Part shown: piece by piece, positions 1-64,000 of the stretch
Position numbering within the stretch: position 1 is the stretch's first letter
Layout: the number at the start of each line of letters is the position of its first letter
Assembly: GCA_001629255.1 (NCBI GenBank)
Contig: LURZ01000001.1
Span: 6,850 to 70,849 of the forward strand
Source of the DNA: Marine group II euryarchaeote REDSEA-S42_B7
Lineage (GTDB): Archaea; Thermoplasmatota; Poseidoniia; Poseidoniales; Thalassarchaeaceae
Length of the DNA: 64,000 nucleotides
Direction: 5' to 3'
Program-made: the position numbers and the translations under genes
Notes under the pieces: generated by a model
Seen by the model: only the letters and a program-made list of their open reading frames with translations
What the model was told of the DNA's origin: nothing
Database searches by the model: none

Positions 1-923
1 GTGTCATTCTCAACTCCGAGTCCCCGGAATACTGGTACAATGACTTCCTCAGTGCTGGATTACACAACCTGACCTTCATGTTAATAGATCAGAATGGTAA
101 GGAGAGGATACACCACCAGATGATAACAGTCCTGGAGACGGGACCCGTGGCCGTGATTTCCGGAATGTCAGACGGGCAGTACCTTCCTCCGGGACAAGCC
201 GCTACTCTAAGCGCGACAGAATCGTTCGATTACGACAACGACATCGTACTCTACGAGTGGAGAGTAGACGGGTCTTTGGTAAGTGACAGCACTACTCTCG
301 AAATGACTTTCCAACCTGGGTCAGTAAGGATCGACTTGCTGGTTCAGGACTCAAGGGGGGACGTATCCGTCCAGTCAGTCAACCTCACAATCGGCTCTTC
401 GGCTCCGGAATTATTCGATCTGACGGTCTCGGTACTCAGAGTTGAGGACGAGGTCCCCACAGAGGTTACCACAACCGTGAGGGTCCAAGATGCAGATGGC
501 ACTACGGACATGGTTCGAGGAGAGTTAATCTCCGGAGGGAAGTCTGTTAGCATGTACTTCTATGACGATGGGACGAACGGTGACTCTGTAGAAGGAGACG
601 GCATCTGGACCTCACGTTTCTCTTGGGTCGTCACAGGGGGGTCTTGGGCGCGGGTCGAGGTATACGCTATCGATGGCGGATTGGTCAGCCCCGCGCAGGT
701 TCACACCGTCCCCATAGTGGAATCTGAAAGTGGAGGCCTGGAGGAATGGGTCTCTTCCTTTGGAATTCCAGTGTTGCTTGTTGCAATAGTTTCACTCTCC
801 ATGGCGGGCTTGGCTTACAATAGAGCGAGAATGGCCGAGATCGCCAAGGACATGGAGGTAATCGAGTCCTGGTCCTCATTCGATCCAAGGGAATTAGACG
901 AGGAGTTCGACTCCGAGGACTAA
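1..923 (+). CDS. C-terminal part of a cell-surface protein with PKD/Ig-like repeats and a C-terminal transmembrane anchor; 5' end lies outside the window
   Basis: The reading frame is open from position 3 with no stop, so the gene enters from upstream of the window. Repetitive beta-rich segments are followed by the hydrophobic stretch VLLVAIVSLSMAGLAY and an acidic tail. It lies next to glycosyltransferase genes. Confidence 0.5.
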   Translation, partial: VILNSESPEYWYNDFLSAGLHNLTFMLIDQNGKERIHHQMITVLETGPVAVISGMSDGQYLPPGQAATLSATESFDYDNDIVLYEWRVDGSLVSDSTTLEMTFQPGSVRIDLLVQDSRGDVSVQSVNLTIGSSAPELFDLTVSVLRVEDEVPTEVTTTVRVQDADGTTDMVRGELISGGKSVSMYFYDDGTNGDSVEGDGIWTSRFSWVVTGGSWARVEVYAIDGGLVSPAQVHTVPIVESESGGLEEWVSSFGIPVLLVAIVSLSMAGLAYNRARMAEIAKDMEVIESWSSFDPRELDEEFDSED

Positions 924-1654
924 CTCTCAGGGCCCCAGGCTGTCCTCTCCCGATTTATCCCCAGTCTCTTTGCGAAAAGGAATTTGAAGTTCTTCCAACC
1001 GTCTTCCCATGTGTTGATTTCGGCCTGCCCGACTCTGGTGCGGTAGGGCACCGATATCTCCACCGCCTTGGAACGCCCGAAGCACCTCCTAGCATTGATC
1101 TTCATCTCTTCAGAGAGGGGCATACCATCGTTGGTCGGTCGCATTCTCGGATTCTCCATAATCTCCTTCTTGAAAACCCACATCCCAGACTGAGAGTCGT
1201 GAATGCCATAGAAGAAAAGCATCCTAGCCGTGAAGGAAAGTGCCCAGTTCCCAAAGCCATGTAGCCCCGACATAGCACCATCCTCCGCCCTCTTTAGGCG
1301 GTCGCAGGTGATGAATTGCAAGTCGTCCTCGACCAGTTTACGAACCAATTTCGGAACCTCCTCCCCAGGATACGTACAATCTGCATCCATCGTTACTATC
1401 ACTTGGCCAGGGGCCATCTGGAAACCCGTCCTGTAGGCTCTCCCATACCCTTTCCTCCCCTCAAGGTAAACCGTAGCCCCTTCCTTCTCTGCAAGCTCTC
1501 TAGTCCTATCCTCGGAATTACCATCTATGACCAAGAAGTCGAGTTTTTCGCACCAACCGTCGTTCGGTACCGATCTGATGGTATCCACTATGGCCTCCTC
1601 TTCATTCCTAGTGGGTATTACTACGGTCACGTGAACAGGTATTGGAGCTCCCAT
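920..1654 (-). CDS. GT2-family glycosyltransferase (dolichyl-phosphate mannose/glucose synthase-like)
   Basis: The N-terminus reads VVIPTRNEE...IDGNSEDRT...VTMDADCTYP, which is typical of GT2 Dpm1/AglJ-like enzymes including the DXD region. Length is 244 aa. Confidence 0.75.
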   Translation of the reverse strand: MGAPIPVHVTVVIPTRNEEEAIVDTIRSVPNDGWCEKLDFLVIDGNSEDRTRELAEKEGATVYLEGRKGYGRAYRTGFQMAPGQVIVTMDADCTYPGEEVPKLVRKLVEDDLQFITCDRLKRAEDGAMSGLHGFGNWALSFTARMLFFYGIHDSQSGMWVFKKEIMENPRMRPTNDGMPLSEEMKINARRCFGRSKAVEISVPYRTRVGQAEINTWEDGWKNFKFLFAKRLGINRERTAWGPES

Positions 1655-1740
1655 GGGGTTTTGCCCAAATTGGGCCTATTTTTGAACCATTGTAGTGGTT
1701 CTGATTCCCCGCTCTCTTCAAAAATAACGTCTCTGACGGT

Positions 1741-2985
1741 TTGACGGCGGACAACATGCATGTCGCGATGATTTCTGGAGAGTATCCTCCTCGATGGGGA
1801 GGGATGGGCTCAACTGTTTACCATCTATCCTCAAGATTGGCAGATATGGGGCATAAAATCTCAGTAATTACAAGGAAGTCCAGAGGTGAGCCACCGCAGA
1901 TAGACAACGTGGAAATAATCGAGGTTCCATGGTTGAAAGTCCCATTGGAATTCACAAGGTCTTATGGGAGATCCGCTCTCAAAGCTTTGATCCGCCTCCA
2001 TTCGGAGCATCCAGTCGATGTGGTCCATCTCCACTGCCCCATGGTATCCTGGAATGACTCACAGTTCGACAGGTGCACTAGTGAAGTGGCACCAGTCGTA
2101 TCTTCGATGCATGGAACATGGCTTGGAGAGAGGGACGGACTTACACTCGCAGCCAGATTCGGGGAGCCAGCAGTTTGGTCCAACCCCAATGACATCGCAA
2201 TTCGATTCATGGCGAGCAGGTACTCCAACTTCGAGAGATCCGCAATCAGGAAATCCTCGGTCGTAATTCCAAACTCAGAAGCAACCAGACTCGATTTGGA
2301 GTCAAGGTACTCCGCCCCTAGTGATTGGGACTGTGAAGTCATTCATTGGGGAATAGATACCAGTTTGTTCGTACCCATGCATCCCGATAGCGAATCAGAA
2401 ATCCACAGCATGAATGAGACTAGGAAGAAGTATGGCATAAGTGATGGAGGAAATATGCTTCTAGCGGTCGGAAGACTGGCAGCACGCAAGGGGCATGGCC
2501 TGCTTCTACGGGCTTTCTCCAAGGTTGCTGAGTCTACGAACTCCCACTTGGTCATCATCGGGCGAGGGTCCCTAAAACGAAGGCTGAATAGAATGTCTGA
2601 GAGACTTGGTATCAGCGACAGGGTGACAATCGAGTCAGGGATGGGTTTCGAGCAGATCTCTGAGATGTACAGATTTTCTCAGTTATGCGTTTATCCGTCC
2701 TACTACGAAGGTCAAGGACTAATTCCTTTGGAGGCGATGAGTTCTGGAATCCCAGTTTTGACCGTGAACAATGGCCCACTACCAGAGATGGTCGATGAAA
2801 CTGTAGGCGCACTCTTCGAGCTTGGTTCGGTCGACTCTCTCTCAGAAGCGATCGCCTCTGAGCTGTCATCTAACGAGAGCCTAAATCAGAAGGGTGCAGA
2901 AGGTAGGCAGAGAGTTCTGGATAGGTTCACCCTGGATGGTAACGCGGAGAGATTCCTCGAGGTTTATCGTCGAGCATCTAGTTGA
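1741..2985 (+). CDS. GT4-family glycosyltransferase (group 1)
   Basis: The N-terminus has EYPPRWGGMGSTVYHLS and the C-terminus has a GT4 E-x7-E-like region (EGQGLIPLEAMSSGIPV). The gene is divergent from the GT2 gene. Confidence 0.75.
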   Translation: MTADNMHVAMISGEYPPRWGGMGSTVYHLSSRLADMGHKISVITRKSRGEPPQIDNVEIIEVPWLKVPLEFTRSYGRSALKALIRLHSEHPVDVVHLHCPMVSWNDSQFDRCTSEVAPVVSSMHGTWLGERDGLTLAARFGEPAVWSNPNDIAIRFMASRYSNFERSAIRKSSVVIPNSEATRLDLESRYSAPSDWDCEVIHWGIDTSLFVPMHPDSESEIHSMNETRKKYGISDGGNMLLAVGRLAARKGHGLLLRAFSKVAESTNSHLVIIGRGSLKRRLNRMSERLGISDRVTIESGMGFEQISEMYRFSQLCVYPSYYEGQGLIPLEAMSSGIPVLTVNNGPLPEMVDETVGALFELGSVDSLSEAIASELSSNESLNQKGAEGRQRVLDRFTLDGNAERFLEVYRRASS

Positions 2986-3033
2986 GTCGATTCCGGGGAA
3001 ACTCTTGATTGCTAATCCGCCTTCCGACCGCCT

Positions 3034-4113
3034 ATGGGGAACACAATCAACTATCCGAGGAGATCGAATAGTGCAACCACTGCTAACTTTGCGATCATCG
3101 TCCTAGTGGGATATCTGGTACTCACATACCTCAAGCCGATTTTAATGCCGTTTTGCATAGCAATTTTGATCTATTTCCTTATTAGGGCTCCAGAGCAGTA
3201 CCTAGTCGCTCGCTTCGAGATAGTTGAGAGGATGCCAATACTGGCATACGGCGTCATGATAGGAATCGGCGCTGCGATTTCGTATGGGATTTCGATTCTT
3301 CTGTACAGTAATATCGATCAATTTCAAGAAGAGATGACCAAAGATGGGGGACTAAATGACAAATTCAGAGAGAAGTGGGATGCTTTGGGAGAGACCAACC
3401 TCTATGGGTTCGAAGAAGTGATTACCAACCAGGACACAATTGAGAACCTGGTGAATCCTCAGGTCATTCAGGACTTTGCGACCAACATTCTCGCTGACTT
3501 TGCGACTTTCATCACTACCATGATAACAGTAGCAGTATTCCTCATCTTTTTGATTCTCGAGGAGAAGAGCCTTCCAAACAGGTTCAGGGCAGCGTTCCCA
3601 GAATCCCACGGTAGAGTTAGTGCGATTGTATCCAATTCGTCTGAGGCGATTTCTACCTATGTTATCTCCAAGGCCACGTGTAGCGCAGGTCAGGCTATCA
3701 TACTCGGATTTTTACTCTGGTCGTTCGATATACCCGGATGGTTGATTTTCGCGATTCTTACATTCATGATGGACTGGATCCCCCTGTTGGGGGCCCTGCT
3801 CGCCACCATCCCTCCGATGATGATAGCCTTGATTGCTCTCGATCCAGCTCAGGCCGTCTTGCTTGGAGTATTGATGGTGATGAATCAGAATTTGTGGGCG
3901 CAACTAATCGAGCCTAACTTCTTCGGGCAGAAACTCGGTATTTCTCCCTTAGTACTTATCCTGACGGTCATGGTCTCTGCATCGGTCTGGGGGATAAGTG
4001 GGGCGATTGTTGGCGTACCCATCATGATAATCGCAAGAATCGCACTCGAAGAGGACGAGAGAACCCGGCCAATCGCTCTCATGCTAGCAATGAATGTTCA
4101 CGAGGAAGAGTAG
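3034..4113 (+). CDS. AI-2E family (PerM/YhhT-like) membrane transporter
   Basis: Multi-pass membrane protein with the characteristic C-terminal block FMMDWIPLLGALLATIPPMMIAL. The length and TM pattern fit PF01594. Confidence 0.6.
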   Translation: MGNTINYPRRSNSATTANFAIIVLVGYLVLTYLKPILMPFCIAILIYFLIRAPEQYLVARFEIVERMPILAYGVMIGIGAAISYGISILLYSNIDQFQEEMTKDGGLNDKFREKWDALGETNLYGFEEVITNQDTIENLVNPQVIQDFATNILADFATFITTMITVAVFLIFLILEEKSLPNRFRAAFPESHGRVSAIVSNSSEAISTYVISKATCSAGQAIILGFLLWSFDIPGWLIFAILTFMMDWIPLLGALLATIPPMMIALIALDPAQAVLLGVLMVMNQNLWAQLIEPNFFGQKLGISPLVLILTVMVSASVWGISGAIVGVPIMIIARIALEEDERTRPIALMLAMNVHEEE

Positions 4114-4116
4114 CGC

Positions 4117-4722
4117 TCATCGCTTGGATATCAATATCAAGACTCCTTCCCCCCTGATATTCACGAAATCCCCAGTGCCTTCATTGTGTAGTCCTCTCGA
4201 TGATAAGCCCAGATCATCTCCGTGTAATTCCCATTTGGCCCCTGATATCCATACCTTCCCTGCCTCAATAGCGAAAACAGAGAACAGCTCCCCTTCCTCG
4301 AACTTAGCGGAGAAACACTCATGATCGGGGTGGAGCCGGATAGAGACTTGCTCTTCGTGATGTATCCTGATCCTCGCTCCAGAAGAAGCGTCGTTCATAG
4401 CCGCCCAGTTACCGAGAATGTGACTAGGGTCCCCACCATCGGCCCCTACTATCTCAATTTCATCGAACCCTCTGTGCATCAGTTCTTCGATGGACTTTAC
4501 CAGGTCACTGAAGGACTGATCATCGAGTGGCAGAGTCCTGCCCTTCCAAGCAGATTCGTCTATGGAATCCATATCTCCCAGAACCTCGGAGACCTCGACC
4601 CCCAAACCATGTGCTTTGTCGGCACCACCATCGACTCCGAATACAGGCGCTCCAGACTTGAGGACCCATTCAACTACTGACTCAGTCGGTATCGAACCAT
4701 TGCACCAGAGCACTGCACGCAT
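4117..4722 (-). CDS. thiamine pyrophosphokinase-like protein
   Basis: Motifs LWCNG...VDGGADKA...LGDMDSI match the TPK catalytic pattern (xNG / ADGGA / GDxDS). Length is 201 aa. Confidence 0.5.
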   Translation of the reverse strand: MRAVLWCNGSIPTESVVEWVLKSGAPVFGVDGGADKAHGLGVEVSEVLGDMDSIDESAWKGRTLPLDDQSFSDLVKSIEELMHRGFDEIEIVGADGGDPSHILGNWAAMNDASSGARIRIHHEEQVSIRLHPDHECFSAKFEEGELFSVFAIEAGKVWISGAKWELHGDDLGLSSRGLHNEGTGDFVNIRGEGVLILISKR

Positions 4723-4730
4723 TTGCTAAC

Positions 4731-5750
4731 CTACCCTACAGAGACCTTACCCTCGGAAATTATCGTTGTCTCCTCGAGCAATACCTCCGGGGACGTCATT
4801 GTTCCTCTGTGATGTATCCCCACCCGTATAGAACCCCCCAGGTGAGTGTTGTCTCCAAAGCCGAAGTAAGCACCTCCACGCAGGACTAGATCCTCAACCC
4901 GATTACCGACGAGCTCACTGGCCTTGGGGTTCATTCCAAAACCGAACTCTGCAACCGTCCAAATAAGGTCCTTCTTGGAACTCCTTATGCCTGCTTTCGC
5001 CATTTCGAAAGACTCCTCTATCTCACTGGCGATTTGCCCTCCGGAGATGTTTACGACCATTCCTTTCACAATGTTTAGCGACAGGGGCTCTTCTAGAAGA
5101 ATGCCCTCCCAGGACCCGTCGATCACGATAGTCCCGTTCATGCTCCCCTCTTTGGGAGAGACGAAAACCTTGCCAGCGGGCAAATTTGCTATTTGGCCAG
5201 GCCTGTTGCATATTCCATTGTCCTCAAGCACCCATCTCCCACCTGTCAGGAACTCTATTTCAGTGCCAGATGGGGAACTGACGCGGACCCTCCTCTTCCT
5301 CCTGAATACAGAACCCATCCCGCTGATCTCTCTCTGGAGGGCGTTATAGTCCGCGGTCATGCCTCCAGTCTCGAATGAGATTCTCCCTATGCCTGGCATG
5401 GACACTATCCTCGCCCCTTCCTTAGTAGCCTGTTGTCTGGCTCTTGTGTGCGTCATAGAGTCCTTGGTTGCTATTATTATCACCCTGTTCTTCCTCATTA
5501 TGTCCGCCACAGGTAAGGGGGGTTCCTTGCCTGGCTTCTGTGTTGGAGGCATCATAACAAGCAGTATCCTGTCCGTTACGCGTGCAGCCTCTTCGTAGAT
5601 TGATTGTCCTACTTCTGCCGTCTCAGGATCCGTGATGACTAAAACATCCTCCTCTCTCCTCACTTGAAGGCATGTCCGAATAACTGACCTAGCGGTAGAC
5701 AGCATCGCCTCCGATGTATTATCCCTAGTTCCCCCTCCCTCAGTCGACAT
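4731..5750 (-). CDS. putative aminopeptidase (M29/AmpS-like); family assignment uncertain
   Basis: The AEFGFGMNP and FGFGDNTHLGG...HHRG blocks are reminiscent of thermophilic M29 aminopeptidases. The assignment is weak. Confidence 0.3.
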   Translation of the reverse strand: MSTEGGGTRDNTSEAMLSTARSVIRTCLQVRREEDVLVITDPETAEVGQSIYEEAARVTDRILLVMMPPTQKPGKEPPLPVADIMRKNRVIIIATKDSMTHTRARQQATKEGARIVSMPGIGRISFETGGMTADYNALQREISGMGSVFRRKRRVRVSSPSGTEIEFLTGGRWVLEDNGICNRPGQIANLPAGKVFVSPKEGSMNGTIVIDGSWEGILLEEPLSLNIVKGMVVNISGGQIASEIEESFEMAKAGIRSSKKDLIWTVAEFGFGMNPKASELVGNRVEDLVLRGGAYFGFGDNTHLGGSIRVGIHHRGTMTSPEVLLEETTIISEGKVSVG

Positions 5751-5786
5751 TGCTGTTGGGCCTAGGCGGGCTTGGGTCTTGATACT

Positions 5787-7733
5787 TCACTCCACTAGGG
5801 ATAGGTCCTTGGTTCGGTTAGAAATCTCTGCGAAGATATCCGAAACGAACTGCTCAAGGGGAACGCCATTCTTCTGCTTGCCGTTTCTGCTTCTGATTGA
5901 GACAGACCCTCCCTTCATCTCGTCATCACCGAGAATAAGCATGTAAGCCGGGCGACTCTTCCTGTGCATCCTTATCTTCTTCCCAATTGTGTTGTCCGAA
6001 TCATCCACTTTCACTCTGACTCCTGCAATCTTCAGAGTCTCCCTTACATTCTCTGCATAATCCTTGTGCCTCTCCGAGATGGTGATTACCTGGGCTTGCA
6101 CGGGGGAAAGCCAGGTAGGTAGATTTCCAGCCCACTGCTCCAGAAGGAAAGCCACGAACCTCTCATGAGTTGATAGCGGGGCCCTATGGATTACGAAGAC
6201 CTCCCCGTTCTCATTTCCAGTCTCGTCCATGTATGATAGCCCAAACCTCTCCTTGGCAGCGAAGTCTAGTTGTATGGTGGACATCGACTCCTCCCTCCCC
6301 AAAACCGTCCTAAATTGTATGTCTATCTTGGGTCCATAGAATGCAGCCTCGCCGACTGCCTCTGTGTATTCGACCCCTAAGCCATCCATGATCTCCCTCA
6401 GATGGTTCTGGGTAGCCTCCCAGTTTTCCGGCTGATCGATATACTTGTCCTTGTTGTCAGGGTCCCACAGTGACAAGCGGAAGTCATAGTCATCGAAGCC
6501 GAACGTTTCGTAGTATTCCTGTGCCATCCTGACGTTGCTTCGGACCTCAGTTGCCACTTGATCCAAGGTACAATAGACATGGGCATCGTTCATGGACAGC
6601 ATCCTGACCCTCAGAAGTCCTGCTAGCGTTCCGGACAACTCGTTCCTGTACACAGTACCGTACTCTGCGATTCTAATTGGAAGGTCCCTGTAGGACCTTT
6701 TGCTATTCGTAAAAACTAGGTGGTGCATTGGACAATTCATCGCCTTGAGGTAGTATTCGCCATCGTCCATCTTCATTGGCGGGTACATCCCCTCCGCATA
6801 GTGTGGCAGATGGCCGGATGTCTCGAAAAGCTCCTTCTTCCCAAGAACCGGGGTAGTCACTCTGTCGTAGCCATATGCCTCCTCTGTCTCTATCGCGAAG
6901 TTCTCTATCTCCGACTTCAGTATCTCTCCGTAAGGCAGCCAAACAGGGAGGCCCTTCCCTATCAAATCGTTAATCATGTAGAGCCCCATCTCCTTCCCTA
7001 TCTTCTTGTGGTCTCTCCTTGCAGCCTCTTGTATCTGCCTCTCGCGTTCCTTCAGACCATCCTTGGAAGGATAGCACATTCCGTAAATCCTGACCAGCGA
7101 CTCCCTGTCCTTGTCTGCCCTCCAGTATGCCTGGCTGGTGCTGGTTAGCTTGAACCACCTCAATTGGGAGGTCAGCGAGACGTGAGGCCCTTTGCAGAGG
7201 TCGATGAAGTCTCCCTGACGGTAGGCCGACGAACCCACATCATGGCCGATTTTATCATCCATTATCTCCAATTTGAATGGATTTGAGGAGAATATCTCCC
7301 TAAGTGACTCATTGTCTAGCTCTTCCCTCTCAATCGAGATGTTCTGCTTCACCAGTTCTTTCATCCTCTTCTCTATCTGACGAAGCTCTTCGTCTCCGAT
7401 TGGATCCATTGCGAAGTCATAGTAGAACCCGTGCTCTATAGGCGGTCCGATTGTGGGCTTGGCATCCGGATAAAGCTGAGTCACCGCTTGGGCCAGAAGA
7501 TGTGCACAACTGTGTCTTAAGATGTACAGCCCCTCCTCGGAATCGCCCAATATCGGCTCTACCTTGCAATTCTCATCGAGCCTGAAGGACATGTCCCTCT
7601 CCTCTCCGTTTACGAATGCGGCCACTGCTCCTGACTTCCTCCCATGGACATTTTTGATTACCTCTCCAGCGCTGATGCCACTTGCATACTCGTGAGACTC
7701 GCCCTCCCCGATGTCAACGGAAATCATTCCCAC
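5787..7733 (-). CDS. thrS: threonine--tRNA ligase (bacterial-type, with N-terminal TGS/editing domain)
   Basis: The editing-domain signature HSCAHLLAQA is present, together with class II aaRS catalytic-core motifs and a C-terminal anticodon-binding domain. Length is 648 aa. Confidence 0.9.
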   Translation of the reverse strand: MGMISVDIGEGESHEYASGISAGEVIKNVHGRKSGAVAAFVNGEERDMSFRLDENCKVEPILGDSEEGLYILRHSCAHLLAQAVTQLYPDAKPTIGPPIEHGFYYDFAMDPIGDEELRQIEKRMKELVKQNISIEREELDNESLREIFSSNPFKLEIMDDKIGHDVGSSAYRQGDFIDLCKGPHVSLTSQLRWFKLTSTSQAYWRADKDRESLVRIYGMCYPSKDGLKERERQIQEAARRDHKKIGKEMGLYMINDLIGKGLPVWLPYGEILKSEIENFAIETEEAYGYDRVTTPVLGKKELFETSGHLPHYAEGMYPPMKMDDGEYYLKAMNCPMHHLVFTNSKRSYRDLPIRIAEYGTVYRNELSGTLAGLLRVRMLSMNDAHVYCTLDQVATEVRSNVRMAQEYYETFGFDDYDFRLSLWDPDNKDKYIDQPENWEATQNHLREIMDGLGVEYTEAVGEAAFYGPKIDIQFRTVLGREESMSTIQLDFAAKERFGLSYMDETGNENGEVFVIHRAPLSTHERFVAFLLEQWAGNLPTWLSPVQAQVITISERHKDYAENVRETLKIAGVRVKVDDSDNTIGKKIRMHRKSRPAYMLILGDDEMKGGSVSIRSRNGKQKNGVPLEQFVSDIFAEISNRTKDLSLVE

Positions 7734-7737
7734 TGGT

Positions 7738-7762
7738 ATCCCTCGTCGGCTACGCCGACGGC
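7738..7762. terminator. GC-rich hairpin CGTCGGC-TA-CGCCGACG between the arcC 3' end and the thrS 5' end
   Basis: 7-bp perfect stem. There is no clear oligo-T tract, so a terminator function is uncertain. Confidence 0.25.
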
Positions 7763-7805
7763 CCGCCGATATGAATGGCTTGGCCGTTAATTGATGGTAC
7801 GGCGC

Positions 7806-8714
7806 TCATTCAATGGTGAATTGGGTACCCGCCTCACCCTCTACCATCTCGGCGATATCCGTCAACGCGCCAATTACCGCGCGCTCGCCAGTCCTCATCA
7901 CAAAGTCACAGGCCGCCTCAACTTTCGGACCCATGGATCCAGGCTCAAAATCCATCTTCGCTATCTCTTCGGGTGTGGTGGCCTGTATCAATTCCTGGCT
8001 TTCAGTACCCCAGTCGCGGTATACTCCATCTGCGTCTGTAGCCAGGATTAGCAGCCTTGCTCCCAACTGCCTTGCGAGTAAGGCGCTGGCCTTGTCCTTG
8101 TCAATTACCACTTCAACACCCTCCAGTGATCCTTCGGAATTGTAGGCTGTTGGTATCCCCCCTCCACCAGCGCAAATCACAATCACCCCCTTCTCCAAGA
8201 GCCAGTGAATCGGCCGCAACTCGAAGATCCTGTGTGGTTCAGGAGAGGGAACTACTCTCCTCCAGCTGCTTCCATCCTTGGCGATAGACCATCCCTTCTC
8301 TTCGGAGATTCTCCTGGCCTCATGCTTGCTGTAAATTGGGCCAATTGGCTTGGTTGGATTTTCGAAGGCGGGATCATCCGGATCGACCTCCACCATCGTT
8401 AGTATTGTAGCCAAAGAATTCTCAGTCGGAAGGAGGTTACCCAGCTCCTGTTGTATTGCATAACCCAGCATCCCCTCTGTCTGAGCTCCCAGAACATCCA
8501 GAGGGTATTCCTCCGCTTCCTTATACGATGCGGATTGCAAGGCGAGGAGTCCTACTTGCGGGCCATTCCCATGGGTGATAACCAGTTGGTGCCCCTTCGC
8601 TAGTGGGGCCAGCTCCTTGCATGCCTCCCTGACGTTCCTCCTCTGATTCTCGGATGTTTGTTCCTCGCCCCTCTTCAGGAGAGCGTTTCCGCCCAGAGCC
8701 ACTACTAGTCTCAC
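7806..8714 (-). CDS. arcC: carbamate kinase
   Basis: [10 protein letters not shown]...[10 protein letters not shown] is the carbamate kinase N-terminal signature. The track ORF extends to 8765. I prefer the internal GTG at about 8714 ([10 protein letters not shown]), which has a purine-rich tract upstream and otherwise abuts the divergent neighbouring start. Confidence 0.8.
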
Positions 8715-8765
8715 GATAATTCCCCAAGCGTGAACCGATAAGAACACCTCCCCTCTGCGATACAC

Positions 8766-9914
8766 ATGGAGCGCATTGGGCTGCTTGCAAACCCGGACGC
8801 CGGACTGGGGGGGAGGCTAGGTCTGAAGGGTTCAGACGGTCAGGCAGAATTGGCAAGGTCAAGAGGAGCGGTGGATAGGTCAGGGCCTAGATTGAAGTCG
8901 ATGCTGGAGTATTTCTCGAAAATCCATCGGGGAGGACAGGTTGACTTGGAATGGGTAACTAGTAAGGGGAGGATGGGAACTGACTGGATCCCTGATGAGA
9001 TGGAAGAATCCGTGATAGTTGAAGCCCACCGGTCCAAAGGATCTACTTCAGCATCGGACACGGAGGATGCAGTAGGGGCAATGGTTAGTTCGGGAATAGA
9101 TTTGCTCGTCTACTCCGGTGGTGACGGGACCACCCGGGACATTGTGGCTTCGCTTTCTAGGCTAGAGTCCTCGGAAATACCCGTGATAGGCGTACCATCC
9201 GGTGTAAAGATGCACTCGGGATGCTTCGCGAGCTCTCCGAAGGGAGCTGCAGAGGTATTATCCTCATGGATTAACGGAGATTTATTGGTTTCTAGTACCG
9301 AAGTACTGGACTTGGACGAAGACTTGTACAGGGAGGGTAAATGGGTGGTTCGGCTCTATGCAGAGGCCTTCTCACCTAACTCCCCTAGGTGGATGCAAGG
9401 ATCTAAGGAACTTGTGCAGACAGAATCGGAGGATGACGTTGTCGTAGGCCTTTCAGAGCACATACGGGAATCACTAGTTAGTGAGGATCACCTAATCATC
9501 TGGGGTTCGGGAGGAACCTTGAGGGCAATTGGCGAGAACAACGGATTCGAATTGACGACTCTGGGCATTGACGTTACCATGGGCAGTGAACAAGTGGGTA
9601 CCGACTTAGATGAGGCAGGGATACTGGCCATTTTGAGTTCTCATGAGGGTCCAACAACTCTCCTATTGTCCCCTATGGGTGGTCAGGGTTTCCTAATCGG
9701 TAGAGGGAACCTGCAACTATCGCCGGCTGTCCTGGAATCAATTGGAATCGACAACATTCTTGGCGTACTTACTCCTGCTAAGTTACTCACGGTGAGGAAA
9801 CTTAGGATTGAGACCGGAGACGAGGGACTGGATGAGAGATTCGCCTCGATGAGGTACATGAAGGTGCTTCAGGGATACAGGACAACTCGAATTCTACCTG
9901 TCTCTGTGGATTAG
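8766..9914 (+). CDS. ATP-NAD kinase-like protein (COG3199-type predicted polyphosphate/ATP NAD kinase)
   Basis: The N-terminus [23 protein letters not shown] and the GGDGT motif ([11 protein letters not shown]) match the NAD-kinase/diacylglycerol-kinase catalytic fold. Confidence 0.55.
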
Positions 9915-11572
9915 ATTTTCATTCCCGATGCGGCCATCAGAAGACCCAGGAACGGTGGGCTGGGACGATCTGGCCTGGACTTGAATTCTGGGTGGTACTG
10001 AGTGCCAACGTAGTATGGGTGCCCATCAAGCTCCATTATCTCACAACGCTCCCCCGTCTCGTCCTTTCCTACGTAGACTAGGCCCGCCCCCTCGATATCT
10101 CCTATCAGTTCAGGATTTACCTCGTATCTATGCCGGTGCCTCTCGTCGACGTGCCCCTCCCCTCCATACAATCTCCTAATTTTGCAATCATCCACAAGGA
10201 ACGGGGTAGGCTTCGTCCCCAATCTCATAGTCCCCCCCATGTGGGTTTTGGAAATCTCGGGCATGAATACAACAGCTGCATGGGCTGGTTCCTCGTCGAA
10301 CTCAGTAGAATTGGCTCCTTCCATCCCGAGCACATTGCGGCAGAATTCGATTGTAGCGACCTGGAGTCCCAGACAGACACCGAGGTATGGGATTTTGTTC
10401 TCCCTCGCATATTCCGCCGCCTTGATTTTCCCCTCAATCCCCCTGATGCCGAATCCACCAGGGACCAGGATTCCATCAGCAGACCTGAGCAATTCCCATG
10501 CGGAATTGTAAGACTCGGAATCTGACTTCTCGGTATCCCCATCAAGTGCGGACGACTCGATCCAGTCGATCACAAGCTTCCTATTTACCTTGAAAGAGGC
10601 ATGCTGGAGGGCCTTAATGACACTTAGATAAGAGTCAGCGAGATCCGTGTACTTACCTGCTACTGCGATGTGAATTTCCTCCGCATCATCCAAAGTGTCA
10701 ACGTGATCAGCAAGCTCCTTCCAATCATCGAGCACTTTCCTCTTGGCAGGTATTTCGAAACCAAACCTGTCTGCCAGCATGCTCGTTACCCCCTGCGACT
10801 CGAGCATAATAGGAACCTGGTAGATGTTGGAAACATCATGTGCAGAGACGACCGCTTCTGGGGGGACGTGGCAGAAAGCAGAGATTTTGTTGCGGGTTTC
10901 GTCGATTAGCGGGCTCTTGGACCTGCAAACCAGCATGTGCGGATTTATACCAAGCCCTCTCAGTTCCTTAACCGTGTGCTGAGTAGGCTTGGTCTTCTGT
11001 TCCCCTACTGGACCCATAACTGGGATCAGGCTCACGTGAACGAAGCATACATTCTCCTGCCCTACTCTGAATTGGAACTGTCGCAGAGCTTCGACAAAGG
11101 GGGCGCTTTCAATGTCGCCGACTGTTCCACCTAGCTCGATTACGCAAGCATCGGGCTCGTTCCCGTTTCCATCGCTCGGCATATGGGCTACTCTCTCTAT
11201 CCAATCCTGTATTTCATTGGTGATATGTGGGATCACCTGAACGGTCTTTCCAAGGTAGTCCCCTCTCCTTTCCCTCTGAATCACCTTGTTGTACACCTTC
11301 CCTGTGGTGATGTTGTTATCTCTGGTCAGGCACACATCTAGGAATCTCTCGTAGTTACCGAGGTCTAGATCTACTTCACCTCCATCGTCTAGTACGAATA
11401 CCTCTCCATGCTCAAAGGGACTCATTGTCCCAGCATCCTCATTGAGGTAGGGATCAATTTTTACCGCGGTTACCCTAAGTCCAGCGCTTTTGAGCAGGAC
11501 TCCTATGCTACTAGCAGTCACTCCTTTGCCCAATCCAGAGAGCACTCCACCCGTCACAACGACATACTTCAT
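9911..11572 (-). CDS. pyrG: CTP synthase
   Basis: N-terminal [16 protein letters not shown], a C-terminal glutamine amidotransferase domain (GVCLGLQ) and a length of 553 aa. Confidence 0.92.
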
Positions 11573-11679
11573 CTCATCAACGGGGTCTGAATCACTTGCC
11601 CATCCCCTATCAACATTGGCACATAAGTTCCTGTTCCGCCCTTCTTTAATTTCAAGTATCGTCAGAATTACGGCTATAC

Positions 11680-12636
11680 ATGTCGAGCGTGCACGGCGAC
11701 AGAATCCTCGTTACCGGGGCCCTTGGACAGATAGGTACTGATCTTGTCCAAGCCCTTAGGAGGGAACATGGAAAAGACTCAGTAATCGCATCGGATATAA
11801 GGGATTCAGGTGGCCACTCATCGATTGAAGAAGGCCCCTATGTCCCTCTTGACGTTATGGACACGGATGCTATTTCGACAATTTGCAGGCAAGAGGGAAT
11901 TGGAACAGTATACCATCTAGCTGCGCTTCTTTCTGCGACTGGTGAAAGGAATCCGGATAAATGCAGGAGGGTAAATGTCGGAGGAACTATTTCGGTTCTC
12001 GAGGCGGCTAGGGAATGCTCTCTGAGGGTTTATGCACCCTCGTCCATCGCTGTTTTTGGTCCTGACGCCCCGAAGAATCCTCCTCAGGATGCACCTCTCA
12101 ATCCCACCACTGTCTATGGTGAGACTAAGGTTAGCGGAGAGGCTCTAGCCAGGGAATACAGACGAAGTCACGGAGTCGACACTAGGGGGATTAGGTATCC
12201 AGGACTCATTTCCTACAAAGCCCCTGCCGGAGGTGGCACTACCGACTATGCAGTAGAGATATTCCATGCAGCTCTCGATTCTGGGCATTACGAATGCTTC
12301 GTCAGAGCAGCTACCCGTCTCCCAATGCTATACATGGATGATGCAATCGAAGCCACGCTCACACTCATGGATGCAGAAGACGATCTTCTGGGCGATTCGA
12401 GGGCAGGCTACAACATCCCCTGCCTCTCATTCTCGGCGGAGGAACTAGCAAATGCGATTTCAGATCGGGTTGAAGGGTTCACCTGCGACTTCGTTCCCGA
12501 TGTAAGACAGGAGTATGCTGACTCATGGCCCGACTCAATAGACGGGACGGTGGCAGAGAGAGAGTGGGGGTGGAGCCCTCGCTTCGACCTAGAGTCGATG
12601 GTCGATGAGATGCTCAGAGGAATTTCCGGGAGCTAG
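11680..12636 (+). CDS. NAD-dependent epimerase/dehydratase family protein (GalE-like L-threonine 3-dehydrogenase candidate)
   Basis: [11 protein letters not shown] Rossmann motif, ASDIR, YGETK (YxxxK) and a length of 318 aa all fit GalE-like short-chain TDH. Confidence 0.5.
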
Positions 12637-14288
12637 TCCTCTGAACTCTCCCAATCTGGTGTACTTGGGTCCGTCCTGGCCCAGAGGACATCGTCGATCC
12701 TTAGAACGCCGATTGCAGCCTCCGTGGCCGCCGACAAGGCGTTACTAACCACGAATTCTGTGTCCAGAATACCCAACTCTTCCATATCGCAGTTTTTTCC
12801 ACTTTGCAAGTCAAAGCCAACCCACGCCCCGCTATCCTTCTGGTCAGCCGACAAGGAGAGGATGACTTCCACGGGATCCCTCCCCGCATTCTCAGCGAGA
12901 ATCCTAGGAATAGACTCCAGAGCAGAGGCATATGCCTCTATGGCAAGCTGTTCCCTCCCGGACTGGGTCTGCGAGAACGCTCTGAGATGACCAGCTAGGT
13001 GTGCTTGAATGGCCCCTCCACCGGGAAGTACTCCTGGCTTGCTGTTGAGTCGGTGGGCAACTCCAATTGCATCATCGAAAATCCTAATCGCCTCATCCCT
13101 AATCTCCGGAGTCGACCCCCTAATGACCAGAGTCATGCCTCCTCCTAAGCCCTCAATGAGTGTGTGCTTGACTTCGGAGACGACCTCTTCTGACCTCTTC
13201 GAGTAGCTCCCGATATCGTCTGCGCTCAAAACCTCAGCCTTTCTGATTGGGGTTGCACCGGTAATCCGGGAAAGCAAGTCCATGTCCTCCCTCTCGAACC
13301 TCCTGTATGCAGTAATTCCAGAATCCGTGAGCATGGAAACCGCCTCGTCATCAATCCCCTCCCTTACTACCAGCAAATCAACTCCCATTGCCTCGAGGTG
13401 ATCCACTTGCTTTCGCAAGTTCTGCCTTGATCTTCTGTGGAAATCCTGGAGAGTCCCCGGACTACTAATCTCGATAGACGCGCTAATCTCTAATTTCTGC
13501 TTATCCAGGCCGCCATCGATAATTGCTATACGGCCTCCGTCAGAATTTGCCTCAGTGGATATATCGACTCTGGACTTTAGCAACATCAAGCCTCTTTCTA
13601 ATGAGCTATCCATAACTCCGCCTTCCTTAATCTGGAGACGTTTCACAAACATCCTCTCAATATCGTCTCCATCCCCTAAATCGATTAGCGAGTCTGCAGC
13701 CTCGATTGCTAAATCAGACAAGATGTCGCATAGCGACGAATCTCCTTTGCCTTGTAGTGAAGTTCGAATAACTTGGAATTTCTGACTCTGATTGGAGGTC
13801 TTAGAAACCCTTGAAATCTCAGAAATAGCCTCATCCAGCGCCAAGGAGTATCCATTGACAATTATTGATGGATGTACGCCCATCCTCACCAATTCCAGGG
13901 CATTCTGGAGCATCTCCGAAATCAATAGGACCGTGGTGGTGGTTCCGTCCCTCGCAGAACGATCCTGCGATGAAGAGGCATCGATCAACATCCTAGCCGT
14001 GGGATGCTCGACATTGGCGGTCTCCAGAACAGTTACCCCGTCGTTGGTCACCAATGCGGTTCCGTCAGCGTCTACAAGCATCTTATCGAGGCCCTTGGGT
14101 CCTAGCGTAGAGCGAATCGCCCCGGCTAGAGATGAAGCCGCCCTGACGTTGTTTACAAGCGCGGTTCTTCCATGTATTCTATCAGTATCCTCAATAGCCA
14201 AATCGTAATCTGAGTCTACCATGGTGCAATGGCCACTGAAGACCCCGTTTTCAATACAATCATCGGGTTCTAGGTCGATTTCGGTCAA
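12633..14288 (-). CDS. ths: thermosome subunit (group II chaperonin)
   Basis: Group II chaperonin signatures (GPKGLDKML, VPGGGAIQ) and a length of 551 aa. Confidence 0.9.
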   Translation of the reverse strand: MTEIDLEPDDCIENGVFSGHCTMVDSDYDLAIEDTDRIHGRTALVNNVRAASSLAGAIRSTLGPKGLDKMLVDADGTALVTNDGVTVLETANVEHPTARMLIDASSSQDRSARDGTTTTVLLISEMLQNALELVRMGVHPSIIVNGYSLALDEAISEISRVSKTSNQSQKFQVIRTSLQGKGDSSLCDILSDLAIEAADSLIDLGDGDDIERMFVKRLQIKEGGVMDSSLERGLMLLKSRVDISTEANSDGGRIAIIDGGLDKQKLEISASIEISSPGTLQDFHRRSRQNLRKQVDHLEAMGVDLLVVREGIDDEAVSMLTDSGITAYRRFEREDMDLLSRITGATPIRKAEVLSADDIGSYSKRSEEVVSEVKHTLIEGLGGGMTLVIRGSTPEIRDEAIRIFDDAIGVAHRLNSKPGVLPGGGAIQAHLAGHLRAFSQTQSGREQLAIEAYASALESIPRILAENAGRDPVEVILSLSADQKDSGAWVGFDLQSGKNCDMEELGILDTEFVVSNALSAATEAAIGVLRIDDVLWARTDPSTPDWESSED

Positions 14289-14357
14289 CCTCCTCCCGTT
14301 TGATTCAAATACCCCCTCCGTCTCCCACTATACAACTCAAGGTTAACTAGTGATACA

Positions 14358-14960
14358 ATGACAGAAGAAAATTGGGACGATTTCGATGAAGAGGCAATGG
14401 ATGAAATGGCCCGAATGTTCGAGCGAATGGGTATGCCAGTGGACGTTGATGTGCTAAGATCTCTGATTAAGCAAGTAAGGAACCAGTTTGAACAGCTGGG
14501 GATTGACCCAAAGAAAGTCTCGATGGACGAGGTCAAGTTAGGTGTAGATTCCGATCCCGAGGAGTTCATGAAGAACTTCGAATCTATGCTGAGCGGCCCC
14601 CAGGGTCTTGGCGAGTTTCTCAAGAAGATGGGATTGGATATTCACATCAAGCCATCAGTCTCGGAGGTCAGAGTAGACGTCGACGAAAGTAATAATTCAG
14701 ACGAGGACAACTCAATTTCTTCCGATGATGTATACATCAAGGAAAACGAGATGTACGTCACTATCGATGTTTCCAGGTACGAGGATATAGATCGGGATAA
14801 CCTCGAAATTAGCCTTACAGGTGGAGGCGAGGTGCTGCAATTGCTAAGGAAGAATCAGATTAGACCATTCAGGAACTTCGTACTTCCACAAGCCTCCTCT
14901 GGAGATTTCCAGTGGGAAATTAACAACGGCATACTGGACATGACATTCGAACTGAAGTAG
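14358..14960 (+). CDS. Hsp20/alpha-crystallin-like small heat-shock protein (tentative)
   Basis: An acidic N-terminus is followed by an alpha-crystallin-like C-terminus (…[11 protein letters not shown]…GEVLQL…[10 protein letters not shown]). It sits immediately upstream of dnaK. It is not GrpE; the real grpE is at 45937. Confidence 0.4.
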
Positions 14961-14961
14961 T

Positions 14962-16863
14962 TTGAGAAAAAAATCAGGAGAAATAGAAATGGGATCAGCA
15001 GTAATTGGAATTGACCTAGGAACGACAAACAGTTGTGTTGCAACTATAGAAGGAGGAAAAGCGGTAGTGATACCGAACTCGGAGGGCTCCAGAACCACTC
15101 CCAGCGTAGTCGCCTTCTCGAAGGAAGGGGAGAGGCTGGTAGGTGTCACTGCCAAGAGGCAGGCCGTGACTAACTCTGAGAGGACAATAATTTCAGTAAA
15201 GAGAGAGATGGGAACAGATTGGGCGCAAGAAATAGACGGGGACAACTATTCGCCTCAGGAGATATCGGCATTCGTTCTTCAGAAGCTGAAGTCAGATGCA
15301 GAGGAATATTTGGGTACCGAGGTCAAGCAAGCTGTAGTCACTTGCCCAGCGTACTTCTCCGATGCACAAAGAAAGGCAACCAAGGATGCGGGTAGGATTG
15401 CAGGACTAGAGGTTCTCAGAATAATCAACGAGCCGACTGCCGCAGCACTGGCCTACGGAGTCGACAAGGAAGAAGACCAAACGGTCTTGGTTTACGACCT
15501 GGGGGGAGGTACCTTCGATGTGTCCATTCTAGAGATTTACCAGGTCGACGGTCAACCTCAGATAGAGGTTAAAGCAACTAGCGGCGATAACAGACTCGGT
15601 GGTGACGATTTCGATGAGGCGGTTATGGATTGGATAGTCTCCGAGTTCAAGAAATCCACTGGAATAGAACTAGAGAAGGATCTACAGGCAATGAGCAGGA
15701 TCAGAGAAGCCGCCGAGAAGGCCAAAATAGAACTGTCCACAACACCATCCACCCAGATTAATCTACCATTTATCACAATGATCGATGGTCAGCCAGAGCA
15801 TCTAGACATGGCCCTGTCTCGTTCGAAGTTTGAGAAGCTTACAGCGTCTCTTGTTGAGAGGACTATGTCTCCGACCCGTCAGGCAATGAAGGATGCTTCA
15901 ATCAAGAAGGGAAATGTCGACAAGGTCCTGCTAGTAGGCGGCTCAACTAGGATTCCCGCTGTTCAGCAAGCGATTGAGAAGGAGGTCGGTAAGGCCCCAT
16001 TCAAAGGAATAAACCCCGATGAGGCGGTGGCCATGGGTGCCGCCCTCCAAGCTGGAATCATCGTTGGAGACGAGGGAGTCACGGACGTGCTGTTACTGGA
16101 CGTCACGCCCCTCACTCTGGGAATCGAGACTTTGGGAGAGGTTACTACTACGATGATAGAGAGAAACACCACCATTCCCTCTCGTAGGTCTGAGACTTTC
16201 TCTACGGCAGCAGATAACCAACCTGCCGTAGAGGTACATGTATTGCAAGGTGAGAGAGAGTTTGCCAAGGACAACATAACCTTGGGACGTTTCCACCTGA
16301 TGGGGATCCCAGCTGCACCAAGGGGTATCCCGCAGATTGAGGTAACATTCGATATAGATGCAAATGGGATAGTCAACGTTTCCGCTAAGGACTTGGGAAC
16401 AGGAACCGAACAATCGATCAAGATAGAGAGCCAAACCTCTCTTTCCGAGGATGAGATTAGGCAGAAAATAGAGGATGCCGAAAAGTTTGCAGAAGAGGAC
16501 AAGAGGAAGAAGGCTAAGGTAGAGATGCGCAACTCTGCAGACAGCGTAGTCTATCAGACTAGGAAGATGATAGAAGAGAACGAGGAGAAACTCGCCGATG
16601 AAGACACCAAGCCAGTCCTAGAGAAGCTGGACGAACTCGAGGCTCTGATAGTCAAGGACGAGACTCCTGTTCCACTGGAGGAAATAGATGAGGCTGCAAT
16701 CCAGGCAAAGATGTCAGAACTGGAGGAATCAATGCACTCTATCTCAACTAAACTGTACGAAGCCGCGGCTGCAGAGATGGCCGAGGAAAAGGACGATAGC
16801 GGTGACGATGGAGTCGTTGATGCAGACTTCGAGGTCGTTGACTCCGAGGAAGAAGAGGACTGA
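14962..16863 (+). CDS. dnaK: molecular chaperone DnaK (Hsp70)
   Basis: Hsp70 signatures [24 protein letters not shown] and [14 protein letters not shown], with an acidic EEVD-like tail. Confidence 0.93.
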
Positions 16864-18387
16864 TCAATCCTCGGTAATCAGTCTGTGTAGGGTCCTGACG
16901 TGGACACCAGATGTGCCATATTGGAAGAGAGGGTTCGCCCCTTCCGAACGAGCCTTAGATCCAGGTCCCCATGCAGTTCCAGCGATATCTAGATGCACCC
17001 ACGGAATCTTCTCTGCATCCTCCTCGAATCCCCTAGTCGGAACAAAGAACTCTAGGAATGATGCAGCAGTGTTAGAGGAGCCTGCCCTGCCTCCAATCGA
17101 GCCGTTCCTGATGTCAGCGAATGCAGAGTCGGTCATGTACTTGCGGAACTGAGCGTTAAGAGGCATCCTCCAGACAGGCTCCCCGCTCCTCTTTGCAGCC
17201 GCTTTGAGCCTCTTTGCAATCCCCTCATCGTTCGCCCACATTCCCGATATCTGGTTCCCTAGGGCAACAACCACTGCTCCGGTAAGCGTCGCAAGATCCA
17301 CGATGTATTCTGGGTCTAACTCGCCCGCCTTCCATAGTCCATCAGCCAGAACATTCCTGCCCTCGGCATCAGTGCTGAACACCTCGATCGTCTTCCCAGA
17401 GTACGTTTTGAAAACGTCGCCGGGCCTGTAAGCCCCAGACCCGGGCATATTCTCCGCTAGGCAAGCGATTCCGTTCACCCTCCTCTGATATCCGGTGGCG
17501 TGTAGCGAGTGCATTAGGCCGAATACTGTCGCAGCTCCGCACATGTCGTACTTCATGTCCCACATCCCTCCAGTGGGCTTGATCGAAATTCCACCGGTGT
17601 CGAATGTAATTCCCTTCCCTACAATACAGGGCCGCTGCACTCCTTCATCAGCATGCGGATTCAATGTGAATAGGACCATGCAGGGTTTTCGATCGCTCCC
17701 CTTGCCAACGTTGATCAGTCCTCCCATGCCGAGCTCTTGCAGTTTCTCCCAATCGTATACCTCTACCTCTACGTTGACCTTGTCCTTGGCCCAATCCTCC
17801 GCTCTCTTTGCGTATTCCATTGGGTAAAGCACGTTTGCAGGCTCATTGCCCAAGTCCCTTGCTAGATGGACTCCTTCCGCCACTGAACCTACCTTGTTTA
17901 GCCCTCGGGACAATGACTCCTGATACCTCGAGCTTGCTTGGAAAGACACGTTCCAAGGGTCAGATATGTGATCCTTGGGTGACTCTTGATGCTCCAGGAA
18001 CTCGTAGTCTCGAAGCAGCATACCCTCGGCGAAGTCGATCATCCTCTCCACCGACCAACCTGAGGTGAATCTCACCGTCACGTCGATGCCCTTCTTCTTG
18101 GACATGGAAGCTATCAGCCTGGCACCAGTATTCCTAGCCCTCTTGTGTCCGAGAGAATCCTTCTCCCCCATGCCGACCAGGACGATATTGCACCCTGGAG
18201 TCCAAAGCGTCATCCTCTTGCCTTTCTTCCCGTCGAAGCTTCCAGATGAGAGGGCGTCTTTCACCAGACTACGTTGACTCCTACTCAGCCCGCTTAGGGA
18301 GTTGTTTGGCGCCTTATCGACCCCTTCGAAGAGAGGGAGAACCATTTGCGATCCTAATTCTGTAAATTCACTGCTTGCTATATTCAT
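16864..18387 (-). CDS. pepA: leucyl aminopeptidase (peptidase M17)
   Basis: NTDAEGR motif (VFSTDAEGRNVLAD) and an M17 catalytic domain. The start is probably the internal ATG (MNIASSEF, about 18387) rather than the track start at 18429. Confidence 0.85.
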   Translation of the reverse strand: MNIASSEFTELGSQMVLPLFEGVDKAPNNSLSGLSRSQRSLVKDALSSGSFDGKKGKRMTLWTPGCNIVLVGMGEKDSLGHKRARNTGARLIASMSKKKGIDVTVRFTSGWSVERMIDFAEGMLLRDYEFLEHQESPKDHISDPWNVSFQASSRYQESLSRGLNKVGSVAEGVHLARDLGNEPANVLYPMEYAKRAEDWAKDKVNVEVEVYDWEKLQELGMGGLINVGKGSDRKPCMVLFTLNPHADEGVQRPCIVGKGITFDTGGISIKPTGGMWDMKYDMCGAATVFGLMHSLHATGYQRRVNGIACLAENMPGSGAYRPGDVFKTYSGKTIEVFSTDAEGRNVLADGLWKAGELDPEYIVDLATLTGAVVVALGNQISGMWANDEGIAKRLKAAAKRSGEPVWRMPLNAQFRKYMTDSAFADIRNGSIGGRAGSSNTAASFLEFFVPTRGFEEDAEKIPWVHLDIAGTAWGPGSKARSEGANPLFQYGTSGVHVRTLHRLITED

Positions 18388-18395
18388 ATTTAGCC

Positions 18396-18412
18396 CCAAA
18401 TAGCCGGTTAGT
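18396..18412. promoter_or_regulatory. perfect palindrome CCGGTTA-G-TAACCGG between a TATA-like tract and the preferred pepA start
   Basis: A 15-nt inverted repeat visible in the sequence. It is a candidate operator or transcription-factor site. Confidence 0.3.
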
Positions 18413-18467
18413 AACCGGTTTACAAACAATTCCTACTAAAAAATACACTTTCAGAGTCAAAATAATA

Positions 18468-19901
18468 CTAGTGCTTTTCAACTCTGACCTCTCTCTTGCC
18501 TAATGCAGCCAGGAAAATGCAGGCTATGCTAAGAAATACCGATGGCGATGGAAGGGCCGCGTTTCTACTGGGCCTATCCTCGATGATTGAATCGTTGACA
18601 GGTTCCGAGATCCACCCCGAAGCATCTATCACTCTCTTCTGGTAGAATAGGTGGAAAGCTCCTTGGCCATCAGAAATAGGCGCATCTCCGAAGTTAAGAA
18701 TCGACTCCGTGCTGTTGGTGGCGTTCACTCCGAATCCACACCCAGGAGAAGAGTAGTTGAATCCAAGACCCTCAATCTCACAGGGCGATTTTCCTGGATC
18801 ATCTCCGACTGGGAACCATGTTCTCTCCTCTGTAACATACGTCAAGGTGGCGTTACCGGTACTCGCTCTCCCGAGGTTGGACACCTCCAGGCGGACCTCG
18901 CCCCCCCTTTCTATCACCATTGCATCAATGAAGAGACGAGCTCTCCAGTACCAGACATTCTCAATCAGATACAACATCACATCCAGCTCCTCAGCCAGCC
19001 TATCAGATACCGACTCAACCGTCCCAAGCAGGAACTGCTCGTCATCAGTCTCAAACGTGAAAGTCGGGTAGCCCATGACACCATAGCCGTAGTCTCGGCT
19101 AGTGCCGCAATTCGGGTATAGGCCTTGGTTCGCGTTTCGAATAGGAATGTCCGAAATGTTCGAGTTCACTTCGTCTCTAATGTGGTGATACATCTCCCAG
19201 TCAGGAGGTTGCTCTGGCCATTTCCCCCATGGATACAGCATAATCCAAACTCCGGTATGCATCGTGACGTACAAATCTGCATCAGGAACTACATCATTCA
19301 TGTAAATTGAATTTGCAAGAGTCTCTGACTCACTGAATGCAGAGCTCCCTGGCTGAGTGGTAGGGCATGTGTTCCAGTAATGATCGTAGTTTCTATTCAG
19401 GTCTACTTGGTTCACGTTCCATCTGGTATCAAAGTCATTTCCATCTGCATTCAGCATGATTAGGATGTGCAACTCGGTAGTTGAAAGAACATCTATCACA
19501 TCCTGCTCACCATCAGACCACCCCTCGATGTAATACTCTGCAGTGATGAATGCCAACTCCGTCCCCAAATGCTCGTTACCATGATGGCCGCCGTCGATGT
19601 ACACCACTTCTTTGGCAGTTCCATCTGGCTTGGCCTCCAGACTCCAATCTGAAATTTGTAACATCCAGAGATTTCTTCCAAGTTCTGTTTCGCCTACAAC
19701 TAGCAGGTTCACGATATCTGGATGTTCATCCGCCCATGCATTTAGGTCGAGGGTAAGTGTAGCATATGAGTGGTACCAGTGTTCCTGGATAATATCCGGT
19801 TGGCTAATCTGGGCCGATACTGCAGGTGAAACAGATGCAAGTGCAAATGAAGCAACCAGAATTGTCGCTATCCAGCGGCGCATGCGCCGCTGTAGGGGCA
19901 A
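18468..19901 (-). CDS. secreted zinc carboxypeptidase (M14-like) with C-terminal membrane anchor
   Basis: An N-terminal signal peptide (…ASFALASVSPAVSAQ), an M14 zinc-binding pattern (…VYIDGGHHGNEHLG…) and a C-terminal hydrophobic anchor followed by basic residues. Confidence 0.6.
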   Translation of the reverse strand: MPLQRRMRRWIATILVASFALASVSPAVSAQISQPDIIQEHWYHSYATLTLDLNAWADEHPDIVNLLVVGETELGRNLWMLQISDWSLEAKPDGTAKEVVYIDGGHHGNEHLGTELAFITAEYYIEGWSDGEQDVIDVLSTTELHILIMLNADGNDFDTRWNVNQVDLNRNYDHYWNTCPTTQPGSSAFSESETLANSIYMNDVVPDADLYVTMHTGVWIMLYPWGKWPEQPPDWEMYHHIRDEVNSNISDIPIRNANQGLYPNCGTSRDYGYGVMGYPTFTFETDDEQFLLGTVESVSDRLAEELDVMLYLIENVWYWRARLFIDAMVIERGGEVRLEVSNLGRASTGNATLTYVTEERTWFPVGDDPGKSPCEIEGLGFNYSSPGCGFGVNATNSTESILNFGDAPISDGQGAFHLFYQKRVIDASGWISEPVNDSIIEDRPSRNAALPSPSVFLSIACIFLAALGKREVRVEKH

Positions 19902-19911
19902 TAACGTACAA

Positions 19912-20868
19912 TTATTCTCCTATTTTGGTCTCAGAATTGGCTATGTGGCACGCCACTATCTTCGTCGCGATAAGTGCCGCACTGAACTCAGTCAATGAAC
20001 CCTCAGTCCCTGGAACGATTTCGTTTACGTCCGCACCAACAACTTCGCAATTCCCAGATGCGAATAGATTTTCAATCAATTCTACTGAACCCCAGTGACT
20101 CAATCCCCCTGGAACTGGTGTCCCTGTTGCTGGAACTAGTGAACCATCAAGACCATCAACGTCGAAGGTTAGCCAAACTGGGCCAGAGATGCTTGAAACC
20201 CTCTCCACTAAACTCTCCCATACTAGCCTCCCATCAACGATGGATAGTAGATCTCTTGCGAACCAAGCCTCAACTCTATCTTCGTTCTGTATCGCCTCTT
20301 CTTCTTCATGACTGTATGCTCTAACCCCAATCTGTATGACTCTGCCCACCCCCAAATCCAGAGCTCGACGAATAACTGTCCCATGGGAAAACCTCTCTCC
20401 ATTCAACTCCTCCCTCAGATCAGCATGTGCGTCAATCTGAACTATTGTCAGTTCTGAAATGTCCCTAACTGAAGGGTGCTGGTGTAAATTCTCCAGAATC
20501 GGAAGTAGTATCCCATGTTCGCCCCCAAGAACCAGAGGGAACTCCTGCCCAGTAAACCATGGTCTAACATGTTCTCCGATGGAGTCCAATTGTTCCCTGA
20601 GGCTTGGCGCCTCAGAGGACCATGGTGCCGCAGTGTGAATTCGTGCCCCACTCGGCAGATCTTCTGAGAGAATTGAGTCATGCAACTCTACCTGAGCACT
20701 TGCTTCGATGCATGCCCTAGGGCCGCGACGAGTTCCTTCTCCGTAACTGCAAGTCATCTCAAGAGGAATCTGCAGTATTACGATATCCCAAGGGGCACTT
20801 TCCGACTCCTCAAGTGCGAGGAAAGTATGGCTGCCGGGCTCATCCATGGTTGCTCGAGAAGAGAGCAC
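19912..20868 (-). CDS. arginase/agmatinase/formiminoglutamase-family ureohydrolase
   Basis: The Mn-binding motifs GGEHGI, DAHADL and SFDVDGLD are characteristic of the ureohydrolase family. Confidence 0.75.
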   Translation of the reverse strand: MLSSRATMDEPGSHTFLALEESESAPWDIVILQIPLEMTCSYGEGTRRGPRACIEASAQVELHDSILSEDLPSGARIHTAAPWSSEAPSLREQLDSIGEHVRPWFTGQEFPLVLGGEHGILLPILENLHQHPSVRDISELTIVQIDAHADLREELNGERFSHGTVIRRALDLGVGRVIQIGVRAYSHEEEEAIQNEDRVEAWFARDLLSIVDGRLVWESLVERVSSISGPVWLTFDVDGLDGSLVPATGTPVPGGLSHWGSVELIENLFASGNCEVVGADVNEIVPGTEGSLTEFSAALIATKIVACHIANSETKIGE

Positions 20869-20962
20869 AGATTAACCACTTCGGGCGGGTTGAGCCATAG
20901 AAATAGAGCAATTAGCAAGATGTTTGAAATAACCTCGGCCTCCATAGCGAGCCGGTGAGAAG

Positions 20963-21373
20963 ATGGGACTAACGCTAGCACAGCTTACTCATGCCATCAA
21001 GAGCAAGGTGGATGTCACTATGGAGACTCATGTGGCTGAGTCAATAGCAGAACATGCATTGGGCTTCTTCGGCTTCTCAAACAGAATTATCGATAATGCA
21101 CTCGAGCCAACAGACAGGAACATGTTCTACCAGTTGCAGGACTATGATCTGTTGACCACGGAGTCCGAGGAGACCACCCTCTGGGATGGAAGGGAGTGGA
21201 GAATTCACTACTGGAAGTTCAAAGCAAACGCTGAGAACTTCGCCAACTTGGCTGTTCAGAATGAAGACAAGGGAGAGGAGGATCCATATGCTGATATCTA
21301 TGACGGTATGCCTGCAGGTCTTTGGAGAGAGAGGTCAGGGGTGGACGACGACTATGAGGAGCCATTGTTCTAG
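20963..21373 (+). CDS. hypothetical acidic protein
   Basis: The ORF has coding-like composition and no recognisable motifs. Confidence 0.3.
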   Translation: MGLTLAQLTHAIKSKVDVTMETHVAESIAEHALGFFGFSNRIIDNALEPTDRNMFYQLQDYDLLTTESEETTLWDGREWRIHYWKFKANAENFANLAVQNEDKGEEDPYADIYDGMPAGLWRERSGVDDDYEEPLF

Positions 21374-21430
21374 TGGTGCTAGCAGTCATGCCAGGAATTG
21401 TTTGAAATGCCGCAGTGTGCGGAGGACAAC

Positions 21431-23950
21431 ATGACCAGAGCCTACTCGATAGCCATAGTGCTCTCGATGCTAGCGGTTTGTGTACCCTCGTCACTAGTTT
21501 GGGCAGAGGAAGGGCAAATCAACAGTTGTGAAATCCTTGCAGATTGGGATCAGCAATGGGACTTCTCAGGGGATGGAGGTTCCGAGCTTTCTCTTGTCCA
21601 CAGGTATCGGGTAGTTTTCGACCCACCACTCTCTGACTCCATATCACATGAGGAAGTGAACACTAGTGTCGAGCATACCAGAGGCTCCTTACAATCGTCT
21701 GGACAGAACTCCTCGATATTCATGGCTGGAGGTGAGATAGAAATAATTCTGGAAGAACAGCCTCAGTTCGGGGATTATGTCGGGATATCTGTTCAATCTC
21801 CGGTTGCCTCGTGTAGCCGCTCGCTGAATATTACAAACTGGAACCAACCAATCTCAGATCATGAGGTCACAAGAGAAACAAATTGGTCACTTTCAGGAAT
21901 GGAGGGGGATAGTCAGGGAGTCACTTTCGAGGGTAGAGGCTGGCAAAAGAGAACTGGGGACGTCTTGGAGTCCAATGAACTAGGTAATGGTACTCTAAAC
22001 CTAGATATGGCGGATGGCTCTCAGGGAGCAGCAATAGATCTTGGTTTAGACAGAATCTGGCTAAATGAGACCTATCATGGAACCGAACTAATCAGCCAAG
22101 ACTTCGAGATGGCTGGTTCTGGACACATCGCGATTTCGATCGATGAAGGCGATGAGGGAGCGATAGTTAACGCGGAGATCAAGGATGCTTATGTTCTAAG
22201 GTCATTCAAAGATGCCAAGATCACTGAGAGGATGAGGTTCGAGGGAGATGGATGGATTTCCATCGATGGCGGAGATAACGAGAGCTCCGGAGGAGTCTTT
22301 GGAGAGGTATTCTTGCTTTACTTCGAGACTTGGGACGAGGATGGCTTTCGGAGACTCCAGGATATCCAGATTGAAGCCAATGCATCTGCCAGAATATCTG
22401 CAGCAGGCGAGTTCTTCTCCTTTGATTTGGAAGAGCTAATACTCAGGGATAAATGGGAAGAGGGCATCAGGACTGACCAGTACTCTAGGATTTTCGGAAG
22501 CGGGCAGTTCGACTTCACAGCCTCAGATGAGGCCCCATACATCGAGGTCAATGGCACCATCCCTATCATTCACATGCAGTCCGAAGGCGGAGAGACCGTT
22601 GCTGACACAATAATTGTCGATGGTACCTACGATGGTGATGCTGAGGGCTCCTTTGGTCTAGTGCGCAGGATTGTAGAATCTGATGTCTACGGTAATGCGA
22701 CTGGGACCCTTTTCGAGGCTGACAAAATCCAGAATGAATTTTGGTTCAACGTCTCTGCCACGCCTTTCGGCCCAATAGACCAGGAGTGGGGAGCTGAGCA
22801 CAACCTGACCTATGAGTATGTAGTCCCTCAAGAGGACTGGATGAATCGAACGATTCGTTATACATATGTCGAGGACAATGGATCTACAGAGGACGAGTTC
22901 CCCGAGAACTCCCCTATAATCCAGAATCCAGATTCTCCCGAAGCGAACGCCATCTTCTCTAACCATATCTCTAGAGAGACCGGGGTATGCCCTCAGATAT
23001 TGGCAATAGGAGATAGTTTCCAACTCATAGGCAATAGGGAAATGACTCTGGAAGTATCCGTAACCAACAGCAAAATCGCATACATAGATGGTCATGAGAT
23101 TTCAGTAGCTGAGTGGCATGGTATATTCGGAGGCATCAACTCGGCGAATGGGAGCATCATCAACGAGGGGCCACTTTCTGGATTGCTGAACGAAGTCAGT
23201 CGAGTAGTAACATTGGACATAGGTGACAACTCCGAGATTTCCCTTACAGAAGAGCAGAGAGTGGATAGGATTCTTTCCCCTTCGATAGTCACTTTCGATG
23301 AGAACACCCCTCCCATGCTCTCCAGCAACTCGGAGTCCTCGGTAAGATTCCGCGAGTCTGTCCTATCTTCGGAGGGGGGCATTGCTCACCTGGAGATTTC
23401 TATCGATGACACAGATACAGATACGAAATCAGTGATAGTGGACCTTTCTTCTATCGGTATGGGGCTTATCGAACTCTCAGACTCGGGGCTTTCCGGCGAT
23501 CTTGTTATTCACGATGATGTCTGGACGGCGAGAATCGTCCATAACGGCCTCCAAAGCGGCAATCTCCCAATCTCTGTAATAATGGAGGATTATTGGGTTA
23601 CAAATCAACAGGACGTCAGCATTCAGATTTCCAATGCACCACCTCGCCTCATTCATCTTGACTTCACTCCTGACAGCGCCTTCAGAGGTGATGAGGTACA
23701 AGTTCACCTAGGTGCCTATGATGGCCACGGAATCAAGTCTGTTTCAGTTAACCTACAGTCCATGGGCGGTTCAATGGTCGAATTATCGCCCGAGCCCGTC
23801 GAATCTGTCTGGGAATGGCAGCATAATGGAGATGCGAGATCGACGGAAATTACGACATGGTCGGGTTCCTTCCAAATTCCCCCAAGTATGTCTCCTGGGA
23901 GGTCCTCATCGGGAATCAACCCCCCTCCATCACTAATCTTACAATCCTGA
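21431..23950 (+). CDS. large secreted cell-surface protein, N-terminal approx. 840 aa; the reading frame is interrupted near 23860-23950
   Basis: The signal peptide MTRAYSIAIVLSMLAVCVPSSLVWA starts at the third ATG. The body is long, beta-rich and repetitive. The frame terminates while a +1 frame opens (overlap 23857-23950) and continues into a C-terminal TM anchor. Confidence 0.5.
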   Translation: MTRAYSIAIVLSMLAVCVPSSLVWAEEGQINSCEILADWDQQWDFSGDGGSELSLVHRYRVVFDPPLSDSISHEEVNTSVEHTRGSLQSSGQNSSIFMAGGEIEIILEEQPQFGDYVGISVQSPVASCSRSLNITNWNQPISDHEVTRETNWSLSGMEGDSQGVTFEGRGWQKRTGDVLESNELGNGTLNLDMADGSQGAAIDLGLDRIWLNETYHGTELISQDFEMAGSGHIAISIDEGDEGAIVNAEIKDAYVLRSFKDAKITERMRFEGDGWISIDGGDNESSGGVFGEVFLLYFETWDEDGFRRLQDIQIEANASARISAAGEFFSFDLEELILRDKWEEGIRTDQYSRIFGSGQFDFTASDEAPYIEVNGTIPIIHMQSEGGETVADTIIVDGTYDGDAEGSFGLVRRIVESDVYGNATGTLFEADKIQNEFWFNVSATPFGPIDQEWGAEHNLTYEYVVPQEDWMNRTIRYTYVEDNGSTEDEFPENSPIIQNPDSPEANAIFSNHISRETGVCPQILAIGDSFQLIGNREMTLEVSVTNSKIAYIDGHEISVAEWHGIFGGINSANGSIINEGPLSGLLNEVSRVVTLDIGDNSEISLTEEQRVDRILSPSIVTFDENTPPMLSSNSESSVRFRESVLSSEGGIAHLEISIDDTDTDTKSVIVDLSSIGMGLIELSDSGLSGDLVIHDDVWTARIVHNGLQSGNLPISVIMEDYWVTNQQDVSIQISNAPPRLIHLDFTPDSAFRGDEVQVHLGAYDGHGIKSVSVNLQSMGGSMVELSPEPVESVWEWQHNGDARSTEITTWSGSFQIPPSMSPGRSSSGINPPPSLILQS

Positions 23951-24420
23951 GGGATGGGAATCCAGTCGATAAAGTCACGTCACTTAACTCAGGAGGCGAG
24001 TTGAATTATACCCTTGAGGCCACCATTCAGGACTTCGATGGAGTCTCCTCCGCCCAGGCAAAGATAGGAAGACTTGCCCCCATTGGTCAGTCAGAGGTAT
24101 GGCAGTTGATGTCGGACAACGGTATTGGTCCCGATAGGATGGCTAATGACGGGGTATTCTCATTGGCATTCTCGGCTAGGTCTTCTCTCAGCGAAGGGGA
24201 GATGACATTGCTCATCCGAGCGACTGACATCTTCCTTTCCACGACCGCGGATCAAGACCAACAACACAATGTCACCATTACTAAGTCAGACTCCGTAAAA
24301 TCGGGGACTTCTTGGATTTCTTCTAACTCTACTGGAATAATTCTGATCTCACTCGTGACATTGCTTGCTGTAGGGGTCGGGGCTTTCATCAATATCCTAA
24401 GGAATTCAGAACTGGAATAG
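23857..24420 (+). CDS. C-terminal portion of the same surface protein (post-frameshift), ending in a transmembrane anchor
   Basis: Carries Ig-like segments and the C-terminal hydrophobic stretch ILISLVTLLAVGVGAFI followed by a short charged tail. It overlaps the upstream ORF in a different frame. Confidence 0.45.
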   Translation: MVGFLPNSPKYVSWEVLIGNQPPSITNLTILRDGNPVDKVTSLNSGGELNYTLEATIQDFDGVSSAQAKIGRLAPIGQSEVWQLMSDNGIGPDRMANDGVFSLAFSARSSLSEGEMTLLIRATDIFLSTTADQDQQHNVTITKSDSVKSGTSWISSNSTGIILISLVTLLAVGVGAFINILRNSELE

Positions 24421-24422
24421 AA

Positions 24423-24497
24423 TGGTGCGAGTGCCGGGATTTGAACCCGGGTTCCCACGTTGGCAACGTGGGGTGATAACCGCTACACTACACTCGC
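24423..24497 (-). tRNA. tRNA-Gly (anticodon GCC), CCA encoded
   Basis: The reverse complement folds as a canonical cloverleaf. Acceptor GCGAGTG/CACTCGC, anticodon stem CCACG/CGTGG with loop TTGCCAA (anticodon GCC), T-arm CCGGG-TTCAAAT-CCCGG, discriminator A, then CCA. Confidence 0.85.
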
Positions 24498-24526
24498 GCA
24501 GGCTTTTGCAGGACCGACCGGCTTTT

Positions 24527-24910
24527 CTAAGCGTCGGTACCCCTGTCAATAATTGCGTTCACTCTCGCTCTAATTTCATCTCTCGTAATTCTATAGGCTT
24601 CAATCTCTCTACCAAATGGGTCTTCCAGCCCCCAGTCCTCGTCAATTGGTAGGGCCGGACAACTAACGCCACACCCCATGCTGATTATTTTGTCAAAGTC
24701 TTCTGGATCGACAAAATCTACAGATTTAGGATGAAGGCCCCTGGTGTCGATGTCAATTTCTTCAAGCACTATCAAGGCATTTGGCGCCACCCCTCTGTCT
24801 TCTGGAGGATGAGTTCCAGCAGAAGATGCGCTATGCCCCAAATCTCTAGCAATAGCCTCAGCCATCTGACTTCTGCATGTATTTCCAACGCAAACGAACA
24901 GGAGTCGCAC
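24527..24910 (-). CDS. low-molecular-weight protein-tyrosine phosphatase / ArsC-family arsenate reductase
   Basis: N-terminal CX5R P-loop (LLFVCVGNTCRSQMAEA) and a length of 127 aa. Confidence 0.7.
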   Translation of the reverse strand: MRLLFVCVGNTCRSQMAEAIARDLGHSASSAGTHPPEDRGVAPNALIVLEEIDIDTRGLHPKSVDFVDPEDFDKIISMGCGVSCPALPIDEDWGLEDPFGREIEAYRITRDEIRARVNAIIDRGTDA

Positions 24911-25007
24911 GTATCCAGGATGCGGTAGGGACTAATTAACGGATTCACAATACAGGGTATAGTCTAAATCTCTTCAGAATAGGTTTCAATAATATCCCTT
25001 CGAACGG

Positions 25008-26027
25008 ATGTCTATGGCTGACTCTCCCGTGTCTCATCATCCTGCCGGATCTTCTTCGGAACCAGGCAATTCAGAGGCATCAAACGAGCAGAGAGCCCAG
25101 ATGGAACAGGCATACCAGCAGATGCAGAGGAAGATGAGAATCGGTAAGATGGACGAGCAGATAAAACACAAAATCATGGTACTCTCGGGCAAAGGAGGGG
25201 TCGGAAAATCAACGGTTGCCACCGGACTAGCCCTTTCTCTAGCGCGCGAGGGGAAGAAGGTCGGGCTGATGGATATTGATATTACAGGCCCAAACGTGCC
25301 TAAGATGTTAGGTCTCGAAGATGCAGACCTGAATGTCGAAGACGGCCAGATTCATCCGGCCGAAGGGCCAGCCGGAGTCAAAGTGATTTCAATGGCCTTC
25401 CTACTTGAGGATCCAGACAAGCCGGTAATCTGGCGCGGGCCGATAAAGTTGGGAGCGATTCAGCAGTTCATCGGTGACGTGGCATGGGGGGAACTAGACG
25501 CTCTAATTATCGACTTCCCACCTGGAACTGGTGATGAACCATTGACAGTTAGCCAGAGCCTCCCGGGGATAGATGGTGTAGTTATCGTGACTACTCCTCA
25601 AGAAGTCGCCCTCTTAGATAGTAGGAAATCGATCAACTTCGCCAAAACAATCTCAGTTCCGGTCTTGGGAGTTGTAGAGAATATGAGCGGCTATACTATC
25701 AGAGGCAAGTCTGAACCTAACTCTAAGGTTTCAATAATGGGTCCGGGAGGGGTGCCTATTAACTGCCAATCGGACAAAGACGGAAGATGGGAAGTCACTC
25801 TGGATGTCTTCAAGTCGGGCGGGGGGGAAGAATCATCCAGAGAATTGGAGGTCCCCTTCCTAGGTTCCCTCCCTTTCGATCCCGGAATAGTCAGAGGAGG
25901 AGATGATGGAGTGCATCGAATCATTGCAGAGCCGGAGGGAGAAACAGCCAAGGCATTCAAATCGATAGTAGAAGGAATCGTTGAGCAGCTCGAGAAGGGG
26001 TCACAACGTTCTCTAAGGATTATCTAA
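25008..26027 (+). CDS. Mrp/NBP35 (ApbC) family Fe-S cluster carrier ATPase
   Basis: Walker A motif VLSGKGGVGKST, a Mrp signature and a conserved CxxC-region context, with a C-terminal extension. Confidence 0.85.
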   Translation: MSMADSPVSHHPAGSSSEPGNSEASNEQRAQMEQAYQQMQRKMRIGKMDEQIKHKIMVLSGKGGVGKSTVATGLALSLAREGKKVGLMDIDITGPNVPKMLGLEDADLNVEDGQIHPAEGPAGVKVISMAFLLEDPDKPVIWRGPIKLGAIQQFIGDVAWGELDALIIDFPPGTGDEPLTVSQSLPGIDGVVIVTTPQEVALLDSRKSINFAKTISVPVLGVVENMSGYTIRGKSEPNSKVSIMGPGGVPINCQSDKDGRWEVTLDVFKSGGGEESSRELEVPFLGSLPFDPGIVRGGDDGVHRIIAEPEGETAKAFKSIVEGIVEQLEKGSQRSLRII

Positions 26028-26080
26028 CGTCCAATCCTTGCGTCGAATTGATGACATAGTCACAGTCCCAAGAGTCCGTA

Positions 26081-28174
26081 ATGGTTGCTGAAACAGGCAT
26101 CTACATCACCTGGGTGACAGGTGCTATTCTGATCAGCATAGCAATGATGCCTCTGTTCAAGCCCAAATACGCAAGGATCAGCCTGGATGGATTCATCGAT
26201 ATGTTCAGACGATATTGGGCGCACATGATAGTAGTCTTCTCAGTCTATCTTTGGAAGGACCTACTCGATGGTCTGGACAGGATTTTGATGGCAAACACTC
26301 AGCTGGATATGACTTTCTTAGTTTATGCGATAGAAGGTGATGCTTCCCTATGGGTTCAAGAGGGACTCAGGAGCGATTTCTTGGACGTAATCATGACTCA
26401 TTTTTACGTAATGGGATTCATGACGGCAATCTTCTCATCCTTCATTTATCCAATATACTTTGACGATAGGCACATGGCTGACAGAGTTTCTCTTTCCATG
26501 TTTTGGGTGTACATCCTTGCAATACCATTCTACCTGTTCCTGAATGTCAAAGTTACAGGAAATTACATCCAAGGCATGGAGACTGTAGCATATGACCTGA
26601 CGCCTGAAATTCATAATTGGTTCAATAGAATCGATCCATTCACAAATGGGATGCCCAGCCTCCACATCGGACTACCCTTTGCGATTTGGCTAACGATGCA
26701 CAGATGGGATGAGGATGGAAGGTGGAACAGGTTCCGATACTTCCTCATCATTTTCATTGCCCTGACCTCTGTGGCGATAATATATCTCGGAATCCACTGG
26801 TTCTTAGACATAATCGGAGGAATGGTGGTTGGCATTCTGGCTGTATACATCACTTCAAGAACACATGAGCCAATATGGAAAATGGCCGATGAGAGACTTT
26901 TCACCAGGAGACTAGCACGTGTACTGGATAACCCGAGAGGATCGGTAAGAAGCAGCCTAAACTCACTCACAAAGTCTCTTGACCCAATTAAAGAACCAGG
27001 CAAGAACCAGACAGGCGCGATTATTCTGGCACTAATCCTCTTAACAGGATCAGTTCTATTGTGGGACGTCACTCATCAGAAGATATCCATCGACGAAGCT
27101 GAATCTCCTACATCAGCCTCTGGTTCAGGAGAGTGGTTGATTTGGATTGAGGACTCTGGCCAGGAAATTTCGATTACGGCTACCAACGTCATATCAAAAA
27201 CAAATAGAACACTGGGAGGAATGACATGGGAAAGTCCGCCTCAAGTCGTCTCTTCAGGGAACAGTTTCGCAGTTTATGATGAATTCAGAGTCGACTACTT
27301 CCGTCATGACTCAGGGGCTGGAATACTCGAACCAATTTTCAGTGAGTCGTCAGCAGAGTATCTGATCGACATTTCTATTTCCTCATCTTCCAGCGGTACT
27401 GGATACATAGCAATGCTATCCAACGAGAGTCTAAGAATAATGGACACCAGTGATCAATCTATTAGAATTCTAGAGTCTGTATCGAACTCCTCGGTAATCG
27501 CCTCTTCGGGTCCACTAGTGGCATTTTCCGAGAACTCCCCCTCCGGCCCTACTGTGAACATAACTTCGGCAGACTCTGATCTGACTCTAACCATCCTATT
27601 GGATCCCCGCTCCTCAGAAAGAATAGAAGAGTCAATCAGGAACTCTGGTGCTTTGCTAGATTTCGGGAACTCCACCATAGTTGAACTGGTAATGGACTCG
27701 AATTGGCTAGTCGCGACTGTAAATGTCGGTCCCTTCAATAGGACAATCATAGTTGACACATCATCGATCAATCAGACTTTGATTTCTAACCCTAGGTGGG
27801 ACTCATCCTCTCCTAGTATAGGGGAGGGGAAGGTCGCATTCCTCCAAGTAACGAGAGATAGCATCATCTCCACATCTCAAGACTCACTTAGGAACAATGA
27901 CGTTTACGTCTACTACATCGAATCTGCGGAGACTAGACAGCACACCTTCGACGATGATGTTGATCAGTTTCAACCTCAGATATTGCTGGACCGACTAGCC
28001 TGGATAGAAGTAAATGACCAAGGAGAGAAGCAGTTACTGGTATACTCATTCATCGATACAATAGAGCCCCGCAACTCTCTTCTCCTACAAGCCTCGATAC
28101 TCGCTATGATTCCGCTCATTTTCCTATGGACGCTCCAGTCATATGGGGCCAAGATAGTCACTCAGCGAGTCTGA
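26081..28174 (+). CDS. membrane protein with a PAP2-like phosphatase core fused to a large extracytoplasmic C-terminal domain
   Basis: Multi-TM N-terminus with PAP2-like motifs (…MPSLHIG… and …LGIHWFLDIIGG…). This is followed by about 400 aa of Ser/Thr-rich, beta-repeat-like sequence and a final TM segment. Confidence 0.4.
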   Translation: MVAETGIYITWVTGAILISIAMMPLFKPKYARISLDGFIDMFRRYWAHMIVVFSVYLWKDLLDGLDRILMANTQLDMTFLVYAIEGDASLWVQEGLRSDFLDVIMTHFYVMGFMTAIFSSFIYPIYFDDRHMADRVSLSMFWVYILAIPFYLFLNVKVTGNYIQGMETVAYDLTPEIHNWFNRIDPFTNGMPSLHIGLPFAIWLTMHRWDEDGRWNRFRYFLIIFIALTSVAIIYLGIHWFLDIIGGMVVGILAVYITSRTHEPIWKMADERLFTRRLARVLDNPRGSVRSSLNSLTKSLDPIKEPGKNQTGAIILALILLTGSVLLWDVTHQKISIDEAESPTSASGSGEWLIWIEDSGQEISITATNVISKTNRTLGGMTWESPPQVVSSGNSFAVYDEFRVDYFRHDSGAGILEPIFSESSAEYLIDISISSSSSGTGYIAMLSNESLRIMDTSDQSIRILESVSNSSVIASSGPLVAFSENSPSGPTVNITSADSDLTLTILLDPRSSERIEESIRNSGALLDFGNSTIVELVMDSNWLVATVNVGPFNRTIIVDTSSINQTLISNPRWDSSSPSIGEGKVAFLQVTRDSIISTSQDSLRNNDVYVYYIESAETRQHTFDDDVDQFQPQILLDRLAWIEVNDQGEKQLLVYSFIDTIEPRNSLLLQASILAMIPLIFLWTLQSYGAKIVTQRV

Positions 28175-29270
28175 ACATCTCATCCAGGCTCCTAGAGGCC
28201 CTTCTTATCGTATCCTCTGGGATATCCACAATCTGATCTTTAGTGGGATCCATCAGTGCCTGTAGTATGTCCTCCAACTGAGTCTTCTTCATGTGCCTGC
28301 ACATTACGCAGGCACCCATCAGATTCAGGTTGTCTTCCGTCTCAGCGAGAACCCTGTCTGCGGTGCCGCATTCAGTGATTAGCATCATGTCCTTCTTTCC
28401 TACGCTCGCGAGTCGAATAGCCTCGTTCATCAATAACTCGCTACTACCTACAAAGTCACTTTCGTCTAGCACTTCTGAGTCACACTCGGGATGACTCAGA
28501 ACCACAAGATCGATCCCGTTCTCGGCCATGCTACTCTTCCAGTTTCTTATCTTGGGGCCAGTAAACTCTGCATGGACCTCGCATTCTCCATCGTACAGAA
28601 TAACTTCCTTGCGACCTTGGAGCGACTGCTGAAGGTGTCTTCCCATGTACTTGTCCGGTACGAAAATCAACTTGTCTCCTGGTAATCTTTCGCAGATTCT
28701 AAGATAATTGCTACTGGTAACACAAACGTCGCACTCGGCCTTAACAGCAGCACTGGTATTAATGTAGCAAACTACTGGTACTCCAGGATTCTCTTCTTTC
28801 AATCTGACTACGTCTCCAGCCTCAATGCTGTCACTCAGTGAGCAGCCTGCATCTGGGGATGGATGCAACACAGTCTTCTCGGGACTGACTATCTTCGCAG
28901 TCTCTGCCATAAATCTGACGCTTGAGAAAAGTATGGTCTGCTGATGGGCATCTCTTGCTTCCTTTGAAAGGGCGTAACTATCGGCTACTGAGTCTGCAAC
29001 ACCATATGTGATGTCAGGGGTCTGGTAGGAGTGGGCAATTAGGAAAACATCCTTCTCTTTCTTTATTCGATTTATTTCTAGAGTCAGAGGAGCCAATGAC
29101 TTACAGATCTCGATACTCCATCTCATCGGCTGCTTGATTGCATATTGAAGCCTTATTGCCTCTTTCTCTATCTCTGAGTCGGAGTAACCAAAAGTTCCCA
29201 AGAAAACTCTCGGGACCGGGGCAGCTGGCATGTCCAGAACCATATCGACTGACCGATCGTCGGAGTGCAA
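28158..29270 (-). CDS. nadA: quinolinate synthase A
   Basis: NadA motifs LIAHSYQ, CEVHAEF, LVVLSHPEC, MLITECG and CVMCRHMK are present. The ORF has an N-terminal extension of about 55 aa; the true start may be an internal Met near 29126. Confidence 0.8.
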   Translation of the reverse strand: MHSDDRSVDMVLDMPAAPVPRVFLGTFGYSDSEIEKEAIRLQYAIKQPMRWSIEICKSLAPLTLEINRIKKEKDVFLIAHSYQTPDITYGVADSVADSYALSKEARDAHQQTILFSSVRFMAETAKIVSPEKTVLHPSPDAGCSLSDSIEAGDVVRLKEENPGVPVVCYINTSAAVKAECDVCVTSSNYLRICERLPGDKLIFVPDKYMGRHLQQSLQGRKEVILYDGECEVHAEFTGPKIRNWKSSMAENGIDLVVLSHPECDSEVLDESDFVGSSELLMNEAIRLASVGKKDMMLITECGTADRVLAETEDNLNLMGACVMCRHMKKTQLEDILQALMDPTKDQIVDIPEDTIRRASRSLDEMFRLAE

Positions 29271-29301
29271 CCGCTTTCAACTCATCTGGTGTCGGGTTTG
29301 C

Positions 29302-29964
29302 ATGGAGTGTCCAGCGATTCACATTTGGAAGCCGGAAATTGTACTTCATGAAGGAGCCGAGGCAATCGTAACGGCTGGCTCTTGGCTTGGTAGGAGGGCC
29401 GTACTAAAGTACCGCAGACCTCGCAGATATCGACATCCAGACCTAGATAGAAGGCTGACACGTCAGAGGATGGCGGTAGAGGCCAGAGTACTATCCAGGC
29501 TATCTGCTGCTGGGTTCCCCTCGCCGAATCTAATGTTAATGGAACCGGACCAATCTACAATGTTGCTGTCCAGGATCGAAGGAAAGACCCTATACGACGT
29601 TCTGAAGTCAGAAGACTCTTCTGAAGATATTCTACATTCCCTGGGAGGTTTGATTCGGAGATTACATGAGACGGGAATTTCACACGGAGATCTAACCACT
29701 CACAATGTAATGGTCTCGGAAGATAATCTATATCTAATCGACTTCGGACTTTCTCGACAATCTCCCGAATTGGAGCATTTCGGACTCGATTTACAGGTCC
29801 TTAGGGAGTGCTTGGGCTCAAGCCACACAAACATGCCCGATGCAATCGAGAGAGTGTGCGAAGGTTACATGGATTACGAGTGCCAAAATAGCGATTCAGA
29901 GAGTGCCAACAATGTCATTGAGAGATTTCACAAGATCGTGGGAAGGGTCAGGTATCATGGATAG
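29302..29964 (+). CDS. Kae1-associated kinase Bud32 (RIO-like atypical protein kinase)
   Basis: GAEAIV, a catalytic HGDLTTHNVMV and LIDFGLS. The start was moved to the internal ATG (MECPAIHIW) to match Bud32 N-termini and avoid overlap with the nadA start. Confidence 0.75.
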   Translation: MECPAIHIWKPEIVLHEGAEAIVTAGSWLGRRAVLKYRRPRRYRHPDLDRRLTRQRMAVEARVLSRLSAAGFPSPNLMLMEPDQSTMLLSRIEGKTLYDVLKSEDSSEDILHSLGGLIRRLHETGISHGDLTTHNVMVSEDNLYLIDFGLSRQSPELEHFGLDLQVLRECLGSSHTNMPDAIERVCEGYMDYECQNSDSESANNVIERFHKIVGRVRYHG

Positions 29965-29973
29965 GTTGGGATA

Positions 29974-30482
29974 ATGAGAATTCTCTTTGTCACAGGTAAC
30001 CAAAATAAGGTAACCGAAGCACACGGCATACTCTCTCCCCTAGGTTTCGTTATTGAGCAGTTATTAATTGGGGGTCAGGTCCCAGACCTAATCGAGCCAC
30101 AAGCAGAAGGAATTGAGGAGGTTGCTAAATCTAAGCTGGACCAAGCCGTTTCGCTAACAATGGGTACAGAATTTGAGAATGAGGCATTACTTGTCGAGGA
30201 CTCCGGCCTATTCATTGATTCTCTTTCGGGCTTTCCGGGACCTTATTCCTCGTTCGTCCAGGAGACAATCGGATTGTACTGACCTCCACAGGAATATGCA
30301 GAGGTTTTATTTCAGAAAATATATCTGGTGATTTTGGCTTTGGCTTTGACCCCATTTTCATCCCCGAAGAAGCCAATGGTAGGACATGCGCCCAACTGTC
30401 TTCTCATGAGAAATCAACCATCTCGCATCGTGGATTCGCTCTAAAGGGAGTTTCTGAACTCCTGAATCCCCCGTCAAAGTGA
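29974..30482 (+). pseudogene. non-canonical purine NTP pyrophosphatase (Ham1/RdgB/ITPase), interrupted by a frameshift at about 30280
   Basis: The N-terminal half (MRILFVTGNQNKV…) ends at a TGA at 30280. The C-terminal half with the diagnostic FGFGFDPIFIP…ISHRGFAL motif continues in another frame through about 30482. Confidence 0.7.
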
Positions 30483-30498
30483 ATAGAAGCACTCCTAC

Positions 30499-31404
30499 TT
30501 GGGCGGAGTAATGGTCACCGCCACCAGACTCCTGCTGTTCGTAATGACCGCGGTCTCAATCCCAATTTACCTCGTTTTCATCGTCCCAGAGGGACTTCTA
30601 ATGCAGGCCGCAGGTGCGGTCCTGATACTCCTCCTAGTCTCAATGATTCTTTTCACAGGCAGGAGTCCGGCACCTTCCGTTGTCAAAGAGAGTCAAGTCG
30701 TCATCGAGGCCGACTCCACTTTCGGGGACATCGAACTCCCTGCACCGGTCCTTTCTGAAGAGAAAACTGGCGAAATCAGGGAATCAAAGATTCGAAGGAG
30801 CAGAGGCAGGCAGAAGGCGCCAGAAATTACAGAACTGCCAATGCCTCAATCCATGCCTGAACAGTCCCCCTCCATTTCCATGGACGCCCCTGATTCACCC
30901 GATTTCCAGGTGGAAGAGGCAGAGGGCACTGCCAGGGTCCACATCGCAAAAGCAGATCCCGAACTTCAGGCAGAAGCTGAGGTCGATCGATACCTAGAAC
31001 AGCAGAAGCAGAGGAGGGAGATTTTCAGAGAGAGGCTACACAAGGAAAGGCGGATGGAGATGTCCAAGAGAATGGCCGAAGAAGCTGGCAAGTGGACTGA
31101 AATAGAGGATGGTGAAGACCTCTCGACTCTGACTAGTATCCCGGGACACGGTTTGGCTGTGTTGTATGAGCCAGAAGAGCCCGATGCCTCGATTCCTCAG
31201 GGAATCTCATACTTCAGAATTGATGACGAGCGGATTCTAAAGATTCGTGTATCATTGGATGCCCCCAGAGGAATGCAAGCCGATACTAATGAAATCCAAG
31301 ACAATGAATTAGATGACGATTTCCATGACCCTCCTCCTCAGGGGATGCCGATGCCACCACTCCCTCTCCCGGATATACCGCCTCCGGTTGGGGCAGATGA
31401 CTAG
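30499..31404 (+). CDS. hypothetical membrane-anchored protein with charged coiled region and Pro-rich C-terminus
   Basis: Two N-terminal hydrophobic helices, a Glu/Arg-rich middle and a PPPQGMPMPPLPLPDIPPP tail. It matches no known family. Confidence 0.35.
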   Translation: MGGVMVTATRLLLFVMTAVSIPIYLVFIVPEGLLMQAAGAVLILLLVSMILFTGRSPAPSVVKESQVVIEADSTFGDIELPAPVLSEEKTGEIRESKIRRSRGRQKAPEITELPMPQSMPEQSPSISMDAPDSPDFQVEEAEGTARVHIAKADPELQAEAEVDRYLEQQKQRREIFRERLHKERRMEMSKRMAEEAGKWTEIEDGEDLSTLTSIPGHGLAVLYEPEEPDASIPQGISYFRIDDERILKIRVSLDAPRGMQADTNEIQDNELDDDFHDPPPQGMPMPPLPLPDIPPPVGADD

Positions 31405-31445
31405 TCAAGTGATACGTTGAAGCGATACGACCCGTTCGGCGTTGC

Positions 31446-32282
31446 ATGACTCAAGATGTATTGACCGTAGAGGACGTTGAGGTAGATGATTCCAACCCCA
31501 AAGGAGGAATCATTTCAGTCTGGACACTAAACAGACCAGACAAACTAAATGCCCTAAATACAGAATCACACAAGGCGATCAAAAAGGAGTGTGCTAGGGC
31601 AAACTCAGATGATAATGTCCGATGCGTAGTGATCAAAGGGGCTTCTCCTACGGAACCAAGGGAGGGAAAGAGGCCCAAGCCACACGCATTCGCAGCCGGC
31701 GCCGATATCTCCGAGTTCGCTGGAAAGGACTCTGATGACGTGCGTCCATTCTTCGAGGATAATGCATGGGAGGCAGTTTGGAACGTCTCTAAGCCAACAA
31801 TAGCTATGGTCGATGGATTCGCACTCGGAGGGGGAACGGAACTGGCGTTATCGTGCGATATCAGACTCGCTTCAGAGAGATCAACATTCGGCCAGCCCGA
31901 GATCAACCTTGGCCTCATTCCTGGAGGAGGGGGGACTCAGAGGCTATGCAGACTGGTAGGGTACGGGAGAGCCATGGAGATCGTTCTCTCAGGCGGCATG
32001 GTGGATGCAGAGGACGCGCTTAGTATGGGAATAGTCAACAGGATCTTGGCTAGCGAAAATCTAGAAGAAGAGACCATGAAGCTAGCTTTGGAGATTTCCA
32101 AGAAGTCCCCACATGTCACGAAGGTAGCAAAACGAGTAGTAAGGGGTGCATTGGAACTACCATTCTCCGAAGGGGTCTTGATGGAGCGCTCTGAGTTTGT
32201 CGCCCTTTTCGACACTGAGGATAAGGAGATTGGTGTCACGGCATTCCTGGATAGATCAGATGCAGAGTGGGTAGGAAAATAA
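31446..32282 (+). CDS. enoyl-CoA hydratase/isomerase (crotonase) family protein
   Basis: Crotonase fold signature VDGFALGGGTELALSCDIRLASE and a length of 278 aa. Confidence 0.8.
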   Translation: MTQDVLTVEDVEVDDSNPKGGIISVWTLNRPDKLNALNTESHKAIKKECARANSDDNVRCVVIKGASPTEPREGKRPKPHAFAAGADISEFAGKDSDDVRPFFEDNAWEAVWNVSKPTIAMVDGFALGGGTELALSCDIRLASERSTFGQPEINLGLIPGGGGTQRLCRLVGYGRAMEIVLSGGMVDAEDALSMGIVNRILASENLEEETMKLALEISKKSPHVTKVAKRVVRGALELPFSEGVLMERSEFVALFDTEDKEIGVTAFLDRSDAEWVGK

Positions 32283-32286
32283 CAAC

Positions 32287-32868
32287 TCAACACAAGCTGC
32301 TCGAGATCAACCTGGTTGAATCGGACTCCTTGGTAGGGTCAATAACCAGCCAACCAAACTCTGATCCCGATAGAACTAGCTCCTCCTGAATCTCCCTAAT
32401 CCGATCAAGATTACCGAGATAGTGGTCCACTTTCTTACCGTTGTGCTTTTCTCTATTTGCTATCATTCCTCGATGCCTCTCCTCGCTGGAGACATAGAGA
32501 ACAACTCCGATGGCCACACCGCCAGCCTCCCTCCAGAGATCAATAACCTCCTTGTTTGGGAGATAATGAACCCCTTCCAGAAGCAAGTCAGTTCCCTTTG
32601 AGATGGCTCTCTCTATTACCGCCAAAACCCCTCCTGAGAGGGCCTGAACCGTTTCTTTCCAATCTTCCGCAGCCGAACCCCCAGCCGGCTCGAAAGAGGA
32701 ACGATGTAGGGCAGGTCTTGCAGTGGATGATATCTGCGTCCTCAGAACCTCTCGAATCGTGTCCGTGGACGCTATTTTTGCAAGGCCAAGAGAAGATGCC
32801 AGACTTGTAGACATAGTGGATTTTCCGACCCCGCTGGTCCCACAGATAATTAACAGTCTTGGGACCAA
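32287..32868 (-). CDS. P-loop kinase, 2-phosphoglycerate kinase-like ATPase domain
   Basis: Walker A ICGTSGVGKST followed by TDTIREVLR, as in COG2074 2-PGK-like proteins. Confidence 0.45.
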   Translation of the reverse strand: MVPRLLIICGTSGVGKSTMSTSLASSLGLAKIASTDTIREVLRTQISSTARPALHRSSFEPAGGSAAEDWKETVQALSGGVLAVIERAISKGTDLLLEGVHYLPNKEVIDLWREAGGVAIGVVLYVSSEERHRGMIANREKHNGKKVDHYLGNLDRIREIQEELVLSGSEFGWLVIDPTKESDSTRLISSSLC

Positions 32869-32876
32869 TTAATCAC

Positions 32877-34334
32877 CTAGCGCTGAATTGATTTGATTTC
32901 GAGGAACTCTTCCATTCCGTGGACCCCTAACTCTCTCCCCAGTCCCGATTGCTTGTACCCCCCGAAAGGAGCAGTAACGTTGAAGGCGCCACCATTAATG
33001 CTGACTTGACCAGTCCTCAACATCTTGGCTACTCTCATTGCTCTCTCCTCATCACCAGACCAGACCCCTCCAGATAGCCCATATTCAGAATCGTTCGCTA
33101 GCTCTACTGCCTCCTCCTCTGAGGAGTATGAGGTGATGCATAGAACAGGACCGAAAATCTCCTCTCTGAATATGGTCATATCCGGGGTAACGTCCGCGAA
33201 GACGGTCGGCTTTACGAAAAATCCAGACTCAAGCCCATCTGGCACCCCCTCTCCTCCTGCAACTAGGGTAGCCCCCTGTTCGATTCCACTAGAGATGTAT
33301 GAAGAAACACTTTCCTGCTGCCTCTTGGAGACCAGTGGGCCACATCTGCTGGACTCATCCATGGGGTCTCCAACAGTGTACCTCCCGATCTTGTTTGAGA
33401 TAACCTCCACTACCTCGTCTCTATAATCCTCTGGCACTAGAAGCCGAGTAAGGGCCGAGCACTCCTGACCAGAGTTTCCGAAGCACGAGTAAATCGCCGA
33501 AGTTGCCGCTCGTTGGATGTCTGCGTCGTCCAGTATTATGTTCGCACTCTTTCCACCGAGTTCCAGTGTCACTCTCTTTACGCTTGGTGCTGCCAGTTCC
33601 GAGACCCTAATCCCAGCGCTTGTAGATCCTGTAAAGCTGACCATATCCACCATTGGATGGCTAGACAAGGTCTCTCCGATTTCTCTCCCGTGACCTGAAA
33701 TCAAATTGAAAACCCCATCAGGAAGGCCTACATCATCCAGGATATCTGCTAGAAGGAATGCATTCAGGGGCGCCTCTTTGGATGGCTTCAGCACCATCGT
33801 GCAACCCGCTGCGATAGCTGGCGCCACCTTTCCGATTATCTGGTGCAGGGGGAAGTTCCACGGGGTAATCATAGCTACCACCCCTATCGGCTCCTTGATT
33901 ACGAGAGAGTTCCTTACCTCTTCCTCCCATACGTATCCGTCTAGGATCTTCGCGTAAGACCTTGAAACAACCCTTGGAGTACCTACCATCGCCATCCTGG
34001 AGTACTCTATAGGTGTCCCTACCTCCGAAGTAATTGTCTCGGCTAGATTCTCGCTTCTATCCTTGATTAAGCCCGAAATCCTGTTTAGGAATTCTACTCT
34101 CTCGCTAACCTCGGTTGTTGACCAATCCGTGAATGCTGACCTAGCAGCCTCTACAGCAGAATTAGCATCTGAATCGCTGGAGACTGGTACGGAACCAATC
34201 ACCTCCTCATTGGTGGGATTGATTACCTCGATAGAGCCCTCTCCACTGGGCTCTACCCAGTTTCCATTGATGTACAGGTGCCGGCGTTCGTGCATGGCCG
34301 ACCCAACCTGCGACATCTTATGATATTCATGCAA
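32877..34334 (-). CDS. NAD(P)+-dependent aldehyde dehydrogenase
   Basis: ALDH motifs LELGGKSA and FGNSGQEC (catalytic Cys), with a length of 485 aa. Confidence 0.88.
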   Translation of the reverse strand: MHEYHKMSQVGSAMHERRHLYINGNWVEPSGEGSIEVINPTNEEVIGSVPVSSDSDANSAVEAARSAFTDWSTTEVSERVEFLNRISGLIKDRSENLAETITSEVGTPIEYSRMAMVGTPRVVSRSYAKILDGYVWEEEVRNSLVIKEPIGVVAMITPWNFPLHQIIGKVAPAIAAGCTMVLKPSKEAPLNAFLLADILDDVGLPDGVFNLISGHGREIGETLSSHPMVDMVSFTGSTSAGIRVSELAAPSVKRVTLELGGKSANIILDDADIQRAATSAIYSCFGNSGQECSALTRLLVPEDYRDEVVEVISNKIGRYTVGDPMDESSRCGPLVSKRQQESVSSYISSGIEQGATLVAGGEGVPDGLESGFFVKPTVFADVTPDMTIFREEIFGPVLCITSYSSEEEAVELANDSEYGLSGGVWSGDEERAMRVAKMLRTGQVSINGGAFNVTAPFGGYKQSGLGRELGVHGMEEFLEIKSIQR

Positions 34335-34363
34335 TTCAATAGAGTGGCCCTTGCTCGAGAGCC

Positions 34364-35161
34364 ATGCCAGTTTCCACCGACATGCTTGACGGAGGGGTAG
34401 CTGTGGTCACTTTGTCTCCAGCTGCCTCCTCGAACACCTTCTCCCCCGATCACTTCGACCCATTTCTCTCATGTTTACAAGAGGTGATGGCAAACCCCTC
34501 TTGTAGGTCAGTAGTAATCACTGGTTCTGGACGCTTCTTCTCCTCTGGGGGTAACATGGACGACTTTTCTGATGCAATAGAGAATGAAAATATTGGTAGT
34601 ATAGTTCAGGAGATGACCGATAAGCTACATTCCCTTCTCTTGAGGATGAGGACTTCTGAGAAGGTTTTCGTATGCGCCATCAATGGGTCAGCAGCCGGAG
34701 GAGGACTAGGTTTGGCACTAGCATCAGACTACAGAGTCTGCTCTCCAGAGGCGAAGCTCGCCTCCGCGTTTTTCCGACTAGGGCTCTCACCTGACGGGGG
34801 GATGACATGGTTGCTCCCAAGACTGGTCGGGAACCAGGTGGCTCGCAAGTTCTTCTTCAACTCCGAAGTTTGGTCTGCCGAACAGGCCCTCGATTATGGA
34901 GCAGTCGATGAGTTGGCCGACTCCAGTGTCCTTCTAGAAAGGGCCATTGAGGTTGCCAGAGATTGGGGCAAGTGGTCGGTCAGCAGCAGAAAGGGGACGA
35001 AGCAACTGCTAGATGCGTCCACTTCTACATTCTTCGAGACTCAGCTGCATTTCGAGCAGTCGCTAATGATTGCATCCTCGCAAACGGAGGATTTCGTCGA
35101 GGGAGTCACTTCATTCAAGCGTAAGAGGGAACCATCGTTTGGAAGTTCAGAGGAGGAGTAG
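34364..35161 (+). CDS. enoyl-CoA hydratase/isomerase family protein
   Basis: Crotonase fold (INGSAAGGGLGLALASDYRV). Confidence 0.75.
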   Translation: MPVSTDMLDGGVAVVTLSPAASSNTFSPDHFDPFLSCLQEVMANPSCRSVVITGSGRFFSSGGNMDDFSDAIENENIGSIVQEMTDKLHSLLLRMRTSEKVFVCAINGSAAGGGLGLALASDYRVCSPEAKLASAFFRLGLSPDGGMTWLLPRLVGNQVARKFFFNSEVWSAEQALDYGAVDELADSSVLLERAIEVARDWGKWSVSSRKGTKQLLDASTSTFFETQLHFEQSLMIASSQTEDFVEGVTSFKRKREPSFGSSEEE

Positions 35162-35162
35162 G

Positions 35163-35624
35163 GTGGTCAGAAGACTCGTTATCATGCGTCATGCGAAAAG
35201 CAGCTGGAAAGATCAGAACTTCGATGATCACGAACGACCACTGAACAATAGGGGCAGGAGGGATGCTCCCATAGTGGCAGATGCAATTTTCGATAGGGGT
35301 TGGATTCCAGAACTTATACTGGTTAGCAGTTCGAAGAGGACTCTCCAGACTCTGGAGGGGATGTCTCACAGGATGGGAAAGATTCCATTCCAGGTTAGAC
35401 CGGGAATCTACCATGCGACAGTGTTAGACCTAATGGAAGAATTGGAAGATGTGTGGGATAACGGGACCACCATGATAATTGGCCACAATCCTGGCTCGGA
35501 GATTCTTGTGAACCATCTCTCCGGAGAATGGCATACAATGCCCACTGCAACCGCGGTTTTATTGGGCCACTCGGGATCATCATGGACGGTCAAGGACGTT
35601 ATTCGTCCAAAGGAGATTGAATAG
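35163..35624 (+). CDS. histidine phosphatase family protein (SixA-like phosphohistidine phosphatase)
   Basis: The RHG motif reads IMRHAKS, and a second His lies in IIGHNPG. The start is taken as the GTG directly after the upstream stop; the track ORF starts earlier and overlaps. Confidence 0.6.
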   Translation: MVRRLVIMRHAKSSWKDQNFDDHERPLNNRGRRDAPIVADAIFDRGWIPELILVSSSKRTLQTLEGMSHRMGKIPFQVRPGIYHATVLDLMEELEDVWDNGTTMIIGHNPGSEILVNHLSGEWHTMPTATAVLLGHSGSSWTVKDVIRPKEIE

Positions 35625-36758
35625 TCAAGGATGCCCGGGGACATCATCAGACCAGTGTGACATCTTGTTCAGAGTGATGGTCACATTAGTCACCTCTCCT
35701 TGTTCCCAGTAATCAACACCAACGAATGTCGGTCTATTTCCTACAGTTTCCCAGCATAACAGAGCTCTCTGCAATAGAGTATCGTAAGCATTGACCTGAG
35801 ACGCTTTAATTGGATCCGCAAATCCAAAATCGCTGTTTAACCAGTTATTCATATGCCAAACAGGTTGATTTGAATCGCCTCTTCCAAGATCGCAGGTCAT
35901 TTCTTCTTGGCTAGATTCTCCATACGGGGTATCCCAAGTATGCCTCCAAGCCGGCAATAATTTAGTGAAATTATCTTCATATTCCATCTGTATGAAAATC
36001 AAGACATCAGTCCCAGATAGTGACATATCCCCTAAAGACGGCCATGGGCTTCCTAATTCGTGGATGTAAGCCCTCTCCAAGATTCCTGTTTCATTCAGCA
36101 GGTACTCCAGATGCTCTCCCGGTACCGCATAGTTCTGTATCAAAAGACTGACAACGTCTCCGCTGCTATTATTATGGAGGGAATTGAGACTTCTGAGCCA
36201 AGCAAAGGCATCAACACTACCAAACAAGCATGGGGGCGTATTCGGCAAGGACGGTGCATGGCAAAAAACCACGTCCTCTTTTTCACTATTAAATTCAGAC
36301 TGGTGATAGGGGTCTAGCATGAAAGCTCTGATGCCACCCTCCCATTGACTCCGCAAACCAGTTAGATGGTTTATTCCGCCCATTATGCCATCTTCTGGGG
36401 TGGAGAATGAGTTATGACTCTCTGCGAAGGTGAAATCGTCATATGTTCTAAGGCAATAACTAGCCTCTCCGTGACAGGCGATAAAGTCATTCGGATCCAT
36501 CGGATTGAAACCCCTCTCTAACTCCCAATCGTTTGGGAGATCATCGCCATCCGCATCGTCATCCCACTCATCACACTCCATGTCTCCGTCTAGATCGTCT
36601 GGTACAGATTCACTATCAACCGGGTCAGTTCCGCACATCGCTTCCTTGGCATCGCTCCAAGAATCCCCATCATCATCCAAGTCATTGAGGTCGCATTGTG
36701 AATCGCCATCAGTGTCAGTCGGTATCACGTGCAGTTCATTTCCTCGGAGTTGCTCCAA
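35625..36758 (-). CDS. secreted Ca-binding (thrombospondin type-3-like Asp-rich repeats) protein with PLC-like phosphodiesterase domain; its N-terminal signal peptide is encoded in another frame (frameshift)
   Basis: Repeated D-x-D-G-D-x-x-x-D…WSD motifs, then an AESHNSF (PI-PLC X-box-like) domain. On the minus strand at 36760-36891 a separate frame encodes MQKKLFSFLLCVSLITPGC…DGDGWSNSEEMNCT*, a signal/lipobox-like leader plus the first Ca-binding repeat. The two frames join near 36758. Confidence 0.5.
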   Translation of the reverse strand: MEQLRGNELHVIPTDTDGDSQCDLNDLDDDGDSWSDAKEAMCGTDPVDSESVPDDLDGDMECDEWDDDADGDDLPNDWELERGFNPMDPNDFIACHGEASYCLRTYDDFTFAESHNSFSTPEDGIMGGINHLTGLRSQWEGGIRAFMLDPYHQSEFNSEKEDVVFCHAPSLPNTPPCLFGSVDAFAWLRSLNSLHNNSSGDVVSLLIQNYAVPGEHLEYLLNETGILERAYIHELGSPWPSLGDMSLSGTDVLIFIQMEYEDNFTKLLPAWRHTWDTPYGESSQEEMTCDLGRGDSNQPVWHMNNWLNSDFGFADPIKASQVNAYDTLLQRALLCWETVGNRPTFVGVDYWEQGEVTNVTITLNKMSHWSDDVPGHP

Positions 36759-36925
36759 CCATCGCCATCGATATCCAGATCCTCAGCGTCCTGAATACCA
36801 TCTCCATCCATATCAGGGGGAGGAGCTTCCAAGCATCCTGGTGTAATTAGCGAGACGCACAACAAAAAGGAGAACAATTTTTTTTGCATTTGCCGGTCAT
36901 CCTACCTATCAAATCCAGTGGCATC

Positions 36926-37753
36926 CTAGTCCATAACGGTCTCGTGGTGATCAGGGACGAAAGTCTGCTCAGTCATTGGTGGTCTCACGTATCCTCTCGC
37001 GGTCTTCCTCTCTGGAAGCTCTATCGGCTCTGGAGTAAGGTCCTCGTACTCAATCATAGAAAGTAGATGGCTAATGCAATTTAAGTGAGCATGCCTCTTG
37101 ATATCGGAATTAACCACGAACCATGGGGACTGCTTAGTGTCAGTGTGAGCGAACATCACGTCCTTTGCCTCCGAGTAGTCTTCCCAGCGTGTGAGTGACT
37201 CTAGATCCATCGGACTAAGCTTCCACCTCTTGTGCGGTTCGTCCAATCTTGCCTTGAAACGTTTCAACTGCTCGTCATCGGAAACTGAGAACCAATACTT
37301 GATCAGAATCGTACCGGACCTCATTAGCATTCTCTCGAACATTGGGCAGGATCTCATGAATTCGTCATACTCTCCCTCATCGCAGAATCCCATAACCCTC
37401 TCGACCCCTGCTCTGTTGTACCAACTTCTGTCGAACATCACTATCTCTCCAGCAGCAGGGAGATGGTTGACGTACCTTTGGAAGTACCACTCGGTCTTTT
37501 GCCTCTCAGTGGGAGCCGGAAGAGCTGCCACCCTCACAACTCTGGGGTTGAGGTACTGCGCGATCCTCTTTATAACGCCACCCTTCCCTGCAGCATCTCT
37601 GCCTTCGAAGACGATAACAACCTTGAGTCCCTTAGCCTTCACCCATTCCTGGAGTTTGATGAGCTCTAGTTGTAGCCTGAATAGTTCTTTGTTGTACCGC
37701 TTCTTTCCTATTCTCTCTATTTTCTCGCTCCCATTGCCGCCCATTATAATCAA
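36926..37753 (-). CDS. polyphosphate kinase 2 (PPK2)
   Basis: PPK2 Walker A block VVIVFEGRDAAGKGG and a lid region, with a length of 275 aa. Confidence 0.8.
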   Translation of the reverse strand: MIIMGGNGSEKIERIGKKRYNKELFRLQLELIKLQEWVKAKGLKVVIVFEGRDAAGKGGVIKRIAQYLNPRVVRVAALPAPTERQKTEWYFQRYVNHLPAAGEIVMFDRSWYNRAGVERVMGFCDEGEYDEFMRSCPMFERMLMRSGTILIKYWFSVSDDEQLKRFKARLDEPHKRWKLSPMDLESLTRWEDYSEAKDVMFAHTDTKQSPWFVVNSDIKRHAHLNCISHLLSMIEYEDLTPEPIELPERKTARGYVRPPMTEQTFVPDHHETVMD

Positions 37754-37813
37754 CCCCCCATAGCCGTCTTCGACAAAAGCCCTCTGGTCGAGGATTCGAC
37801 GAATCTCGACGAA

Positions 37814-38476
37814 TTAAAGGAGGCTGACAAGGTCAATCAGTGATGACCTAGGGTCTTCGGACTTGGTAACTCCACTAGCCAAAAGAACCCCTGAAGTGCC
37901 AAGTTGGATAGCCTTGGCCACGTCCCCGCCGGTCTTTACACCCGCACCGCATAGGATGCCAACACTCGAGGCCACTTCTCTGACTGCTTGGGCTGTACCA
38001 CTGACTATACCGGGATCAGCGCTAGTTACCGAAGTCTCGCCGCCAATCAACTCGGGCGGCTCCACAGCAACAAAACCCGGCTCCAATGCCGCCAGTGCCT
38101 TTGCCTCGTGAATGTCTGCGGCACAGGCGCAAACATGGAATCCATCTGGAATCTGCTCCATGAGCATAGCGACGTGTTCCAAGCTGACCTTGTGTTCCGC
38201 ATGATTGATCAGAGTTCCTGAAGCCCCCCTCTCCATTGCAGTTTCAGGGTGTAGCCACCCCGTATTCGAACCGAAACCTACGGGATCAAGATGCTGGCAC
38301 CATACCTCCAGTCCAGGAGCAGCAGCGACTACGGCAGACAGATCGAATGCAGAGACCGCAGCCACAATCCTAGCACCTGTATCTATGCTCTCCATAGCTC
38401 TAGCTAGATCTTCGGCACACGCCCCGTGAGCAGTCTCATAGGTCTTGAAATTAACAACAACTAGGGAGTCGACCAT
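37814..38476 (-). CDS. tpiA: triose-phosphate isomerase (archaeal type)
   Basis: N-terminal VVVNFKTY and catalytic EPPELIGG. Starting at the internal ATG (MVDSLVV) gives about 220 aa, typical of archaeal TIM. The track ORF is longer. Confidence 0.7.
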   Translation of the reverse strand: MVDSLVVVNFKTYETAHGACAEDLARAMESIDTGARIVAAVSAFDLSAVVAAAPGLEVWCQHLDPVGFGSNTGWLHPETAMERGASGTLINHAEHKVSLEHVAMLMEQIPDGFHVCACAADIHEAKALAALEPGFVAVEPPELIGGETSVTSADPGIVSGTAQAVREVASSVGILCGAGVKTGGDVAKAIQLGTSGVLLASGVTKSEDPRSSLIDLVSLL

Positions 38477-38546
38477 AGACCTCCGAGGGACCGGGCCTCT
38501 TTGACAATGACGGGATTTACAACCAATATCGTATCTTATTCCTGGC

Positions 38547-39497
38547 TTAACCATGATCGACGATTTCCGAACTCAAGTCAGAACCCTCTGGGACCATAGC
38601 CCCAATCCCTATCAGGCACCCTTCGATGTTACAATTAGGGCCTATTTCCGCTCCCTCCAGAACAACTGAGTCGCGAACAACCGATCCTTCCTCGATGCAG
38701 GCTCCGGAACCTATCGTGCTTGAGACAACCTTACCTTTGTTCGTAGAACCTTCTCCGAACCACGAGCCTCTGTCAACCGAACCGCTGTTGAAACTCCCGG
38801 CCGAGATACATGCTTGGCTCGCTTCTATGAACGACTTAGGAGTCCCCGCATCAACGAACCATCCTTCGAACGGGAAGCCGTTCAAGCCGCCGGCTGCAGC
38901 TAGGTTCTCGTAGACATCCCTCTCAATGCTATGCGCTCCGGCGGGCATCAAATTGAAAATCTCAGGCTCAAGGATGTATGCCCCCGCATTAATCAGATTA
39001 GAGAAAGCCTCCTCTATCGGGGGTTTCTCTTGGAACCTCATTATCTTCCCATTCTTTTCCCTGTAGTCAGCGACACCGAATCGGGACGGATCCTCAACTT
39101 CCCACAGTGAGATGGTTCCAATGCCTCCGTTACTCCTGTGGAATTCGAGCATCTCTTCCACTCTGAGACTGGTAATTAGGTCTCCGTTGATTACGCAGAA
39201 TGTTCCTCCAGAGAGATGCTCTCTGCAGTTTGCAATGGCCCCTCCAGTACCTAGCGGCTCGGTTTCTTCAATTATCTCTACCTCGTAGGAGAGACTAACT
39301 TTGGAGAAGTGATCCCGCATCTTCTCCATTCCATAACCTGCGGCAATGAGAATTCTGTTCACTTGAGATTCAGGGATTATCCCCACAACATGCTCAATCA
39401 TCGTCTTGTCCAGAATTGGTAAGAGGGGCTTTGGGATGCTTTCTGTCCAAGGTCGGAGCCTTGTTCCGAAACCTCCAGCCAGAACTATGACATCCAC
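38547..39497 (-). CDS. sugar-phosphate nucleotidyltransferase with C-terminal left-handed beta-helix domain
   Basis: N-terminal VLAGGFGTRLRPWT…PKPLLP (G-x-G-T-R-L) and a C-terminal hexapeptide-repeat region. Confidence 0.7.
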   Translation of the reverse strand: MDVIVLAGGFGTRLRPWTESIPKPLLPILDKTMIEHVVGIIPESQVNRILIAAGYGMEKMRDHFSKVSLSYEVEIIEETEPLGTGGAIANCREHLSGGTFCVINGDLITSLRVEEMLEFHRSNGGIGTISLWEVEDPSRFGVADYREKNGKIMRFQEKPPIEEAFSNLINAGAYILEPEIFNLMPAGAHSIERDVYENLAAAGGLNGFPFEGWFVDAGTPKSFIEASQACISAGSFNSGSVDRGSWFGEGSTNKGKVVSSTIGSGACIEEGSVVRDSVVLEGAEIGPNCNIEGCLIGIGAMVPEGSDLSSEIVDHG

Positions 39498-39580
39498 GTC
39501 AGGTGGGTTGCGTTTCTACGTTTGAGAGCTTCGCGCCTGCGACTGTCATAATCTCGATGCGTATCGTTGAAAGACGGACT

Positions 39581-40807
39581 ATGTCTCGGGAGGGTGTGAA
39601 TATCCACGAGTACCAAGGTAAAGCACTCTTCAGAGAAGAGGGTGTCGCCGTGCAAGAAGGCGTTCACTGCACAACAGTCGACCAGGCTCTGGAAGCGTAC
39701 GACTCTCTTGGAAGCAAGGTCGTCGCCGTAAAGAGCCAGATACATGCGGGAGGACGTGGAAAAGGAAGCCTATACTGCCCCGACACTGGCGATTTGCAGA
39801 TGGAGGGCGGAGTCAAAATTGCCTTATCGCGTGACGAGGTCGAGACCTATTCGAAAAACATTCTAGGGAACATTCTGGTCACCAAACAGTCCGGTCCGGA
39901 AGGTAAGATGGTGAACAACCTGTACATAGAAGCAGGCTGTGAAATCGCCCATGAGTATTATCTCGCTCTCTTGGTCGACCGAGAAGAGGATGCAATCTTG
40001 GTGATGGCTTCAACTGAGGGGGGTGTTGACATAGAGGAGGTTGCTGAGACTACTCCCCAGGCTATTCACAAAGCTTGGACCGACTCATCCGGGAAACTGT
40101 CAGCTGGGGCCGACAGTGCGATGGCTGATTCACTAGGACTGACAGGCGTATCAAAGGACTCGTTCAAAAAAATGCTAGGGAGCCTGGTTTCTATGTTCGT
40201 ATCACGGGACTGTTCTATGATTGAAATAAATCCTCTTGTGAAAGCAGGAGACGGTGCGATGATCGCACTAGACTCCAAGATAAGTTTCGATGACAACGCC
40301 TCATACAGGCATCCCTGGAGAGCGGATATGAGAGACATGTCCGAAGAGGAAGAGGTCGAGATTAGGGCCAATAAATCCGGCCTATCATACGTCAAATTGG
40401 ATGGAAATATAGGTTGCCTGGTCAATGGAGCAGGATTAGCCATGGCCTCAATGGATGTTATCAAACTATACGGGGGCGAGCCTGCGAATTTCCTCGACAT
40501 CGGGGGAGGGGCTAACAAGGAGTCAATCACTACTGCCTTCGGAATAATTCTCGAGGATCCAAATGTAGAGGGCATTCTAGTGAATATCTTTGGAGGAATC
40601 ATTCGCTGTGATATGGTGGCTCGGAGCATAATCGATGCATCCAGGGAAGTCGGGCTTTCTGTTCCACTGGTCGTTAGATTCTCAGGAACAAACCACGAAG
40701 AAGGAAGGCACGTACTAGAGGAGAGCTCTCTGGAAGTCACAACCGTGGGTACGCTTGCCGATGGTGCCAAAGCAATCGTCGCTGCAACAGTTGGGGTGGA
40801 CGCTTGA
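39581..40807 (+). CDS. sucC: succinate--CoA ligase (ADP-forming) beta subunit
   Basis: [14 protein letters not shown]-grasp N-terminus. The start was moved to ATG 39581 ([12 protein letters not shown]); the track ORF begins earlier. Confidence 0.85.
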
Positions 40808-41733
40808 GTATCTGGATAAATGAATCCAGCAAGGTCCTAGTTCAGGGAATTACTGGAGGCCAGGGAACATTCCATGCCACTCGAATGACGGAGTACGGAA
40901 CAGATGTCGTGGGAGGGGTCACGCCCGGCAAAGGCGGCCAAGTGGTCGATCTCCCTGGTCGGTCTGTCCCTGTCTACGATACCATGGGGCAAGCCGTTTC
41001 CGAGACCGATGCTGATGTGAGCGTAATCTACGTTCCAGCGAGATTCGCAGCAGCAGCAATTGTCGAGGCCGCCGATGCCTTCAACGAAACTAAGGGCGAG
41101 GGATTGATCGTATGCATTACAGAAGGGATTCCTACTCTCGACATGATTAGATGCGTAGGGCACATTTCAGAAATGCCTGGAATCAGGCTTATTGGACCCA
41201 ATTGTCCAGGAATCATAACTCCCGGAGAAAATGGTGGTTGCAAGGTGGGAATCATGCCGGGATACATACACGCCAAGGGAAGAATAGGCATCATCTCGAA
41301 GTCTGGTACTCTAACCTACGAAGCAGTAGCTCAAACAATGAGTGTGGGTGAAGGTCAGACCACCTGCATAGGTATCGGAGGGGACCCTATCAGTGGAACC
41401 GGATTCATAGACTGTCTTGCTGCTTTTGAGGAGGACCCAGAAACCGAGGCCGTTGTGATGATCGGAGAGATTGGTGGGACTGCCGAAGAAGATGCTGCGG
41501 CTTGGGCTGCAGACAACTTCAGCAAGCCTATTGTCGGTTTCGTTGCAGGAGCAACAGCACCTCCGGGGAAGAGGATGGGGCACGCCGGTGCGATTATCTC
41601 CGGTGGAAAGGGCACGGCGGATGAGAAGTTCTCAGCATTCGAGAAGGCAGGGATTCACATTGCTAGAGATCCATCCAAGATTGGGGAAGTGCTAGTCTCG
41701 GTTTTGATTGAAGCCGGACTACGAGAGCCTTAG
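40804..41733 (+). CDS. sucD: succinate--CoA ligase alpha subunit
   Basis: [14 protein letters not shown] CoA-binding N-terminus and the phosphohistidine loop (…GHAGAII…). Its start overlaps the sucC stop by 4 nt, which is typical operon coupling. Confidence 0.9.
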
Positions 41734-41759
41734 GAACGAAGGCACCCAGCATGAAATAG

Positions 41760-42767
41760 TTGGTAACCATGTCTGGCATATTCAACTCGGAATTGGACTC
41801 AATTCTCGAGGGGACGTCACGCTCCTTCTACCTCTCCCTGAAGGAATTGCCTAGGGCCATCAGGCCTCAAGTTAGCCTTCTGTATATGCTTGCAAGGACT
41901 TCTGACACTATCGCAGACTCGGAAGGAGGGGAACCGAAGGAACTCTTGGAGGCTCTAGAGTCATACGATGATTTTACACAAGGACGGTCCTCAGACGCTC
42001 CGGAATTGTCTTCCTTCTCACAGTTTCAAAGCAATAAATCAGAAGGACTCCTTCTGAAGAATGTAGAGACAGTGGTGTCCAGGATTGAAGGATTCTCTGA
42101 CTCTGATCAGGAGGCAATTCGCTCATGCTTGGGAATCATCATCAGTGGACAGATTCTGGATTTGAATAGATTCTCACTCGCAGAGGAGGACATCGCTTCT
42201 ATAGAGAAAGATGATGAATTAGATGACTATGCATATCGAGTTGCTGGGAGTGTGGGTGAATTCTGGACCCAGATGTCGTTAACTCATCTATTCAAATTAG
42301 AATCTGAGAAGGAGAATGAGCTATTCGAGAAAGGCGTTAGGTTCGGTAAGTCACTACAGATGATCAACATCCTCAGAGATATTCCATCAGACCTTGCTCT
42401 AGGACGATGCTACATTCCCCGAAAAAGTCTGGAAGAACACAAATTGAGTCCACAAGACCTATTGGACAATTCGAAAATGGAATCCTTCAGGCCACTTTAT
42501 GACGAATATCTAGACTTGACCTCAAAGTATCTGGAGTCAGCAATCCAGTATATCGAAATGATACCTCACTCGCAGTTCCGCCTTAGAGGGTCTTGCATGC
42601 TTCCAGTAATAATTGGAAAGAGGACTGTTTCACTGCTTAGGGGTAGAAACGTTCTTGACCGAAAAGACAGGATAAAGATTGATAGATCTGAAATCAAGGA
42701 GCTAGTCAAGAAGGTTGTCATGGCCGTCCCATTCAAAGAATCTAGCAAGAGACTCCTAAGAGTTTGA
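41760..42767 (+). CDS. squalene/phytoene synthase-family protein (HpnC-like)
   Basis: Asp-rich motif SDTIAD, YAYRVAGSVGEFW (region II) and NILRDIPSDLALGRCYIP (region IV) are hallmarks of head-to-head isoprenyl diphosphate synthases. Confidence 0.65.
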   Translation: MVTMSGIFNSELDSILEGTSRSFYLSLKELPRAIRPQVSLLYMLARTSDTIADSEGGEPKELLEALESYDDFTQGRSSDAPELSSFSQFQSNKSEGLLLKNVETVVSRIEGFSDSDQEAIRSCLGIIISGQILDLNRFSLAEEDIASIEKDDELDDYAYRVAGSVGEFWTQMSLTHLFKLESEKENELFEKGVRFGKSLQMINILRDIPSDLALGRCYIPRKSLEEHKLSPQDLLDNSKMESFRPLYDEYLDLTSKYLESAIQYIEMIPHSQFRLRGSCMLPVIIGKRTVSLLRGRNVLDRKDRIKIDRSEIKELVKKVVMAVPFKESSKRLLRV

Positions 42768-42872
42768 TCACATATTTTCGAGTGTTTTCAGCTCTAAAAC
42801 TAATGATGCGCATTCCAATCGCACTCGGGAGACATTCAAGTGGACCCCGATACCGGCAACTTCTGAAGAGTT

Positions 42873-44123
42873 ATGGAGCCGGGCAAGGATTCCGACATCG
42901 AGATCGTTCTCGAGGGCGAAATGCATGAACCTAGTTTTCCGGATCCATCAACTAGTCAAGAAGAACAGATCGATATCGTCAGAGCGACTGTCGGCCTAAC
43001 AAAGGAAGCGGCCAGAGCAATCAGCATTACTGCTATCGAGGCAGTTAGGGAGGGGGCTCTATTTATGGGGGTAATAGGATCAAGAGGAGAGTTGTTTGAC
43101 CCGTTCAAGCATATCGATGCGGCAATATGGTCAGAATCAGAAATCCCCGAGCATATGATACAAACATCATACGAATTCTGTGAAGAACTCACTCGTAGGG
43201 AGGCTGGAAATTTTTACCACTCCTTCAAGTATCTCCCGGATGAGAAGAGACAGTCAATAATGGCATACTACGCCTTCTGTAGAAGGGCCGATGACATCGC
43301 AGACGGGGACTTCGTGGATATTTTCCCCGGAGGATCTTCGGACGATCCGGAGTCTGTGGACTATAGATCAAGTATTGAGAGACTGAGCCCGGGGAATCCA
43401 GTATTGGATAGATCGACCTACAATGACAAGATGTCGCAGTTATTCTACTACAGAAAGAAACTATCCACAGCGTACGGCAATGTCACTTCAACCGATCCGA
43501 TCTTCATTGCCCTAAAGGATACTGTCAGAAAATACGGTATTCAGAGGCAACTTCTCGACGATATGATCAGTGGTATGGAGAATGACTTCCACAAGAATAG
43601 GTATCAAACCTTCGAGGAACTGTATTCATACTGCTACAGAGTTGCGTCCACAGTCGGTCTAGTCTGCATAGAGATTTACGGGTACGACGATCCAAAGGCC
43701 AAGGAATATGCAGAGTCTTGGGGCGTATTCATGCAACTCATCAATATTATCAGGGACGTTGCGGAAGATGCTCAGCGCGATCGAATATACCTCCCAATGG
43801 AAGATTTAGCAAGATGGGGAATTTCAGAGGAAGACGTGAAGAGTGGCAAGGAACTACTCAACCACCCTGGATGGGCTCCTTTCGTAGAGGAGTATTTGGA
43901 CAGAGCCGATGGATACAGACAGCGCGCCTTCAAGCTACTCTCCCATCTGGACAAGTCGGCTCGCTACTCTCCAGCAGCAATGGCATCTTTCTACCAATCG
44001 ATTATGGCGAAGATAACCAAGAAGAACGGAGATGTTTTCACAGAGAGGATTCAGCTGACCAAAACGGAGAAGATCCTGCTTGCTGGATATGTGTACGCGA
44101 GGTACAGATTCTTTGGCTTCTAA
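42873..44123 (+). CDS. phytoene/squalene synthase-family protein (CrtB/HpnD-like) with N-terminal extension
   Basis: AFCRRADDIADGD (first DxxxD), YCYRVASTVGLVCIEIYG and INIIRDVAEDAQRDRIYLPMEDL (second Asp-rich motif). There are about 90 extra N-terminal residues. Confidence 0.7.
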   Translation: MEPGKDSDIEIVLEGEMHEPSFPDPSTSQEEQIDIVRATVGLTKEAARAISITAIEAVREGALFMGVIGSRGELFDPFKHIDAAIWSESEIPEHMIQTSYEFCEELTRREAGNFYHSFKYLPDEKRQSIMAYYAFCRRADDIADGDFVDIFPGGSSDDPESVDYRSSIERLSPGNPVLDRSTYNDKMSQLFYYRKKLSTAYGNVTSTDPIFIALKDTVRKYGIQRQLLDDMISGMENDFHKNRYQTFEELYSYCYRVASTVGLVCIEIYGYDDPKAKEYAESWGVFMQLINIIRDVAEDAQRDRIYLPMEDLARWGISEEDVKSGKELLNHPGWAPFVEEYLDRADGYRQRAFKLLSHLDKSARYSPAAMASFYQSIMAKITKKNGDVFTERIQLTKTEKILLAGYVYARYRFFGF

Positions 44124-44189
44124 TGGTAATATCCACATCATCAATTTTCTTATGGAAGATGTATTATTCAATAGTAAGGAGGATTAGAT

Positions 44190-45959
44190 ATGAGGGTGGC
44201 TGTTCTTCTCGAGGAGAGGTGCAAACCGAACAGCAATGCCTTTGCGTATCTGAAGAAGTATTCAGAGATGTGCGAAAGAGAATGCATTCAGGTAGAGGGA
44301 TCAAAATGCAAGATACTGGAGGCGGCATGTCCCGTTTGCTTCACACGAGCCAAGCACTGTCCCGATGGGGCCGTAAAGATCATCAATCTTCCAGAGGAAT
44401 TGGACACCGACCTCACTCATTCCTACGGTGAGAACGCATTCAGGTTGTTCCGCCTACCTTCTCCTCGACAAGAACAGATAGTAGGAATATTAGGTCCCAA
44501 TGGAATTGGAAAGTCCACAGCCATAAACCTCCTTTCCGGAACATTCAGGCCGAATCTCGGGGATTGGGAGAATTCATCACCAGATTGGGACGAGGTAATT
44601 TCCACGTTCCCAAGAGGTGAACTCAGAGACTACCTCGGAATGGTGTCTACGGGCGAAGTCAGTATTGCAGTAAAGCCCCAGTACATCGATAAGCTACCAC
44701 GGATATTCGATGGAGAAGTGCGGGAACTTCTAGCGAGAGTAGACGATAGAGGAGAGATGGAAAACTACACTGAACTCATGGGAATCTCCCATATTCTAGA
44801 CAGAAAACTTGGGGATCTCTCTGGTGGCGAATTACAGAGGGTGGCGATTTGTGCTACCCTACTCAAGGAAGCCGACGTCTACTTTTTCGACGAGCCATCT
44901 TCATACTTGGACATATATGAGAGAATGAGAATGGTGGGAGTGGTGAGGGGGCTAGCAGAAAAGGGAAAGAGGGTACTGGTAGTAGAGCACGATTTGGCAA
45001 TTTTGGATGTTCTTTGTAATTCCATTCACGTCATCTATGGGGAGAGATCAGCCTACGGGATTTTCACTCCCCCCAGATCCACTAGGACTGCGATAAATGC
45101 ATACCTTGACGGCTTCCTCCCGGAGGAGAATGTCAGGATTAGAGACAAGCCGATACAGTTCCTGAGGGGGCGAAATCGCGGTGAAGAGGTAGGCACTCCC
45201 ATTCTAAAATGGGGAGACATAGAGAAGACTCTAGGAGACTTCAGCCTGACTACAGGAAAGGGCGAGGTGAAGTCCGCTGAGGTCGTTGGAGTAGTTGGTC
45301 CGAATGCTACAGGAAAGACGACTCTGGTGAAGATAATTGCTGGAGAGATAGATCCCGACGAAGGTTGGTGTACCATGGATGCCAAGGTATCATACAAACC
45401 TCAGCACGTTCGTGCAGACTTCGAGGGAACCGTACAAGAATGGTTAGATACGGAGATTGGAGGAAAATGGCGAAGTGGCGAATTCCATACCCAAGTAACT
45501 AGGGCCCTACAGGTTGACAAAATGGTTGACTTGCATGCGACTAAACTTTCAGGAGGAGAACTTCAGGCAGTCAGTATCGCTATCTGCTTGGGAAAGGAGG
45601 CGGATCTGTATCTGTTCGACGAGCCCAGTGCACATCTAGATGCCAATGCTAGAATGGAGGCTGCAAAAGCGATCAGGAGGACCATGGAAAGTAATGAGAA
45701 GGCTGCGATGGTCATAGATCATGACACCTACTTCCTTGACATAGTTAGCGACTCTGTTCTGGTATTCCAAGGCAAGGGAGGGGATCATGGAAAGGCTATC
45801 GGCCCACTATCACTCCGAAAGGGAATGAACCTCTTTCTATCCGATGCCGATGTTACTTTCAGGAGGGACATAGAATCACATCGTCCAAGGATAAACAAGC
45901 CTTCTAGCAGGAAGGACCGAGAGCAGAAATCATCCGGTGAATACTTCTACTCCGACTGA
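44190..45959 (+). CDS. ABCE1/RLI ribosome-recycling ATPase
   Basis: An N-terminal 2x[4Fe-4S] ferredoxin-like Cys cluster, then twin ABC domains (GPNGIGKST / LSGGELQR). There is a strong AGGAGG motif 7 nt upstream of the ATG. Confidence 0.9.
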   Translation: MRVAVLLEERCKPNSNAFAYLKKYSEMCERECIQVEGSKCKILEAACPVCFTRAKHCPDGAVKIINLPEELDTDLTHSYGENAFRLFRLPSPRQEQIVGILGPNGIGKSTAINLLSGTFRPNLGDWENSSPDWDEVISTFPRGELRDYLGMVSTGEVSIAVKPQYIDKLPRIFDGEVRELLARVDDRGEMENYTELMGISHILDRKLGDLSGGELQRVAICATLLKEADVYFFDEPSSYLDIYERMRMVGVVRGLAEKGKRVLVVEHDLAILDVLCNSIHVIYGERSAYGIFTPPRSTRTAINAYLDGFLPEENVRIRDKPIQFLRGRNRGEEVGTPILKWGDIEKTLGDFSLTTGKGEVKSAEVVGVVGPNATGKTTLVKIIAGEIDPDEGWCTMDAKVSYKPQHVRADFEGTVQEWLDTEIGGKWRSGEFHTQVTRALQVDKMVDLHATKLSGGELQAVSIAICLGKEADLYLFDEPSAHLDANARMEAAKAIRRTMESNEKAAMVIDHDTYFLDIVSDSVLVFQGKGGDHGKAIGPLSLRKGMNLFLSDADVTFRRDIESHRPRINKPSSRKDREQKSSGEYFYSD

Positions 45960-46503
45960 GATGAACCATTGGCTTCTTGAGGGACTATTACGGCCCGACA
46001 ACGTGGCAGAAGAGTCAGAGGACGGCGGGTCAGAGGAATCATCCAATGAGGAAATAGACCTCGAGGCTAGAGTTTCCGAACTGGAGGAGGAGCTCCAGTA
46101 TGCCAAGGCAGAAACGGTAAACATCGCTCAAAGAGCTGCCAGGGACCGCTCTGAGACTCTGAAGTACGGCGGCGCCTCTCTCGCTAGGAGGCTTATTCCT
46201 GCTTTAGACCACCTTTCCAAGGCTCTAGAAGCTACAGAAGTAGGTGAAGGGACAGAGTCAGTAATTGCAGGCGTGCGACTCACCCTAGATGGACTCAGGT
46301 CATCTCTAGAGTCAGAGGGAATCAATGAGATCAAAGCCCTAGGAAACGATTTCGATCCTACTTGCATGGAGGCGATTGCCACAGTACCCTGCCCAGAAGG
46401 AAAGAATCCTGGGAGTGTGATAGAAGTCATCGAAACTGGATACAGGATGCACGACCGCATCCTCAGAGCATCAAAAGTCGTTGTCGCTGAGGGTGACTCG
46501 TGA
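45937..46503 (+). CDS. grpE: nucleotide exchange factor GrpE
   Basis: An acidic N-terminus, a coiled-coil ELEEELQYAKAETVNIAQRAARDRSE and a C-terminal beta domain (…HDRILRASKVVV). It lies about 30 kb away from dnaK. Confidence 0.8.
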   Translation: MNTSTPTEMNHWLLEGLLRPDNVAEESEDGGSEESSNEEIDLEARVSELEEELQYAKAETVNIAQRAARDRSETLKYGGASLARRLIPALDHLSKALEATEVGEGTESVIAGVRLTLDGLRSSLESEGINEIKALGNDFDPTCMEAIATVPCPEGKNPGSVIEVIETGYRMHDRILRASKVVVAEGDS

Positions 46504-46997
46504 GTAGGAAAGGCAGAGCCTACTTGCTCGTGTTCGGAATAATTATCACATATGCTGGGGCAGTGTTCGCAATACAAATTGCAGCTCCAGATAACCCAAT
46601 AGAACCCGACAATTTCCCGACCAATTGTCCCGAAGATTCGATTAACTGCTCATTAATTGCACCAAATCACCATAGAAGTGGAAACCTCACAGAGATCAGA
46701 ATCAACGCTAGTTTATCCGAGGTAATGGCTGAAGTCAGAAAATGGATTGATTCCCAATCGGGAACTAGCACCATAGGAGATTGGCCCGAACAAACCCATG
46801 CAGTATTCAGAACTCTTATCCTGAGGTTTCCAGACGACTTCATAGTGCAAGGTTTCTGTGATAATGGCGATAGCGTCCTGTATGTTTACTCACAGTCACG
46901 CCTCGGTGTTTCTGATCTAGGAGTCAACAAAGCGCGAGTCGAGAGCTTCGCTGAGCATATGGCCAACGTCGAAATGGCTACATCAGAATGCGTCTAG
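46500..46997 (+). CDS. hypothetical membrane-anchored protein (DUF1499-like)
   Basis: An N-terminal TM helix and a conserved-looking C-terminal block YSQSRLGVSDLGVNKARV. Confidence 0.35.
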   Translation: MSRKGRAYLLVFGIIITYAGAVFAIQIAAPDNPIEPDNFPTNCPEDSINCSLIAPNHHRSGNLTEIRINASLSEVMAEVRKWIDSQSGTSTIGDWPEQTHAVFRTLILRFPDDFIVQGFCDNGDSVLYVYSQSRLGVSDLGVNKARVESFAEHMANVEMATSECV

Positions 46998-47015
46998 GGG
47001 TGTCCGGCGCTAACC

Positions 47016-47330
47016 TTGTCTGCAATTATTGACCCCGATATCCGAAAAGCTCACACCCTTCCGTCCGCATTCTACACAGATCCTGAGAAATTCGAGCAAA
47101 TCATGGAGGGATTTTCGCTAAATTGGCACATTGCAGCCCACGAGAGCCAGCTTTCAGGTAAGTCGGCAATTGAGCTGAGGCATCTGGAGAGTTTGCTGGG
47201 GGAGCCAATGATATTGGTATCCGGAGATGAAATCAGGTGCATATCGAACGTTTGCACCCACAGGGGGATGGATTTCCTGCTGCTGAAGATGATCTCAGAA
47301 CATTCCCCTCTACATCCTGGAAGGGACTGA
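47016..47330 (+). CDS. N-terminal Rieske-domain fragment of a Rieske non-heme iron oxygenase (truncated by frameshift/decay)
   Basis: The first Rieske ligand pair is present (C-x-H in CTHRG). The frame stops before the expected second C-x-x-H, and no frame in 47280-47340 supplies it. Confidence 0.5.
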   Translation: MSAIIDPDIRKAHTLPSAFYTDPEKFEQIMEGFSLNWHIAAHESQLSGKSAIELRHLESLLGEPMILVSGDEIRCISNVCTHRGMDFLLLKMISEHSPLHPGRD

Positions 47331-47959
47331 TTTTCACTGGTCTACAGCCATCTGGTATGGAAGCCTGTTTGGGAGAGATGGAATCTAGGGTTGGATGGAT
47401 GCCGATTGAGAAATTCGAATATGATAATTCTAGGAATAGGTGCTATGAAATCAGAGCAAATTGGGCCCTGTATGTTGATAACTACTTGGAGGGTTTCCAC
47501 ATCCCATTCGTCCACAATGACCTCAATAGGACTCTGGACTACGACGATTATAGAACTGAGATTTTCAATGGTGGAGTGCTGCAGATTGGTATCGCTAGAG
47601 ATGGGGAGCCTAGCTTCGAGATCCCTGAGGAATCACCCGACTTCGGGCTAAAAGTTGCAGCTTATTATTACTGGATTTATCCAGGTCTAATGCTCAACTT
47701 CTATCCATGGGGCCTATCTGTCAACTTAGTCCTCCCATTGTCAGTTGATCGTACTAGGATAGAGTACTATGGATTTGTATGGGATAAGAAATTCCTAGGG
47801 AAGGGTGCCGGAGGAGACCTAGACAAGGTCGAGGAAGAAGATCAGTTTGTGGTAGAGTCTACACACAGGGGCGTATCATCAGTTTCCTACGAAAGAGGGC
47901 GATACTCTCCTTCCAAAGAGATAGGCGTCCATCACTTCCACCAAATGCTATCATCTTAG
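47237..47959 (+). CDS. catalytic (mononuclear iron) domain of a Rieske non-heme iron oxygenase alpha subunit, in a different frame from its Rieske N-terminus
   Basis: NWALYVDNYLEGFHIPFVHND matches the ring-hydroxylating oxygenase alpha-subunit iron-binding motif (D/E-x3-D-x2-H-x4-H). Confidence 0.55.
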   Translation: MHIERLHPQGDGFPAAEDDLRTFPSTSWKGLIFTGLQPSGMEACLGEMESRVGWMPIEKFEYDNSRNRCYEIRANWALYVDNYLEGFHIPFVHNDLNRTLDYDDYRTEIFNGGVLQIGIARDGEPSFEIPEESPDFGLKVAAYYYWIYPGLMLNFYPWGLSVNLVLPLSVDRTRIEYYGFVWDKKFLGKGAGGDLDKVEEEDQFVVESTHRGVSSVSYERGRYSPSKEIGVHHFHQMLSS

Positions 47960-47990
47960 AGTCAATTGATAACTAATTGTCCATTCGGCA

Positions 47991-49991
47991 GTGCCTATGT
48001 CCCGCCAAAGAACTATTGCTACTTTGCTCGTCTTTCTATTGTTGTTGCCCGGATGTCTAAGTGATGAAACATTAGAGAATCCGGAAATTGAAGATTGTTC
48101 CACAATCATAGGAGACTCCTGCGAAAGCGAAGATACTACTGGAGGCGAGGAGGCCGTAGAGGAAGAGATATCAATATCAGGAACTAGTTTCTGCGACAAT
48201 ACAAATCCTGACCATTGCCTTTTGCCATTCCCCTCTTCTGCATTCCTTAATTCTGATTCCGGAACCATTACCGGATATAGATTGGACATCGATGGAGAGG
48301 CTATACCTGACTCAGCCTCCGCTGAGTCGGAAGATTTCCATATGCTAAATAGCAAGGACGGCCACTCCCCTTCCTCACAGATATTTACGACGTTTACTAG
48401 CATTCCCGATATATCCGGGCTCGCTTCTCAAGACTCTATACCCTCCTCACTTCTCCCTGGACACAACAGTCTCGTCTTAAATATGGATACGGGCCAGATA
48501 GTAGAACATTGGGTCGAAATCTCGGCCCGGACCCAGGAAGGCGAGCAAACCCTAGTCCATGTCCGAACCATACGAGGACTCGATCACAACACTCAGTACG
48601 CAGTTGCATTCAGGTCACTGACAGACGGAAGCGGAGATACAATCTCACCCTTCCCGGGGTTCAAAGCATTAAGGGATGGATTAGTAACTAACAACCAACA
48701 GATAGAGTCTCTCAGATCCAGCTACGAATCTATGTTCTCCTCTCTTTCTGAGATTGGCTATGAAAGGCAGAATCTTACAAGTGCATGGTGGTTTCACACT
48801 GCATCCAGCCAGTCAATCATGGGGGATATAATCTCGATGAGAAATAATGCAACCCAACTTCTAGGCGATGATGGGATAGGGTGCAATATTACGGCGGTGA
48901 ATGAGAATTATGCCGAAGACAACACAACTCTCAGGAGAATAAGTGGCACCATTACAACTCCTCATTATCTTGAATCCACATATCCCCCAACACCCATGAC
49001 CCGTTCAGAGGACGGAACTCCCAGATTCAACTTTCTGACAGAGGTTGTGTTCACAATTACGATCCCCAAGTCCGCTGCAGACGATTCACAACCTGCACCT
49101 CTCGTGGTCCTTGGGCATGGCTTCATGGGAGATGGAGAGGGCATGGTCACTGAAGCCAGAGGCTGGGCTAATGAATATGGATTTGCCACCATAGGAACTG
49201 ATTTTAAGGGTTGGAGCTCTGATGGAGATTTTGGTGCTTATACCTTCGCATTCCTAAATCCGAACTATCTACAACACCAGTCCGAGAGACTCCAGCAATC
49301 TTTGATCAATCATCTTGCAATGATTATTACAATCAAAGGGGTTTGCTCTGACCTCCCTGAATTTTACCACAACGGGGTGAACTTGGTGGACACTACCGAT
49401 ATCGATTACATGGGAGTATCACTTGGGGGAATAAGGGGCCCATCAATGCTGTCTCTAATTCAAGAAATTGACCGAGGAGTTCTTTGGGTGGGAGGCTCAT
49501 CTTTCAGCTTCATTGCTGAGAGATCCACACAATATACCCAATTTGAGGAGCTTTTCTCATCTTCTCTTGCTTACGAATCTACAATGGACAGATCGATAAT
49601 TATTGCACTTATGCAATCTATGTGGGATACTACTGAGCCTGAAACATACCTTCCTTTTGTTGACGGGGGGATGGATGGGGAACTACATCCCTACGAGATA
49701 CTCTATGTGGTTTCAATCAATGACGCGCAGGTCACGACACTCTCTGCGGATCGAGCCTCCAGGACTTCTGGAATCCCCGTTCTATCAAACTCCACATATC
49801 ACCCGTACGGTGTCGAAGTTGCCGATGCTCCGATTTCAGGTTCTGGTATTGTTTACTTCGATGGAGGATTCCCTGCAGTGCCATCAGGAAACATACAGGG
49901 GCCTATGGTGGAAGTGGCCAATGACTTTCTATTGAGTGGGGAGATAACTGACACTTGTTCGGGTGAGTGTTACTTCGAAGGGACTTGGTAG
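47991..49991 (+). CDS. secreted alpha/beta-hydrolase-fold lipoprotein
   Basis: Signal peptide with lipobox-like LLLLPGC, and a GxSxG nucleophile elbow (GVSLGG) within a VVLGHGFMGDGEG core. Length is 666 aa. Confidence 0.5.
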   Translation: MPMSRQRTIATLLVFLLLLPGCLSDETLENPEIEDCSTIIGDSCESEDTTGGEEAVEEEISISGTSFCDNTNPDHCLLPFPSSAFLNSDSGTITGYRLDIDGEAIPDSASAESEDFHMLNSKDGHSPSSQIFTTFTSIPDISGLASQDSIPSSLLPGHNSLVLNMDTGQIVEHWVEISARTQEGEQTLVHVRTIRGLDHNTQYAVAFRSLTDGSGDTISPFPGFKALRDGLVTNNQQIESLRSSYESMFSSLSEIGYERQNLTSAWWFHTASSQSIMGDIISMRNNATQLLGDDGIGCNITAVNENYAEDNTTLRRISGTITTPHYLESTYPPTPMTRSEDGTPRFNFLTEVVFTITIPKSAADDSQPAPLVVLGHGFMGDGEGMVTEARGWANEYGFATIGTDFKGWSSDGDFGAYTFAFLNPNYLQHQSERLQQSLINHLAMIITIKGVCSDLPEFYHNGVNLVDTTDIDYMGVSLGGIRGPSMLSLIQEIDRGVLWVGGSSFSFIAERSTQYTQFEELFSSSLAYESTMDRSIIIALMQSMWDTTEPETYLPFVDGGMDGELHPYEILYVVSINDAQVTTLSADRASRTSGIPVLSNSTYHPYGVEVADAPISGSGIVYFDGGFPAVPSGNIQGPMVEVANDFLLSGEITDTCSGECYFEGTW

Positions 49992-50002
49992 CCTCTGGGG
50001 GG

Positions 50003-50881
50003 TCAAATTCTTTCTTCCCTGTTTCCAGATGTCCAGTCGTAAATCCCCTTTCCTGTCTTTTTACCCAAATTTCCGGATTCCACCAGTTTCTTTAGTAGTG
50101 GGTGCGGTTTGTAGGAATCGTCCTCAAAGGCCTCCGCCAAACTATTCAGAATATCCATCCTAACATCGAGACCCACTAGATCGGATAACTCCAAAGGTCC
50201 CATAGGATGAAGATAACCTAATTTCATCGCAGTGTCAATATCACTTGCTGATGCAACTCCTTCTGCCAGCATTCTGATTGCCTCATTACCCAATACTACT
50301 CCCAATCTACTGGTAGCAAATCCTGGAACGTCATTTACTAGTATCGTGGTCTTGCCCATAGACTCCCCTACTTTTTTAGAAATCGCAATCGTTTCCTCTG
50401 ATGTTTCTCCGTGCTTCACTATCTCGAGTAATGGCATCAGCGGGACTGGATTGAAGAAGTGCAAACCGACAAACCTCCAGGAAGTTTGGATTTCAGTGGC
50501 AATCTCCGTAATGGAAAGCCCCGAGGTGTTTGTTGCTAGGACTGCTTCCTTGGGTGCCAAACCCTCGAGTTTCCGGAAGACCGACTTCTTCAAGTCAATC
50601 TTCTCGGGGACTGCTTCTATAATCAGGTCCATACCTCTGGAAGCCTCACTTATGTCGGAGGTAGTACACAGGTTAGCCTTCCATGATGAAACCTCAACCT
50701 CTCCCGTCTTACCTTTCTCTATACCCTTCTGCCAGAAATTCAGTATACTCTCCTCGCCCTTCTTCAGAGATTTAGGAAACGCGTCGTAGAGTACAGTTTC
50801 CCATCCGGTCTGAGCGCAAACCTGGGCTATCCCAGATCCCATAGCGCCAGCGCCGATGATGCCCACTTTCCGAATTACCAC
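50003..50881 (-). CDS. 3-hydroxyacyl-CoA dehydrogenase (NAD-binding)
   Basis: VGIIGAGAMGSGIAQV Rossmann motif plus a C-terminal 3HCDH domain. The start is probably the GTG at VVIRKVGIIG (about 50881), which avoids a 60-nt overlap with the upstream gene. Confidence 0.8.
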   Translation of the reverse strand: MVIRKVGIIGAGAMGSGIAQVCAQTGWETVLYDAFPKSLKKGEESILNFWQKGIEKGKTGEVEVSSWKANLCTTSDISEASRGMDLIIEAVPEKIDLKKSVFRKLEGLAPKEAVLATNTSGLSITEIATEIQTSWRFVGLHFFNPVPLMPLLEIVKHGETSEETIAISKKVGESMGKTTILVNDVPGFATSRLGVVLGNEAIRMLAEGVASASDIDTAMKLGYLHPMGPLELSDLVGLDVRMDILNSLAEAFEDDSYKPHPLLKKLVESGNLGKKTGKGIYDWTSGNREERI

Positions 50882-50915
50882 GAGATGCGGAGAGCACCTC
50901 TCCCCATAAGCCGTA

Positions 50916-51488
50916 CTAACCCTCACGCCCGTATGCCGCGAGTGCTGACTGGAACAGTCTTTGTCGCGGTACGTCATGCTCTAGGAAGCATGTGAATGGC
51001 GCCACGTCTTTCAAAAGCTCAATCGATGAAATGTATGCGCCATAGATGAATGGGTCCGCACTCTCTGTGGAAGGAATCTGGATACCTAGCTTTGACAGGC
51101 CTTTCCTGGTATCTTCGTCCCATATCGAGTAGGTGTGGTGAGTGAAGTGAAGATAAGCGGAGAGCCTCCTAACATCGGATCTCGCCTTGTCGGTCAAACT
51201 CTCGATAAGAAGGGTGTCTGGATACTTGATTGCGTACAGGGATAGCAGCACTTCTCGCTGTGTTTCCTCTTTCCATTCTCTCTTTCCGAGGCCCATCCAA
51301 TCGTCAATCATATCTAGCATCTCGGGAGTGTAAGGTCTGCGGACTTTGTATAGCAACTCCTCGTATGAAGAAGCATCCTGGTCATCGGAGTGATGATGGT
51401 CGTGGAAGAGATCAGTCAGTCTCTCAAAGAACGGTCGACATGCCTCTTTGTCAAATGAGGATAGCGCAACATGCTGCATTATGGTCAC
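50916..51488 (-). CDS. hypothetical protein (possible accessory subunit of the adjacent di-iron oxygenase)
   Basis: Helical and His-rich near the N-terminus (HDHHHSDD). It begins with GTG 5 nt after the oxygenase stop, in another frame. Confidence 0.3.
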   Translation of the reverse strand: MTIMQHVALSSFDKEACRPFFERLTDLFHDHHHSDDQDASSYEELLYKVRRPYTPEMLDMIDDWMGLGKREWKEETQREVLLSLYAIKYPDTLLIESLTDKARSDVRRLSAYLHFTHHTYSIWDEDTRKGLSKLGIQIPSTESADPFIYGAYISSIELLKDVAPFTCFLEHDVPRQRLFQSALAAYGREG

Positions 51489-51493
51489 CTCGT

Positions 51494-52651
51494 CTATTTA
51501 CCCTTCCATTCTCTGTACTGTATCCAGTCTTCCTTCATATACACGTTAACCAGGGTATCCTCGTCCTCATCGGTAGGAAGTACGGAATCCAAATAGGCCC
51601 GATATTCTTCTTCCGACCCTTCGAAGGATTCACCTTCTACAGTGTAATTCTTCCCTGCATACTTGCCTATGCCCCTCTTGAACTTATCAGAGGGGATGTA
51701 CAACTCGGGCTCTCCTTCCTTGCGGGCCTTACTGATCCTGCCCATCTCTGCCCTGAGCTCCTGAAAGTAGAGGTCTCTGCTGGCCTCATTCAGGTGCTCT
51801 CTGTCTGCTTCCGTGTCAGCCTCTCTCTCGTCGTACCTACCTTTAATTCCGTAGACGTATGCCCACTCCGCGCTGCTGGAGTCATCTGTTCCGAAAAGGT
51901 CCAATCCGGTGCTAACCCACTTGTTGATGTATTTCTGAATGAGTGAGCAAGGGATCACTCCCTGCTTGACTACCCTACGAAGCCCGTTCGCTCCGGTTCC
52001 AAGGTGGAATGACTCTTCCTTCAGCATTGGTCCCATACTCGCAGCTAGTGGCTTGAAAGAAGAGGTGCTCAGCATCTTCAACTGGTACTTCCCGTCCCGG
52101 TCGATGAAGTGGGTGAACATGAAGAAGTCCAGCCAGTGGTCTATTGGCTCGTTGAAGGATCCAAGTATCCGAGTTCCCTCCTGAGCGTTCCTCTCGAGAA
52201 GCTTGGCGGCTTCCCTTACTCCTTGTTCGCCGAAGAACGTGCATAGCAGGTAGGCCATCTGCCAACCGTGCCTCTGTTCCTCGCACATTATTCTCAAGGC
52301 CGATTTTTTGTCATACTCGGTCGGCGCTGTTTCTAGGAGATGGTTCTGCTGTTCGACGCTGGCGAACTCGGTGTCTCCTTGGACGCTGACCATAGTCAGA
52401 ATCGCGTCAGTGATGTTCTGTTGCGGAATTTGCATCCTCCTCTCCCACTTGGGCATGCCCTCGAAGTCACCAAACTCTATTTCTGCTCCTGCTGTATCCC
52501 AATCGAATTTGATATCGAAGCTGTAATCGCCCAACCATGAGGGATCGAACCCGATTCTAGTCTGCCAGTCATTGAACATTTCAATCCAAGACTCAAAGTT
52601 CGTCGGATAATTTTGAACTATGTCAGTATCTGTCATGCTTTGCCCCAACAT
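51494..52651 (-). CDS. di-iron oxygenase of the PaaA/BoxB (acyl-CoA epoxidase) family
   Basis: Two E-x-x-H carboxylate-bridged di-iron motifs (MCEEQRHGW and LKEESFHLG) in a ferritin-like helical protein of 385 aa. Confidence 0.45.
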   Translation of the reverse strand: MLGQSMTDTDIVQNYPTNFESWIEMFNDWQTRIGFDPSWLGDYSFDIKFDWDTAGAEIEFGDFEGMPKWERRMQIPQQNITDAILTMVSVQGDTEFASVEQQNHLLETAPTEYDKKSALRIMCEEQRHGWQMAYLLCTFFGEQGVREAAKLLERNAQEGTRILGSFNEPIDHWLDFFMFTHFIDRDGKYQLKMLSTSSFKPLAASMGPMLKEESFHLGTGANGLRRVVKQGVIPCSLIQKYINKWVSTGLDLFGTDDSSSAEWAYVYGIKGRYDEREADTEADREHLNEASRDLYFQELRAEMGRISKARKEGEPELYIPSDKFKRGIGKYAGKNYTVEGESFEGSEEEYRAYLDSVLPTDEDEDTLVNVYMKEDWIQYREWKGK

Positions 52652-52697
52652 TAAGGGGTATTTCAGAGGTTGCTTTTCTTATCTACAAATGGACAGC

Positions 52698-53591
52698 CTA
52701 CTTTCCTTCAAACCTAGGTGTTTTCCTGTCAACGTATGCCTTGATACCTTCCTTTGCGTCTTCCGATTGGAATAGATCAGATTGCAATTCTCTTTCAAGA
52801 GCAAGATGGTACTCAAGCGGTATCTCCATGCCACTTTGCACGCTTCTCTTGATGTTCCCTATTGCCTTTGAAGCTGCGAATGGTAGCGAGAACCTTCCAG
52901 CGTAGTCAAGAACGTCCTGCCTAAACTCATCTAGGCTCAGTGAGTCATAGATGTCATGCACTAGATCCATTTCCCTGGATTCCTCGAAAGAGAACTTCCT
53001 TCCTGTAACCATTATCTCCATTGCTTTGGCTTTTCCGACCAGTCTAGACAGTCTAGCCGTTCCACCGGTACCTGCCAATACTCCGAGAGCGACCTCAGGC
53101 AGTCCTACCTGGTAATTGCCCTTTCTGGCTATCCGAATGTCAGCGGCCATTGCAATTTCCAGTCCGCCCCCAACCGTATGTCCGTTAAGTGCGGCTATGA
53201 CCAACTTGGGAGTCTGCTCCAAACGTGACAGAGTTTCGTTGGCGTGCAGGCAAAAGAAGTACTTGTATCTCGGAGACAGAGTGTTCAGATACTTTATGCT
53301 GGCACCTGCAGAGAAGAATTTTTCACCGTGTCCAGTTATCAGGATTACCGACACGTCATCATTGAATCTTGCTTCAAGTATGGCATCGTCAATGTCGTGC
53401 CACATCTCCCTTGTGTAGGTGTTCACCGGTGTCTTATCCCCCTCGAGTGGATCTCCGGCGGAATCGGAAATGAGCTCAATAATCGCGACTCCGTTTTTTG
53501 TCTCTCCGTAGTTAACGAGACGATTCTTCATGGGTTTAAGTTCTGGCCAAGACGTCATGCTCTCACGACTTAGTCCAGCCATATCAATCAA
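52698..53591 (-). CDS. enoyl-CoA hydratase/isomerase family protein
   Basis: Crotonase fold (LNGHTVGGGLEIAMAADIRIA). Confidence 0.75.
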   Translation of the reverse strand: MIDMAGLSRESMTSWPELKPMKNRLVNYGETKNGVAIIELISDSAGDPLEGDKTPVNTYTREMWHDIDDAILEARFNDDVSVILITGHGEKFFSAGASIKYLNTLSPRYKYFFCLHANETLSRLEQTPKLVIAALNGHTVGGGLEIAMAADIRIARKGNYQVGLPEVALGVLAGTGGTARLSRLVGKAKAMEIMVTGRKFSFEESREMDLVHDIYDSLSLDEFRQDVLDYAGRFSLPFAASKAIGNIKRSVQSGMEIPLEYHLALERELQSDLFQSEDAKEGIKAYVDRKTPRFEGK

Positions 53592-53608
53592 ACGGAGGCA
53601 ATACTAGG

Positions 53609-54832
53609 CTATTCATCCGTCTCTTTGAACGATACAGCCCCTCCCTTGCTTCTTGTGGATTTCCATTGCTCACGAACTCTTTCAGCCTCAATGCTAGGAT
53701 CCCATGAATCTCTCTTTAGCGACTTTCTGAAGGGCATCCTGTGGACAACTCTACCGTCTGAAAGATCCTTCCTTCTCAGCATTCCAATCTTGACAATCGG
53801 CCACAATGCCCTTCGGAATAGCCCGGGTTTATACAGCCAACGCATGAAGTTCAATCCGTCTCCGTTCCTCTTCTGATCTCTCATCCATTGATTTGCTACC
53901 ATCTTGAATCCTCTATCACCAACCCTGTTCATTAGGAAACGATTTATCGCGCTGGCTTTTACGAGAGGAACAAGCCTCCTCCTTACTTCTTTTTCATAGT
54001 CGAATTCCCCTAGTAAAGACTTAGCCGCCAGCACTCCACTGGTTATAGCGTATCTCATGCCAAAACCCCACATGAAGTCCTGTAGGCCCCCAGCTTCGCC
54101 AACGTACAGCCTTTCCTCATGGACGTACTTGGTAGGTATTCCGAAGTCCCCCTTCCCACCGACCCTCTTTATGGGCTCCCTATCCAAGTCGTAATTTCGT
54201 TCATACCACGCTATTGTTTCATCCAGGTATCTCCCACTATTCCTTTGTTTACGCCAAAGACAAGTGCAAATAAGCCCGATTCCGTCAATTATTATCAGGT
54301 AAGAGTATGCACCAGGGGCCAACTTGTCATTCAATTGGAAAGCCACTAGGTTTCGGTGGCTCGTATGGAATATCTCGCCGTATGCGACGGCACTCGACTC
54401 TCTAGGTCCTGCGGCAACTATGTCGCACTCCTCAGGAGATTTCTTCACTCCGTAGTGTATCTTCACTCCAGACTCTAAGGCCATCCTCTTGAACGCCTGA
54501 TCAATTGTATGCTCCGCAGTGCCTCTCTCAACCACCCTGAAAGCCACGCCTTCCGTTTTTGGATTGGTCACAACATCATCTGGGTGGATTAAATCAATAA
54601 TTCCAAATGAATCAGACTTGAACTCTGTCGCGTCGAATCCCCAATCTGCTAACTCCTCGAAGAAGTCAATATCGCTCGTCCAATTCTCGATGCCCTGGAA
54701 GTCCCCATCGAACCTTGCTCCGCTATCAGACCGGATTTCATGAACGTGAACATCCTTCCCGGCTTTTGCCAATATCGTTGCAGATGAGAGACCTGAGAGA
54801 CCTGCTCCAAGGATGTGCACTTCGGCGCTCAC
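53609..54832 (-). CDS. FAD-dependent oxidoreductase (geranylgeranyl-reductase/monooxygenase-like)
   Basis: The GxGxxG dinucleotide-binding motif reads HILGAGLSGLSSA. The start is set at the GTG preceded by GGAGG (about 54832). The track ORF extends to 55024 and would overlap moaE. Confidence 0.55.
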   Translation of the reverse strand: MSAEVHILGAGLSGLSSATILAKAGKDVHVHEIRSDSGARFDGDFQGIENWTSDIDFFEELADWGFDATEFKSDSFGIIDLIHPDDVVTNPKTEGVAFRVVERGTAEHTIDQAFKRMALESGVKIHYGVKKSPEECDIVAAGPRESSAVAYGEIFHTSHRNLVAFQLNDKLAPGAYSYLIIIDGIGLICTCLWRKQRNSGRYLDETIAWYERNYDLDREPIKRVGGKGDFGIPTKYVHEERLYVGEAGGLQDFMWGFGMRYAITSGVLAAKSLLGEFDYEKEVRRRLVPLVKASAINRFLMNRVGDRGFKMVANQWMRDQKRNGDGLNFMRWLYKPGLFRRALWPIVKIGMLRRKDLSDGRVVHRMPFRKSLKRDSWDPSIEAERVREQWKSTRSKGGAVSFKETDE

Positions 54833-54908
54833 GGTTTCGCGACCTCCTATGTTCGCTTGAACGGTTGGGTCACCCGTCGGTTTCAAGGCATAAATCCCAT
54901 GGGGGGGC

Positions 54909-55328
54909 GTGGCAGTCCATATCGAGGTTGAGAGTAAAACTCTGGATATCTCCAGACTTCGTGGCATTATCGACTCCAAGGGATGTGGTAGCGTAGTCAG
55001 TTTTGTTGGATTAACTAGGGACATTGAGGATGGAGTCCCAGTTAAGGGACTAGAGTTCGATGCTTGGGAGAATGAACTTCCGAAGGTTCTTCAGAGTATA
55101 GCAGAAGAGGCAATTTCCACATTCGGGGTAAGCTCCATTGTTATGTCACATAGAACTGGATTCGTTGAACCCGGCGAAGAGATAGTTTGCATCCATGTAG
55201 GCTCAGCCCACAGGGCCGAGGGCTTTACCGCATGTTCTTGGCTCATTTCTGAGCTGAAGAGGCAGGCTCCTCTCTGGAAAAAGGAGTTGAGGGAGGACGG
55301 AGAATTCTGGAAGGCAGGTCTTGGATAG
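54909..55328 (+). CDS. moaE: molybdopterin synthase catalytic subunit
   Basis: The 139-aa protein has a MoaE-like conserved core (…VVSFVGLTRD…HRTG…). Confidence 0.7.
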   Translation: MAVHIEVESKTLDISRLRGIIDSKGCGSVVSFVGLTRDIEDGVPVKGLEFDAWENELPKVLQSIAEEAISTFGVSSIVMSHRTGFVEPGEEIVCIHVGSAHRAEGFTACSWLISELKRQAPLWKKELREDGEFWKAGLG

Positions 55329-55400
55329 GGCCGCTTGAATCTACCACTCTAGTCCGTGCGTCTGAATAGGGTGGACCTATTCCGGCGAGGCGGTGAGGTG

Positions 55401-55859
55401 ATGGGCGACAGTTGGTCTGGAATAGTTGACGTGGGTTCGAAACCAATTGTGCGGAGGGAGGCCATTGCTACTGGCATGATTCTGCTGAAGTCAGAATCTA
55501 TTGACGCAGTGGCCAATGGGTCTTCTCCGAAGGGAGATGTCCGCGAAGCCTCAACTATTTCCGCAATTCAGGCAGTCAAAGAGACCTCTCGCACCCTTCC
55601 TCACTGTCATCCTATACCCATCGAGGGGTGCCATGTGGAGTGGGTGTTAGAAGAAACAGGACTGAGGTGTAATGTTACAGTAAGGACCCATTGGACAACT
55701 GGGGTTGAGATGGAAGCTCTCTGTGGAGTAAGCGCCGGGTTGCTTTGCGCTTGGGACATGTTGAAGCCGATAGAGAAGGATAAGGAAGGGCAATATCCCC
55801 GAGTAAGAATTGAGGATATCCGGGTCCTAAGAAAGAAGAAGGAACATCCGCAGGATTGA
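55401..55859 (+). CDS. moaC: cyclic pyranopterin monophosphate synthase
   Basis: KGDV…, TGVEMEALCGVSAGLL and LPHCHPIP are MoaC hallmarks. The start is moved to the internal ATG (MGDSWSGIVDV). Confidence 0.8.
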   Translation: MGDSWSGIVDVGSKPIVRREAIATGMILLKSESIDAVANGSSPKGDVREASTISAIQAVKETSRTLPHCHPIPIEGCHVEWVLEETGLRCNVTVRTHWTTGVEMEALCGVSAGLLCAWDMLKPIEKDKEGQYPRVRIEDIRVLRKKKEHPQD

Positions 55860-55883
55860 ATTCTATGACCCTTTCACAGGGGC

Positions 55884-56831
55884 ATGCCTACGGCTGACCT
55901 AATTCCAGATTTTCTCAAGGCCACAGAGGCTGCAGCTATCGCTGCTTCAAGTTGGAGGGGGCTAGGAGATGGAAAGGGGGCCGACGGAGCCGCTGTCGAA
56001 GCAATGCGTGCAATCTTCGACGCTGTTCCTTTCGATGGCAGAGTTGCCATTGGTGAGGGCGAGAGGGACGACGCTCCAATGCTGTGGATTGGAGAGCCTC
56101 TCGGATCTAAGCAAGGAGATCCAAATTATCCATCGATAGACATCGCTGTTGATCCTCTTGAATGTACCAATCACGTAGCAAATGATCTCCCAAATGCAAT
56201 GGCAGTACTGGCCGCAGCCCCAAGGGGGACCCTATTGCATGCTCCGGATTGCTACATGGACAAGATAGCAGGGCCTTCAGAGATATTCGACGCTGTTAGC
56301 TTGGAGGCAGATGTCGATTACAACATCGAGGGAGCCTCAGATGCATTGGGTAAGAGCCCATCCGAAATGCAAGTAGTGGTGATGGATAGGCCCAGGCATA
56401 AAGACTTGATTAGAAATCTGAAGGATATGGGAATTTCTCCGGTGCTGATTGGTGATGGGGACATAGCTGCAGCACTGAACGCTGCTGATCCTGATTCAGA
56501 GATTGATATGTTGATGGGGATAGGGGCAGCCCCGGAGGGAGTGATTACAGCAACGGCTCTAAGAGGTCTCGATGCTCCATTTGAGGGAAGACTTGTGTTC
56601 AAAAACGAAGGACACCGGGAGAGAGCAGAGGAAATGATCGAAGGAGATGTAGAGAGAATCTGGTCACGGGACGAACTCTGTTCGACGGAAGACTCGATTT
56701 TCATTGGTACAGGTGTTTGTGACGGCAGAACAAAAGGGGTTGAAGACCTTGGACAAGGGTCCTATACTGTTCATTCCGAGATTATAGATGTCAAATCAAA
56801 AGAACACTACTTCGTTTCAACTACAATTTAG
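55884..56831 (+). CDS. glpX: class II fructose-1,6-bisphosphatase (GlpX-type)
   Basis: N-terminal EAAAIAASSWRGLGDGKGADGAAVEAMR plus metal-binding Asp/Glu blocks. Length is 315 aa. Confidence 0.75.
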   Translation: MPTADLIPDFLKATEAAAIAASSWRGLGDGKGADGAAVEAMRAIFDAVPFDGRVAIGEGERDDAPMLWIGEPLGSKQGDPNYPSIDIAVDPLECTNHVANDLPNAMAVLAAAPRGTLLHAPDCYMDKIAGPSEIFDAVSLEADVDYNIEGASDALGKSPSEMQVVVMDRPRHKDLIRNLKDMGISPVLIGDGDIAAALNAADPDSEIDMLMGIGAAPEGVITATALRGLDAPFEGRLVFKNEGHRERAEEMIEGDVERIWSRDELCSTEDSIFIGTGVCDGRTKGVEDLGQGSYTVHSEIIDVKSKEHYFVSTTI

Positions 56832-56895
56832 AGGGGGAAAACACTGACGATGGTTTCTTTTCTTACTGCCCCCTCCATTACTCCGAGGAAAGAAG

Positions 56896-57915
56896 ATGGA
56901 TAGGGAATTGTTGGAAAAAAATGCAAGATTTTTGGTCTCCCCAGGAAGAGGCATACTTGCTGCAGATGAGAGCAACGGGACGATGTCCAATCGCTTGGAA
57001 GCAGTAGGTGTAAAAGCATCATCTGATACCAGAAGGGAATACCGTGTCAATCTCTTCTCCACGGAGGGTTATGAATCTGCAATTAGTGGTGTTATACTAT
57101 TTGATGAAACAATCCGTCAGACAATGAAAGATGGGACTCCAATACCCTCCGAACTTTCCAATAGAGGAATCCTCCCAGGAATAAAGGTCGACACAGGAGC
57201 GAAGGAACTGGCCAATCATGAGGGTGAGAAAATCACAGAGGGACTAGATGGACTTCGAGAAAGATGTTCTGAGTATTTCGCAATGGGTGCCAGATTTGCT
57301 AAATGGCGTGCGGTAATTAAGATCGATGCAGGACTTCCGACCAAGGCGTGCATTAGTGCTAATGCACATGCCTTGGCAAGGTACTCAGCAATCTGCCAGG
57401 AGCAAGGGCTAGTTCCTATAATCGAACCAGAGGTTCTGATGGACGGGGACCATGATGCTAACAGATGCTACGAGGTAACGGCAGAAATTTTGGATGCCAC
57501 ATTCTCTGAGTGTGAAAGCCAAGGTGTACATATTCCTGGAGCTTTGCTAAAACCAAATATGATAATTCAAGGCAATGATTGTGAGAACCAGACTTCTAGA
57601 GAGGAGGTTGCAAATCTCACTGTCGAATGTCTAACTAATCATGTTCCTCACAATCTCCCTGGGATAGTATTCTTATCTGGGGGACAATCTGACGAAGATG
57701 CCACAGCACACCTCAATTTGATGAATAAGATGACTTCCGAGCATCCTTGGGAGCTATCATACTCCTATGGTAGGGCATTACAAGCCGACGCCCTTCAAAA
57801 GTGGGCGGAGGCTACCGGTGAATCTGATATATCTAGCCAAAAAGCATTTTCGCATAGGGCGAAAATGAATAGCTTGGCAAGGTTTGGAGACTGGAGTCAG
57901 GACCTAGAGTCGTGA
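56896..57915 (+). CDS. fba: class I fructose-bisphosphate aldolase (eukaryotic/ALDO-type)
   Basis: N-terminal GRGILAADES, the Schiff-base Lys context (GALLKPNM) and the C-terminal LSGGQSDEDA. At 339 aa it is close to the 360-aa eukaryotic class I enzymes. Confidence 0.85.
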   Translation: MDRELLEKNARFLVSPGRGILAADESNGTMSNRLEAVGVKASSDTRREYRVNLFSTEGYESAISGVILFDETIRQTMKDGTPIPSELSNRGILPGIKVDTGAKELANHEGEKITEGLDGLRERCSEYFAMGARFAKWRAVIKIDAGLPTKACISANAHALARYSAICQEQGLVPIIEPEVLMDGDHDANRCYEVTAEILDATFSECESQGVHIPGALLKPNMIIQGNDCENQTSREEVANLTVECLTNHVPHNLPGIVFLSGGQSDEDATAHLNLMNKMTSEHPWELSYSYGRALQADALQKWAEATGESDISSQKAFSHRAKMNSLARFGDWSQDLES

Positions 57916-58170
57916 TTACGCCTTGTCTTCCAAAGCGCCTGGGCGAACCTGCCAGACGCAGATTTCGTACCTGCCAGAAAGTGCCCCACCTCTTTTGGTC
58001 GTAGCCACCTTCAGTATGTCTTTGTCCTTCGAAAGAACATTCCCTAGCTGTTGCGGAGTAGTTCCATGCCTCATAGTTGAGTTAACATGTTCTAGTATTT
58101 CGGTGGTGTTCGCCTCTCCTCTTTCGTCTAGGAATTTCTTGATCTTCTGCCTCAGTCTTGTGGTCCTCAT
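57916..58170 (-). CDS. small basic hypothetical protein (possible winged-helix DNA-binding protein)
   Basis: 84 aa and Lys/Arg-rich. It is divergent from the 874-aa ORF across an AT-rich region. It matches no recognisable family. Confidence 0.3.
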   Translation of the reverse strand: MRTTRLRQKIKKFLDERGEANTTEILEHVNSTMRHGTTPQQLGNVLSKDKDILKVATTKRGGALSGRYEICVWQVRPGALEDKA

Positions 58171-58243
58171 ATTCTCACTCTTCTTGTTCCCGGGACCCCC
58201 ACAACGTCCGCTTTTCTCAGGATAGCGGATGGTAATATAATGC

Positions 58244-58312
58244 TTCTGTATGTTTTTTCTCTACTTGGTTACAAATAATGACAGTTTTTTTGCATTTTCT
58301 GTATGTTTTTTC
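58244..58312. repeat. two copies of a 16-nt direct repeat TTCTGTATGTTTTTTC, about 53 nt apart, in the AT-rich divergent intergenic region
   Basis: Read directly from the sequence (copy 1 at about 58244-58259, copy 2 at about 58297-58312). Flanking oligo-T/A tracts and TATA-like elements lie nearby. Confidence 0.6.
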
Positions 58313-58424
58313 CACTGCACATCTCAATAACTGATATTTCCACTGGAAAGGTATAACTAAATGTAACAAAAACAAATATTTTATTACTATCTTTCGTAGA
58401 GTATCCTCCTGTAGGTGTTTTTTC

Positions 58425-61049
58425 GTGTCAGATGCTTCCCGATTCGTCCATGATGAGCCGAAGAAAATCAGAAGTAAGCACCGTCGCAGGATTCTCTCCC
58501 TGCTCTCGGATGGTGAAGCCACAGTCTCTCTTTTATCTTCAGAGTCAGGACTCAGAATGCCTCACGTGTCTGCTGAGATCAGTCGTATGAGGGCCGAGGG
58601 GCTGGCTACAAGTGACCTTCCCCCTGGTTCTAGGGGTGCAAGAATCAGACTCACTGAGGATGGTTGGAGCGCTCTAGAGGATGACGAGTGGTCGAAAGTA
58701 ATTGAGTTGAAGGCACCATCCTCAAACTCAGATTTCTGCTGTGTATTATCCCGGGACGAAGAAAATCTAACCTTGTGTTTTTTGAGCGTTCCAAGAGAAC
58801 CCTTGGTGCAGATTCCAAACCGAATCGCGACCCTAATCCCAGAGACTACTACGTCCACAAGAAACACAGGGGTCTCTTGGAGTTGGGCAGTTCTTTCTGA
58901 GGCTAACCCTCGTTGGTTCGACAGAGAGAAAATGATAATCCTAGATTCACCTCCGGAGTTTGCCGATCCAGGAAGTATAGAGTCATATTCAGAAAAACCA
59001 CAAATCTTCGGAGTTATCAGGGCCAAGCTCGTGCGCCAATCTTCTAACTCAATAATTTCACCGGGTGAATGGTTTTCTCAACCAAACCAGATTTACACTG
59101 CTCCATTGGACGAGGCTACTCATCACAGAGGAGATTGGACTCTTGGCTCACCCCATAGCAAATCGCCGGATGTTAGACCGACTCAACCAATTGTTGCTAC
59201 CATCAAAGAAAGACTTCCACTTTCTGTTCTACTCAGGTCAGCCAGGTCAAACTCGCTGGTAATTGCAGATCTTAGAGGATTGGGAATGGAAGGCGAAGAA
59301 TACCCCATCGGGGCACTTAGATATTGGATTAAAAAAGCCCATCCTAGGCTTTCAGAGGCTGAAAGGAGAAGGAGATTAAACTCGTTGATCGATAGGATTT
59401 CATCCTCTAGAAGAATAAAGGTTCCAGAGTCTACGATTAGAAAATTTAGGAAGGACTGGGCGGGAAGAAAATTCTCAAACGATGAATCGGCAATCAGATC
59501 AATCGAGTTGAGGGGTCTGAGTAAAAACGCAACAGAGTCCATAATCAGGTGGTCCATGGATAATGATTCAACTCCATTAGTGATAGAGATCAGGCATAAT
59601 TTGCCAAGTGAATTAATGTCTAGAATTGCATCTAAGCAGAATCTTAGACTAGTAATCTTCGACCACCTACCAGATCAATTCTTTTCATTCACTGTGCTCG
59701 AAGTTGATAGGATTCGAACGCTTCCTTGGTTGAGTTATCGTACTAGTAAGGGAGAGAGGATACCAGTAAGGATGGTAGAAAGAGGAAAAATCACAGACTA
59801 CCCAGCAGAACCAGAGAACACAACAATTTCTCCATGGCAAATCTTGAAACTCCCTTCTGAGGATGATGAGTACAAACAAGAAATTGCAAGAAATTCAGCT
59901 TCAATAATTAGCTCTGCCGTCTCACAATTTCCCGATGGCGATGAGGAGTGGGCGAATCAAATGGAGGCAATGTATCCACTCGCGTCCTGGATAGCATCTC
60001 CAAGGACAACTAGGTGGCAAAGATGGCAGAGAGTTTCCACGAGGTTGGATTCAGAATGGATAGCACTACTTGATCTGGATTATGTTCCAATTGAGAAGAT
60101 TTCAGAATTGGCCAATCAAGCCCCGAAATCAGTAAAGGAAATTTTCTCACGAACCTTAACTTCAAAACTTAGAGAGAATCCGGATAATCTGTTAAGATCA
60201 TGGCCAGCAATAGATCCAAGTCGAGCCAATTCAGGTGCTTCTTGGCTGGCATCCCACTTTATTCAGAACTCAGCTTGGATGCCTAAAGAGACGCATCATG
60301 ACATCATTGGCTGGGCCGTTGAGGCGTGGCTATCCAACCCCCCTGCTGAATCTCTTGGGGCTCTAGATGGCATTAACTGGCTCTTTACTTCTGGAAATCT
60401 AGAGAAAGCGGTTTTCAATAGTCTAATTATAAGAATTAGAGACATCGGAACCTCACTCCCTAAGGGACATCACCTCAACACTTGGTCTAGGCTTCATGAC
60501 CACGCTTTAGGGAAAAGAGAGGCTAAACTGGAAGATATACAATTATTCATCACACATATCCCCAATTCATGGTGGGTACCATTTTCATCAGAATTCTTGA
60601 AAATGATACTGAATAGTGCCATTACAGACGAATTCTTCAGTGTAAATATTCCTTGGTGTTCAAATGTACTTAGGCCGAAAGGAGAGGTTTCATATTTTCC
60701 AGGCCTATCTTCTAAAATTAATCAGGGATGTGATATCGAAATTTTCCCTTTACTGCAGAACTACTTACGATCAGTTAGTTCCGAGGTAGGAGATGTCAAT
60801 TCTATGAATCATCTCTGGGATTTGCTATCTGCGTTAGAATCAGTTAGAGAAGGCTCTAACCCATCTGTTGGGCTTTCTCATAAACTATCAGGCTGGCTAG
60901 CACAACCACTTGAGAAATGGCCCAACTTCACTCTGGAGATGATTATGGATGGAGACAAAGACGTTTCAGAAAGTCTAATTCTTCGGAAATCTGGATTTCA
61001 CGAAGGTCTTAGAAATTTCGATAGTTCTGCTCAACCGTTGGGTTCTTGA
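58425..61049 (+). CDS. large hypothetical cytoplasmic protein with N-terminal HTH/winged-helix-like segment (ORFan)
   Basis: 874 aa with no Walker or TM motifs, and an N-terminal RRRILSLLSDGEATVSLL… HTH-like region. GC is lower than the window average, and the gene is preceded by an AT-rich repeat-containing region. Confidence 0.4.
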   Translation: MSDASRFVHDEPKKIRSKHRRRILSLLSDGEATVSLLSSESGLRMPHVSAEISRMRAEGLATSDLPPGSRGARIRLTEDGWSALEDDEWSKVIELKAPSSNSDFCCVLSRDEENLTLCFLSVPREPLVQIPNRIATLIPETTTSTRNTGVSWSWAVLSEANPRWFDREKMIILDSPPEFADPGSIESYSEKPQIFGVIRAKLVRQSSNSIISPGEWFSQPNQIYTAPLDEATHHRGDWTLGSPHSKSPDVRPTQPIVATIKERLPLSVLLRSARSNSLVIADLRGLGMEGEEYPIGALRYWIKKAHPRLSEAERRRRLNSLIDRISSSRRIKVPESTIRKFRKDWAGRKFSNDESAIRSIELRGLSKNATESIIRWSMDNDSTPLVIEIRHNLPSELMSRIASKQNLRLVIFDHLPDQFFSFTVLEVDRIRTLPWLSYRTSKGERIPVRMVERGKITDYPAEPENTTISPWQILKLPSEDDEYKQEIARNSASIISSAVSQFPDGDEEWANQMEAMYPLASWIASPRTTRWQRWQRVSTRLDSEWIALLDLDYVPIEKISELANQAPKSVKEIFSRTLTSKLRENPDNLLRSWPAIDPSRANSGASWLASHFIQNSAWMPKETHHDIIGWAVEAWLSNPPAESLGALDGINWLFTSGNLEKAVFNSLIIRIRDIGTSLPKGHHLNTWSRLHDHALGKREAKLEDIQLFITHIPNSWWVPFSSEFLKMILNSAITDEFFSVNIPWCSNVLRPKGEVSYFPGLSSKINQGCDIEIFPLLQNYLRSVSSEVGDVNSMNHLWDLLSALESVREGSNPSVGLSHKLSGWLAQPLEKWPNFTLEMIMDGDKDVSESLILRKSGFHEGLRNFDSSAQPLGS

Positions 61050-61059
61050 ACAAATCTGC

Positions 61060-61345
61060 AGGCGTGGTATTGCCCAGCCGGCAACACCGTGCGGACAAAA
61101 CCCCCTCGCCGGAGGTGGAGGATGAAACACGGCACCACGGATTGGGTGACCATCCGTCGAAGACCATCGTGACTCTTCCGAGAGAATGATTGATGGCGCA
61201 AATCGGGTGGCCGGACTGCGTAGGTCCCCTGAGGACGGAATAGAATGAATCAAGGGACTACCCCGCAGTCCGACAGACGTCCTGGGGTGGGTCAGGCGCC
61301 AGAGCAAAGCAGTGAAGGTTGCCGTTACGCCCCGGGGCACACTGA
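61060..61345. ncRNA. candidate structured non-coding RNA of unknown class; strand undetermined
   Basis: A GC-rich (about 58%) segment of about 280 nt between two plus-strand genes, in a region that is otherwise about 40-45% GC. It contains perfect nested helices, for example GGACTGCG…CGCAGTCC enclosing GGTCCC…GGGACT. The only ORFs across it are Arg/Pro-rich nonsense. I found no RNase P P4 motifs and only a loose SRP helix-8-like stretch (GGGTCAGGCGCC…AGCAG). Confidence 0.3.
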
Positions 61346-61362
61346 AATTTCAGGTGTTTTGG

Positions 61363-62397
61363 GTGGAGAAAAAAAAGCACGAAATAGGATTAATTGGTGG
61401 TACTTTTGATAGATTCCATGCCGGACACATGTCCTTGATCTCTGCAGGTCTTGCAAATTGCGAGAAAATCCAAGTCTGGATAACCAATGATAATTTAGCT
61501 AGGTCGAAGGATCAGCGTATCCAGGACTGGTATGACAGGGAGTCCGATTTGATCGACGCCACATCAGAATACTCCCCTCGAATCACAACTCATCAACTCG
61601 ATGACAAATTCGGACCATCCTTGCAATCTACTGAGGCATCAGCAATTATATGCACTGCTGAAACAATTCAGGGATGCTTGGAAATCAACTCTATCAGGGA
61701 AAAAAATGGATTTTCTCCTCTAGATATTATTTCCGTTGAGAGAGTCACTTCTTGGGATGGGAGGACAATTTCTAGCTCCAGAATCAGAGATGGTCACATT
61801 GACAGGGAGGGGATGCCATGGATTCCCGAAAATTTCAGAAATTCAGACCCAATTATGACTCCCGAGGTAGAGTCCCAACTCAAAGAACCATTTGGCGAAC
61901 TAATCGAGGGGCCCGAGGAGGATATCACCGTGGCTGCTTTGGAAGCCATCTCTAAGATAGTGGGATCTACAAAATTCTCCGGCCCACTAATTGCCGTCGG
62001 AGACGTCACCGTCCTGGCCTTTCAGAATTCAGGAAGACCAGCAGACATAGCAATAGTCGACGGACAAACTAAGCGCGAAAAATGGGAGGGCTCGAATGAA
62101 ATTGACTTCAGTTTGTATGATAATTCCCTCGAATGTATCAGCCCAGCAGGATCTTTATCCAGATCGCTCCTAAAATCATGTGAATCCTCAATCTCATCAT
62201 GGATGGAAAACGAAAGCAGCAGCATAATCAGAGTAGTCGGTGAAGAGGACCTGTCTCCGCTTCTTCTACATCCGATGGCACCCATTGGTTCTGTAGTAAT
62301 CTATGGTCAACCGGGAAAGGGGTTAGTCATTAGGTGGTGTGACGAAGAATCAAAGATCAGATGCAGAAATATCCTCAGAGGTTTTTCCACAGACTAG
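61363..62397 (+). CDS. bifunctional phosphopantetheine adenylyltransferase (archaeal PPAT, HxGH nucleotidyltransferase) / GTP-dependent dephospho-CoA kinase (DUF359) fusion
   Basis: N-terminal GLIGGTFDRFHAGH (HxGH cytidylyltransferase motif). The C-terminal half has LIAVGDVTV…RPADIAIVDGQTKRE, resembling the DUF359 dephospho-CoA kinase VGDVV…DxxTxR block. The start was moved downstream of the structured GC-rich segment. Confidence 0.55.
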   Translation: MEKKKHEIGLIGGTFDRFHAGHMSLISAGLANCEKIQVWITNDNLARSKDQRIQDWYDRESDLIDATSEYSPRITTHQLDDKFGPSLQSTEASAIICTAETIQGCLEINSIREKNGFSPLDIISVERVTSWDGRTISSSRIRDGHIDREGMPWIPENFRNSDPIMTPEVESQLKEPFGELIEGPEEDITVAALEAISKIVGSTKFSGPLIAVGDVTVLAFQNSGRPADIAIVDGQTKREKWEGSNEIDFSLYDNSLECISPAGSLSRSLLKSCESSISSWMENESSSIIRVVGEEDLSPLLLHPMAPIGSVVIYGQPGKGLVIRWCDEESKIRCRNILRGFSTD

Positions 62398-62924
62398 TTT
62401 TCAGCATCTCTAATCCAATGAATGCCCAAACCAACTGAAACTAGTGCGATCATGACTGAGTATACCCCTGGGTCAACCCATGTTGTTTCCCTGAGGCTCC
62501 ATGCAAAGTAGTAGACAATGCCCAACAGCATCATCCAACTTGCTATGGTTCTAACAATATCTAGGTTAGGAGAAATCAGACTTTTCATTATCCGTTCATT
62601 TGGTAGTCCGGAAATCCAGCCACCAAAGCCATCCTCTCTTGAGGAGCCTATGCCCATTACTCCAATGACAATTAGTGCAGCACTGATTACAGCAAATATG
62701 AGGTCATCTGGGAAGTTTAGTCCGATTTCATGAGCGGAGTTTGTAACCGGGCCATTAGTCATGAAGTCCAACCAGTTCACCTTTCTACCATCCGAATATG
62801 CTCCAGAAATTATGTTGACGAGAGTAAGAAATGCCATCCATGAGCCTAATAAAAATGAGCCGACGGACATGGTAATACTGGGACTCTTCAGGACTTCCAT
62901 CCACTCTTGGTTAGCTTCTGACAT
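62394..62924 (-). CDS. hypothetical integral membrane protein (4 predicted TM helices)
   Basis: Hydrophobic helices in a 176-aa protein with no family motif. Confidence 0.35.
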   Translation of the reverse strand: MSEANQEWMEVLKSPSITMSVGSFLLGSWMAFLTLVNIISGAYSDGRKVNWLDFMTNGPVTNSAHEIGLNFPDDLIFAVISAALIVIGVMGIGSSREDGFGGWISGLPNERIMKSLISPNLDIVRTIASWMMLLGIVYYFAWSLRETTWVDPGVYSVMIALVSVGLGIHWIRDAEN

Positions 62925-62971
62925 CGAGCCGCCGTCCCGGAACCTCTGTTTAACCGTTGTCTGAACTATTC

Positions 62972-64000
62972 CTATAGATGACCTTGAAGATTATACTTGC
63001 CCATTGCGGCTTCGTTAACCAGAGTTTCACTTTCACTCATTAGGACGATTGCATCTATAGCCTTTGGAATTGCCGAATTAACTTGCTTGCTTCGCCCACC
63101 TCGGCCTTTGCTGACGTTTCTTGCCATGATAAGTCCCATTGTATCCAATTCATTAAGCAACGAGGAGACCCTTCTGGTCGTTAATGGCTCTGTACCAATC
63201 TTCGAGCACGCTTCTGCGTAGGTTCTGTACACTTCGCCCGTTGAGATGTTTCTCAGGCCGTTCTCTTCGTTTAAGCAGATTGAGAATAGTACTAACTTTT
63301 GGTGAAGTGGCAGGGTCTTGATAACAGGAGTCACCTGATCATATTCTAGTTGACTTTGGGCCAATCTAACGTGTTTTGTATCTACTCTATTCTGCGACCT
63401 CTGTTCCGCTTTCTGTACCGAGATTCTAAGCAAATCCAAAGCTCTTCTTGCATCTCCATGCTCTTGCGCAGCCAATGCCGAGCACAGTTTGATTACTCCA
63501 TCGTCCAGGACACCGGCTTTGATTCCCATATCAGCCCTCTCGTTGAGAATATTCTGAATCTCAGTGGCCACGTAAGGGTGGAACACTATATCCTCTTGGC
63601 TCAGTCTTGAACTGACTCTTGGATCAAGGTGTTGAGTAAAATGTAAGTCATTGCTGATTCCGATAATTGAGCATCTCCCCCTGCTTAGCAAAGTATTGAG
63701 GCTGGTCAGCGCGTAAAGGAGATCATCTCCGCCCTTGTCTACCAGGTTATCCACCTCATCTAGCACGATGATGTGAACCCCTCCCACGCGGCTCATTCTG
63801 GAAACTACCGTATCAAGAACTCGATCTGTAGGCCAACCCGTGAATGGGACCGGAGCATCGCCTCTCTGAGCCAACTGGGTAGCTATGGTCTGTACAACTC
63901 TATATTTGGTATCTACATTCCTACAATTAATCTCGTAGGTATGTACGGATTGCCCCATTTCCAAGCCTTTCTCCCTTAATTGGCTCAGAACGTATCTGGT
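62972..64000 (-). CDS. cdc6: Orc1/Cdc6 replication initiator (AAA+ and winged-helix domains); N-terminus beyond window end
   Basis: Walker B/sensor region HIIVLDEVD…, sensor-2 (ARRALDLLR) and a C-terminal winged helix. The frame stays open upstream through position 64000 (…TRYVLSQLREKGLE…). Confidence 0.85.
   Translation of the reverse strand, partial: TRYVLSQLREKGLEMGQSVHTYEINCRNVDTKYRVVQTIATQLAQRGDAPVPFTGWPTDRVLDTVVSRMSRVGGVHIIVLDEVDNLVDKGGDDLLYALTSLNTLLSRGRCSIIGISNDLHFTQHLDPRVSSRLSQEDIVFHPYVATEIQNILNERADMGIKAGVLDDGVIKLCSALAAQEHGDARRALDLLRISVQKAEQRSQNRVDTKHVRLAQSQLEYDQVTPVIKTLPLHQKLVLFSICLNEENGLRNISTGEVYRTYAEACSKIGTEPLTTRRVSSLLNELDTMGLIMARNVSKGRGGRSKQVNSAIPKAIDAIVLMSESETLVNEAAMGKYNLQGHL

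Follow-up and report, generated by a model that had tools for sequence, protein, structure and literature searches.

A 22-nt loss that splits a conserved PI-PLC-type lipoprotein gene of a Marine Group II archaeon is most likely an assembly artefact

Introduction

In a public assembly of a Marine Group II (MGII) archaeon from the Red Sea, a lipoprotein-like leader and the enzyme body that follows it lie in different reading frames, which raises the question of whether the gene is broken in the organism, is functionally split, or was broken during assembly. The window, by which we mean the whole 64,000-nt stretch of DNA that was analysed, carries both parts on its minus strand. The leader ORF (36889-36725) runs from an ATG at 36889 to a TGA at 36727-36725 and encodes 54 aa (MQKKLFSFLLCVSLITPGCLEAPPPDMDGDGIQDAEDLDIDGDGWSNSEEMNCT), beginning MQKKLFSFLLCVSLITPGC and ending DGDGWSNSEEMNCT; it includes the Cys codon of a lipobox-like ITPG-C19 motif (36835-36833) and two DxDGD motifs (about 36814-36797 and 36781-36764). 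The body ORF (36758-35625), in another frame, comprises 377 aa when counted from a TTG at 36758, and is publicly called as a 367-aa product starting from a GTG at 36728 (35625..36728). It carries on the Asp-rich repeats (VIPTDTDGDS...; ...VIPTDTDGDSQCD...), with four further DxDGD motifs (36716-36543) ahead of the catalytic domain, and the TGA of the leader shares bases with the GTG of the body in a GTGA stop/start overlap.

An earlier note on this DNA had described the two frames and attributed them to a single base missing or extra within AACTGCACGTGATACC. The basic observation of a leader and a body in different frames holds. The size of the lesion, and the place where it arose, turned out differently once the locus was compared with related contigs and with a second assembly of the same sample.

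Results

DNA alignment with eight related contigs shows that the window is without exactly 22 nt, ACAACTGATCCAAATGATGCTG, which every close relative has at the junction and which amount to seven codons (TDPNDAD) plus one base. The exact position of the junction is ambiguous over the dinucleotide AC, between 36731 and 36728 on the minus strand (...GAACTGC|AC|GTGATACC...); the junction string in the window is GAACTGCAC|GTGATACCGAC and the sequence across it contains GAACTGCACGTGATACCGAC. Apart from this gap the alignments contain no indel anywhere in the gene, and both the TGA stop at 36727-36725 and the GTGA overlap are created by the junction itself. That the frames differ by one position is what a single-base sequencing error or indel would look like when the locus is seen without a reference, but the direct alignment leaves this reading with next to no credibility. 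A merge of the two ORFs corrected by one base did serve to find 445 relatives in a large protein collection; the merged product is 421 aa long, however, and the closest relatives (P0001-P0008, 95-97% identical) are all 428 aa, the difference being the TDPNDAD segment that they have in common. In the protein alignment the relatives read NCT-TDPNDAD-VIPTDTDGD where the window reads NCT*/VIPTDTDGD. We therefore dropped the one-base correction in favour of the 22-nt gap, with leader and body as two halves of a single conserved 428-aa protein.

A relative is encoded by 127 species-representative genomes, the best 80 of which all belong to Poseidoniales/MGII, single-cell genomes included. In 78 of these 80, leader and body form one ORF, and the two exceptions carry runs of N. 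This distribution bears on the idea that the split is functional, either through programmed ribosomal frameshifting or through translational coupling at the GTGA overlap, so that a short secreted Ca-binding lipopeptide and a leaderless enzyme would be made. The overlap of the leader's TGA with the GTG that gene callers take as the start of the 367-aa product gives the idea a certain appeal, but the relatives are in a single frame with 22 extra nucleotides and hold nothing conserved that could program such an event, the overlap is made by the junction, and a leaderless, Cys-rich Asp-repeat protein in the cytoplasm would make no functional sense. We consider a functional split to be extremely improbable, and set aside programmed frameshifting or recoding since the two-frame layout is not conserved.

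The provenance of the window is informative here. Its sequence is 100% identical to LUMT01000091.1, which belongs to LUMT00000000, an IDBA-UD v1.1.1 assembly of BioSample SAMN03860299 (Haroon et al. 2016, PMC4932879). This sample was taken at Red Sea Station 192 at 50 m depth and yielded about 10 M Nextera reads, each about 93 nt long; bins from the Red Sea assemblies were later scaffolded and gap-filled with FinishM, and the MGII bin of this sample is REDSEA-S42_B7, with 49.7% GC (PMC4932879). The GC content of the window is 49.2%. The deletion was found on LUMT01000091.1 and a second NCBI contig only. Exact look-ups placed the 54-aa leader product (P0121) on NCBI contigs only, and the 367-aa GTG-start product (P0124) on NCBI contigs and one ENA scaffold. 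A single assembly of a single read set is thus very probably the source of both NCBI contigs with the split gene.

The ENA scaffold, HARO16-1_SAMN03860299_METAG-scaffold_108 (L004 at this locus, L093 at the second locus described below), is an independent re-assembly of the same BioSample. Over 6.1 kb around the gene, 2 SNPs separate L004 from the window, N-runs aside. At the site it reads ...CTGCACAACTGATCCAAATGATGCTGACG-N10-GTGATACC..., which may also be written ...GAACTGCACAACTGATCCAAATGATGCTGACG-NNNNNNNNNN-GTGATACCGAC..., and so contains the 22 nt; its contigs are interrupted by N10 precisely at the deletion's right edge, and the right-hand contig begins where the deletion in the window ends. 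That P0124 turns up on this scaffold is due solely to the gene caller, which starts anew from the GTG that follows the Ns. The earlier note had proposed checking read support across the junction, and we approximated this through the re-assembly of the same sample; the window's sequence fails the check, since the 22 nt are present and the contigs break at that very place. A cluster of 11 upstream mismatches in L004, which we had considered as a strain switch, proved to be that scaffold's own N10 run, leaving the 2 real SNPs. The N10 break at 449-458 of L004 (window 38738-38748) is read through by the window with 11 nt and zero loss.

The gene is not the only one affected in the window. Set against L002 and L087, it is also short of 85 nt of unique sequence at about 30277, where a Ham1-like non-canonical NTP pyrophosphatase gene on the plus strand (29974-30282) is truncated to 102 aa by a junction at about 30276/30277, reading GGATTG|TACTGACC. 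The product is 197 aa in L089, L090, L092, L094, L095 and L096, 198 aa in L002, and 200 aa in L093, where it includes an N-run. As with the 22 nt, the 85 nt are found in the same-sample re-assembly (L093), which is interrupted by an N10 break 20 nt from the edge of the deletion, compared with a distance of 0 nt for the 22-nt loss. The two losses are 6.5 kb apart and both shift the frame. There are three N-breaks in the 13.9 kb, and two of them are matched by the window's deletions (2/2) at a distance of no more than 20 nt, for which the chance is about 8e-5. Across the N10 break of L093 beside the 85 nt (4956-4965, window about 30256), identity to the window passes from 99.54% to 100%, from which it follows that the sample contains at least two strains that differ by about 0.5%. 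A third loss was seen in L086 (LULP01001002.1), from an IDBA-UD assembly of another Red Sea sample of the same project. In this contig the essential triosephosphate isomerase (TIM) gene, which lies at 37814-38554 on the minus strand of the window, is short of 177 nt; the gap is equivalent to window positions of about 38004-38181 and is flanked by GTCAG microhomology. All other assemblies have the 177 nt, including the window, L004, L006 and L088.

Comparison with the wider population gave no second occurrence of either loss. The 22-nt and 85-nt losses were seen in none of the other samples, including L092 from the same station at 10 m, and in a metagenome contig collection the deletion junction (a 22-mer with one degenerate position) had 0 exact matches and the intact junction had 3. 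The three matches are contigs L086, L087 and L088, which are 99.4-99.5% identical to the window over 5.5-7 kb; none of them lacks the 22 nt, and within each of these long aligned blocks this gap is the sole indel. L001 (ERZ1756084 NODE_16349, coverage 2.4) is 99.9% identical to the window and also has the 22 nt. Deeper in the same gene, at window position about 36526, L001 is itself without 10 nt (GGGAGTTAGA); its gene call begins at a downstream Met (P0038, 291 aa) because of this 10-nt deletion, which is probably a low-coverage error.

Discussion

It is highly probable, in our view, that the frameshift arose in the IDBA-UD metagenome assembly through a local scaffolding error and does not belong to the organism's genome. 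De Bruijn assemblers normally require read support for every k-mer, which is a point against an artefact and means that it would have to come from paired-end scaffolding; IDBA-UD may join contigs at a negative gap estimate. In the mechanism that we propose, the assembly graph of a low-coverage, multi-strain sample would break at the site, and a paired-end scaffolding step with a mis-estimated overlap (the exact assembler step being inferred) would then join the two contig ends without Ns and with the loss of 22 nt. The end ...AACTGCAC would thereby be fused to GTGATACC..., and this join would create the in-frame TGA and shift the frame.

Scaffolds produced by IDBA-UD are known to contain a class of local scaffolding errors, and ra2.py is routinely used to repair them (PMC5220378). 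The present case resembles this ra2.py / fix_assembly_errors class in the small loss of unique sequence at a contig join, in the restriction of the loss to the output of one assembler, with recurrence in the same and a sister assembly, and in the coincidence of the loss sites with contig breaks from another assembler; it differs in that the exact step at the present site is inferred. The junction occurs in one assembly lineage, the missing bases are in the same-sample re-assembly, and the lesion lies at a contig join. Two further points weigh against an artefact. The N10 gap in the re-assembly means that the 22 nt are demonstrated to exist in the sample, which is not the same as an uninterrupted intact allele in that strain, and at least two strains are present, so that a real indel polymorphism could also break the graph at these spots.

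The latter point leads to the alternative of a real and very recent 22-nt deletion in one Red Sea strain, arising at the AC microhomology and producing a nascent pseudogene beside an intact allele, in which case the polymorphism itself would have broken the assembly graph. The coexistence of strains fits this, as does the 2-nt microhomology, of a kind common in real deletions; a different 10-nt deletion in the same gene of the low-coverage L001 and the status of surface proteins as frequent targets of loss also speak for it. Against this, one strain would need to have undergone two independent out-of-frame deletions, the 22 nt here and the 85 nt in the housekeeping Ham1-like gene, each of them absent from other samples including L092 and each falling on a contig break of the re-assembly. 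A simple bubble, moreover, would leave no N gap, since the intact branch connects directly to the shared right-hand contig. The window copy also shows none of the signs of a genuine pseudogene: the lesion is not reproduced in independent data, there are 0 private substitutions against five near-identical contigs, synonymous to non-synonymous codon differences to L002 (27:14) are like those of an intact copy (28:15), and all catalytic-type residues are intact. We therefore judge a real deletion to be unlikely. If it were true, it would represent strain-level on/off inactivation of a conserved surface-anchored PI-PLC-like lipoprotein in a natural MGII population, with intact and null alleles coexisting in one water sample.

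Returning to the scaffolding error as the preferred explanation, the gene in the cell is most likely an intact 428-aa ORF, and the frameshift itself is best not regarded as a real feature. The earlier note's treatment of it as a property of the genome is not supported by the same-sample re-assembly, in which the 22 nt occur and the contigs break at that very spot, nor by the second, similar lesion in a housekeeping gene.

What the note had said of the intact product fared better. It had proposed a secreted lipoprotein with a lipobox-type leader, Asp-rich repeats and a PI-PLC-like phosphodiesterase domain, and the 428-aa relatives and their domain matches bear out these three parts. The N-terminus is hydrophobic and forms a helix at residues 2-16 in the AlphaFold2 model of P0001 (pLDDT 78, pTM 0.71). 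The lipobox-like motif is ITPG-C in the window and ITSG-C in the relatives, with Gly18-Cys19 conserved at 90% or more in 36 homologues, and the protein is likely to be a membrane-anchored lipoprotein with a Sec-type leader whose lipobox Cys would be lipidated. The intact protein has six DxDGD motifs with interspersed Cys, all six of them kept in the window, and the repeat region is modelled with a pLDDT of 87-94.

The repeats resemble thrombospondin type-3 and bacterial TSP3 repeats (PF02412, PF18884) in their tandem DxDGD motifs and interspersed Cys, and thrombospondin 1ux6 is among the Foldseek matches at 28% identity; they differ in that the MGII protein scores just under the Pfam gathering cut-offs. 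Of the two profile searches that the note had suggested for the corrected translation, the one for the PI-PLC X domain was positive and the one for TSP3 fell short, the TSP3_bac/TSP_3 scores being 23.9 bits for the leader and 22.5 bits for P0001 against a gathering cut-off of 25 bits. Some relatives do carry a precomputed PF18884.6 match, and the same Asp-rich repeats occur many times in giant proteins. The DxDGD repeats are possibly of the calcium-binding type, and the enzyme may be stabilised by Ca2+.

The PI-PLC X-type (PLC-like phosphodiesterase) domain spans 286 aa (35628..36485, minus strand) and is defined by precomputed Pfam annotation and a profile match to the PDB. Precomputed Pfam assigns PF26146 (PI-PLC_X) and PF26178 (Rv2075c_cat) to the window's own 367-aa product and to all relatives. 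Local Pfam and NCBIfam scans of the body gave zero matches and a single-sequence phmmer search against the PDB gave noise only. We therefore searched the PDB with a profile of 50 sequences from the family, the most distant of them at 25% identity. It matched Listeria PI-PLC (2plc/1aod) with E = 6.4e-8 and the Bacillus enzyme (1t6m) with E = 3.4e-5; the E-value was about 4e-3 for Staphylococcus and about 0.01 for both PLC-delta1 and PLC-beta3. The aligned region is the catalytic half-barrel, in which tHNa pairs with GTHDT, GvRalmLD with GIRY--ID, and cHG with YHG. Across the 50 sequences there is no variation at H166, N167 and H218, and R195 and D200 are nearly invariant (90% or more). The catalytic His (base), Arg and His (acid) are all present in the window, within the conserved motifs SHNSF (36419-36405), GIRAFMLD (36335-36312) and FCHA (36266-36255) on the minus strand. 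Foldseek searches of the PDB with the full-length model returned weak matches (E = 0.015-0.025, TM 0.2-0.48), and the top high-probability matches, again with weak E-values, were all PLC-like phosphodiesterase barrels, namely sicariid PLD, GDPD and PLC-gamma2. The PI-PLC X-type domain that the note had recognised is thus upheld by the Listeria match, the conserved His/Arg/His and the precomputed annotation.

The His/Arg/His motifs align with those of the bacterial PI-PLCs (Listeria PlcA, 2plc/1aod; Bacillus, 1ptd/1t6m) and of the eukaryotic PLC X-box, and we take the His-Asn dipeptide of the MGII protein to resemble the HN of the latter. The match to the bacterial enzymes spans about 95 residues of the N-terminal half, whereas the remainder of the barrel is divergent. 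The MGII protein further differs from them in its lipobox leader, its stalk of Asp-rich repeats and a number of conserved Cys. With PF26146/PF26178, named after the exported M. tuberculosis protein Rv2075c, it shares the precomputed matches and numerous relatives of about 300 aa at roughly 30% identity, although membership rests on precomputed annotation and the local Pfam copy gave no match. The family of about 300-aa catalytic domains counts 2309 representatives at E <= 1e-3, a number to be read with the fact that many of the top matches cover the repeat region only. Our search of the literature on Rv2075c and PLCXD function found nothing relevant to prokaryotes and no experimentally defined function for the family. 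Judged from these sequence comparisons, the protein is likely to be an extracellular PI-PLC X-type phosphodiesterase that would cleave a phosphoinositide, GPI or glycerophospholipid head group by means of a His/His acid-base pair and an Arg.

The note had also called the architecture unusual for an archaeon. This is not so: given the 127 species-representative genomes with a relative, the best 80 all being Poseidoniales/MGII, the leader-repeat-enzyme architecture is the norm in Poseidoniales and is widespread in Marine Group II archaea. The underlying gene is therefore a conserved, uncharacterised Poseidoniales PI-PLC-type lipoprotein in an already catalogued Pfam family. Its neighbours in the window are polyphosphate kinase 2 (PPK2; 36926-37753, minus strand) and a histidine phosphatase (His_Phos_1; 35163-35624, plus strand, a 153-aa public gene call). 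Among Poseidoniales loci, PPK2 is adjacent in 26/66 and the histidine phosphatase in 18/66, and the arrangement is limited to a subclade. We consequently rejected a conserved operon with these two genes; there are hints of a phosphorus-related neighbourhood in one subclade only. Scavenging of lipid head groups or of organic phosphorus is a reasonable candidate role for the protein.

The locus also calls for caution in the use of public MAG and metagenome assemblies, since in this one short pieces of unique sequence are missing where contigs were joined, silently and unmarked by Ns. Such losses mimic frameshifts and pseudogenes. Two of them lie 6.5 kb apart here and a sister assembly has a third; on assemblies of this kind, counts of pseudogenes, calls of 'split genes' and screens for recoding will give inflated numbers. 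As a by-product, the analysis documents silent deletion artefacts for one public MAG assembly.

Other irregularities in public assemblies were met among the proteins related to this one. Two proteins that cluster with the 54-aa leader, P0122 and P0123, were considered as independent truncated alleles and rejected, as both end in LSLIHI, which is translated Nextera adapter; P0122 has, in addition, a different 1-nt frameshift. The adapter sequence in question is CTGTCTCTTATACACATC, and its translation indicates untrimmed adapter at contig ends in public assemblies. Finally, P0138 is a chimera in which a foreign N-terminus is fused inside the Asp-rich repeat region; as the join lies within the repeats, this region evidently misassembles easily.

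Follow-up and report, generated by a model that had tools for sequence, protein, structure and literature searches.

A squalene synthase-type gene in place of hpnE-hpnC beside a retained hpnD in Marine Group II archaea

Two neighbouring genes of the squalene/phytoene synthase family, A (ORF 41760..42767) and B (ORF 42873..44123), lie on the + strand of the window, the whole 64-kb stretch of DNA that was analysed. Both ORFs were found as an earlier note on this DNA had described them, adjacent and co-directional, and both match the Pfam model PF00494 (SQS_PSY) over the whole domain, A with 155.6 bits and B with 231.8 bits against a cut-off of 26. The best matches are Poseidoniales and Thalassarchaeaceae MAGs with up to 98% identity, which by sequence similarity places the window in a Marine Group II (MGII) archaeon of the Poseidoniales, family Thalassarchaeaceae. 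The spacer between A and B (42768..42872, no strand) measures 105 bp, and the two genes may or may not be co-transcribed across it. The succinyl-CoA synthetase genes sucC and sucD (39503..41733, +) are located upstream, with the sucD stop 35 nt before the start of A, and serve as the synteny anchor by which the locus is recognised throughout MGII, while ABCE1/RLI and GrpE (44190..46503, +) form the downstream anchor. The order sucC-sucD-A-B-ABCE1-GrpE is found at 59 of 65 genome loci; five of the remaining six are cut by the end of a contig and the sixth carries hpnE-hpnC in place of A. Adjacency and shared direction of A and B are kept in 59 orthologous loci, with gaps of about 110-240 nt according to tblastn hit coordinates. 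The statement that no HpnE is adjacent extends to the entire 64-kb window, in which tblastn detected no homologue of HpnE, CrtI or CrtN. A FAD protein encoded at 53609-55024 resembles HpnE/CrtI/CrtN enzymes only in a 35-residue Rossmann motif, and matches the HpnE model TIGR03467 over its first 36 positions only (24 bits against a cut-off of 283).

Gene A (41769..42767, +) encodes a Sqs/FdfT-type squalene synthase-like enzyme of 332 aa. Its reading frame offers an alternative TTG start at 41760, and the ATG at 41769 is probably the real start because A homologues are 332-333 aa long. The SRSF flap motif (residues 17-20; 41817..41828, +) aligns with Ser51-Phe54 of human squalene synthase (SQS), and among 58 A-family sequences S17 and R18 are invariant and S19 and F20 nearly invariant. 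The first Asp-rich motif, DTIAD (residues 46-50; 41904..41918, +), has invariant D46 and D50 and a nearly invariant T47 in the same 58 sequences, and shows the DTxxD form that is typical of Sqs and, as opposed to DDxxD, is regarded as its signature (PMC7306690). The segment DDYAYRVAGSVG (residues 152-163; 42222..42257, +) includes Tyr154, the counterpart of the catalytic Tyr171 of human SQS, and Y154, G160 and G163 are invariant across the 58 sequences. The second Asp-rich motif, DIPSD (residues 204-208; 42378..42392, +), is preceded by Q197 and N200, which the alignment equates with Q212 and N215 of the human enzyme. The roles of residues in SQS are taken from PMC4823828, PMC10378455 and PMC7306690. 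Ser51, Ser53, Tyr171 and Gln212 of human SQS are catalytic residues needed for the first half-reaction (PMC4823828); they correspond to S17, S19, Y154 and Q197 of A, all invariant or nearly so in the 58 family members. Phe288 and the putative NADPH site 314-VKIRK-318 are residues of the second half-reaction, the role of VKIRK in NADPH binding being a suggestion in the literature (PMC10378455). A carries IKIDR (42672..42686, +) aligned with 314-VKIRK-318, and this (V/I)K(I/V)xR motif is present in most A-family sequences shown, with variants such as VRVPR and SKVRR in some members, as well as in human and haloarchaeal SQS, and is absent in the alignment from HpnC, HpnD, CrtB, CrtM and B. At the position of human Phe286 and Phe288 the alignment gives Arg-Leu-Arg in A, a point that may count against the squalene synthase reading, although haloarchaeal Sqs also lacks Phe288. 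A evolves with a dN/dS of 0.07-0.10.

Motifs, catalytic residues, bootstrap support, PDB profile matches and predicted fold assign A to the Sqs/FdfT squalene synthase lineage. In a neighbour-joining (NJ) tree the split that unites the A family with haloarchaeal Sqs and human SQS has 98.5% bootstrap support, and true MGII HpnC joins bacterial HpnC at 87% in the same tree, with A on the other side of the 98.5% split. A profile of the A family matches eukaryotic squalene synthases in the PDB over their full length with E = 1e-31 to 1e-32, against 1e-10 for the 'HpnC' chain. The AlphaFold2 model of A has a pLDDT of 94.3, and its best PDB folds in Foldseek are the human FDFT1, T. cruzi and A. flavus SQS structures (PDB 1EZF, 3WCA, 7WGH), which share its full-length fold at TM 0.73-0.78, compared with 0.59-0.63 for CrtM. 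Squal_synth (TIGR01559) is the only NCBIfam model that aligns with A full-length; the score of 62.9 bits lies under the cut-off of 286.75, which is also missed by haloarchaeal Sqs (108 bits) and Burkholderia FdfT (83 bits), and the model seems to suit only proteins closely related to the eukaryotic type. The closest named relatives of A are farnesyl-diphosphate farnesyltransferases of Burkholderia, Caballeronia and Cupriavidus, with 35-38% identity over 81-97% of the protein.

The two genes had been read in the earlier note as an HpnC/HpnD-like pair, a description that holds for the HpnD-like downstream gene but not for A, which is of the Sqs lineage. HpnC was ruled out as an identity for A. 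Its match to the HpnC model TIGR03464 is partial and reaches 66.7 bits against a cut-off of 250.45, the PDB 'HpnC' chain is matched at 1e-10 and the tree places A on the SQS side at 98.5%. The signatures ENFPVAS and SAxPVG, present in four of four aligned HpnC sequences, are not found in A, which has TSRSF, VAGSVG and DTIAD where the alignment shows ENFPVAS, SAxPVG and DDxxD in HpnC. True MGII HpnC queries never matched A in tblastn searches and retrieved only B-type genes.

Gene B (42873..44123, +) encodes a HpnD-type presqualene diphosphate synthase of 416 aa. Its MGII-specific N-terminal extension (42873..43157, +), previously given as 90 aa, is real and conserved and has a length of about 95 aa; an acidic, variable stretch (residues 1-32) is followed by a conserved one (residues 33-95), which has many invariant positions and evolves under purifying selection (dN/dS 0-0.05), and the catalytic domain begins at approximately residue 95-108. 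The first Asp-rich motif, DDIAD (residues 140-144; 43290..43304, +), shows the DDxxD form of HpnC, HpnD, CrtB and CrtM. The region that follows it (43308..43472, +) contains, according to the alignment, an MGII-specific insertion of about 35 aa, a feature that the first reading of this DNA had not mentioned. Many positions of this region are invariant, and the matches with PDB chains and with the HpnD model break in two there. Lineages that have retained HpnC and HpnE carry both the extension and the insertion as well. The alignment further locates YSYCYRVASTVG (residues 251-262; 43623..43658, +) and the second Asp-rich motif, DVAED (residues 295-299; 43755..43769, +). The Tyr-containing segment YxxYVAGxVG reads YAYRVAGSVG in A and YCYRVASTVG in B. 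The Asp-rich and Tyr-segment motifs reported earlier for both genes are intact and their residues do not vary among the 58 A-family and 34 B-family sequences, and therefore neither copy is degenerate. Where dS is unsaturated, B has a dN/dS of 0.011-0.025 and a nonsynonymous rate several times below that of A.

From its model scores, named relatives and gene neighbourhood, B is identified as the MGII orthologue of HpnD. Its best NCBIfam model is HpnD (TIGR03465) with 222.5 bits, under the cut-off of 278.6 and with the match split by the MGII insertion, and the MGII orthologues of B that lie inside complete hpn clusters score likewise (218-224 bits). The HpnD model is unspecific, in that true Thermus CrtB reaches 193 bits and staphylococcal CrtM 154; B nevertheless scores about 39 bits higher on it than on the best CrtB model, a margin not seen with true CrtB and CrtM, whose two scores are about equal. 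The best named relatives of B are Streptomyces HpnD proteins (E = 1e-34 to 1e-39). Its best PDB sequence matches are chains of CrtM and phytoene synthase (profile E = 1e-34 to 1e-39), which are members of the same superfamily and the nearest relatives of B with solved structures; to our knowledge no HpnD structure exists. The phylogenetic check that the earlier note had proposed separates A, which falls with SQS at 98.5%, but the NJ tree leaves B unsplit among HpnD, CrtB and CrtM, and the four HpnD references are themselves not monophyletic in it. Published ML trees place Poseidoniia sequences inside HpnD (PMC7306690).

Genuine HpnC and HpnE genes, absent here, occupy this locus in sister MGII lineages. 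Orthologues of B with 54-75% identity and the same extension directly follow hpnE-hpnC at 43 marine metagenome loci, which were found by a scan with an MGII HpnC query, and in the reference genome L079; 13 of the 43 hpnE-hpnC-hpnD loci are otherwise laid out as the window within the extent of each contig. Three loci were scored against the curated NCBI cut-offs, and in all three HpnE (303-314 bits, cut-off 283) and HpnC (279-297 bits, cut-off 250.45) exceed them. HpnE always adjoins the real HpnC of these sister lineages. hpnD is kept in 59 of 59 assessable A-bearing loci, and wherever dS is unsaturated the purifying selection on it is very strong. The window thus contains a hybrid locus, with one Sqs-type gene in place of hpnE-hpnC and with hpnD retained.

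Loci in the Sqs state and loci in the HpnC state are interleaved in the HpnD tree, in which monophyly of the Sqs state receives 0% support. A Sqs-state locus is nested within an HpnC-state clade at 98-100%, and HpnC-state loci are nested among Sqs-state loci at 77-84%. Judged by this tree, hpnE-hpnC has been swapped for the Sqs-type gene repeatedly at the same position, and hpnD has never been dropped. Bacterial A-family genes are found alone and without hpnD in the five contexts inspected, so that the adjacency of A and B arose in MGII. The presence of hpnD and sqs in Poseidoniia has already been reported by Santana-Molina et al. (2020, 2022), sqs-bearing Poseidoniia have usually lost hpnC and hpnE (PMC9907078), and a split HpnD and FdfT route has been proposed for Acidobacteria (PMC5462960). 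No description of the A-B adjacency or of the swap at one locus was found in the literature.

It is considered probable that A and B constitute a hybrid squalene module, for which we infer substrates, product, division of labour and physiological role as follows. B, as HpnD, would couple two molecules of farnesyl diphosphate (FPP) head-to-head to presqualene diphosphate (PSPP), and A would perform the NADPH-dependent step to squalene, a C30 hydrocarbon, or possibly both steps. Since A lies in the exact place of hpnE-hpnC, whose products lead from PSPP via hydroxysqualene to squalene, one NADPH-using enzyme would have replaced both, i.e. a hydratase-like enzyme together with its FAD reductase, and the PSPP-forming HpnD would have been kept. 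The absence of HpnE would be explained in the same way, because an NADPH-using enzyme of the Sqs type has no need of an FAD partner. A is probably also able to form PSPP by itself, because every residue of the first half-reaction that was checked is kept. HpnD may for the same reason be formally redundant, and if so its retention needs another explanation. It is conceivable, and is put forward tentatively, that A depends on HpnD and that the two form a prokaryotic two-protein squalene synthase analogous to SSL-1/SSL-2 of Botryococcus. Squalene, one of several products suggested in the earlier note, would be the most likely product of the module. By analogy with haloarchaea, where it is an apolar membrane component (as cited in PMC9907078), squalene probably has this role in MGII, and it may feed CrtN in lineages that have CrtN. 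No report of squalene from MGII cells, which are uncultured, was found in the literature.

The bacterial three-enzyme pathway of HpnC, HpnD and HpnE (Pan et al. 2015, as described in PMC7306690) has its HpnD orthologue in B, its first step would be the same conversion of two FPP to PSPP, and its full set is found in the order hpnE-hpnC-hpnD at the same position in sister MGII. The window differs in that it is without HpnC and HpnE and carries a single Sqs-type gene instead, and MGII HpnD differs from the bacterial protein in the ~95-aa N-terminal extension and ~35-aa insertion and in falling below the NCBIfam cut-off. Bacterial hpn genes are usually accompanied by shc and other hopanoid genes, whereas the MGII neighbours are housekeeping genes; no cyclase is known in Archaea (PMC7306690). 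Bacterial Sqs/FdfT proteins of Burkholderia, Caballeronia, Cupriavidus, Acidobacteria and Verrucomicrobia belong to A's own family and have its motifs in common, and A shares 33-45% full-length identity with metagenomic Sqs/FdfT representatives. Sqs with a lone hpnD after the loss of hpnC and hpnE is also known from Acidobacteria and Verrucomicrobia (PMC5462960, PMC9907078), and no Sqs was found near HpnD in an earlier survey (PMC7306690). The bacterial genes lie away from hpnD in the five contexts inspected, whereas MGII A is always immediately upstream of it.

Compared as a group, eukaryotic SQS and the characterised bacterial Sqs of Thermosynechococcus and Methylococcus have in common with A the SRSF flap, DTxxD, Tyr171, Gln212, the second Asp-rich motif and a VKIRK-like segment. 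A differs from the eukaryotic enzymes, to which it is 17-22% identical, in being without a C-terminal membrane anchor and in the replacement of Phe286/Phe288. Haloarchaea are the only other archaeal group with an enzyme of the Sqs lineage, which clusters with human SQS and the A family, apart from HpnC, HpnD, CrtB and CrtM; the sequences used, the Halomicrobium and Haloarcula plasmid copies, are 23-25% identical to A. Haloarchaeal Sqs was acquired separately, and hpnD has not been reported in haloarchaea (PMC7306690). The closest analogue is found in Botryococcus braunii, in which PSPP comes from SSL-1 and is converted by SSL-2 or SSL-3 (PMC4823828), and which sets a precedent for two half-reactions split between two proteins. 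The Botryococcus SSLs are recent paralogues of one SQS, whereas A and B belong to two distant subfamilies and were brought together by gene replacement.

A could also be self-sufficient and convert FPP to squalene, with HpnD kept for another essential job such as supplying some head-to-head product, be it PSPP, dehydrosqualene or a different one. As this would demand, A keeps the two Asp-rich motifs and the counterparts of human S51, S53, Y171 and Q212, and bacterial A-family genes do occur without an adjoining hpnD, but in every lineage A sits exactly at the former place of HpnC/HpnE beside hpnD, which argues for continued cooperation and leaves this reading unlikely. The lineage-specific extension and insertion of B could reflect a modified function, but they are shared by complete hpnE-hpnC-hpnD lineages and so are not tied to a new role. 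The HpnD product could for instance feed the CrtN-type desaturase reported in some Poseidoniia, where crtN is found beside hpnD and the role of a lone HpnD has been stressed as a puzzle (PMC9907078); this use of HpnD is likewise improbable, as no CrtN or CrtI was found in the window or within 10 kb of any A-bearing locus.

That B is an ordinary CrtB phytoene synthase, supplying carotenoids and e.g. the retinal of MGII proteorhodopsin, is very unlikely, and the carotenoid precursor that had been suggested as a product is not favoured. Homologues of B carry the JGI label 'phytoene synthase', the PDB sequences it matches best are chains of CrtM and phytoene synthase, the cyanobacterial CrtB model gives 183 bits and the NJ tree does not separate B from CrtB. 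However, B misses the cut-offs of the CrtB equivalog models by hundreds of bits (183.2 against 550 for the cyanobacterial model, 131.6 against 500 and 110 against 480), HpnD is its top model by about 39 bits and its orthologues sit in hpnE-hpnC-hpnD clusters. At the position of CrtM Phe26, which we take to be a chain-length determinant, the alignment shows Phe in B and Ser in CrtBs. Neither the window nor the surrounding 10 kb in 64 loci yielded crtI, crtY or blh, and no desaturase was found within 10 kb of A-bearing loci, while the retinal-forming beta-carotene 15,15'-oxygenase is missing in all MGIIb subclades but one (PMC6336850).

Still less likely is the use of geranylgeranyl diphosphate (GGPP), the main prenyl diphosphate pool of an archaeon, to make hydrocarbons of C40 (lycopaoctaene/lycopersene) or mixed C35 type, in the manner of Botryococcus LOS. 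In the alignment the CrtM Phe26 position is occupied in A by Leu, which is presumably permissive for C40 in CrtM mutants. LOS also shows that an SQS-like enzyme can shift its chain length without change in the known catalytic residues (PMC4823828). B on the other hand has Phe at this position like the C30-specific CrtM, both families are otherwise tied to FPP and squalene, and HpnC and HpnE of the sister lineages pass the thresholds of C30-route equivalogs. Haloarchaea also make C30 squalene by an Sqs despite their GGPP-based lipid metabolism. The C40-coupled isoprenoid of the earlier note is not favoured, though the evidence against it is weak. If GGPP were the substrate, some of the most abundant planktonic archaea would make C40 lycopaoctaene-type (or C35 hybrid) hydrocarbons by a split PSPP-like route, which would give the marine biomarker lycopane, of still debated origin, a biological source.

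Least credible is an HpnC/HpnD pair with HpnE elsewhere and hydroxysqualene as product, for although the tandem SQS_PSY genes resemble hpnC-hpnD and B is HpnD-like, A fails every HpnC test (score, signatures, tree placement, PDB profile), real HpnC of sister lineages always adjoins an HpnE, and both genes are usually lost in the sqs-bearing Poseidoniia (PMC9907078).

The hybrid squalene module of HpnD and an Sqs-type enzyme is hence the reading preferred here, and the public annotation of B as 'phytoene synthase' is corrected. MGII archaea are uncultured but rank among the most abundant microbes of surface seawater, and the nature of their membrane lipids is a matter of dispute. A squalene module that is conserved and under strong constraint would bear on the content of MGII membranes and on possible biomarkers. 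The repeated exchange of hpnE-hpnC for an Sqs-type gene with hpnD kept is a clean natural experiment on the role of HpnD beside an Sqs, a question already posed in the literature, for which the four proteins to compare, A, B, MGII HpnC and MGII HpnE, are now defined, and it also bears on whether the FdfT-type 'Sqs' is a full squalene synthase or carries out the second half only.

The two genes considered here, A upstream and B downstream, lie on the plus strand at 41760/41769..42767 and 42873..44123 (416 aa) in the ORF scan and are separated by a 105-bp spacer. A probably begins at the ATG at 41769, 35 nt past the sucD stop codon, because its homologues are 332-333 aa long. Both products match the Pfam family SQS_PSY (PF00494) from end to end (A 155.6 bits, B 231.8 bits, cut-off 26). 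A carries the motifs DTIAD, DDYAYRVAGSVG (the Tyr-containing segment) and DIPSD, and B carries DDIAD, YSYCYRVASTVG (the corresponding Tyr-containing segment) and DVAED; alignments covering 58 sequences of the A family and 34 of the B family show no variation at the Asp-rich and Tyr-segment residues. The two adjacent, co-directional genes of this family described in the earlier note are thus borne out, with both Asp-rich motifs and the Tyr segment in each. The N-terminal extension it described in the second gene is likewise real, since the catalytic domain of B starts only near residue 95-108. Residues 33-95 are strongly conserved in the MGII (Marine Group II) B-family alignment, and alignment also reveals an insertion of about 35 aa C-terminal to the first Asp-rich motif of B. 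An AlphaFold2 model of B from the 34-sequence MGII alignment has a mean pLDDT of 54, with the extension below 40, and is unusable.

The top database matches of A and B are Candidatus Poseidoniales/Thalassarchaeaceae MAGs, that is MGII archaea of the MGIIb type, with protein identities of up to 98% to Red Sea MAGs and single-cell genomes. The neighbours are housekeeping genes, with triose-phosphate isomerase, a nucleotidyl transferase, sucC and sucD directly upstream, ABCE1/RLI and GrpE directly downstream, and thermosome, Hsp70, CTP synthase, threonyl-tRNA synthetase, Cdc6/Orc1 and a beta-oxidation-like cluster elsewhere in the stretch. Neither Pfam scans of about 50 window ORFs nor tblastn turned up a further isoprenoid or carotenoid gene, or one for an amine oxidase, in the window, and HpnE, CrtI and CrtN have no tblastn match in the 64-kb window or in 64 A-type loci. 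The FAD oxidoreductase at 53609, to which the earlier note had pointed, was rejected as an HpnE, CrtN or squalene epoxidase, as it has Rossmann-motif matches only and lies in the beta-oxidation-like cluster. This 471-aa FAD/NAD(P)-binding protein (53609-55024, minus strand) has weak geranylgeranyl-reductase and FixC-like matches, accompanies an enoyl-CoA hydratase, a PaaA/PaaC-like protein and a 3-hydroxyacyl-CoA dehydrogenase at 50003-53591, and in many MGIIb loci is conserved some 10 kb downstream of B.

Several other genes of the window deserve mention. A Rieske/ring-hydroxylating oxygenase (47016-47959, plus strand) is split over two frames, the Rieske part at 47016..47330 and the catalytic part at 47237..47959. 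More than 50 orthologous MGII loci have a single frame for both parts, so the window copy is frameshifted, by assembly error or as a pseudogene. A probably secreted 666-aa protein (47991-49991, plus strand), with only a weak VolA/Pla-1 phospholipase match, and a PAP2 phosphatase-domain protein of 697 aa (26081-28174, plus strand) could have a bearing on lipid turnover. A replication origin may lie near the Cdc6/Orc1 homologue at the window end (62972-63964, minus strand). The ORFs at 21398-23950 (plus strand, 850 aa), 30499-31404 (plus strand, 301 aa), 35625-36758 (minus strand, 377 aa) and 78-923 (plus strand, 281 aa) have no Pfam match, and those of 301 and 377 aa have no NCBIfam match either.

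A is assigned as an Sqs/FdfT-type enzyme, not an HpnC, by HMMs, relatives, motifs, tree, PDB profile and predicted fold. It scores 66.7 bits against the NCBIfam HpnC model (cut-off 250.45), and the sole NCBIfam model aligned over its full length is the eukaryote-type squal_synth (TIGR01559), at 62.9 bits against a cut-off of 286.75 that haloarchaeal Sqs and Burkholderia FdfT also miss. Its nearest named relatives are the 'farnesyl-diphosphate farnesyltransferases' of Burkholderia, Caballeronia and Cupriavidus (35-38% identity over 81-97%), and the best solved-structure match of the Burkholderia protein is human squalene synthase, over the full length. The family is large, with 441 cluster representatives at E ≤ 1e-30 and 33-45% identity in an exhaustive search, and a Verrucomicrobiales protein is among its nearest non-MGII members.

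Alignment gives A the SRSF flap (human S51-F54) and the DTxxD form of the first motif in common with human and haloarchaeal SQS, DTxxD being the Sqs signature as against DDxxD in other subfamilies (PMC7306690). Tyr154, Gln197 and Asn200 of A align with human Tyr171, Gln212 and Asn215, and the HpnC signatures, the ENFPVAS-type motif and SAxPVG, are absent from the aligned A sequence. Where mammalian SQS has Phe286 and Phe288, the alignment shows Arg-Leu-Arg in A; the loss of Phe288 was set aside as a sign that A lacks the second half-reaction, because haloarchaeal Sqs are also without it. The phylogenetic placement, run by neighbour-joining with 200 bootstraps, separates the A family, haloarchaeal Sqs and human SQS from HpnC, HpnD, CrtB, CrtM and B with 98.5% support, and in this tree a genuine MGII HpnC groups with bacterial HpnC (87%). 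An A-family profile matches squalene synthases in the PDB over the full length at E = 1e-31 to 1e-32, and the 'HpnC' chain at only 1e-10. The AlphaFold2 model of A is confident (pLDDT 94.3), its closest folds being the SQS of T. cruzi, human and A. flavus (TM 0.73-0.78), with CrtM at 0.59-0.63. The earlier note had described an HpnC/HpnD-like pair, and for the upstream gene as HpnC this reading is not upheld by the HpnC score, the missing motifs, the split in the tree and the weak match to the HpnC chain.

The second half of the HpnC/HpnD placement fared better, as B is HpnD-like by synteny, HMM rank and relatives while A falls outside HpnC. Among the NCBIfam models HpnD scores best with B, at 222.5 bits (cut-off 278.6), followed by cyanobacterial CrtB (183) and HpnC (172), the HpnD model being unspecific on its own, with 193 bits for a true Thermus CrtB and 154 bits for staphylococcal CrtM. 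The best named relatives of B are Streptomyces HpnD proteins (E = 1e-34 to 1e-39), CrtB and CrtM following at 1e-27 or weaker. The neighbour-joining tree (200 bootstraps) leaves B unseparated from HpnD, CrtB and CrtM, and the HpnD references themselves are not monophyletic in it; published ML trees put Poseidoniia sequences in HpnD (PMC7306690).

The comparative evidence from synteny is decisive for B. A scan of a genome collection with B as query gave 65 MGII loci, in 59 of which A lies directly upstream of B; the same layout occurs in another MGII lineage whose A is only 50% identical. In five of the remaining six the contig ends within 300 nt of B, and the sixth, L079 (Poseidoniales UWMA-0357), reads sucC, sucD, a Zn-ribbon gene, an HpnE ORF (303 bits, cut-off 283), an HpnC ORF (297 bits, cut-off 250), the B orthologue, a PPDK_N-like gene and ABCE1. 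A metagenome scan with the L079 HpnC as query added 43 loci. All of them have hpnE-hpnC, and the B orthologue comes next wherever the contig is long enough. Thirteen of these have, as far as their contigs reach, the window layout sucC-sucD-X-B-ABCE1-GrpE with hpnE-hpnC and not A as X, and their B orthologues are 71-75% identical to the window B. In the two that were scored (HpnE 314 bits, HpnC 279.5 and 289, B orthologue 218) the B orthologue bears the same N-terminal extension. The B orthologue is thus the third gene of authentic hpn clusters, where it has no role open to it other than that of HpnD. B is accordingly assigned as the MGII HpnD, an assignment based on synteny, the ranking of HMM scores and published ML trees.

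The two upstream states, A (Sqs) and hpnE-hpnC (HpnC), are interleaved when mapped on the bootstrapped HpnD tree. The Sqs-state locus L076 (Poseidoniaceae) nests within an HpnC-state clade with 98-100% bootstrap support, the HpnC-state loci L112 and L114 nest among Sqs-state lineages (77-84%), and monophyly of the Sqs state has 0% support. This interleaving indicates that the exchange occurred more than once or that the cassette spread between lineages by recombination.

The fetched loci differ in further genes. A 438-529-aa zinc-ribbon-motif protein is encoded in the sucD-hpnE interval, on the opposite strand, in MGIIa-like hpnE-hpnC-hpnD loci (L079, where it lies at 5815-7341 on the minus strand, L081-L096, L108, L110-L111, L115 and L117-L121). 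In some lineages extra genes separate sucD from A or hpnE; they were rejected as pathway genes, being unrelated Zn-ribbon genes on the other strand. Five to seven loci (the L079/L081 group, L108, L115 and L119) encode a 981-aa protein between hpnD and ABCE1 (L079 11289-14234, plus strand), with a PPDK_N (PEP-utilising, ATP-binding) domain and a weak receiver-domain match; this gene and the zinc-ribbon gene are both absent from the window. In L076 a 441-aa multi-pass membrane protein (9733-11058, plus strand) follows hpnD; it is lineage-specific, matching no family and lacking homologues in the other fetched loci, and ABCE1 was not found on the fetched L076 locus. The locus titled 'Gemmatimonadetes bacterium RS373' (L061, PBPC01000088.1) has the full MGII order sucC-sucD-A-B-ABCE1-GrpE with 60-96% protein identity to the window, and is probably a mis-binned archaeal contig.

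Bacterial A-family genes are solitary, with no hpnD nearby in the five of five contexts inspected, in agreement with a survey that found no Sqs near HpnD (PMC7306690). The A-B adjacency is therefore an MGII feature, created by replacement. In the closest bacterial relatives, L127, L129 and L130, none of which has an adjacent hpnD, the A-family gene is followed by a low-complexity Pro/Glu/Lys-rich protein without a Pfam family, which was rejected as an enzyme partner. An argininosuccinate lyase gene precedes the A-family gene in L127 and L130, and a diaminopimelate decarboxylase gene lies downstream of it in L127 and L129.

Selection was estimated from close orthologue pairs with unsaturated synonymous divergence, giving dN/dS values of 0.07-0.10 for A, 0.011-0.025 for the catalytic core of B and 0-0.05 for its N-terminal extension (residues 33-95). 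A, B and the extension are thus all functional. Nonsynonymous change is about 2-5 times slower in B than in A over most of the range, so B is no decaying remnant.

In the account of Pan et al. 2015 given in PMC7306690, HpnD condenses two molecules of farnesyl diphosphate (FPP) into presqualene diphosphate (PSPP), HpnC turns PSPP into hydroxysqualene and HpnE reduces the latter to squalene with FADH2, while Sqs takes FPP through PSPP to squalene with NADPH in a single active site. What A replaces in MGII is precisely HpnC plus HpnE, and HpnD is retained throughout under strong constraint. This is most simply read as a hybrid squalene route, in which HpnD (B) would supply PSPP and A would perform its NADPH-dependent reductive rearrangement to squalene. 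A split HpnD and FdfT route has been proposed, as a hypothesis, for Acidobacteria (PMC5462960). In Botryococcus, SSL-1 shares the half-reactions with SSL-2 or SSL-3, a biochemical precedent for a division between two proteins (PMC4823828). A may also make PSPP itself, since all first-step residues are kept; that it is a self-sufficient Sqs, with HpnD retained for some other essential role, is plausible but the less probable reading.

It is unlikely that B is a CrtB supplying retinal, as public annotation implies, given that it misses the CrtB cut-offs by hundreds of bits, that no crtI, crtY or blh lies near it and that a carotene-cleaving oxygenase is absent from nearly all MGIIb (PMC6336850). 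For the hybrid route the most likely product is C30 squalene. Phe26 of CrtM is said to have been identified as a chain-length determinant by Umeno et al. in 2002. The aligned residue is Phe in B, Leu in A and Ser in CrtBs. It seems very improbable that the substrates are geranylgeranyl diphosphate (GGPP) and the products C40. The first reading, an HpnC/HpnD-like pair, taken together with an HpnE encoded elsewhere, is contradicted by the HMM, motif, tree, PDB-profile and fold evidence on A. As triterpene cyclases are absent from Archaea (PMC7306690), squalene would act in the membrane as an apolar component, as it does in haloarchaea, or feed CrtN, which some Poseidoniia are reported to have (PMC9907078).

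Among archaea, HpnCDE and/or Sqs have been published for Poseidoniia only, where as a rule just hpnD and sqs are left (PMC7306690, PMC9907078); the gene pair thus belongs, as a well-documented case, to known families and is no new kind of system. No description was found in the literature of the strict sqs-hpnD adjacency in MGII (a 2020 paper has no Sqs near HpnD), of sqs repeatedly taking the place of hpnE-hpnC at a single orthologous site, of the very strong constraint on the retained hpnD, or of the MGII-specific N-terminal extension and insertion of HpnD. Together, the adjacency, the exchange, the constraint and the additions to HpnD turn the question of what HpnD does beside Sqs into a defined experiment.

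Follow-up and report, generated by a model that had tools for sequence, protein, structure and literature searches.

The closest described relative of the di-iron protein considered here is BoxB of Azoarcus evansii (PDB 3PER/3PM5; TIGR03225), the benzoyl-CoA 2,3-epoxidase of the bacterial Box pathway, for which the second-shell residues that position benzoyl-CoA have been listed (PMC5489048). The phenylacetyl-CoA 1,2-epoxidase PaaABCDE is a further relative, and a more remote archaeal protein is SSO1313 of Sulfolobus solfataricus (PDB 4MUD), described as a 'ring oxydation complex / phenylacetic acid degradation related protein', which belongs to the same ferritin-like superfamily. In Marine Group II (MGII) archaea, high expression of a gene labelled 'boxB' has been reported from Red Sea metatranscriptomes (PMC5069720), and the protein is given the name 'benzoyl-CoA 2,3-dioxygenase component B' by JGI/KEGG-type pipelines. 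This pipeline label was already known; new is that the protein appears to be a non-canonical, hitherto uncharacterised variant.

A compact five-gene cluster in an MGIIb archaeon

The DNA analysed, a stretch of 64 kb referred to as the window, had been attributed in an initial annotation to an archaeon carrying a five-gene cluster at 50003–54832. The host was confirmed to be Marine Group IIb (MGIIb), Thalassarchaeaceae, the window matching a contig of a Red Sea MAG of this group at 100% identity, and all five open reading frames (ORFs) were found at these coordinates on the minus strand. As had been described, the di-iron protein gene is flanked by genes of beta-oxidation-type enzymes, sharing one compact, same-strand operon with a crotonase and a 3-hydroxyacyl-CoA dehydrogenase (HADH). 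The intergenic gaps are no more than about 46 nt and all lie on one strand, therefore the five genes form an operon-like unit, which is embedded among housekeeping genes. Judged by the sequence comparisons, this locus is a conserved MGII operon around a shortened BoxB relative, without the usual BoxB partners.

The di-iron protein is a short BoxB relative

The gene at 51494..52651 (minus strand) encodes a short BoxB-like di-iron oxygenase of 385 aa, which scored 49.3 bits against PF05138 PaaA_PaaC (cutoff 28.5 bits). It matched BoxB with E values of 2.7e-47 (PDB 3PER) and 4.7e-64 (NCBIfam), and PaaA with only about 1e-5 to 6e-10. Therefore, its placement in the aryl-CoA epoxidase lineage was borne out, and of the "PaaA/BoxB-like" description the BoxB side stood while PaaA proved only distant. 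The other ferritin-like families that had been named for it, namely ribonucleotide reductase, desaturase and rubrerythrin, were ruled out.

Both ExxH motifs noticed earlier, EEQRH (E125/H128) and EESFH (E213/H216), were present and aligned with the BoxB iron ligands. All six of these ligands are retained, with E95, E125, H128, D184, E213 and H216 corresponding to BoxB E120, E150, H153, D211, E240 and H243, and the ligand motifs were invariant across 163 loci (83 MGIIb and 80 MGIIa). Of the seven residues positioning benzoyl-CoA, six are kept (Q116, T119, S123, F193, F203 and F206 in BoxB numbering); the sole changed one in the window protein is T210, invariant in canonical BoxB, with Ile in its place in MGIIb and Val in MGIIa, where F206 is replaced as well, by Tyr. 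The BoxB-like gene is the most conserved member of the cluster, and its residue pattern suggests that the product most likely binds an aroyl-CoA, that is, benzoyl-CoA or a close analogue.

The protein is approximately 90 residues shorter than BoxB (385 vs. about 473 aa), as four segments, an N-terminal extension, two internal insertions and a C-terminal tail, are absent. In a neighbor-joining (NJ) tree it fell into a "short" clade with proteins of uncultured bacteria, apart from canonical BoxB. It scored 217 bits against the BoxB equivalog TIGR03225, for which the cutoff is 499 bits. Identity with the BoxB equivalog was rejected on this score, the length, the separate clade and the lack of neighboring BoxA and BoxC, and identity with PaaA on the homology to BoxB instead.

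The other members of the cluster

The FAD/NAD(P)-binding flavoprotein is encoded at 53609..54832 (minus strand; 407 aa in public gene calls); a longer ORF from an ATG, reaching 55024, overlaps the MoaE gene. It carries an N-terminal GxGxxG motif, but its Pfam matches (NAD_binding_8 / FAD_binding_3) were weak, and it scored 27 bits against the NCBIfam GG-reductase superfamily. In a Foldseek search of the PDB with its AF2 model (pLDDT 66, pTM 0.68), the top matches were FixC (7koe_C, 8e-15), flavin halogenases, KMO and styrene monooxygenase, so the modeled fold is of the PHBH/FixC/halogenase type. Monooxygenases, halogenases and ETF-QO typically have such a fold, whereas known di-iron reductases typically do not. 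Among the matches listed for its 1112 homologs, those with an organism name were from MGII/Thermoplasmatota archaea. The flavoprotein is a candidate electron donor of the di-iron protein, or else may be a further oxygenase/oxidoreductase with the CoA ester as its substrate.

The crotonase next to it, an enoyl-CoA hydratase at 52698..53591 (minus strand; 294–297 aa; ECH_1 E 4.6e-44), adjoins the flavoprotein gene in both MGII families. Its best PDB match was the enoyl-CoA hydratase 2PPY (E 1.6e-59), and it keeps both catalytic glutamates, with the motifs GGGLEIAM and GLPEVALG, while scoring below every NCBIfam equivalog cutoff. The NAD-dependent HADH at 50003..50881 (minus strand) contains 3HCDH_N (E 4.9e-60) and 3HCDH (E 1.6e-32) domains and reached 331 bits against NF006722 (cutoff 429). 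Its ORF extends to 50977, but translation probably begins at the GTG at 50881, judged by the start-codon context and the alignment to the MGIIa orthologue, which starts at 50875.

An orphan gene at 50916..51479 (minus strand; ORF to 51488), encoding an all-helical protein of 187–190 aa without family, always lies immediately downstream of the BoxB-like gene, and its MGIIa counterpart is 32% identical in the same position. No match to it was found in Pfam, PDB or NCBIfam by sequence, and its AF2 model (pLDDT 73, 11 helices) matched no solved fold in a Foldseek search of the PDB (best E 1.1). Comparison with BoxB by hhalign gave a probability of 0.1%. These results indicated that this neighbor, which had been put forward for comparison with PaaC, is neither PaaC-like nor ferritin-like. 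Its homologs number 171, and every organism name shown was MGII or Thermoplasmatota. It is a probable accessory subunit.

Conservation of the cluster across Poseidoniales

The BoxB-like, orphan and HADH genes occur together in the 163 Poseidoniales loci and are contiguous wherever the contig extends far enough, interrupted only by an EamA-family transporter gene, in MGIIa. The flavoprotein–crotonase pair lies within about 8 kb in both families, with differing gene blocks in between. In MGIIa, the pair is on the other strand and MoaE-MoaC-GlpX-HTH_10 separates it from the BoxB-like gene, and three loci of MGIIb carry a cytochrome oxidase operon and an HTH_10 gene in between. The housekeeping neighbors MoaE and GlpX are conserved equally well. 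The conservation is confined to one archaeal order; therefore, the synteny may in part be due to common descent. In part of MGIIb, the cluster adjoins a gene for a secreted hydrolase that is lipoprotein-like and weakly matches a phospholipase.

The partners expected of a Box or Paa system were searched for in the window and in the flanks of approximately 8–10 kb of the 163 related loci, as the initial annotation had proposed. Neither a PaaE/BoxA reductase nor BoxC was found there, and an aryl-CoA ligase and a thiolase were likewise absent from the window and these flanks. At a canonical BoxB locus used as a control, the order boxC-boxB-boxA was recovered.

Distal and variable neighbors in the window

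An upstream aldehyde dehydrogenase (ALDH) and two more crotonases had also been counted with the cluster. All three exist, although approximately 15–19 kb away from it, with housekeeping genes in between. Their link to the cluster gained support from MGIIa, in which the BoxB-like and HADH genes have an ALDH gene and one for a PaaG/oxepin-CoA-hydrolase-like crotonase as immediate neighbors; in the window, the ALDH and the crotonase of this kind are about 16–19 kb off. The window copy of this crotonase (34364..35161, plus strand; ECH_1 E 2.9e-46) matched best to NF046063, 'oxepin-CoA hydrolase, alternative type' (169 bits, cutoff 300), followed by PaaG at 143 bits; its 41%-identical MGIIa counterpart adjoining the ALDH gave the same best NCBIfam match, oxepin-CoA hydrolase/PaaG, again below curated cutoffs. 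Based on these matches, it is a candidate ring-processing enzyme. The ALDH (32877..34334, minus strand; 485 aa; Aldedh E 3.6e-165) matched best to NCBIfam betaine-aldehyde dehydrogenase with 479 bits, short of the cutoff of 669, which precludes a specific assignment. Further, it shares only 33–37% identity with the ALDH adjoining the MGIIa cluster, and orthology is therefore uncertain; it is a candidate semialdehyde dehydrogenase. The second crotonase (31446..32282, plus strand; ECH_1 E 2e-55) is a generic enoyl-CoA hydratase, with generic hydratases, PaaF-like ones among them, as top NCBIfam matches, all below cutoffs, and no conserved link between it and the cluster emerged.

The Rieske-type oxygenase alpha subunit upstream (47016..47959, plus strand) did not hold as a member. 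It is split into two frames in the window, where approximately 104 nt are missing compared with the 99.9% identical contigs L001/L003 that carry an intact gene of 322 aa, and it is absent from many MGIIb loci; its NCBIfam matches were weak and generic.

Possible function of the operon

We tentatively favor, at somewhat less than an even chance, that the operon performs a non-canonical, O2-dependent oxygenation of an aromatic-type acyl-CoA coupled to beta-oxidation-like chemistry. This retains from the initial annotation the idea of an aerobic, CoA-dependent oxidation of an aromatic or unusual acyl-CoA, with the BoxB lineage, the pocket and the beta-oxidation genes in its favor, but the lack of BoxA and BoxC and the score below the equivalog threshold speak against it in its usual form. 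Also in its favor are the order-wide conservation, the aromatic-acid surroundings of some bacterial short-clade relatives and the reported expression of MGII 'boxB'; against it are the changed T210, the solitary closest bacterial relatives, the flavoprotein fold and the crotonase and ALDH scores below curated cutoffs. The following scheme, including the nature of the substrate and reaction, the source of electrons, the sequence of steps and the parts played by the distal genes, is inferred. The BoxB-like protein would bind the aroyl-CoA through the conserved Gln/Thr/Ser/Phe pocket, and its di-iron centre would place one oxygen atom of O2 onto the ring by epoxidation or hydroxylation. Electrons would come not from a BoxA neighbor but from the PHBH-fold flavoprotein and/or the orphan protein. 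The hydratase and HADH may act ahead of the oxygenase, beta-oxidising the side chain of a phenylpropanoid-CoA to an aroyl-CoA, or later, on the enoyl-CoA that ring opening yields. The PaaG/oxepin-CoA-hydrolase-like crotonase and the ALDH could open the ring and oxidise the semialdehyde. If so, these archaea, which are abundant in the ocean, would have a route for oxidising an aromatic-type CoA ester that has yet to be studied.

An unlikely alternative is that the operon serves the beta-oxidation of lipids or isoprenoids. The di-iron protein would then use O2 to desaturate or hydroxylate a fatty, branched or alicyclic acyl-CoA, and the hydratase and dehydrogenase would carry out the next two steps. 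This reading agrees with the intact catalytic glutamates of the hydratase, the standard Hbd/FadB-type dehydrogenase, the weak similarity of the flavoprotein to geranylgeranyl-reductase/FixC-type enzymes, which act on C=C bonds or in electron transfer, the core-genome location and high conservation of the cluster, and the secreted hydrolase beside it in part of MGIIb. However, the BoxB residues that hold the thioester and phenyl ring are almost fully conserved, and no di-iron member of the BoxB/PaaA family is known to act on aliphatic acyl-CoAs. An HADH, which may be another gene, was among the few genes highly transcribed in three of three MGII MAGs and was interpreted by the authors as fatty-acid use (PMC9723583), but ordinary acyl-CoA dehydrogenases are reported in MGII genomes (PMC6336850), which leaves no obvious need for an O2-dependent substitute. 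Rather less probable again is that the BoxB-like and orphan proteins act independently of the hydratase and flavoprotein, in a stand-alone oxygenation, detoxification or scavenging under an HTH_10/TetR regulator, with the gene order largely a matter of Poseidoniales ancestry. The solitary TetR–BoxB-like units of the closest bacterial homologues, the separated, opposite-strand pair in MGIIa, the genes intervening in three MGIIb loci and the equally conserved MoaE and GlpX would fit it, whereas the contiguity of HADH with the BoxB-like and orphan genes in every locus of both families points to CoA-ester metabolism, and the compact operon of all five genes in the window lineage and the adjacent ALDH/crotonase pair in MGIIa also argue against independence.

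The remaining two readings are both improbable. Quinone rings are modified by PHBH-fold flavoproteins as well as by di-iron hydroxylases, and a biosynthetic role, making or modifying an aromatic CoA-derived cofactor or metabolite such as a quinone head-group precursor or a secondary metabolite, would suit a core-genome, order-wide and apparently highly expressed cluster that includes an EamA-family transporter in MGIIa; it is very doubtful, since the cluster holds no prenyltransferase, methyltransferase or other biosynthetic gene and the set of hydratase, dehydrogenase and ALDH is typical of catabolism. The least probable is a canonical Box pathway with a true benzoyl-CoA 2,3-epoxidase, and with BoxA, BoxC, BoxD and a benzoate-CoA ligase elsewhere in the genome. 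The pipeline name, the near-identical active site and the confinement of the partner search to the window and the locus flanks are in line with it, but the equivalog cutoff is missed widely, the missing segments and the short clade set the protein apart, and boxC and boxA, which flank boxB in the control locus, do so in 0 of the 163 MGII loci.

Comparison with known systems

The MGII protein is about 35–43% identical to canonical BoxB representatives, and the two have in common the ferritin-like di-iron core, the six iron ligands and Q116/T119/S123/F193/F203/F206. The partners differ: where BoxB has BoxA and BoxC, the MGII protein is accompanied by the PHBH-fold flavoprotein and the helical orphan. 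With PaaABCDE, the MGII protein shares the family PF05138, and the MGII genes would follow a Paa-like logic of a CoA-ester epoxidase, crotonase ring processing (PaaG / PaaZ or ECH + PacL), an ALDH and beta-oxidation. However, the similarity to PaaA is weak (38.6 bits vs. a cutoff of 280 for TIGR02156; PDB E about 1e-5), and PaaB, PaaC, PaaD and PaaE are absent from the MGII cluster. SSO1313 matches residues 65–229 of the BoxB-like protein (E 2.5e-20), but has only 235 aa and is much more distant.

Closer are short BoxB-like proteins of uncultured bacteria, e.g. HMV25760.1 ('phenylacetate-CoA oxygenase subunit PaaI') and the cluster representatives P0241, P0244, P0245 and P0248, which have 342–383 aa, lack the same segments, are 41–52% identical to the MGII protein and branch as sister to the MGII clade in the NJ tree. 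None of them is accompanied by the orphan protein, and their F206 is Tyr. The closest ones (52% identity) are solitary TetR-linked genes without CoA-metabolism neighbors. Two other short-clade loci, L091, with a NuoE/NuoF-like reductase directly downstream and TctABC, CoA-transferase, MaoC and LigB, and L175, with TctC, a Rieske/LigXa_C protein and tautomerases, suggest that some short-clade relatives are placed in aromatic-acid catabolic contexts.

Gene content of the cluster

Five closely spaced ORFs were found on the minus strand at 50003-54832, as the initial annotation had proposed, and both of the ExxH motifs that it had read in the di-iron protein were located. From the upstream end, the minus-strand genes encode a 407-aa FAD/NAD(P)-binding flavoprotein (53609-54832; HILGAGLSGL at its N-terminus), a crotonase (52698-53591; ECH_1, E 4.6e-44), a 385-aa ferritin-like protein (51494-52651; PF05138), a family-less protein of 187-190 aa (50916-51488) and a 3-hydroxyacyl-CoA dehydrogenase (HADH; ORF 50003-50977), with intergenic spacing of about 5-46 nt. 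Read from an earlier ATG, the flavoprotein ORF would extend to 55024 and run into the divergent MoaE gene; public gene calls give 407 aa. The HADH probably starts at a GTG at 50881, to judge by the alignment with its orthologue in MGIIa, the other MGII family, which sets in at this point, and by a purine-rich stretch upstream of it.

The window was 100% identical to contig LUMT01000091.1 of GCA_001629095.1, and those homologues that carried names belonged to Candidatus Thalassarchaeaceae/Poseidoniales, that is, Marine Group IIb (MGIIb). The rest of the 64-kb window is housekeeping in content (ThrRS, CTP synthase, thermosome, DnaK, peptidases, SucCD, ABCE1, GrpE, MoaCE, GlpX, aldolase and Cdc6). 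The Cdc6/Orc1 gene lies at the window's end (62972-63964), perhaps close to a replication origin. Between sucD and ABCE1, 41760-44123 is taken up by a tandem pair of SQS_PSY genes (squalene/phytoene synthase family; 335 and 416 aa), and four ORFs had no Pfam family at thresholds of 1e-4 to 1e-5 (21398-23950, 850 aa; 58425-61049, 874 aa; 35625-36758, 377 aa; 30499-31404, 301 aa).

The di-iron protein and its predicted active site

By sequence comparison, the 385-aa di-iron protein is a homologue of BoxB and not of PaaA. It matched PDB 3PER_A, the Azoarcus evansii BoxB, at E 2.7e-47 by phmmer (query 41-230 on chain 70-257, plus a second stretch), and the NCBIfam BoxB model TIGR03225 at E 4.7e-64, while the NCBIfam PaaA model gave E 6e-10 (TIGR02156, 38.6 bits against a cutoff of 280) and the PaaA chains in the PDB gave E 2e-5 to 6e-5. 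Pfam PF05138 was passed as well, which assigns the protein at superfamily level only. Of the initial reading as an aryl-CoA epoxidase of PaaA/BoxB type, the likeness to BoxB was thus retained and the likeness to PaaA was not. Annotation pipelines already name the protein 'benzoyl-CoA 2,3-dioxygenase component B' or 'phenylacetic acid catabolic protein'.

The ligand and pocket residues of BoxB were taken from a DFT study (PMC5489048) and mapped via the PDB alignment. The di-iron ligands reported there, E120, E150, H153, D211, E240 and H243, are all kept in the 385-aa protein (6/6) as E95, E125, H128, D184, E213 and H216. Among the second-shell residues that position benzoyl-CoA (Q116, which hydrogen-bonds the substrate, T119, S123, F193, F203/F206 and T210; PMC5489048), six of seven are identical in MGIIb (Q116, T119, S123, F193, F203 and F206). 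The sole second-shell change in the window protein is I183 at the T210 position, an Ile that was found in 83/83 MGIIb loci. F206 and I210 occur in all MGIIb loci and Y206 and V210 in 80/80 MGIIa loci, and canonical-length BoxB representatives retain F203, F206 and T210, bar one F203L variant. The ligand motifs QGDTEFASVEQQ, EEQRHGWQM and ML(K/R)EE(S/A)FHLGTG hardly vary over the 163 loci (83 of MGIIb, 80 of MGIIa), and the BoxB-like gene is the best conserved gene of the neighbourhood. These patterns of conservation point to a functional enzyme under strong constraint. One public gene call (P0002, 550 aa), 99% identical to the window protein, joins ECH_1 and PaaA_PaaC domains in one protein; it is probably a read-through or frameshift of its contig and not a genuine fusion.

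Separation from canonical BoxB and PaaABCDE

Orthology to canonical BoxB was ruled out by score, length, phylogeny and absent partners. Against the TIGR03225 equivalog cutoff of 499.1 bits, the 385-aa protein scored 216.9 bits and the MGIIa orthologue 232 bits. Compared with the ~470 aa of canonical BoxB, the window protein is about 90 residues shorter; in the alignment, the C-terminal tail, an N-terminal extension and two internal insertions of BoxB have no counterpart in it. Among 1.84 billion cluster representatives searched, the 385-aa protein grouped with 340-395-aa proteins of uncultured bacteria at 34-52% identity. In a neighbour-joining tree, the MGIIa and MGIIb proteins were monophyletic and sister to one bacterial group, inside this short clade and apart from the canonical BoxB clade.

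The gene partners differ as well. In a canonical control locus (L176), boxB is preceded by a 551-aa ECH_1 gene of BoxC type and directly followed by a Fer4 plus NAD_binding_1 gene of BoxA type. In contrast, neither BoxA (2x[4Fe-4S] plus an FNR-like domain) nor BoxC (a crotonase-family dihydrolase of about 550 aa) was found in the 64-kb window or in the 8-10-kb flanks of the 163 related loci, and the crotonases of the window are of generic types and 259-297 aa long. PaaB, PaaD and the reductase PaaE were likewise absent from the window and the related loci, and a scan of 41 larger ORFs in the window yielded no BoxA/PaaE, BoxC, ligase or thiolase. The homologue search for a PaaE/BoxA reductase and a BoxC that the initial annotation had called for therefore came back empty within these bounds.

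The flavoprotein, crotonase, dehydrogenase and 187-aa protein

The flavoprotein carries a GxGxxG motif, and its AF2 model, of moderate confidence (pLDDT 66), shows two domains in a fold of PHBH type. Foldseek with this model returned 574 PDB matches at E <= 1e-3, led by FixC, flavin halogenases, KMO and styrene monooxygenase, and no subfamily within the PHBH-fold (group A/E)/GG-reductase/FixC superfamily could be assigned. The protein is not BoxA- or PaaE-like. It could be an electron donor, or a second oxygenase or oxidoreductase; PHBH-fold enzymes acting on aroyl-CoAs do exist, such as 2-aminobenzoyl-CoA monooxygenase/reductase.

The GGGLE and LPE segments of the crotonase align with the matching residues of the solved hydratases 2PPY and 5ZAI. 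Taking E144/E164 of rat ECH to mark the catalytic pair, the enzyme has both catalytic glutamates, and it resembles ordinary hydratases. The HADH combines a 3HCDH_N Rossmann domain (E 4.9e-60) with a C-terminal 3HCDH domain (E 1.6e-32); it fell under every equivalog cutoff (best NF006722, 331 vs. 429 bits) and is a standard Hbd/FadB-type enzyme.

The 187-aa protein had 171 detectable homologues, and all organism names shown for them were MGII or Thermoplasmatota. The initial suggestion that this neighbour might be PaaC-like was rejected on sequence, profile and fold: no Pfam, NCBIfam or PDB sequence match was found, hhalign against the BoxB profile gave a probability of 0.1%, and Foldseek with its all-helical AF2 model, of moderate confidence (pLDDT 73), retrieved no PDB entry as a match (best E 1.1). 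The MGIIa counterpart occupies the same position at 32% identity. Residues shared without exception by both families are W, Y, E, D, R and K, dispersed along the chain, and one single His; this is no metal-cluster signature. Since its gene always comes straight after that of the oxygenase, the 187-aa protein may well be an accessory subunit.

Conservation of gene order in MGIIb and MGIIa

In MGIIb, the order flavoprotein-crotonase-BoxB-like-orphan (the 187-aa protein)-HADH was found in all loci whose contig reaches far enough, bar three (L022, L025 and L045), in which a ~7-kb insert (about 1000-8000 in each) separates the crotonase and BoxB-like genes. Genes for a CBS-domain protein, for subunits III, II and I of cytochrome c oxidase and for an HTH_10 regulator were identified in the insert of L045, along with one unknown ORF; of these, COX1 and HTH_10 could be verified at all three loci.

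For MGIIa, a 70%-identical homologue reconstructed from a long-read contig served as the query that fetched 80 MGIIa-type metagenome loci. Here DeoC, crotonase and flavoprotein genes run leftward, followed by rightward MoaE, MoaC, GlpX, HTH_10, BoxB-like, orphan, EamA-family transporter and HADH genes, and further on by a leftward second crotonase (crotonase-2) and aldehyde dehydrogenase (ALDH) and a rightward AAA_33 gene. Relative to MGIIb this is a rearrangement (L090 and L095-L174 vs. window 50003-56831): the flavoprotein-crotonase pair lies on the opposite strand, MoaE-MoaC-GlpX-HTH_10 stand between the pair and the BoxB-like gene, and the transporter is placed between the orphan and HADH genes. 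No HTH_10 or EamA homologue was found in the window. From the compared gene orders, BoxB-like-orphan-HADH is the invariant core, often with an HTH_10 regulator before it, and the flavoprotein-crotonase pair is always within about 8 kb in both families.

The initial annotation had also drawn in an upstream Rieske oxygenase, an ALDH and two further crotonases. Crotonase-2 and AAA_33 of MGIIa have window counterparts at 34364-35161 (41% identity) and 32287-32868 (46% identity), and these flank the window ALDH (32877-34334). The window and MGIIa ALDHs share only 33-37% identity, and their orthology is therefore uncertain. The best NCBIfam match of crotonase-2 in both families was 'oxepin-CoA hydrolase, alternative type' (169-179 bits, cutoff 300), followed by PaaG (143-163 bits, cutoff 345). 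The ALDH received no specific assignment as BoxD/PacL-like, its best matches being generic, betaine-aldehyde-type and under cutoff. The proposed link thus gained from the presence of crotonase-2 and ALDH beside the cluster in MGIIa, but the window copies are ~16-19 kb away, and the crotonase at 31446-32282 has no demonstrated link.

The Rieske oxygenase was excluded as a cluster member, being disrupted in the window and absent from many relatives. Its Rieske/Ring_hydroxyl_A gene (47016-47959) is split into two frames (break about 47267-47270), with roughly 104 nt missing in the window and in its identical public contig but present in the 99.9%-identical L001/L003, where the 322-aa ORF is intact; the split is either a real pseudogene in the population or a MAG assembly error. 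The neighbouring 666-aa protein (47991-49991) has a lipoprotein-like signal (LLLLPGC), a weak VolA/Pla-1 phospholipase match and no Pfam family. It shows a 48-nt indel near 49908 relative to L001/L003 (680 aa there) and adjoins the cluster in part of MGIIb only.

Bacterial relatives of the short clade

In the closest bacterial relatives (52% identity), the gene stands alone, preceded by a TetR regulator. In another bacterial locus (L091), the BoxB-like gene is directly followed by genes for NuoE- and NuoF-like proteins, plausibly an NADH-dependent reductase module, and has a TctABC transporter, a family III CoA-transferase, MaoC and LigB as neighbours. In L175 the neighbours are TctC, a Rieske/LigXa_C oxygenase and 4-OT-type tautomerases, and the contexts of L086, L087 and L089 were uninformative. 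These contexts therefore indicate that electron donors vary within the short clade and that, wherever the context informs, its members lie among aromatic-acid catabolic genes.

One short-clade member from a Myxococcota MAG (P0292, MEW5851710.1) has H, N, S, N and H at E120, E150, H153, D211 and E240 and, with most iron ligands lost, is probably a non-catalytic relative. A type II CRISPR-Cas system (Cas9, Cas1 and Cas2; L093, GCA_013360215.1, 12938-17500) lies ~3 kb downstream of the TetR-BoxB-like pair in one strain of the bacterium whose homologue is the closest outside the archaea; it was absent in L092 and L094.

Proposed function and alternatives

What is observed is the homology to BoxB, the identity at active-site positions, the operon layout, the conservation across the order and the lack of canonical partners nearby. 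We tentatively favour a non-canonical ring oxygenation of an aroyl-CoA by the short BoxB-type enzyme together with a non-BoxA electron partner, the hydratase and HADH, the PaaG-like crotonase and the ALDH, a reading that is well within reach but falls somewhat short of probable. The substrate and type of reaction, the path of the electrons, the sequence of the steps and the part played by the distal genes are inferred as follows. The short BoxB-type enzyme would bind the aroyl-CoA and oxygenate the ring with O2 at the di-iron site, and the reducing equivalents would reach it from a general ferredoxin, the orphan protein or the flavoprotein. For the hydratase and dehydrogenase two places are conceivable: before the oxygenase, where they would cut a phenylpropanoid-CoA down to the aroyl-CoA, or after ring opening, where they would process its product. 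The PaaG/oxepin-hydrolase-like crotonase and the ALDH may open the ring and then act on the resulting aldehyde.

In a second reading, which is unlikely, the BoxB-like protein is an oxygenase or desaturase of aliphatic or isoprenoid acyl-CoAs in beta-oxidation; the companion enzymes, of ordinary beta-oxidation type, speak for it, and the pocket, with six of seven second-shell positions as in BoxB, speaks against it. Somewhat less likely still, the protein may function independently of its flanking genes, with synteny kept by descent: the synteny evidence is confined to a single order, Poseidoniales, and the closest bacterial homologues stand alone; against this, the core stays together within the order through the MGIIa-MGIIb rearrangement. 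A biosynthetic role of the same operon is improbable. Most improbable is a canonical Box pathway with partner genes elsewhere in the genome; the BoxB-like ligands, all in place, speak for it, and the position of the protein outside the canonical clade speaks against it.

MGII archaea are uncultured and usually described as protein- and lipid-degrading photoheterotrophs. In the searchable literature, boxB was linked to MGII by one passing mention only, in a metatranscriptome study that placed MGII boxB among the highly expressed genes in the Red Sea (Hou et al. 2016, PMC5069720); no analysis of the cluster was found, and the supplement of that study holds no expression values for the gene. In each of the three MGII MAGs studied by Damashek et al. 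2021 (PMC9723583), a 3-hydroxyacyl-CoA dehydrogenase, which may or may not be the cluster HADH, was one of six highly transcribed genes that are not ribosomal. A text search of the comparative MGII studies PMC9723583 and PMC6336850 showed no mention of an aromatic-CoA route.

If the operon truly oxygenates aroyl-CoA, MGII would have a role in the surface-ocean turnover of aromatic compounds. The widest form of the favoured reading is rather doubtful: that the Poseidoniales, which outnumber all other planktonic archaea in the surface ocean, carry out an order-wide, highly expressed, CoA-dependent aerobic ring oxygenation of aromatic dissolved organic matter, by a new system in which a PHBH-fold flavoprotein would take the place of BoxA and act together with a short di-iron subunit of BoxB type and a 187-aa subunit that is specific to the lineage and has no fold match in the PDB, and the PaaG/oxepin-hydrolase-like crotonase and ALDH would open the ring. 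If the substrate is non-aromatic, the known chemistry of the BoxB/PaaA di-iron family would be extended. Either way, this compact set of genes is conserved throughout the order and lends itself to heterologous expression. Ring oxygenation of aroyl-CoA, if true, would add a third type to the aryl-CoA oxygenase systems BoxAB and PaaABCE, one that differs in electron delivery and has a new accessory protein. The most fitting description of the cluster is a short BoxB subfamily that, in archaea, has other partners.

Follow-up and report, generated by a model that had tools for sequence, protein, structure and literature searches.

A predicted bifunctional PPAT–DUF359 dephospho-CoA kinase, encoded downstream of a conserved K-turn RNA in a marine Group II archaeon

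We analysed a 64-kb stretch of DNA (hereafter the window) from the marine Group II euryarchaeote REDSEA-S42_B7, in which a single open reading frame joins an archaeal phosphopantetheine adenylyltransferase (PPAT) domain to a DUF359-type dephospho-CoA kinase (DPCK) domain (Table 1). A conserved RNA with four hairpins, separate from the enzyme, lies immediately upstream and bounds the gene on its 5' side. The longest open reading frame in this frame spans 61312–62397 (+) and contains the GTG codon at 61363 in-frame. The start at 61363 is the better one, because codons 1–10 of the longer frame overlap the RNA gene, which ends at 61342. In the homologue alignment most proteins begin two residues before a conserved IGL, and the AGGTG just upstream of the GTG is a putative ribosome-binding site. 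Many public gene calls for the fusion protein run wrongly into the upstream RNA, as gene callers translate an RNA gene that is unannotated. This upstream mistranslation supports the start at 61363, and the false N-terminal extensions that many database entries carry as a result are a practical point for annotation.

Table 1. Coordinates of the fusion gene, its domains and motifs, and the neighbouring RNA within the window
Feature	Position	Strand	Details
Conserved 272-nt four-hairpin K-turn RNA	61071..61342	+	Separate from the enzyme; sets 5' limit of the gene
SD-like AGGTG, putative ribosome-binding site	61352..61356	+	6 nt before GTG 61363; read from sequence
Predicted bifunctional PPAT–DPCK gene	61363..62397	+	GTG start, 344 aa + stop; ORF list, domain matches, homologues, model
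PPAT domain, archaeal/eukaryote-type nucleotidyltransferase	61387..61815	+	aa 9–151; NF001985, 3do8, Foldseek
HxGH nucleotide-binding motif, H19-A-G-H22	61417..61428	+	Read from sequence
ISSSRIR motif, aa 136–142	61768..61788	+	Second signature of the nucleotidyltransferase superfamily; read from sequence
Interdomain linker, aa 152–164, ~13 aa	61816..61854	+	Gap between PPAT match end (aa 150–151) and DPCK match start (aa 165)
DPCK domain, DUF359/arCOG04076 family	61855..62382	+	aa 165–340; 8jvc, PF04019, Foldseek
Asp214, equivalent of catalytic Asp48 of TK1697	62002..62004	+	Alignment to 8jvc; invariant
Asp233, equivalent of catalytic Asp67 of TK1697	62059..62061	+	Alignment to 8jvc; invariant
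Asp296 in GEEDL, equivalent of Asp125 of TK1697	62248..62250	+	Alignment to 8jvc; invariant

The original prediction described the protein as a fusion of an archaeal PPAT with a DUF359-type DPCK. Profile searches of each half, with CTP_transf_like and NF001985 for the N-terminus and PF04019 for the C-terminus, bear this out, both halves matching their families far beyond chance. Sequence matches to solved structures jointly cover residues 11–150 and 165–340, and an AlphaFold2 model of the fusion protein (pLDDT 90.9, pTM 0.75) agrees with solved DPCK and archaeal PPAT structures. Within the linker that separates the two domains the pLDDT of the model drops to ~79–84, and no additional domain was detected there among Pfam, NCBIfam or PDB matches. 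A six-frame HMM search of the 64-kb window for a second PPAT or DUF359 domain returned no stand-alone coaD, DUF359 or CoaE-like paralogue.

The C-terminal half had been likened to DUF359 kinases on the strength of two sequence segments, VGDVTV and AIVDGQTKRE, which lie at residues 212–217 and 230–239. Pfam PF04019 matches residues 220–341 at an E-value of 1.1e-23, scoring 83.7 bits against a gathering cutoff of 25, and a search against PDB sequences aligned residues 165–340 to the GTP-dependent DPCK of Thermococcus kodakarensis (8jvc) at an E-value of 2e-15. Foldseek comparison of the AlphaFold2 model retrieved 8jvg, 8jvc and 8jvf with E-values from 2e-13 to 1e-8 and TM-scores (target) of 0.86–0.92, the best match being 8jvg_A (E 2.4e-13, TM 0.87), with 8jvf reaching a TM-score of 0.92. 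In T. kodakarensis the enzyme, TK1697, was shown to be a GTP-dependent DPCK that is essential for CoA prototrophy, and mutation of its acidic residues severely impaired (D48A and D67A) or impaired (D125A) the protein (PMC6650551). The equivalents of all three, D214, D233 and D296, are invariant across 22 homologues at 51–77% identity. The half thus aligns with DUF359 kinases both in sequence and in fold, and a failure to do so had been named as grounds for abandoning the idea.

Could this half nonetheless be something other than a working DPCK, for example a regulatory or degenerate domain or one acting on another substrate, with CoA finished by a different kinase, for instance a CoaE-like protein of arCOG01045? 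Identity to TK1697 is ~28–30%, our view is confined to a 64-kb window of the genome, and the DPCK half misses the cutoff of NF041125, the Thermococcales DPCK equivalog model (70.8 versus 300 bits). This miss marks the protein as not a Thermococcales ortholog, rather than as not a DPCK, and is expected for a member of another order; because of it, the case for functional equivalence is built on the family-level model and the conserved residues. Against a non-working domain stand the invariance of every Asp important in TK1697, the close agreement in fold, and the strong purifying selection that the homologue alignment reveals on the DPCK domain across the order. In addition, the CoaE-like proteins of T. 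kodakarensis lack DPCK activity (PMC6650551). We therefore regard a non-functional or repurposed kinase half as very unlikely.

The N-terminal half carries the predicted HxGH motif of archaeal PPATs, within the string GGTFDRFHAGH at residues 12–22, and H19, G21 and H22 are invariant among the 22 homologues. In the second motif, ISSSRIR, which aligns with ISSTRIK of the Archaeoglobus fulgidus PPAT (3do8), S137, S138 and R142 are likewise invariant, while at least 90% of these sequences keep I136, S139 and R140; the protein thereby bears both the HxGH and the ISxxRIR signatures of archaeal/eukaryote-type PPATs. The top NCBIfam match is NF001985, the archaeal PPAT subfamily (residues 9–151, model positions 7–151 of 157, E 5e-34), at 117.6 bits against a curated cutoff of 104. 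A search against PDB sequences matched residues 11–150 to 3do8 at an E-value of 1.8e-12. The AlphaFold2 model has the Rossmann-like nucleotidyltransferase fold of this solved PPAT, with 3do8_A retrieved by Foldseek at an E-value of 6.3e-8 and a TM-score (target) of 0.79, the 3do8 matches spanning 0.79–0.82.

A different nucleotidyltransferase at the N-terminus (a RibL-type FAD synthetase, an NMN adenylyltransferase or a glycerol-3-phosphate cytidylyltransferase) would leave the CoA steps unjoined. Some observations lean this way: the only Pfam match is to the generic CTP_transf_like family (PF01467 superfamily; residues 10–143, E 2e-9), weak NCBIfam matches extend to NaMN adenylyltransferase, RfaE and TagD-type models (E 5e-4 to 0.2), and the entry title of 3do8, the nearest solved structure, reads 'protein with unknown function', though its molecule name is PPAT. 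The models that rank next after NF001985, however, are PPAT models as well (NF002250 and NF041124), and many bacterial PPATs follow 3do8 as structural neighbours. The FAD-synthase models are marginal at best and both RibF-type (NF045965 RibF_rel, E 0.024; NF004162, E 0.17), and no RibL-named model appears among the NCBIfam matches listed for this half. The original prediction had singled out a RibL-like or other cytidylyltransferase as the outcome that would undo it, and the domain came out as a PPAT above the NCBIfam cutoff. That the domain is fused to the enzyme acting next in the pathway also counts as functional evidence, of a kind that proved predictive before (PMC6650551). Taken together, another nucleotidyltransferase at this position is extremely unlikely.

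It is thus very probable, judging from sequence and the structural model, that one polypeptide performs the final two reactions of CoA biosynthesis and that marine Group II archaea (Poseidoniales) as a rule have the two enzymes in this fused form. In this scheme the PPAT domain would transfer AMP from ATP to 4'-phosphopantetheine, yielding dephospho-CoA, and the DUF359/arCOG04076 domain would phosphorylate the 3'-OH of dephospho-CoA to give CoA, likely with GTP as the phosphate donor by homology with TK1697. That both halves belong to these families, that catalytic and motif residues are conserved, that the folds agree and that the single ORF occurs lineage-wide all support the placement of both steps in one polypeptide, and from this evidence we infer both activities and the GTP preference for the 344-aa protein. 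Fusion may confer stoichiometric co-expression or substrate hand-over. The stand-alone relatives are correspondingly smaller: the archaeal PPATs Pyrococcus abyssi PAB0944, T. kodakarensis TK2128 and A. fulgidus 3do8, of ~150–160 aa, are homologous to residues 9–151 and have the HxGH and ISxxRIR motifs in common with it, and TK1697 (PDB 8jvc/8jvf/8jvg), a 177-aa protein of a hyperthermophile, is homologous to residues 165–340, shares their fold and catalytic aspartates, and is GTP-dependent. As a compact mesophilic protein, the predicted 'archaeal CoA synthase' could serve for probing GTP/ATP use and substrate hand-over.

An analogy to eukaryotic CoA synthase (COASY) built from non-homologous enzyme families had also been proposed. 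COASY likewise combines both reactions in a single polypeptide, with PPAT ahead of DPCK. Its DPCK domain is a P-loop CoaE-type kinase, whereas that of the fusion belongs to DUF359, whose unrelated fold is a derived Rossmann fold akin to that of thiamine pyrophosphokinase (PMC6650551), and no CoaE/DPCK P-loop model is found among the Pfam or NCBIfam matches of the fusion protein. The protein is therefore, by its sequence matches, a functional analogue of COASY and not a member of that family, and the unrelated kinase domains imply that the two fusions arose independently. The title of Armengaud et al. 2003, as cited in PMC6650551, calls archaeal PPAT 'eukaryotic-like', which places the PPAT halves of the fusion and of COASY in the same family. 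The proposal consequently stands for the analogy and for the kinase half, and falls for the PPAT half, which is homologous.

The homology search returned 367 homologues; among the 120 listed, all are full-length and all but two, for which PF04019 only is given, have both Pfam domains recorded. There are 222 matching GTDB species genomes, and every one of the best 80 is either from Poseidoniales or an unclassified marine archaeal MAG. The window protein, a single ORF with an N-terminal PPAT and a C-terminal arCOG04076 domain in a marine Group II archaeon, is 84–88% identical to the closest database clusters, and the closest genome loci, also Poseidoniales/Marine Group II and including single-cell genomes, encode proteins at 88–94% amino acid identity. 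Any fusion called from a single sequence raises the generic concern that a frameshift, from sequencing or from assembly, or a lost stop codon has joined two adjacent genes. Nothing specific points to this here, and conservation already refutes it: the uninterrupted architecture and the well-aligned linker recur across independent assemblies, single-cell genomes and MAGs in their hundreds.

The fusion is already known, in the same lineage. Shimosaka et al. 2019 (mBio; PMC6650551) reported arCOG04076–PPAT fusions in many uncultured archaea, group II/III euryarchaeota among them, and it was from this fusion that the archaeal DPCK was tracked down (PMC6650551; PMC6393860), so that the notion of a new PPAT–DPCK fusion does not survive. 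The published group II/III proteins (e.g., AIF21550.1) have the same domain order and come from the same lineage (marine Group II/Poseidoniales), and nothing material sets the window protein apart; it is another ortholog. The enzyme adds very little to what was published in 2019; it confirms that a fused PPAT–DPCK completes CoA synthesis in marine Group II archaea. The protein already has a name in databases, and those public annotations that give only 'pantetheine-phosphate adenylyltransferase' or 'hypothetical protein' under-describe it. Our homology search also recovered the same PPAT–DUF359 fusion in many CPR bacteria (Gottesman-, Woese- and Levybacteria) and in DPANN archaea, and we found no description of this CPR/DPANN occurrence of the archaeal-type fusion in the searchable literature.

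The RNA lies directly upstream of the gene in 80/80 fetched Poseidoniales loci, at 72–98% nucleotide identity, with the gene following 20–60 nt downstream on the same strand in every one. Compensatory changes occur in 28 of 69 base pairs and 96.2% of cells are paired, values that none of 500 shuffles reached. Covariation backs four hairpins that are independent of one another, and shows neither a helix that would close the 5' and 3' ends nor a P4-like pairing; an all-against-all scan of column covariation for pseudoknots was dominated by phylogenetic correlation and gave nothing usable. At the 3' boundary conservation ends sharply in ACA, with T-runs next in many lineages.

From its sequence and pairing, the RNA is probably a divergent box H/ACA sRNA of the Pab40/HgcG type. 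We compared its hairpins with the rules set out by Muller et al. 2008 (an H1 of 7 bp or more, an internal-loop pocket, an H2 of 5–6 bp and an apical K-turn or K-loop). Hairpins D1, D2 and D4 fit them with covariation-backed helices, while D3 has the stems and K-turn with almost no pocket. An ANA box is expected 14–15 nt from the pocket top. In D4 an invariant ACA follows H1 immediately, at a distance of 15 nt from the pocket top and exactly where conservation ends, and an ACA also follows D3, whereas D1 and D2 are correctly spaced but without ANA. The three-motif sRNA family Pab40/HgcG/Pf7/Afu4 (RF00064) is similar in length (~272 nt against a 276-position model) and shares consecutive K-turn hairpins, a 5–6 bp H2, pockets and an ACA after the last two hairpins. 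The window-locus RNA, a candidate rRNA guide, differs in its extra 5' hairpin and in the missing ANA box on D1 and D2.

A Poseidoniales relative, L059, matches RF00064 over model positions 58–268 at an E-value of 1.6e-4 (22.7 bits against a gathering score of 77), and its pocket sequences are similar to those of that family. The window copy has no Rfam match even at E≤10, and so falls outside RF00064 by score, and the HgcG match was not reproduced in Rfam searches of two further relatives (L078 and L067) and seven whole loci. As the other relatives gave no match, the link to HgcG rests on one clade together with the structural rules. All 16 Poseidoniales sequences scanned (the window and 15 loci) escaped the Rfam gathering threshold, and the RNA has the appearance of a divergent H/ACA guide with several hairpins that lies beyond the reach of Rfam thresholds in this set. 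Pab40 itself has its targets at 2588, 1932 and 2016 of P. abyssi 23S rRNA. A search with the pockets of D1, D2 and D4 found no convincing site in E. coli 16S/23S, used as a proxy for Poseidoniales rRNA.

Three other identities were considered for this RNA. SRP (7S) RNA was suspected as GGUCAGGCGCCAGAGCAAAGCAGUGAAGG resembles domain IV of E. coli 4.5S RNA, and RNase P RNA because of strings like CR-IV and CR-V together with the K-turns; neither has an Rfam match at E≤10, the four hairpins are independent, and the P4-like pairing of RNase P is absent. That the element serves the CoA gene as a riboswitch or other cis-regulatory leader seemed unlikely to us, given the four K-turn hairpins, the sharp ACA end with T-runs, and the likeness to H/ACA sRNAs.

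The RNA and the gene may be co-transcribed. A promoter and terminator scan gave nothing above background, the sigma-70 and intrinsic-terminator models it used being not applicable to archaea. The spacing in the window leaves no room for a separate promoter, and the enzyme mRNA might therefore arise by read-through from the sRNA or by processing; the fusion in many CPR bacteria and DPANN archaea, for its part, would be the terminal CoA enzyme there too and would imply inter-domain transfer of a fused two-step module. We offer these two ideas jointly as a tentative reading, more doubtful than likely.

The gene at 61363-62397 was originally predicted to encode an archaeal phosphopantetheine adenylyltransferase (PPAT) fused to a DUF359-type dephospho-CoA kinase (DPCK), and our searches bear out both halves. 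Pfam places CTP_transf_like at aa 10-143 (E 2e-9) and DUF359 (PF04019) at aa 220-341 (E 1.1e-23; 83.7 bits vs gathering score 25). NCBIfam ranks NF001985 first, its model for archaeal pantetheine-phosphate adenylyltransferases; the match spans aa 9-151 and scores 117.6 bits, clearing the curated cutoff of 104, and further PPAT models rank after it in the N-terminal half. The C-terminal half matches DUF359/PRK01160 models and a Thermococcales GTP-dependent DPCK equivalog, the latter at 70.8 bits, below an order-specific cutoff of 300. Against PDB sequences, A. fulgidus PPAT 3do8 aligns with aa 11-150 (E 1.8e-12) and the GTP-dependent DPCK of T. kodakarensis, 8jvc, with aa 165-340 (E 2e-15), which moves the start of the DUF359-type domain from aa 220 to about aa 165 and leaves an interdomain linker of ~13 residues. 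No third domain was found among Pfam, NCBIfam and PDB-sequence matches. The peptides quoted in the prediction, GGTFDRFHAGH (aa 12-22), VGDVTV (aa 212-217) and AIVDGQTKRE (aa 230-239), are all present. The alternative that the N-terminal half is a RibL-like FAD synthetase fares poorly: a PPAT model ranks on top, and the FAD-synthase models among the NCBIfam matches listed are all of RibF type and no better than marginal (NF045965 RibF_rel, E 0.024; NF004162, E 0.17). NMNAT-type models are weak too (E 5e-4 or worse).

Catalytic residues and fold agree with these assignments. Mutagenesis has shown that Asp48, Asp67 and Asp125 of TK1697, the T. kodakarensis DPCK, matter for function (Shimosaka et al. 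2019, PMC6650551). In the 8jvc alignment they correspond to D214 (VGD), D233 (IVD) and D296 (GEED), all invariant when the protein is aligned with 21 homologues of 51-77% identity. In the same alignment the HxGH residues H19, G21 and H22 are invariant, as are S137, S138 and R142 in ISSSRIR, with I136, S139 and R140 kept in at least 90%. The alignment also served as input for a confident AlphaFold2 model (mean pLDDT 90.9, pTM 0.75). When this model was run against the PDB with Foldseek, three structures of the T. kodakarensis DPCK ranked first (8jvg, 8jvc and 8jvf; E 2.4e-13 to 1.2e-8, target TM 0.86-0.92), followed by 3do8 (E 6e-8; TM 0.79-0.82) and, below it, many bacterial PPATs. We infer that the protein has both PPAT and DPCK activities and prefers GTP.

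The fusion is already published, from the very lineage of the window. Its observation led Shimosaka et al. 2019 to test TK1697, which is a GTP-dependent DPCK needed for CoA prototrophy (PMC6650551), and Makarova et al. 2019 drew the same inference from the domain fusion (PMC6393860). The first reading was therefore right but not novel: the fusion is confirmed, and its interpretation as the last two steps of CoA biosynthesis is supported. The literature searched yielded no fused PPAT–DPCK that has been characterised biochemically. The prediction had also held both archaeal families to be non-homologous to eukaryotic CoA synthase, which applies to the kinase half alone. The DPCK of eukaryotic CoA synthase is a P-loop CoaE-type domain, whereas that of the window protein is DUF359 and matches no P-loop CoaE-type model in Pfam or NCBIfam. 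The contrast does not extend to the PPAT half, since archaeal PPAT is called 'eukaryotic-like' in the title of Armengaud et al. 2003, as cited in PMC6650551. The enzyme itself, a known feature, is thus of low interest; modest interest is left in the copies of CPR bacteria and DPANN archaea, and in an unannotated H/ACA-like RNA directly 5' of the gene.

A word-indexed search returned 367 homologues; the 120 listed among them are full-length, with both Pfam domains recorded for all but two. Source names range from 'hypothetical protein [Euryarchaeota archaeon]' and 'pantetheine-phosphate adenylyltransferase [Candidatus Thalassarchaeaceae archaeon]' to JGI's 'uncharacterized protein (UPF0218 family)/phosphopantetheine adenylyltransferase'. 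Relatives occur in 222 genomes among the GTDB species representatives (nearest, 88-94% aa identity), and the best 80 of 222 are labelled Poseidoniales, Thalassarchaeaceae, Marine Group II or unspecific uncultured marine archaeal MAGs. This assigns the window to a marine Group II archaeon, probably of the Thalassarchaeaceae. Exhaustive HMMER against 1.84 billion representatives gave 3334 matches at E<=1e-3, of which 213 reach E<=1e-30, the best 150 being mostly full-length fusions at ~30-35% identity. In a second search, with one of these matches (P0143) as query, the distant fusions came from CPR bacteria (Candidatus Gottesmanbacteria, Woesebacteria, Levybacteria) and DPANN archaea (Norongarragalinales). 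A copy from Gottesmanbacteria has bacterial surroundings, with MreB, glycosyltransferases and pentose-phosphate genes next to it on a 194-kb contig. The archaeal-type fusion is common in these groups (proteins P0291, P0315, P0336, P0254, P0365, P0354 and P0372; locus L082, from another genome, at 8001-9098), and the searchable literature yielded no description of this occurrence. Some distant fused homologues carry an additional domain, such as Glucosamine_iso (PF01182) in P0341 (589 aa); P0200 (530 aa) and P0220 (523 aa) have N-terminal extensions of ~175-190 aa. A six-frame HMM search of the 64-kb window turned up neither another PPAT nor another DUF359 copy.

Features of the window around the PPAT–DPCK gene
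Feature	Position	Strand	Remarks
tRNA-Gly(GCC)	24423-24497	-	Rfam or ARAGORN
3-hydroxyacyl-CoA dehydrogenase, PaaA/PaaC-like protein, enoyl-CoA hydratase cluster, then GlpX-type fructose-1,6-bisphosphatase and class I fructose-bisphosphate aldolase	50003-53591; 55884-57915	-; +	
874-aa protein	58425-61049	+	weak N-terminal match to ArsR-type HTH, PF01022 aa 18-62
Structured RNA	61071-61342	+	~272 nt; between 874-aa gene and PPAT–DPCK gene
Longest ORF	61312-62397	+	361 aa counted from first GTG
SD-like AGGTG	61352-61356	+	6 nt before GTG at 61363
Orc1/Cdc6 homologue	62972-63964	-	lid and winged-helix domains

The likely true start is the GTG at 61363, in frame with the longest ORF and giving 344 aa. 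This is the best gene model because codons 1-10 of the longer ORF fall within the upstream RNA, the SD-like AGGTG stands 6 nt ahead of this GTG, and most homologues have their N-terminus two residues ahead of a conserved IGL. Database versions of 361-384 aa are over-extended at the N-terminus. Several entries carry extensions such as MNQGTTPQSDRRPGVGQAPERS…, which are other-frame translations of the DNA 5' of the gene, a sign of stronger conservation in this DNA than in the enzyme. Across 61312-61362, public gene calls often add such a false extension (MKVAVTPRGTLK… or MNQGTTPQSDRRPGVGQAPERS…), a translated 3' part of the RNA gene, as in P0001-P0006, P0009, P0010 and other homologues of 361-384 aa.

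By blastn, the RNA element lies directly 5' of the fusion gene in 80/80 fetched Poseidoniales loci at 72-98% nt identity; at one of them (L007) it is 93% identical and the enzyme just 64%. Conservation begins at TGCCC and ends sharply past GGGGCACAC. RNAalifold predicted four consecutive hairpins from 46 non-redundant copies. With five pairs added to that prediction, pairing across the 69 pairs is 96.2% canonical and compensatory changes occur in 28, values reached by 0/500 shuffles; the covariation signal collapses once partners are shifted by 1-3 columns. The RNA is assigned to the + strand from its conserved G-U pairs. Every hairpin is built of a lower stem, an internal loop of invariant sequence, an upper stem of 5-7 bp and, below a small apical stem, a canonical K-turn (3-nt bulge, then tandem G·A pairs). 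Hairpins 3 and 4 are each followed by an invariant ACA, the second of which stands where conservation ends.

This architecture is probably that of a divergent multi-hairpin box H/ACA guide RNA. Archaeal H/ACA rules ask for an H2 of 5 or 6 bp, an ANA 14-15 nt from the target and an H1 of >=7 bp (Muller et al. 2008, PMC2377435); hairpins 1, 2 and 4 fit, hairpins 1 and 2 without an ANA box. Rfam 15 detected this RNA at gathering threshold neither in the window nor in 15 loci, and relaxing the limit to E<=10 brought up nothing for the copy in the window. A copy from another genome (L059, 3746-3947) aligns to RF00064, HgcG/Pab40, across model positions 58-268 of 276 with similar pocket sequences (E 1.6e-4; 22.7 bits vs gathering score 77), a match that Rfam did not reproduce with copies from other lineages. 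HgcG/Pab40 is an H/ACA sRNA with three motifs that directs pseudouridylation of 23S rRNA in Pyrococcus, and there is a good chance that the upstream RNA is a divergent relative with an extra 5' hairpin. A guide-target search using E. coli rRNA as proxy for the host's gave no convincing site and was uninformative. At standard thresholds, the tRNA-Gly(GCC) is the window's only RNA found by Rfam or ARAGORN.

The neighbours of the fusion gene, the 874-aa protein 5' and a membrane protein and Orc1/Cdc6 3', do not include CoA-biosynthetic genes. The sole recognisable feature of the 874-aa protein is its weak PF01022 match, just under the Pfam cutoff (21.6 bits vs 22); its C-terminal end and position 5' of the RNA are kept across Poseidoniales. 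Elsewhere in the window, enzymes of CoA-dependent fatty-acid or aromatic catabolism adjoin the GlpX-type bisphosphatase and the class I aldolase. The Orc1/Cdc6 homologue lies near the edge of the window and may have a truncated or mis-started N-terminus; a replication origin could lie nearby.
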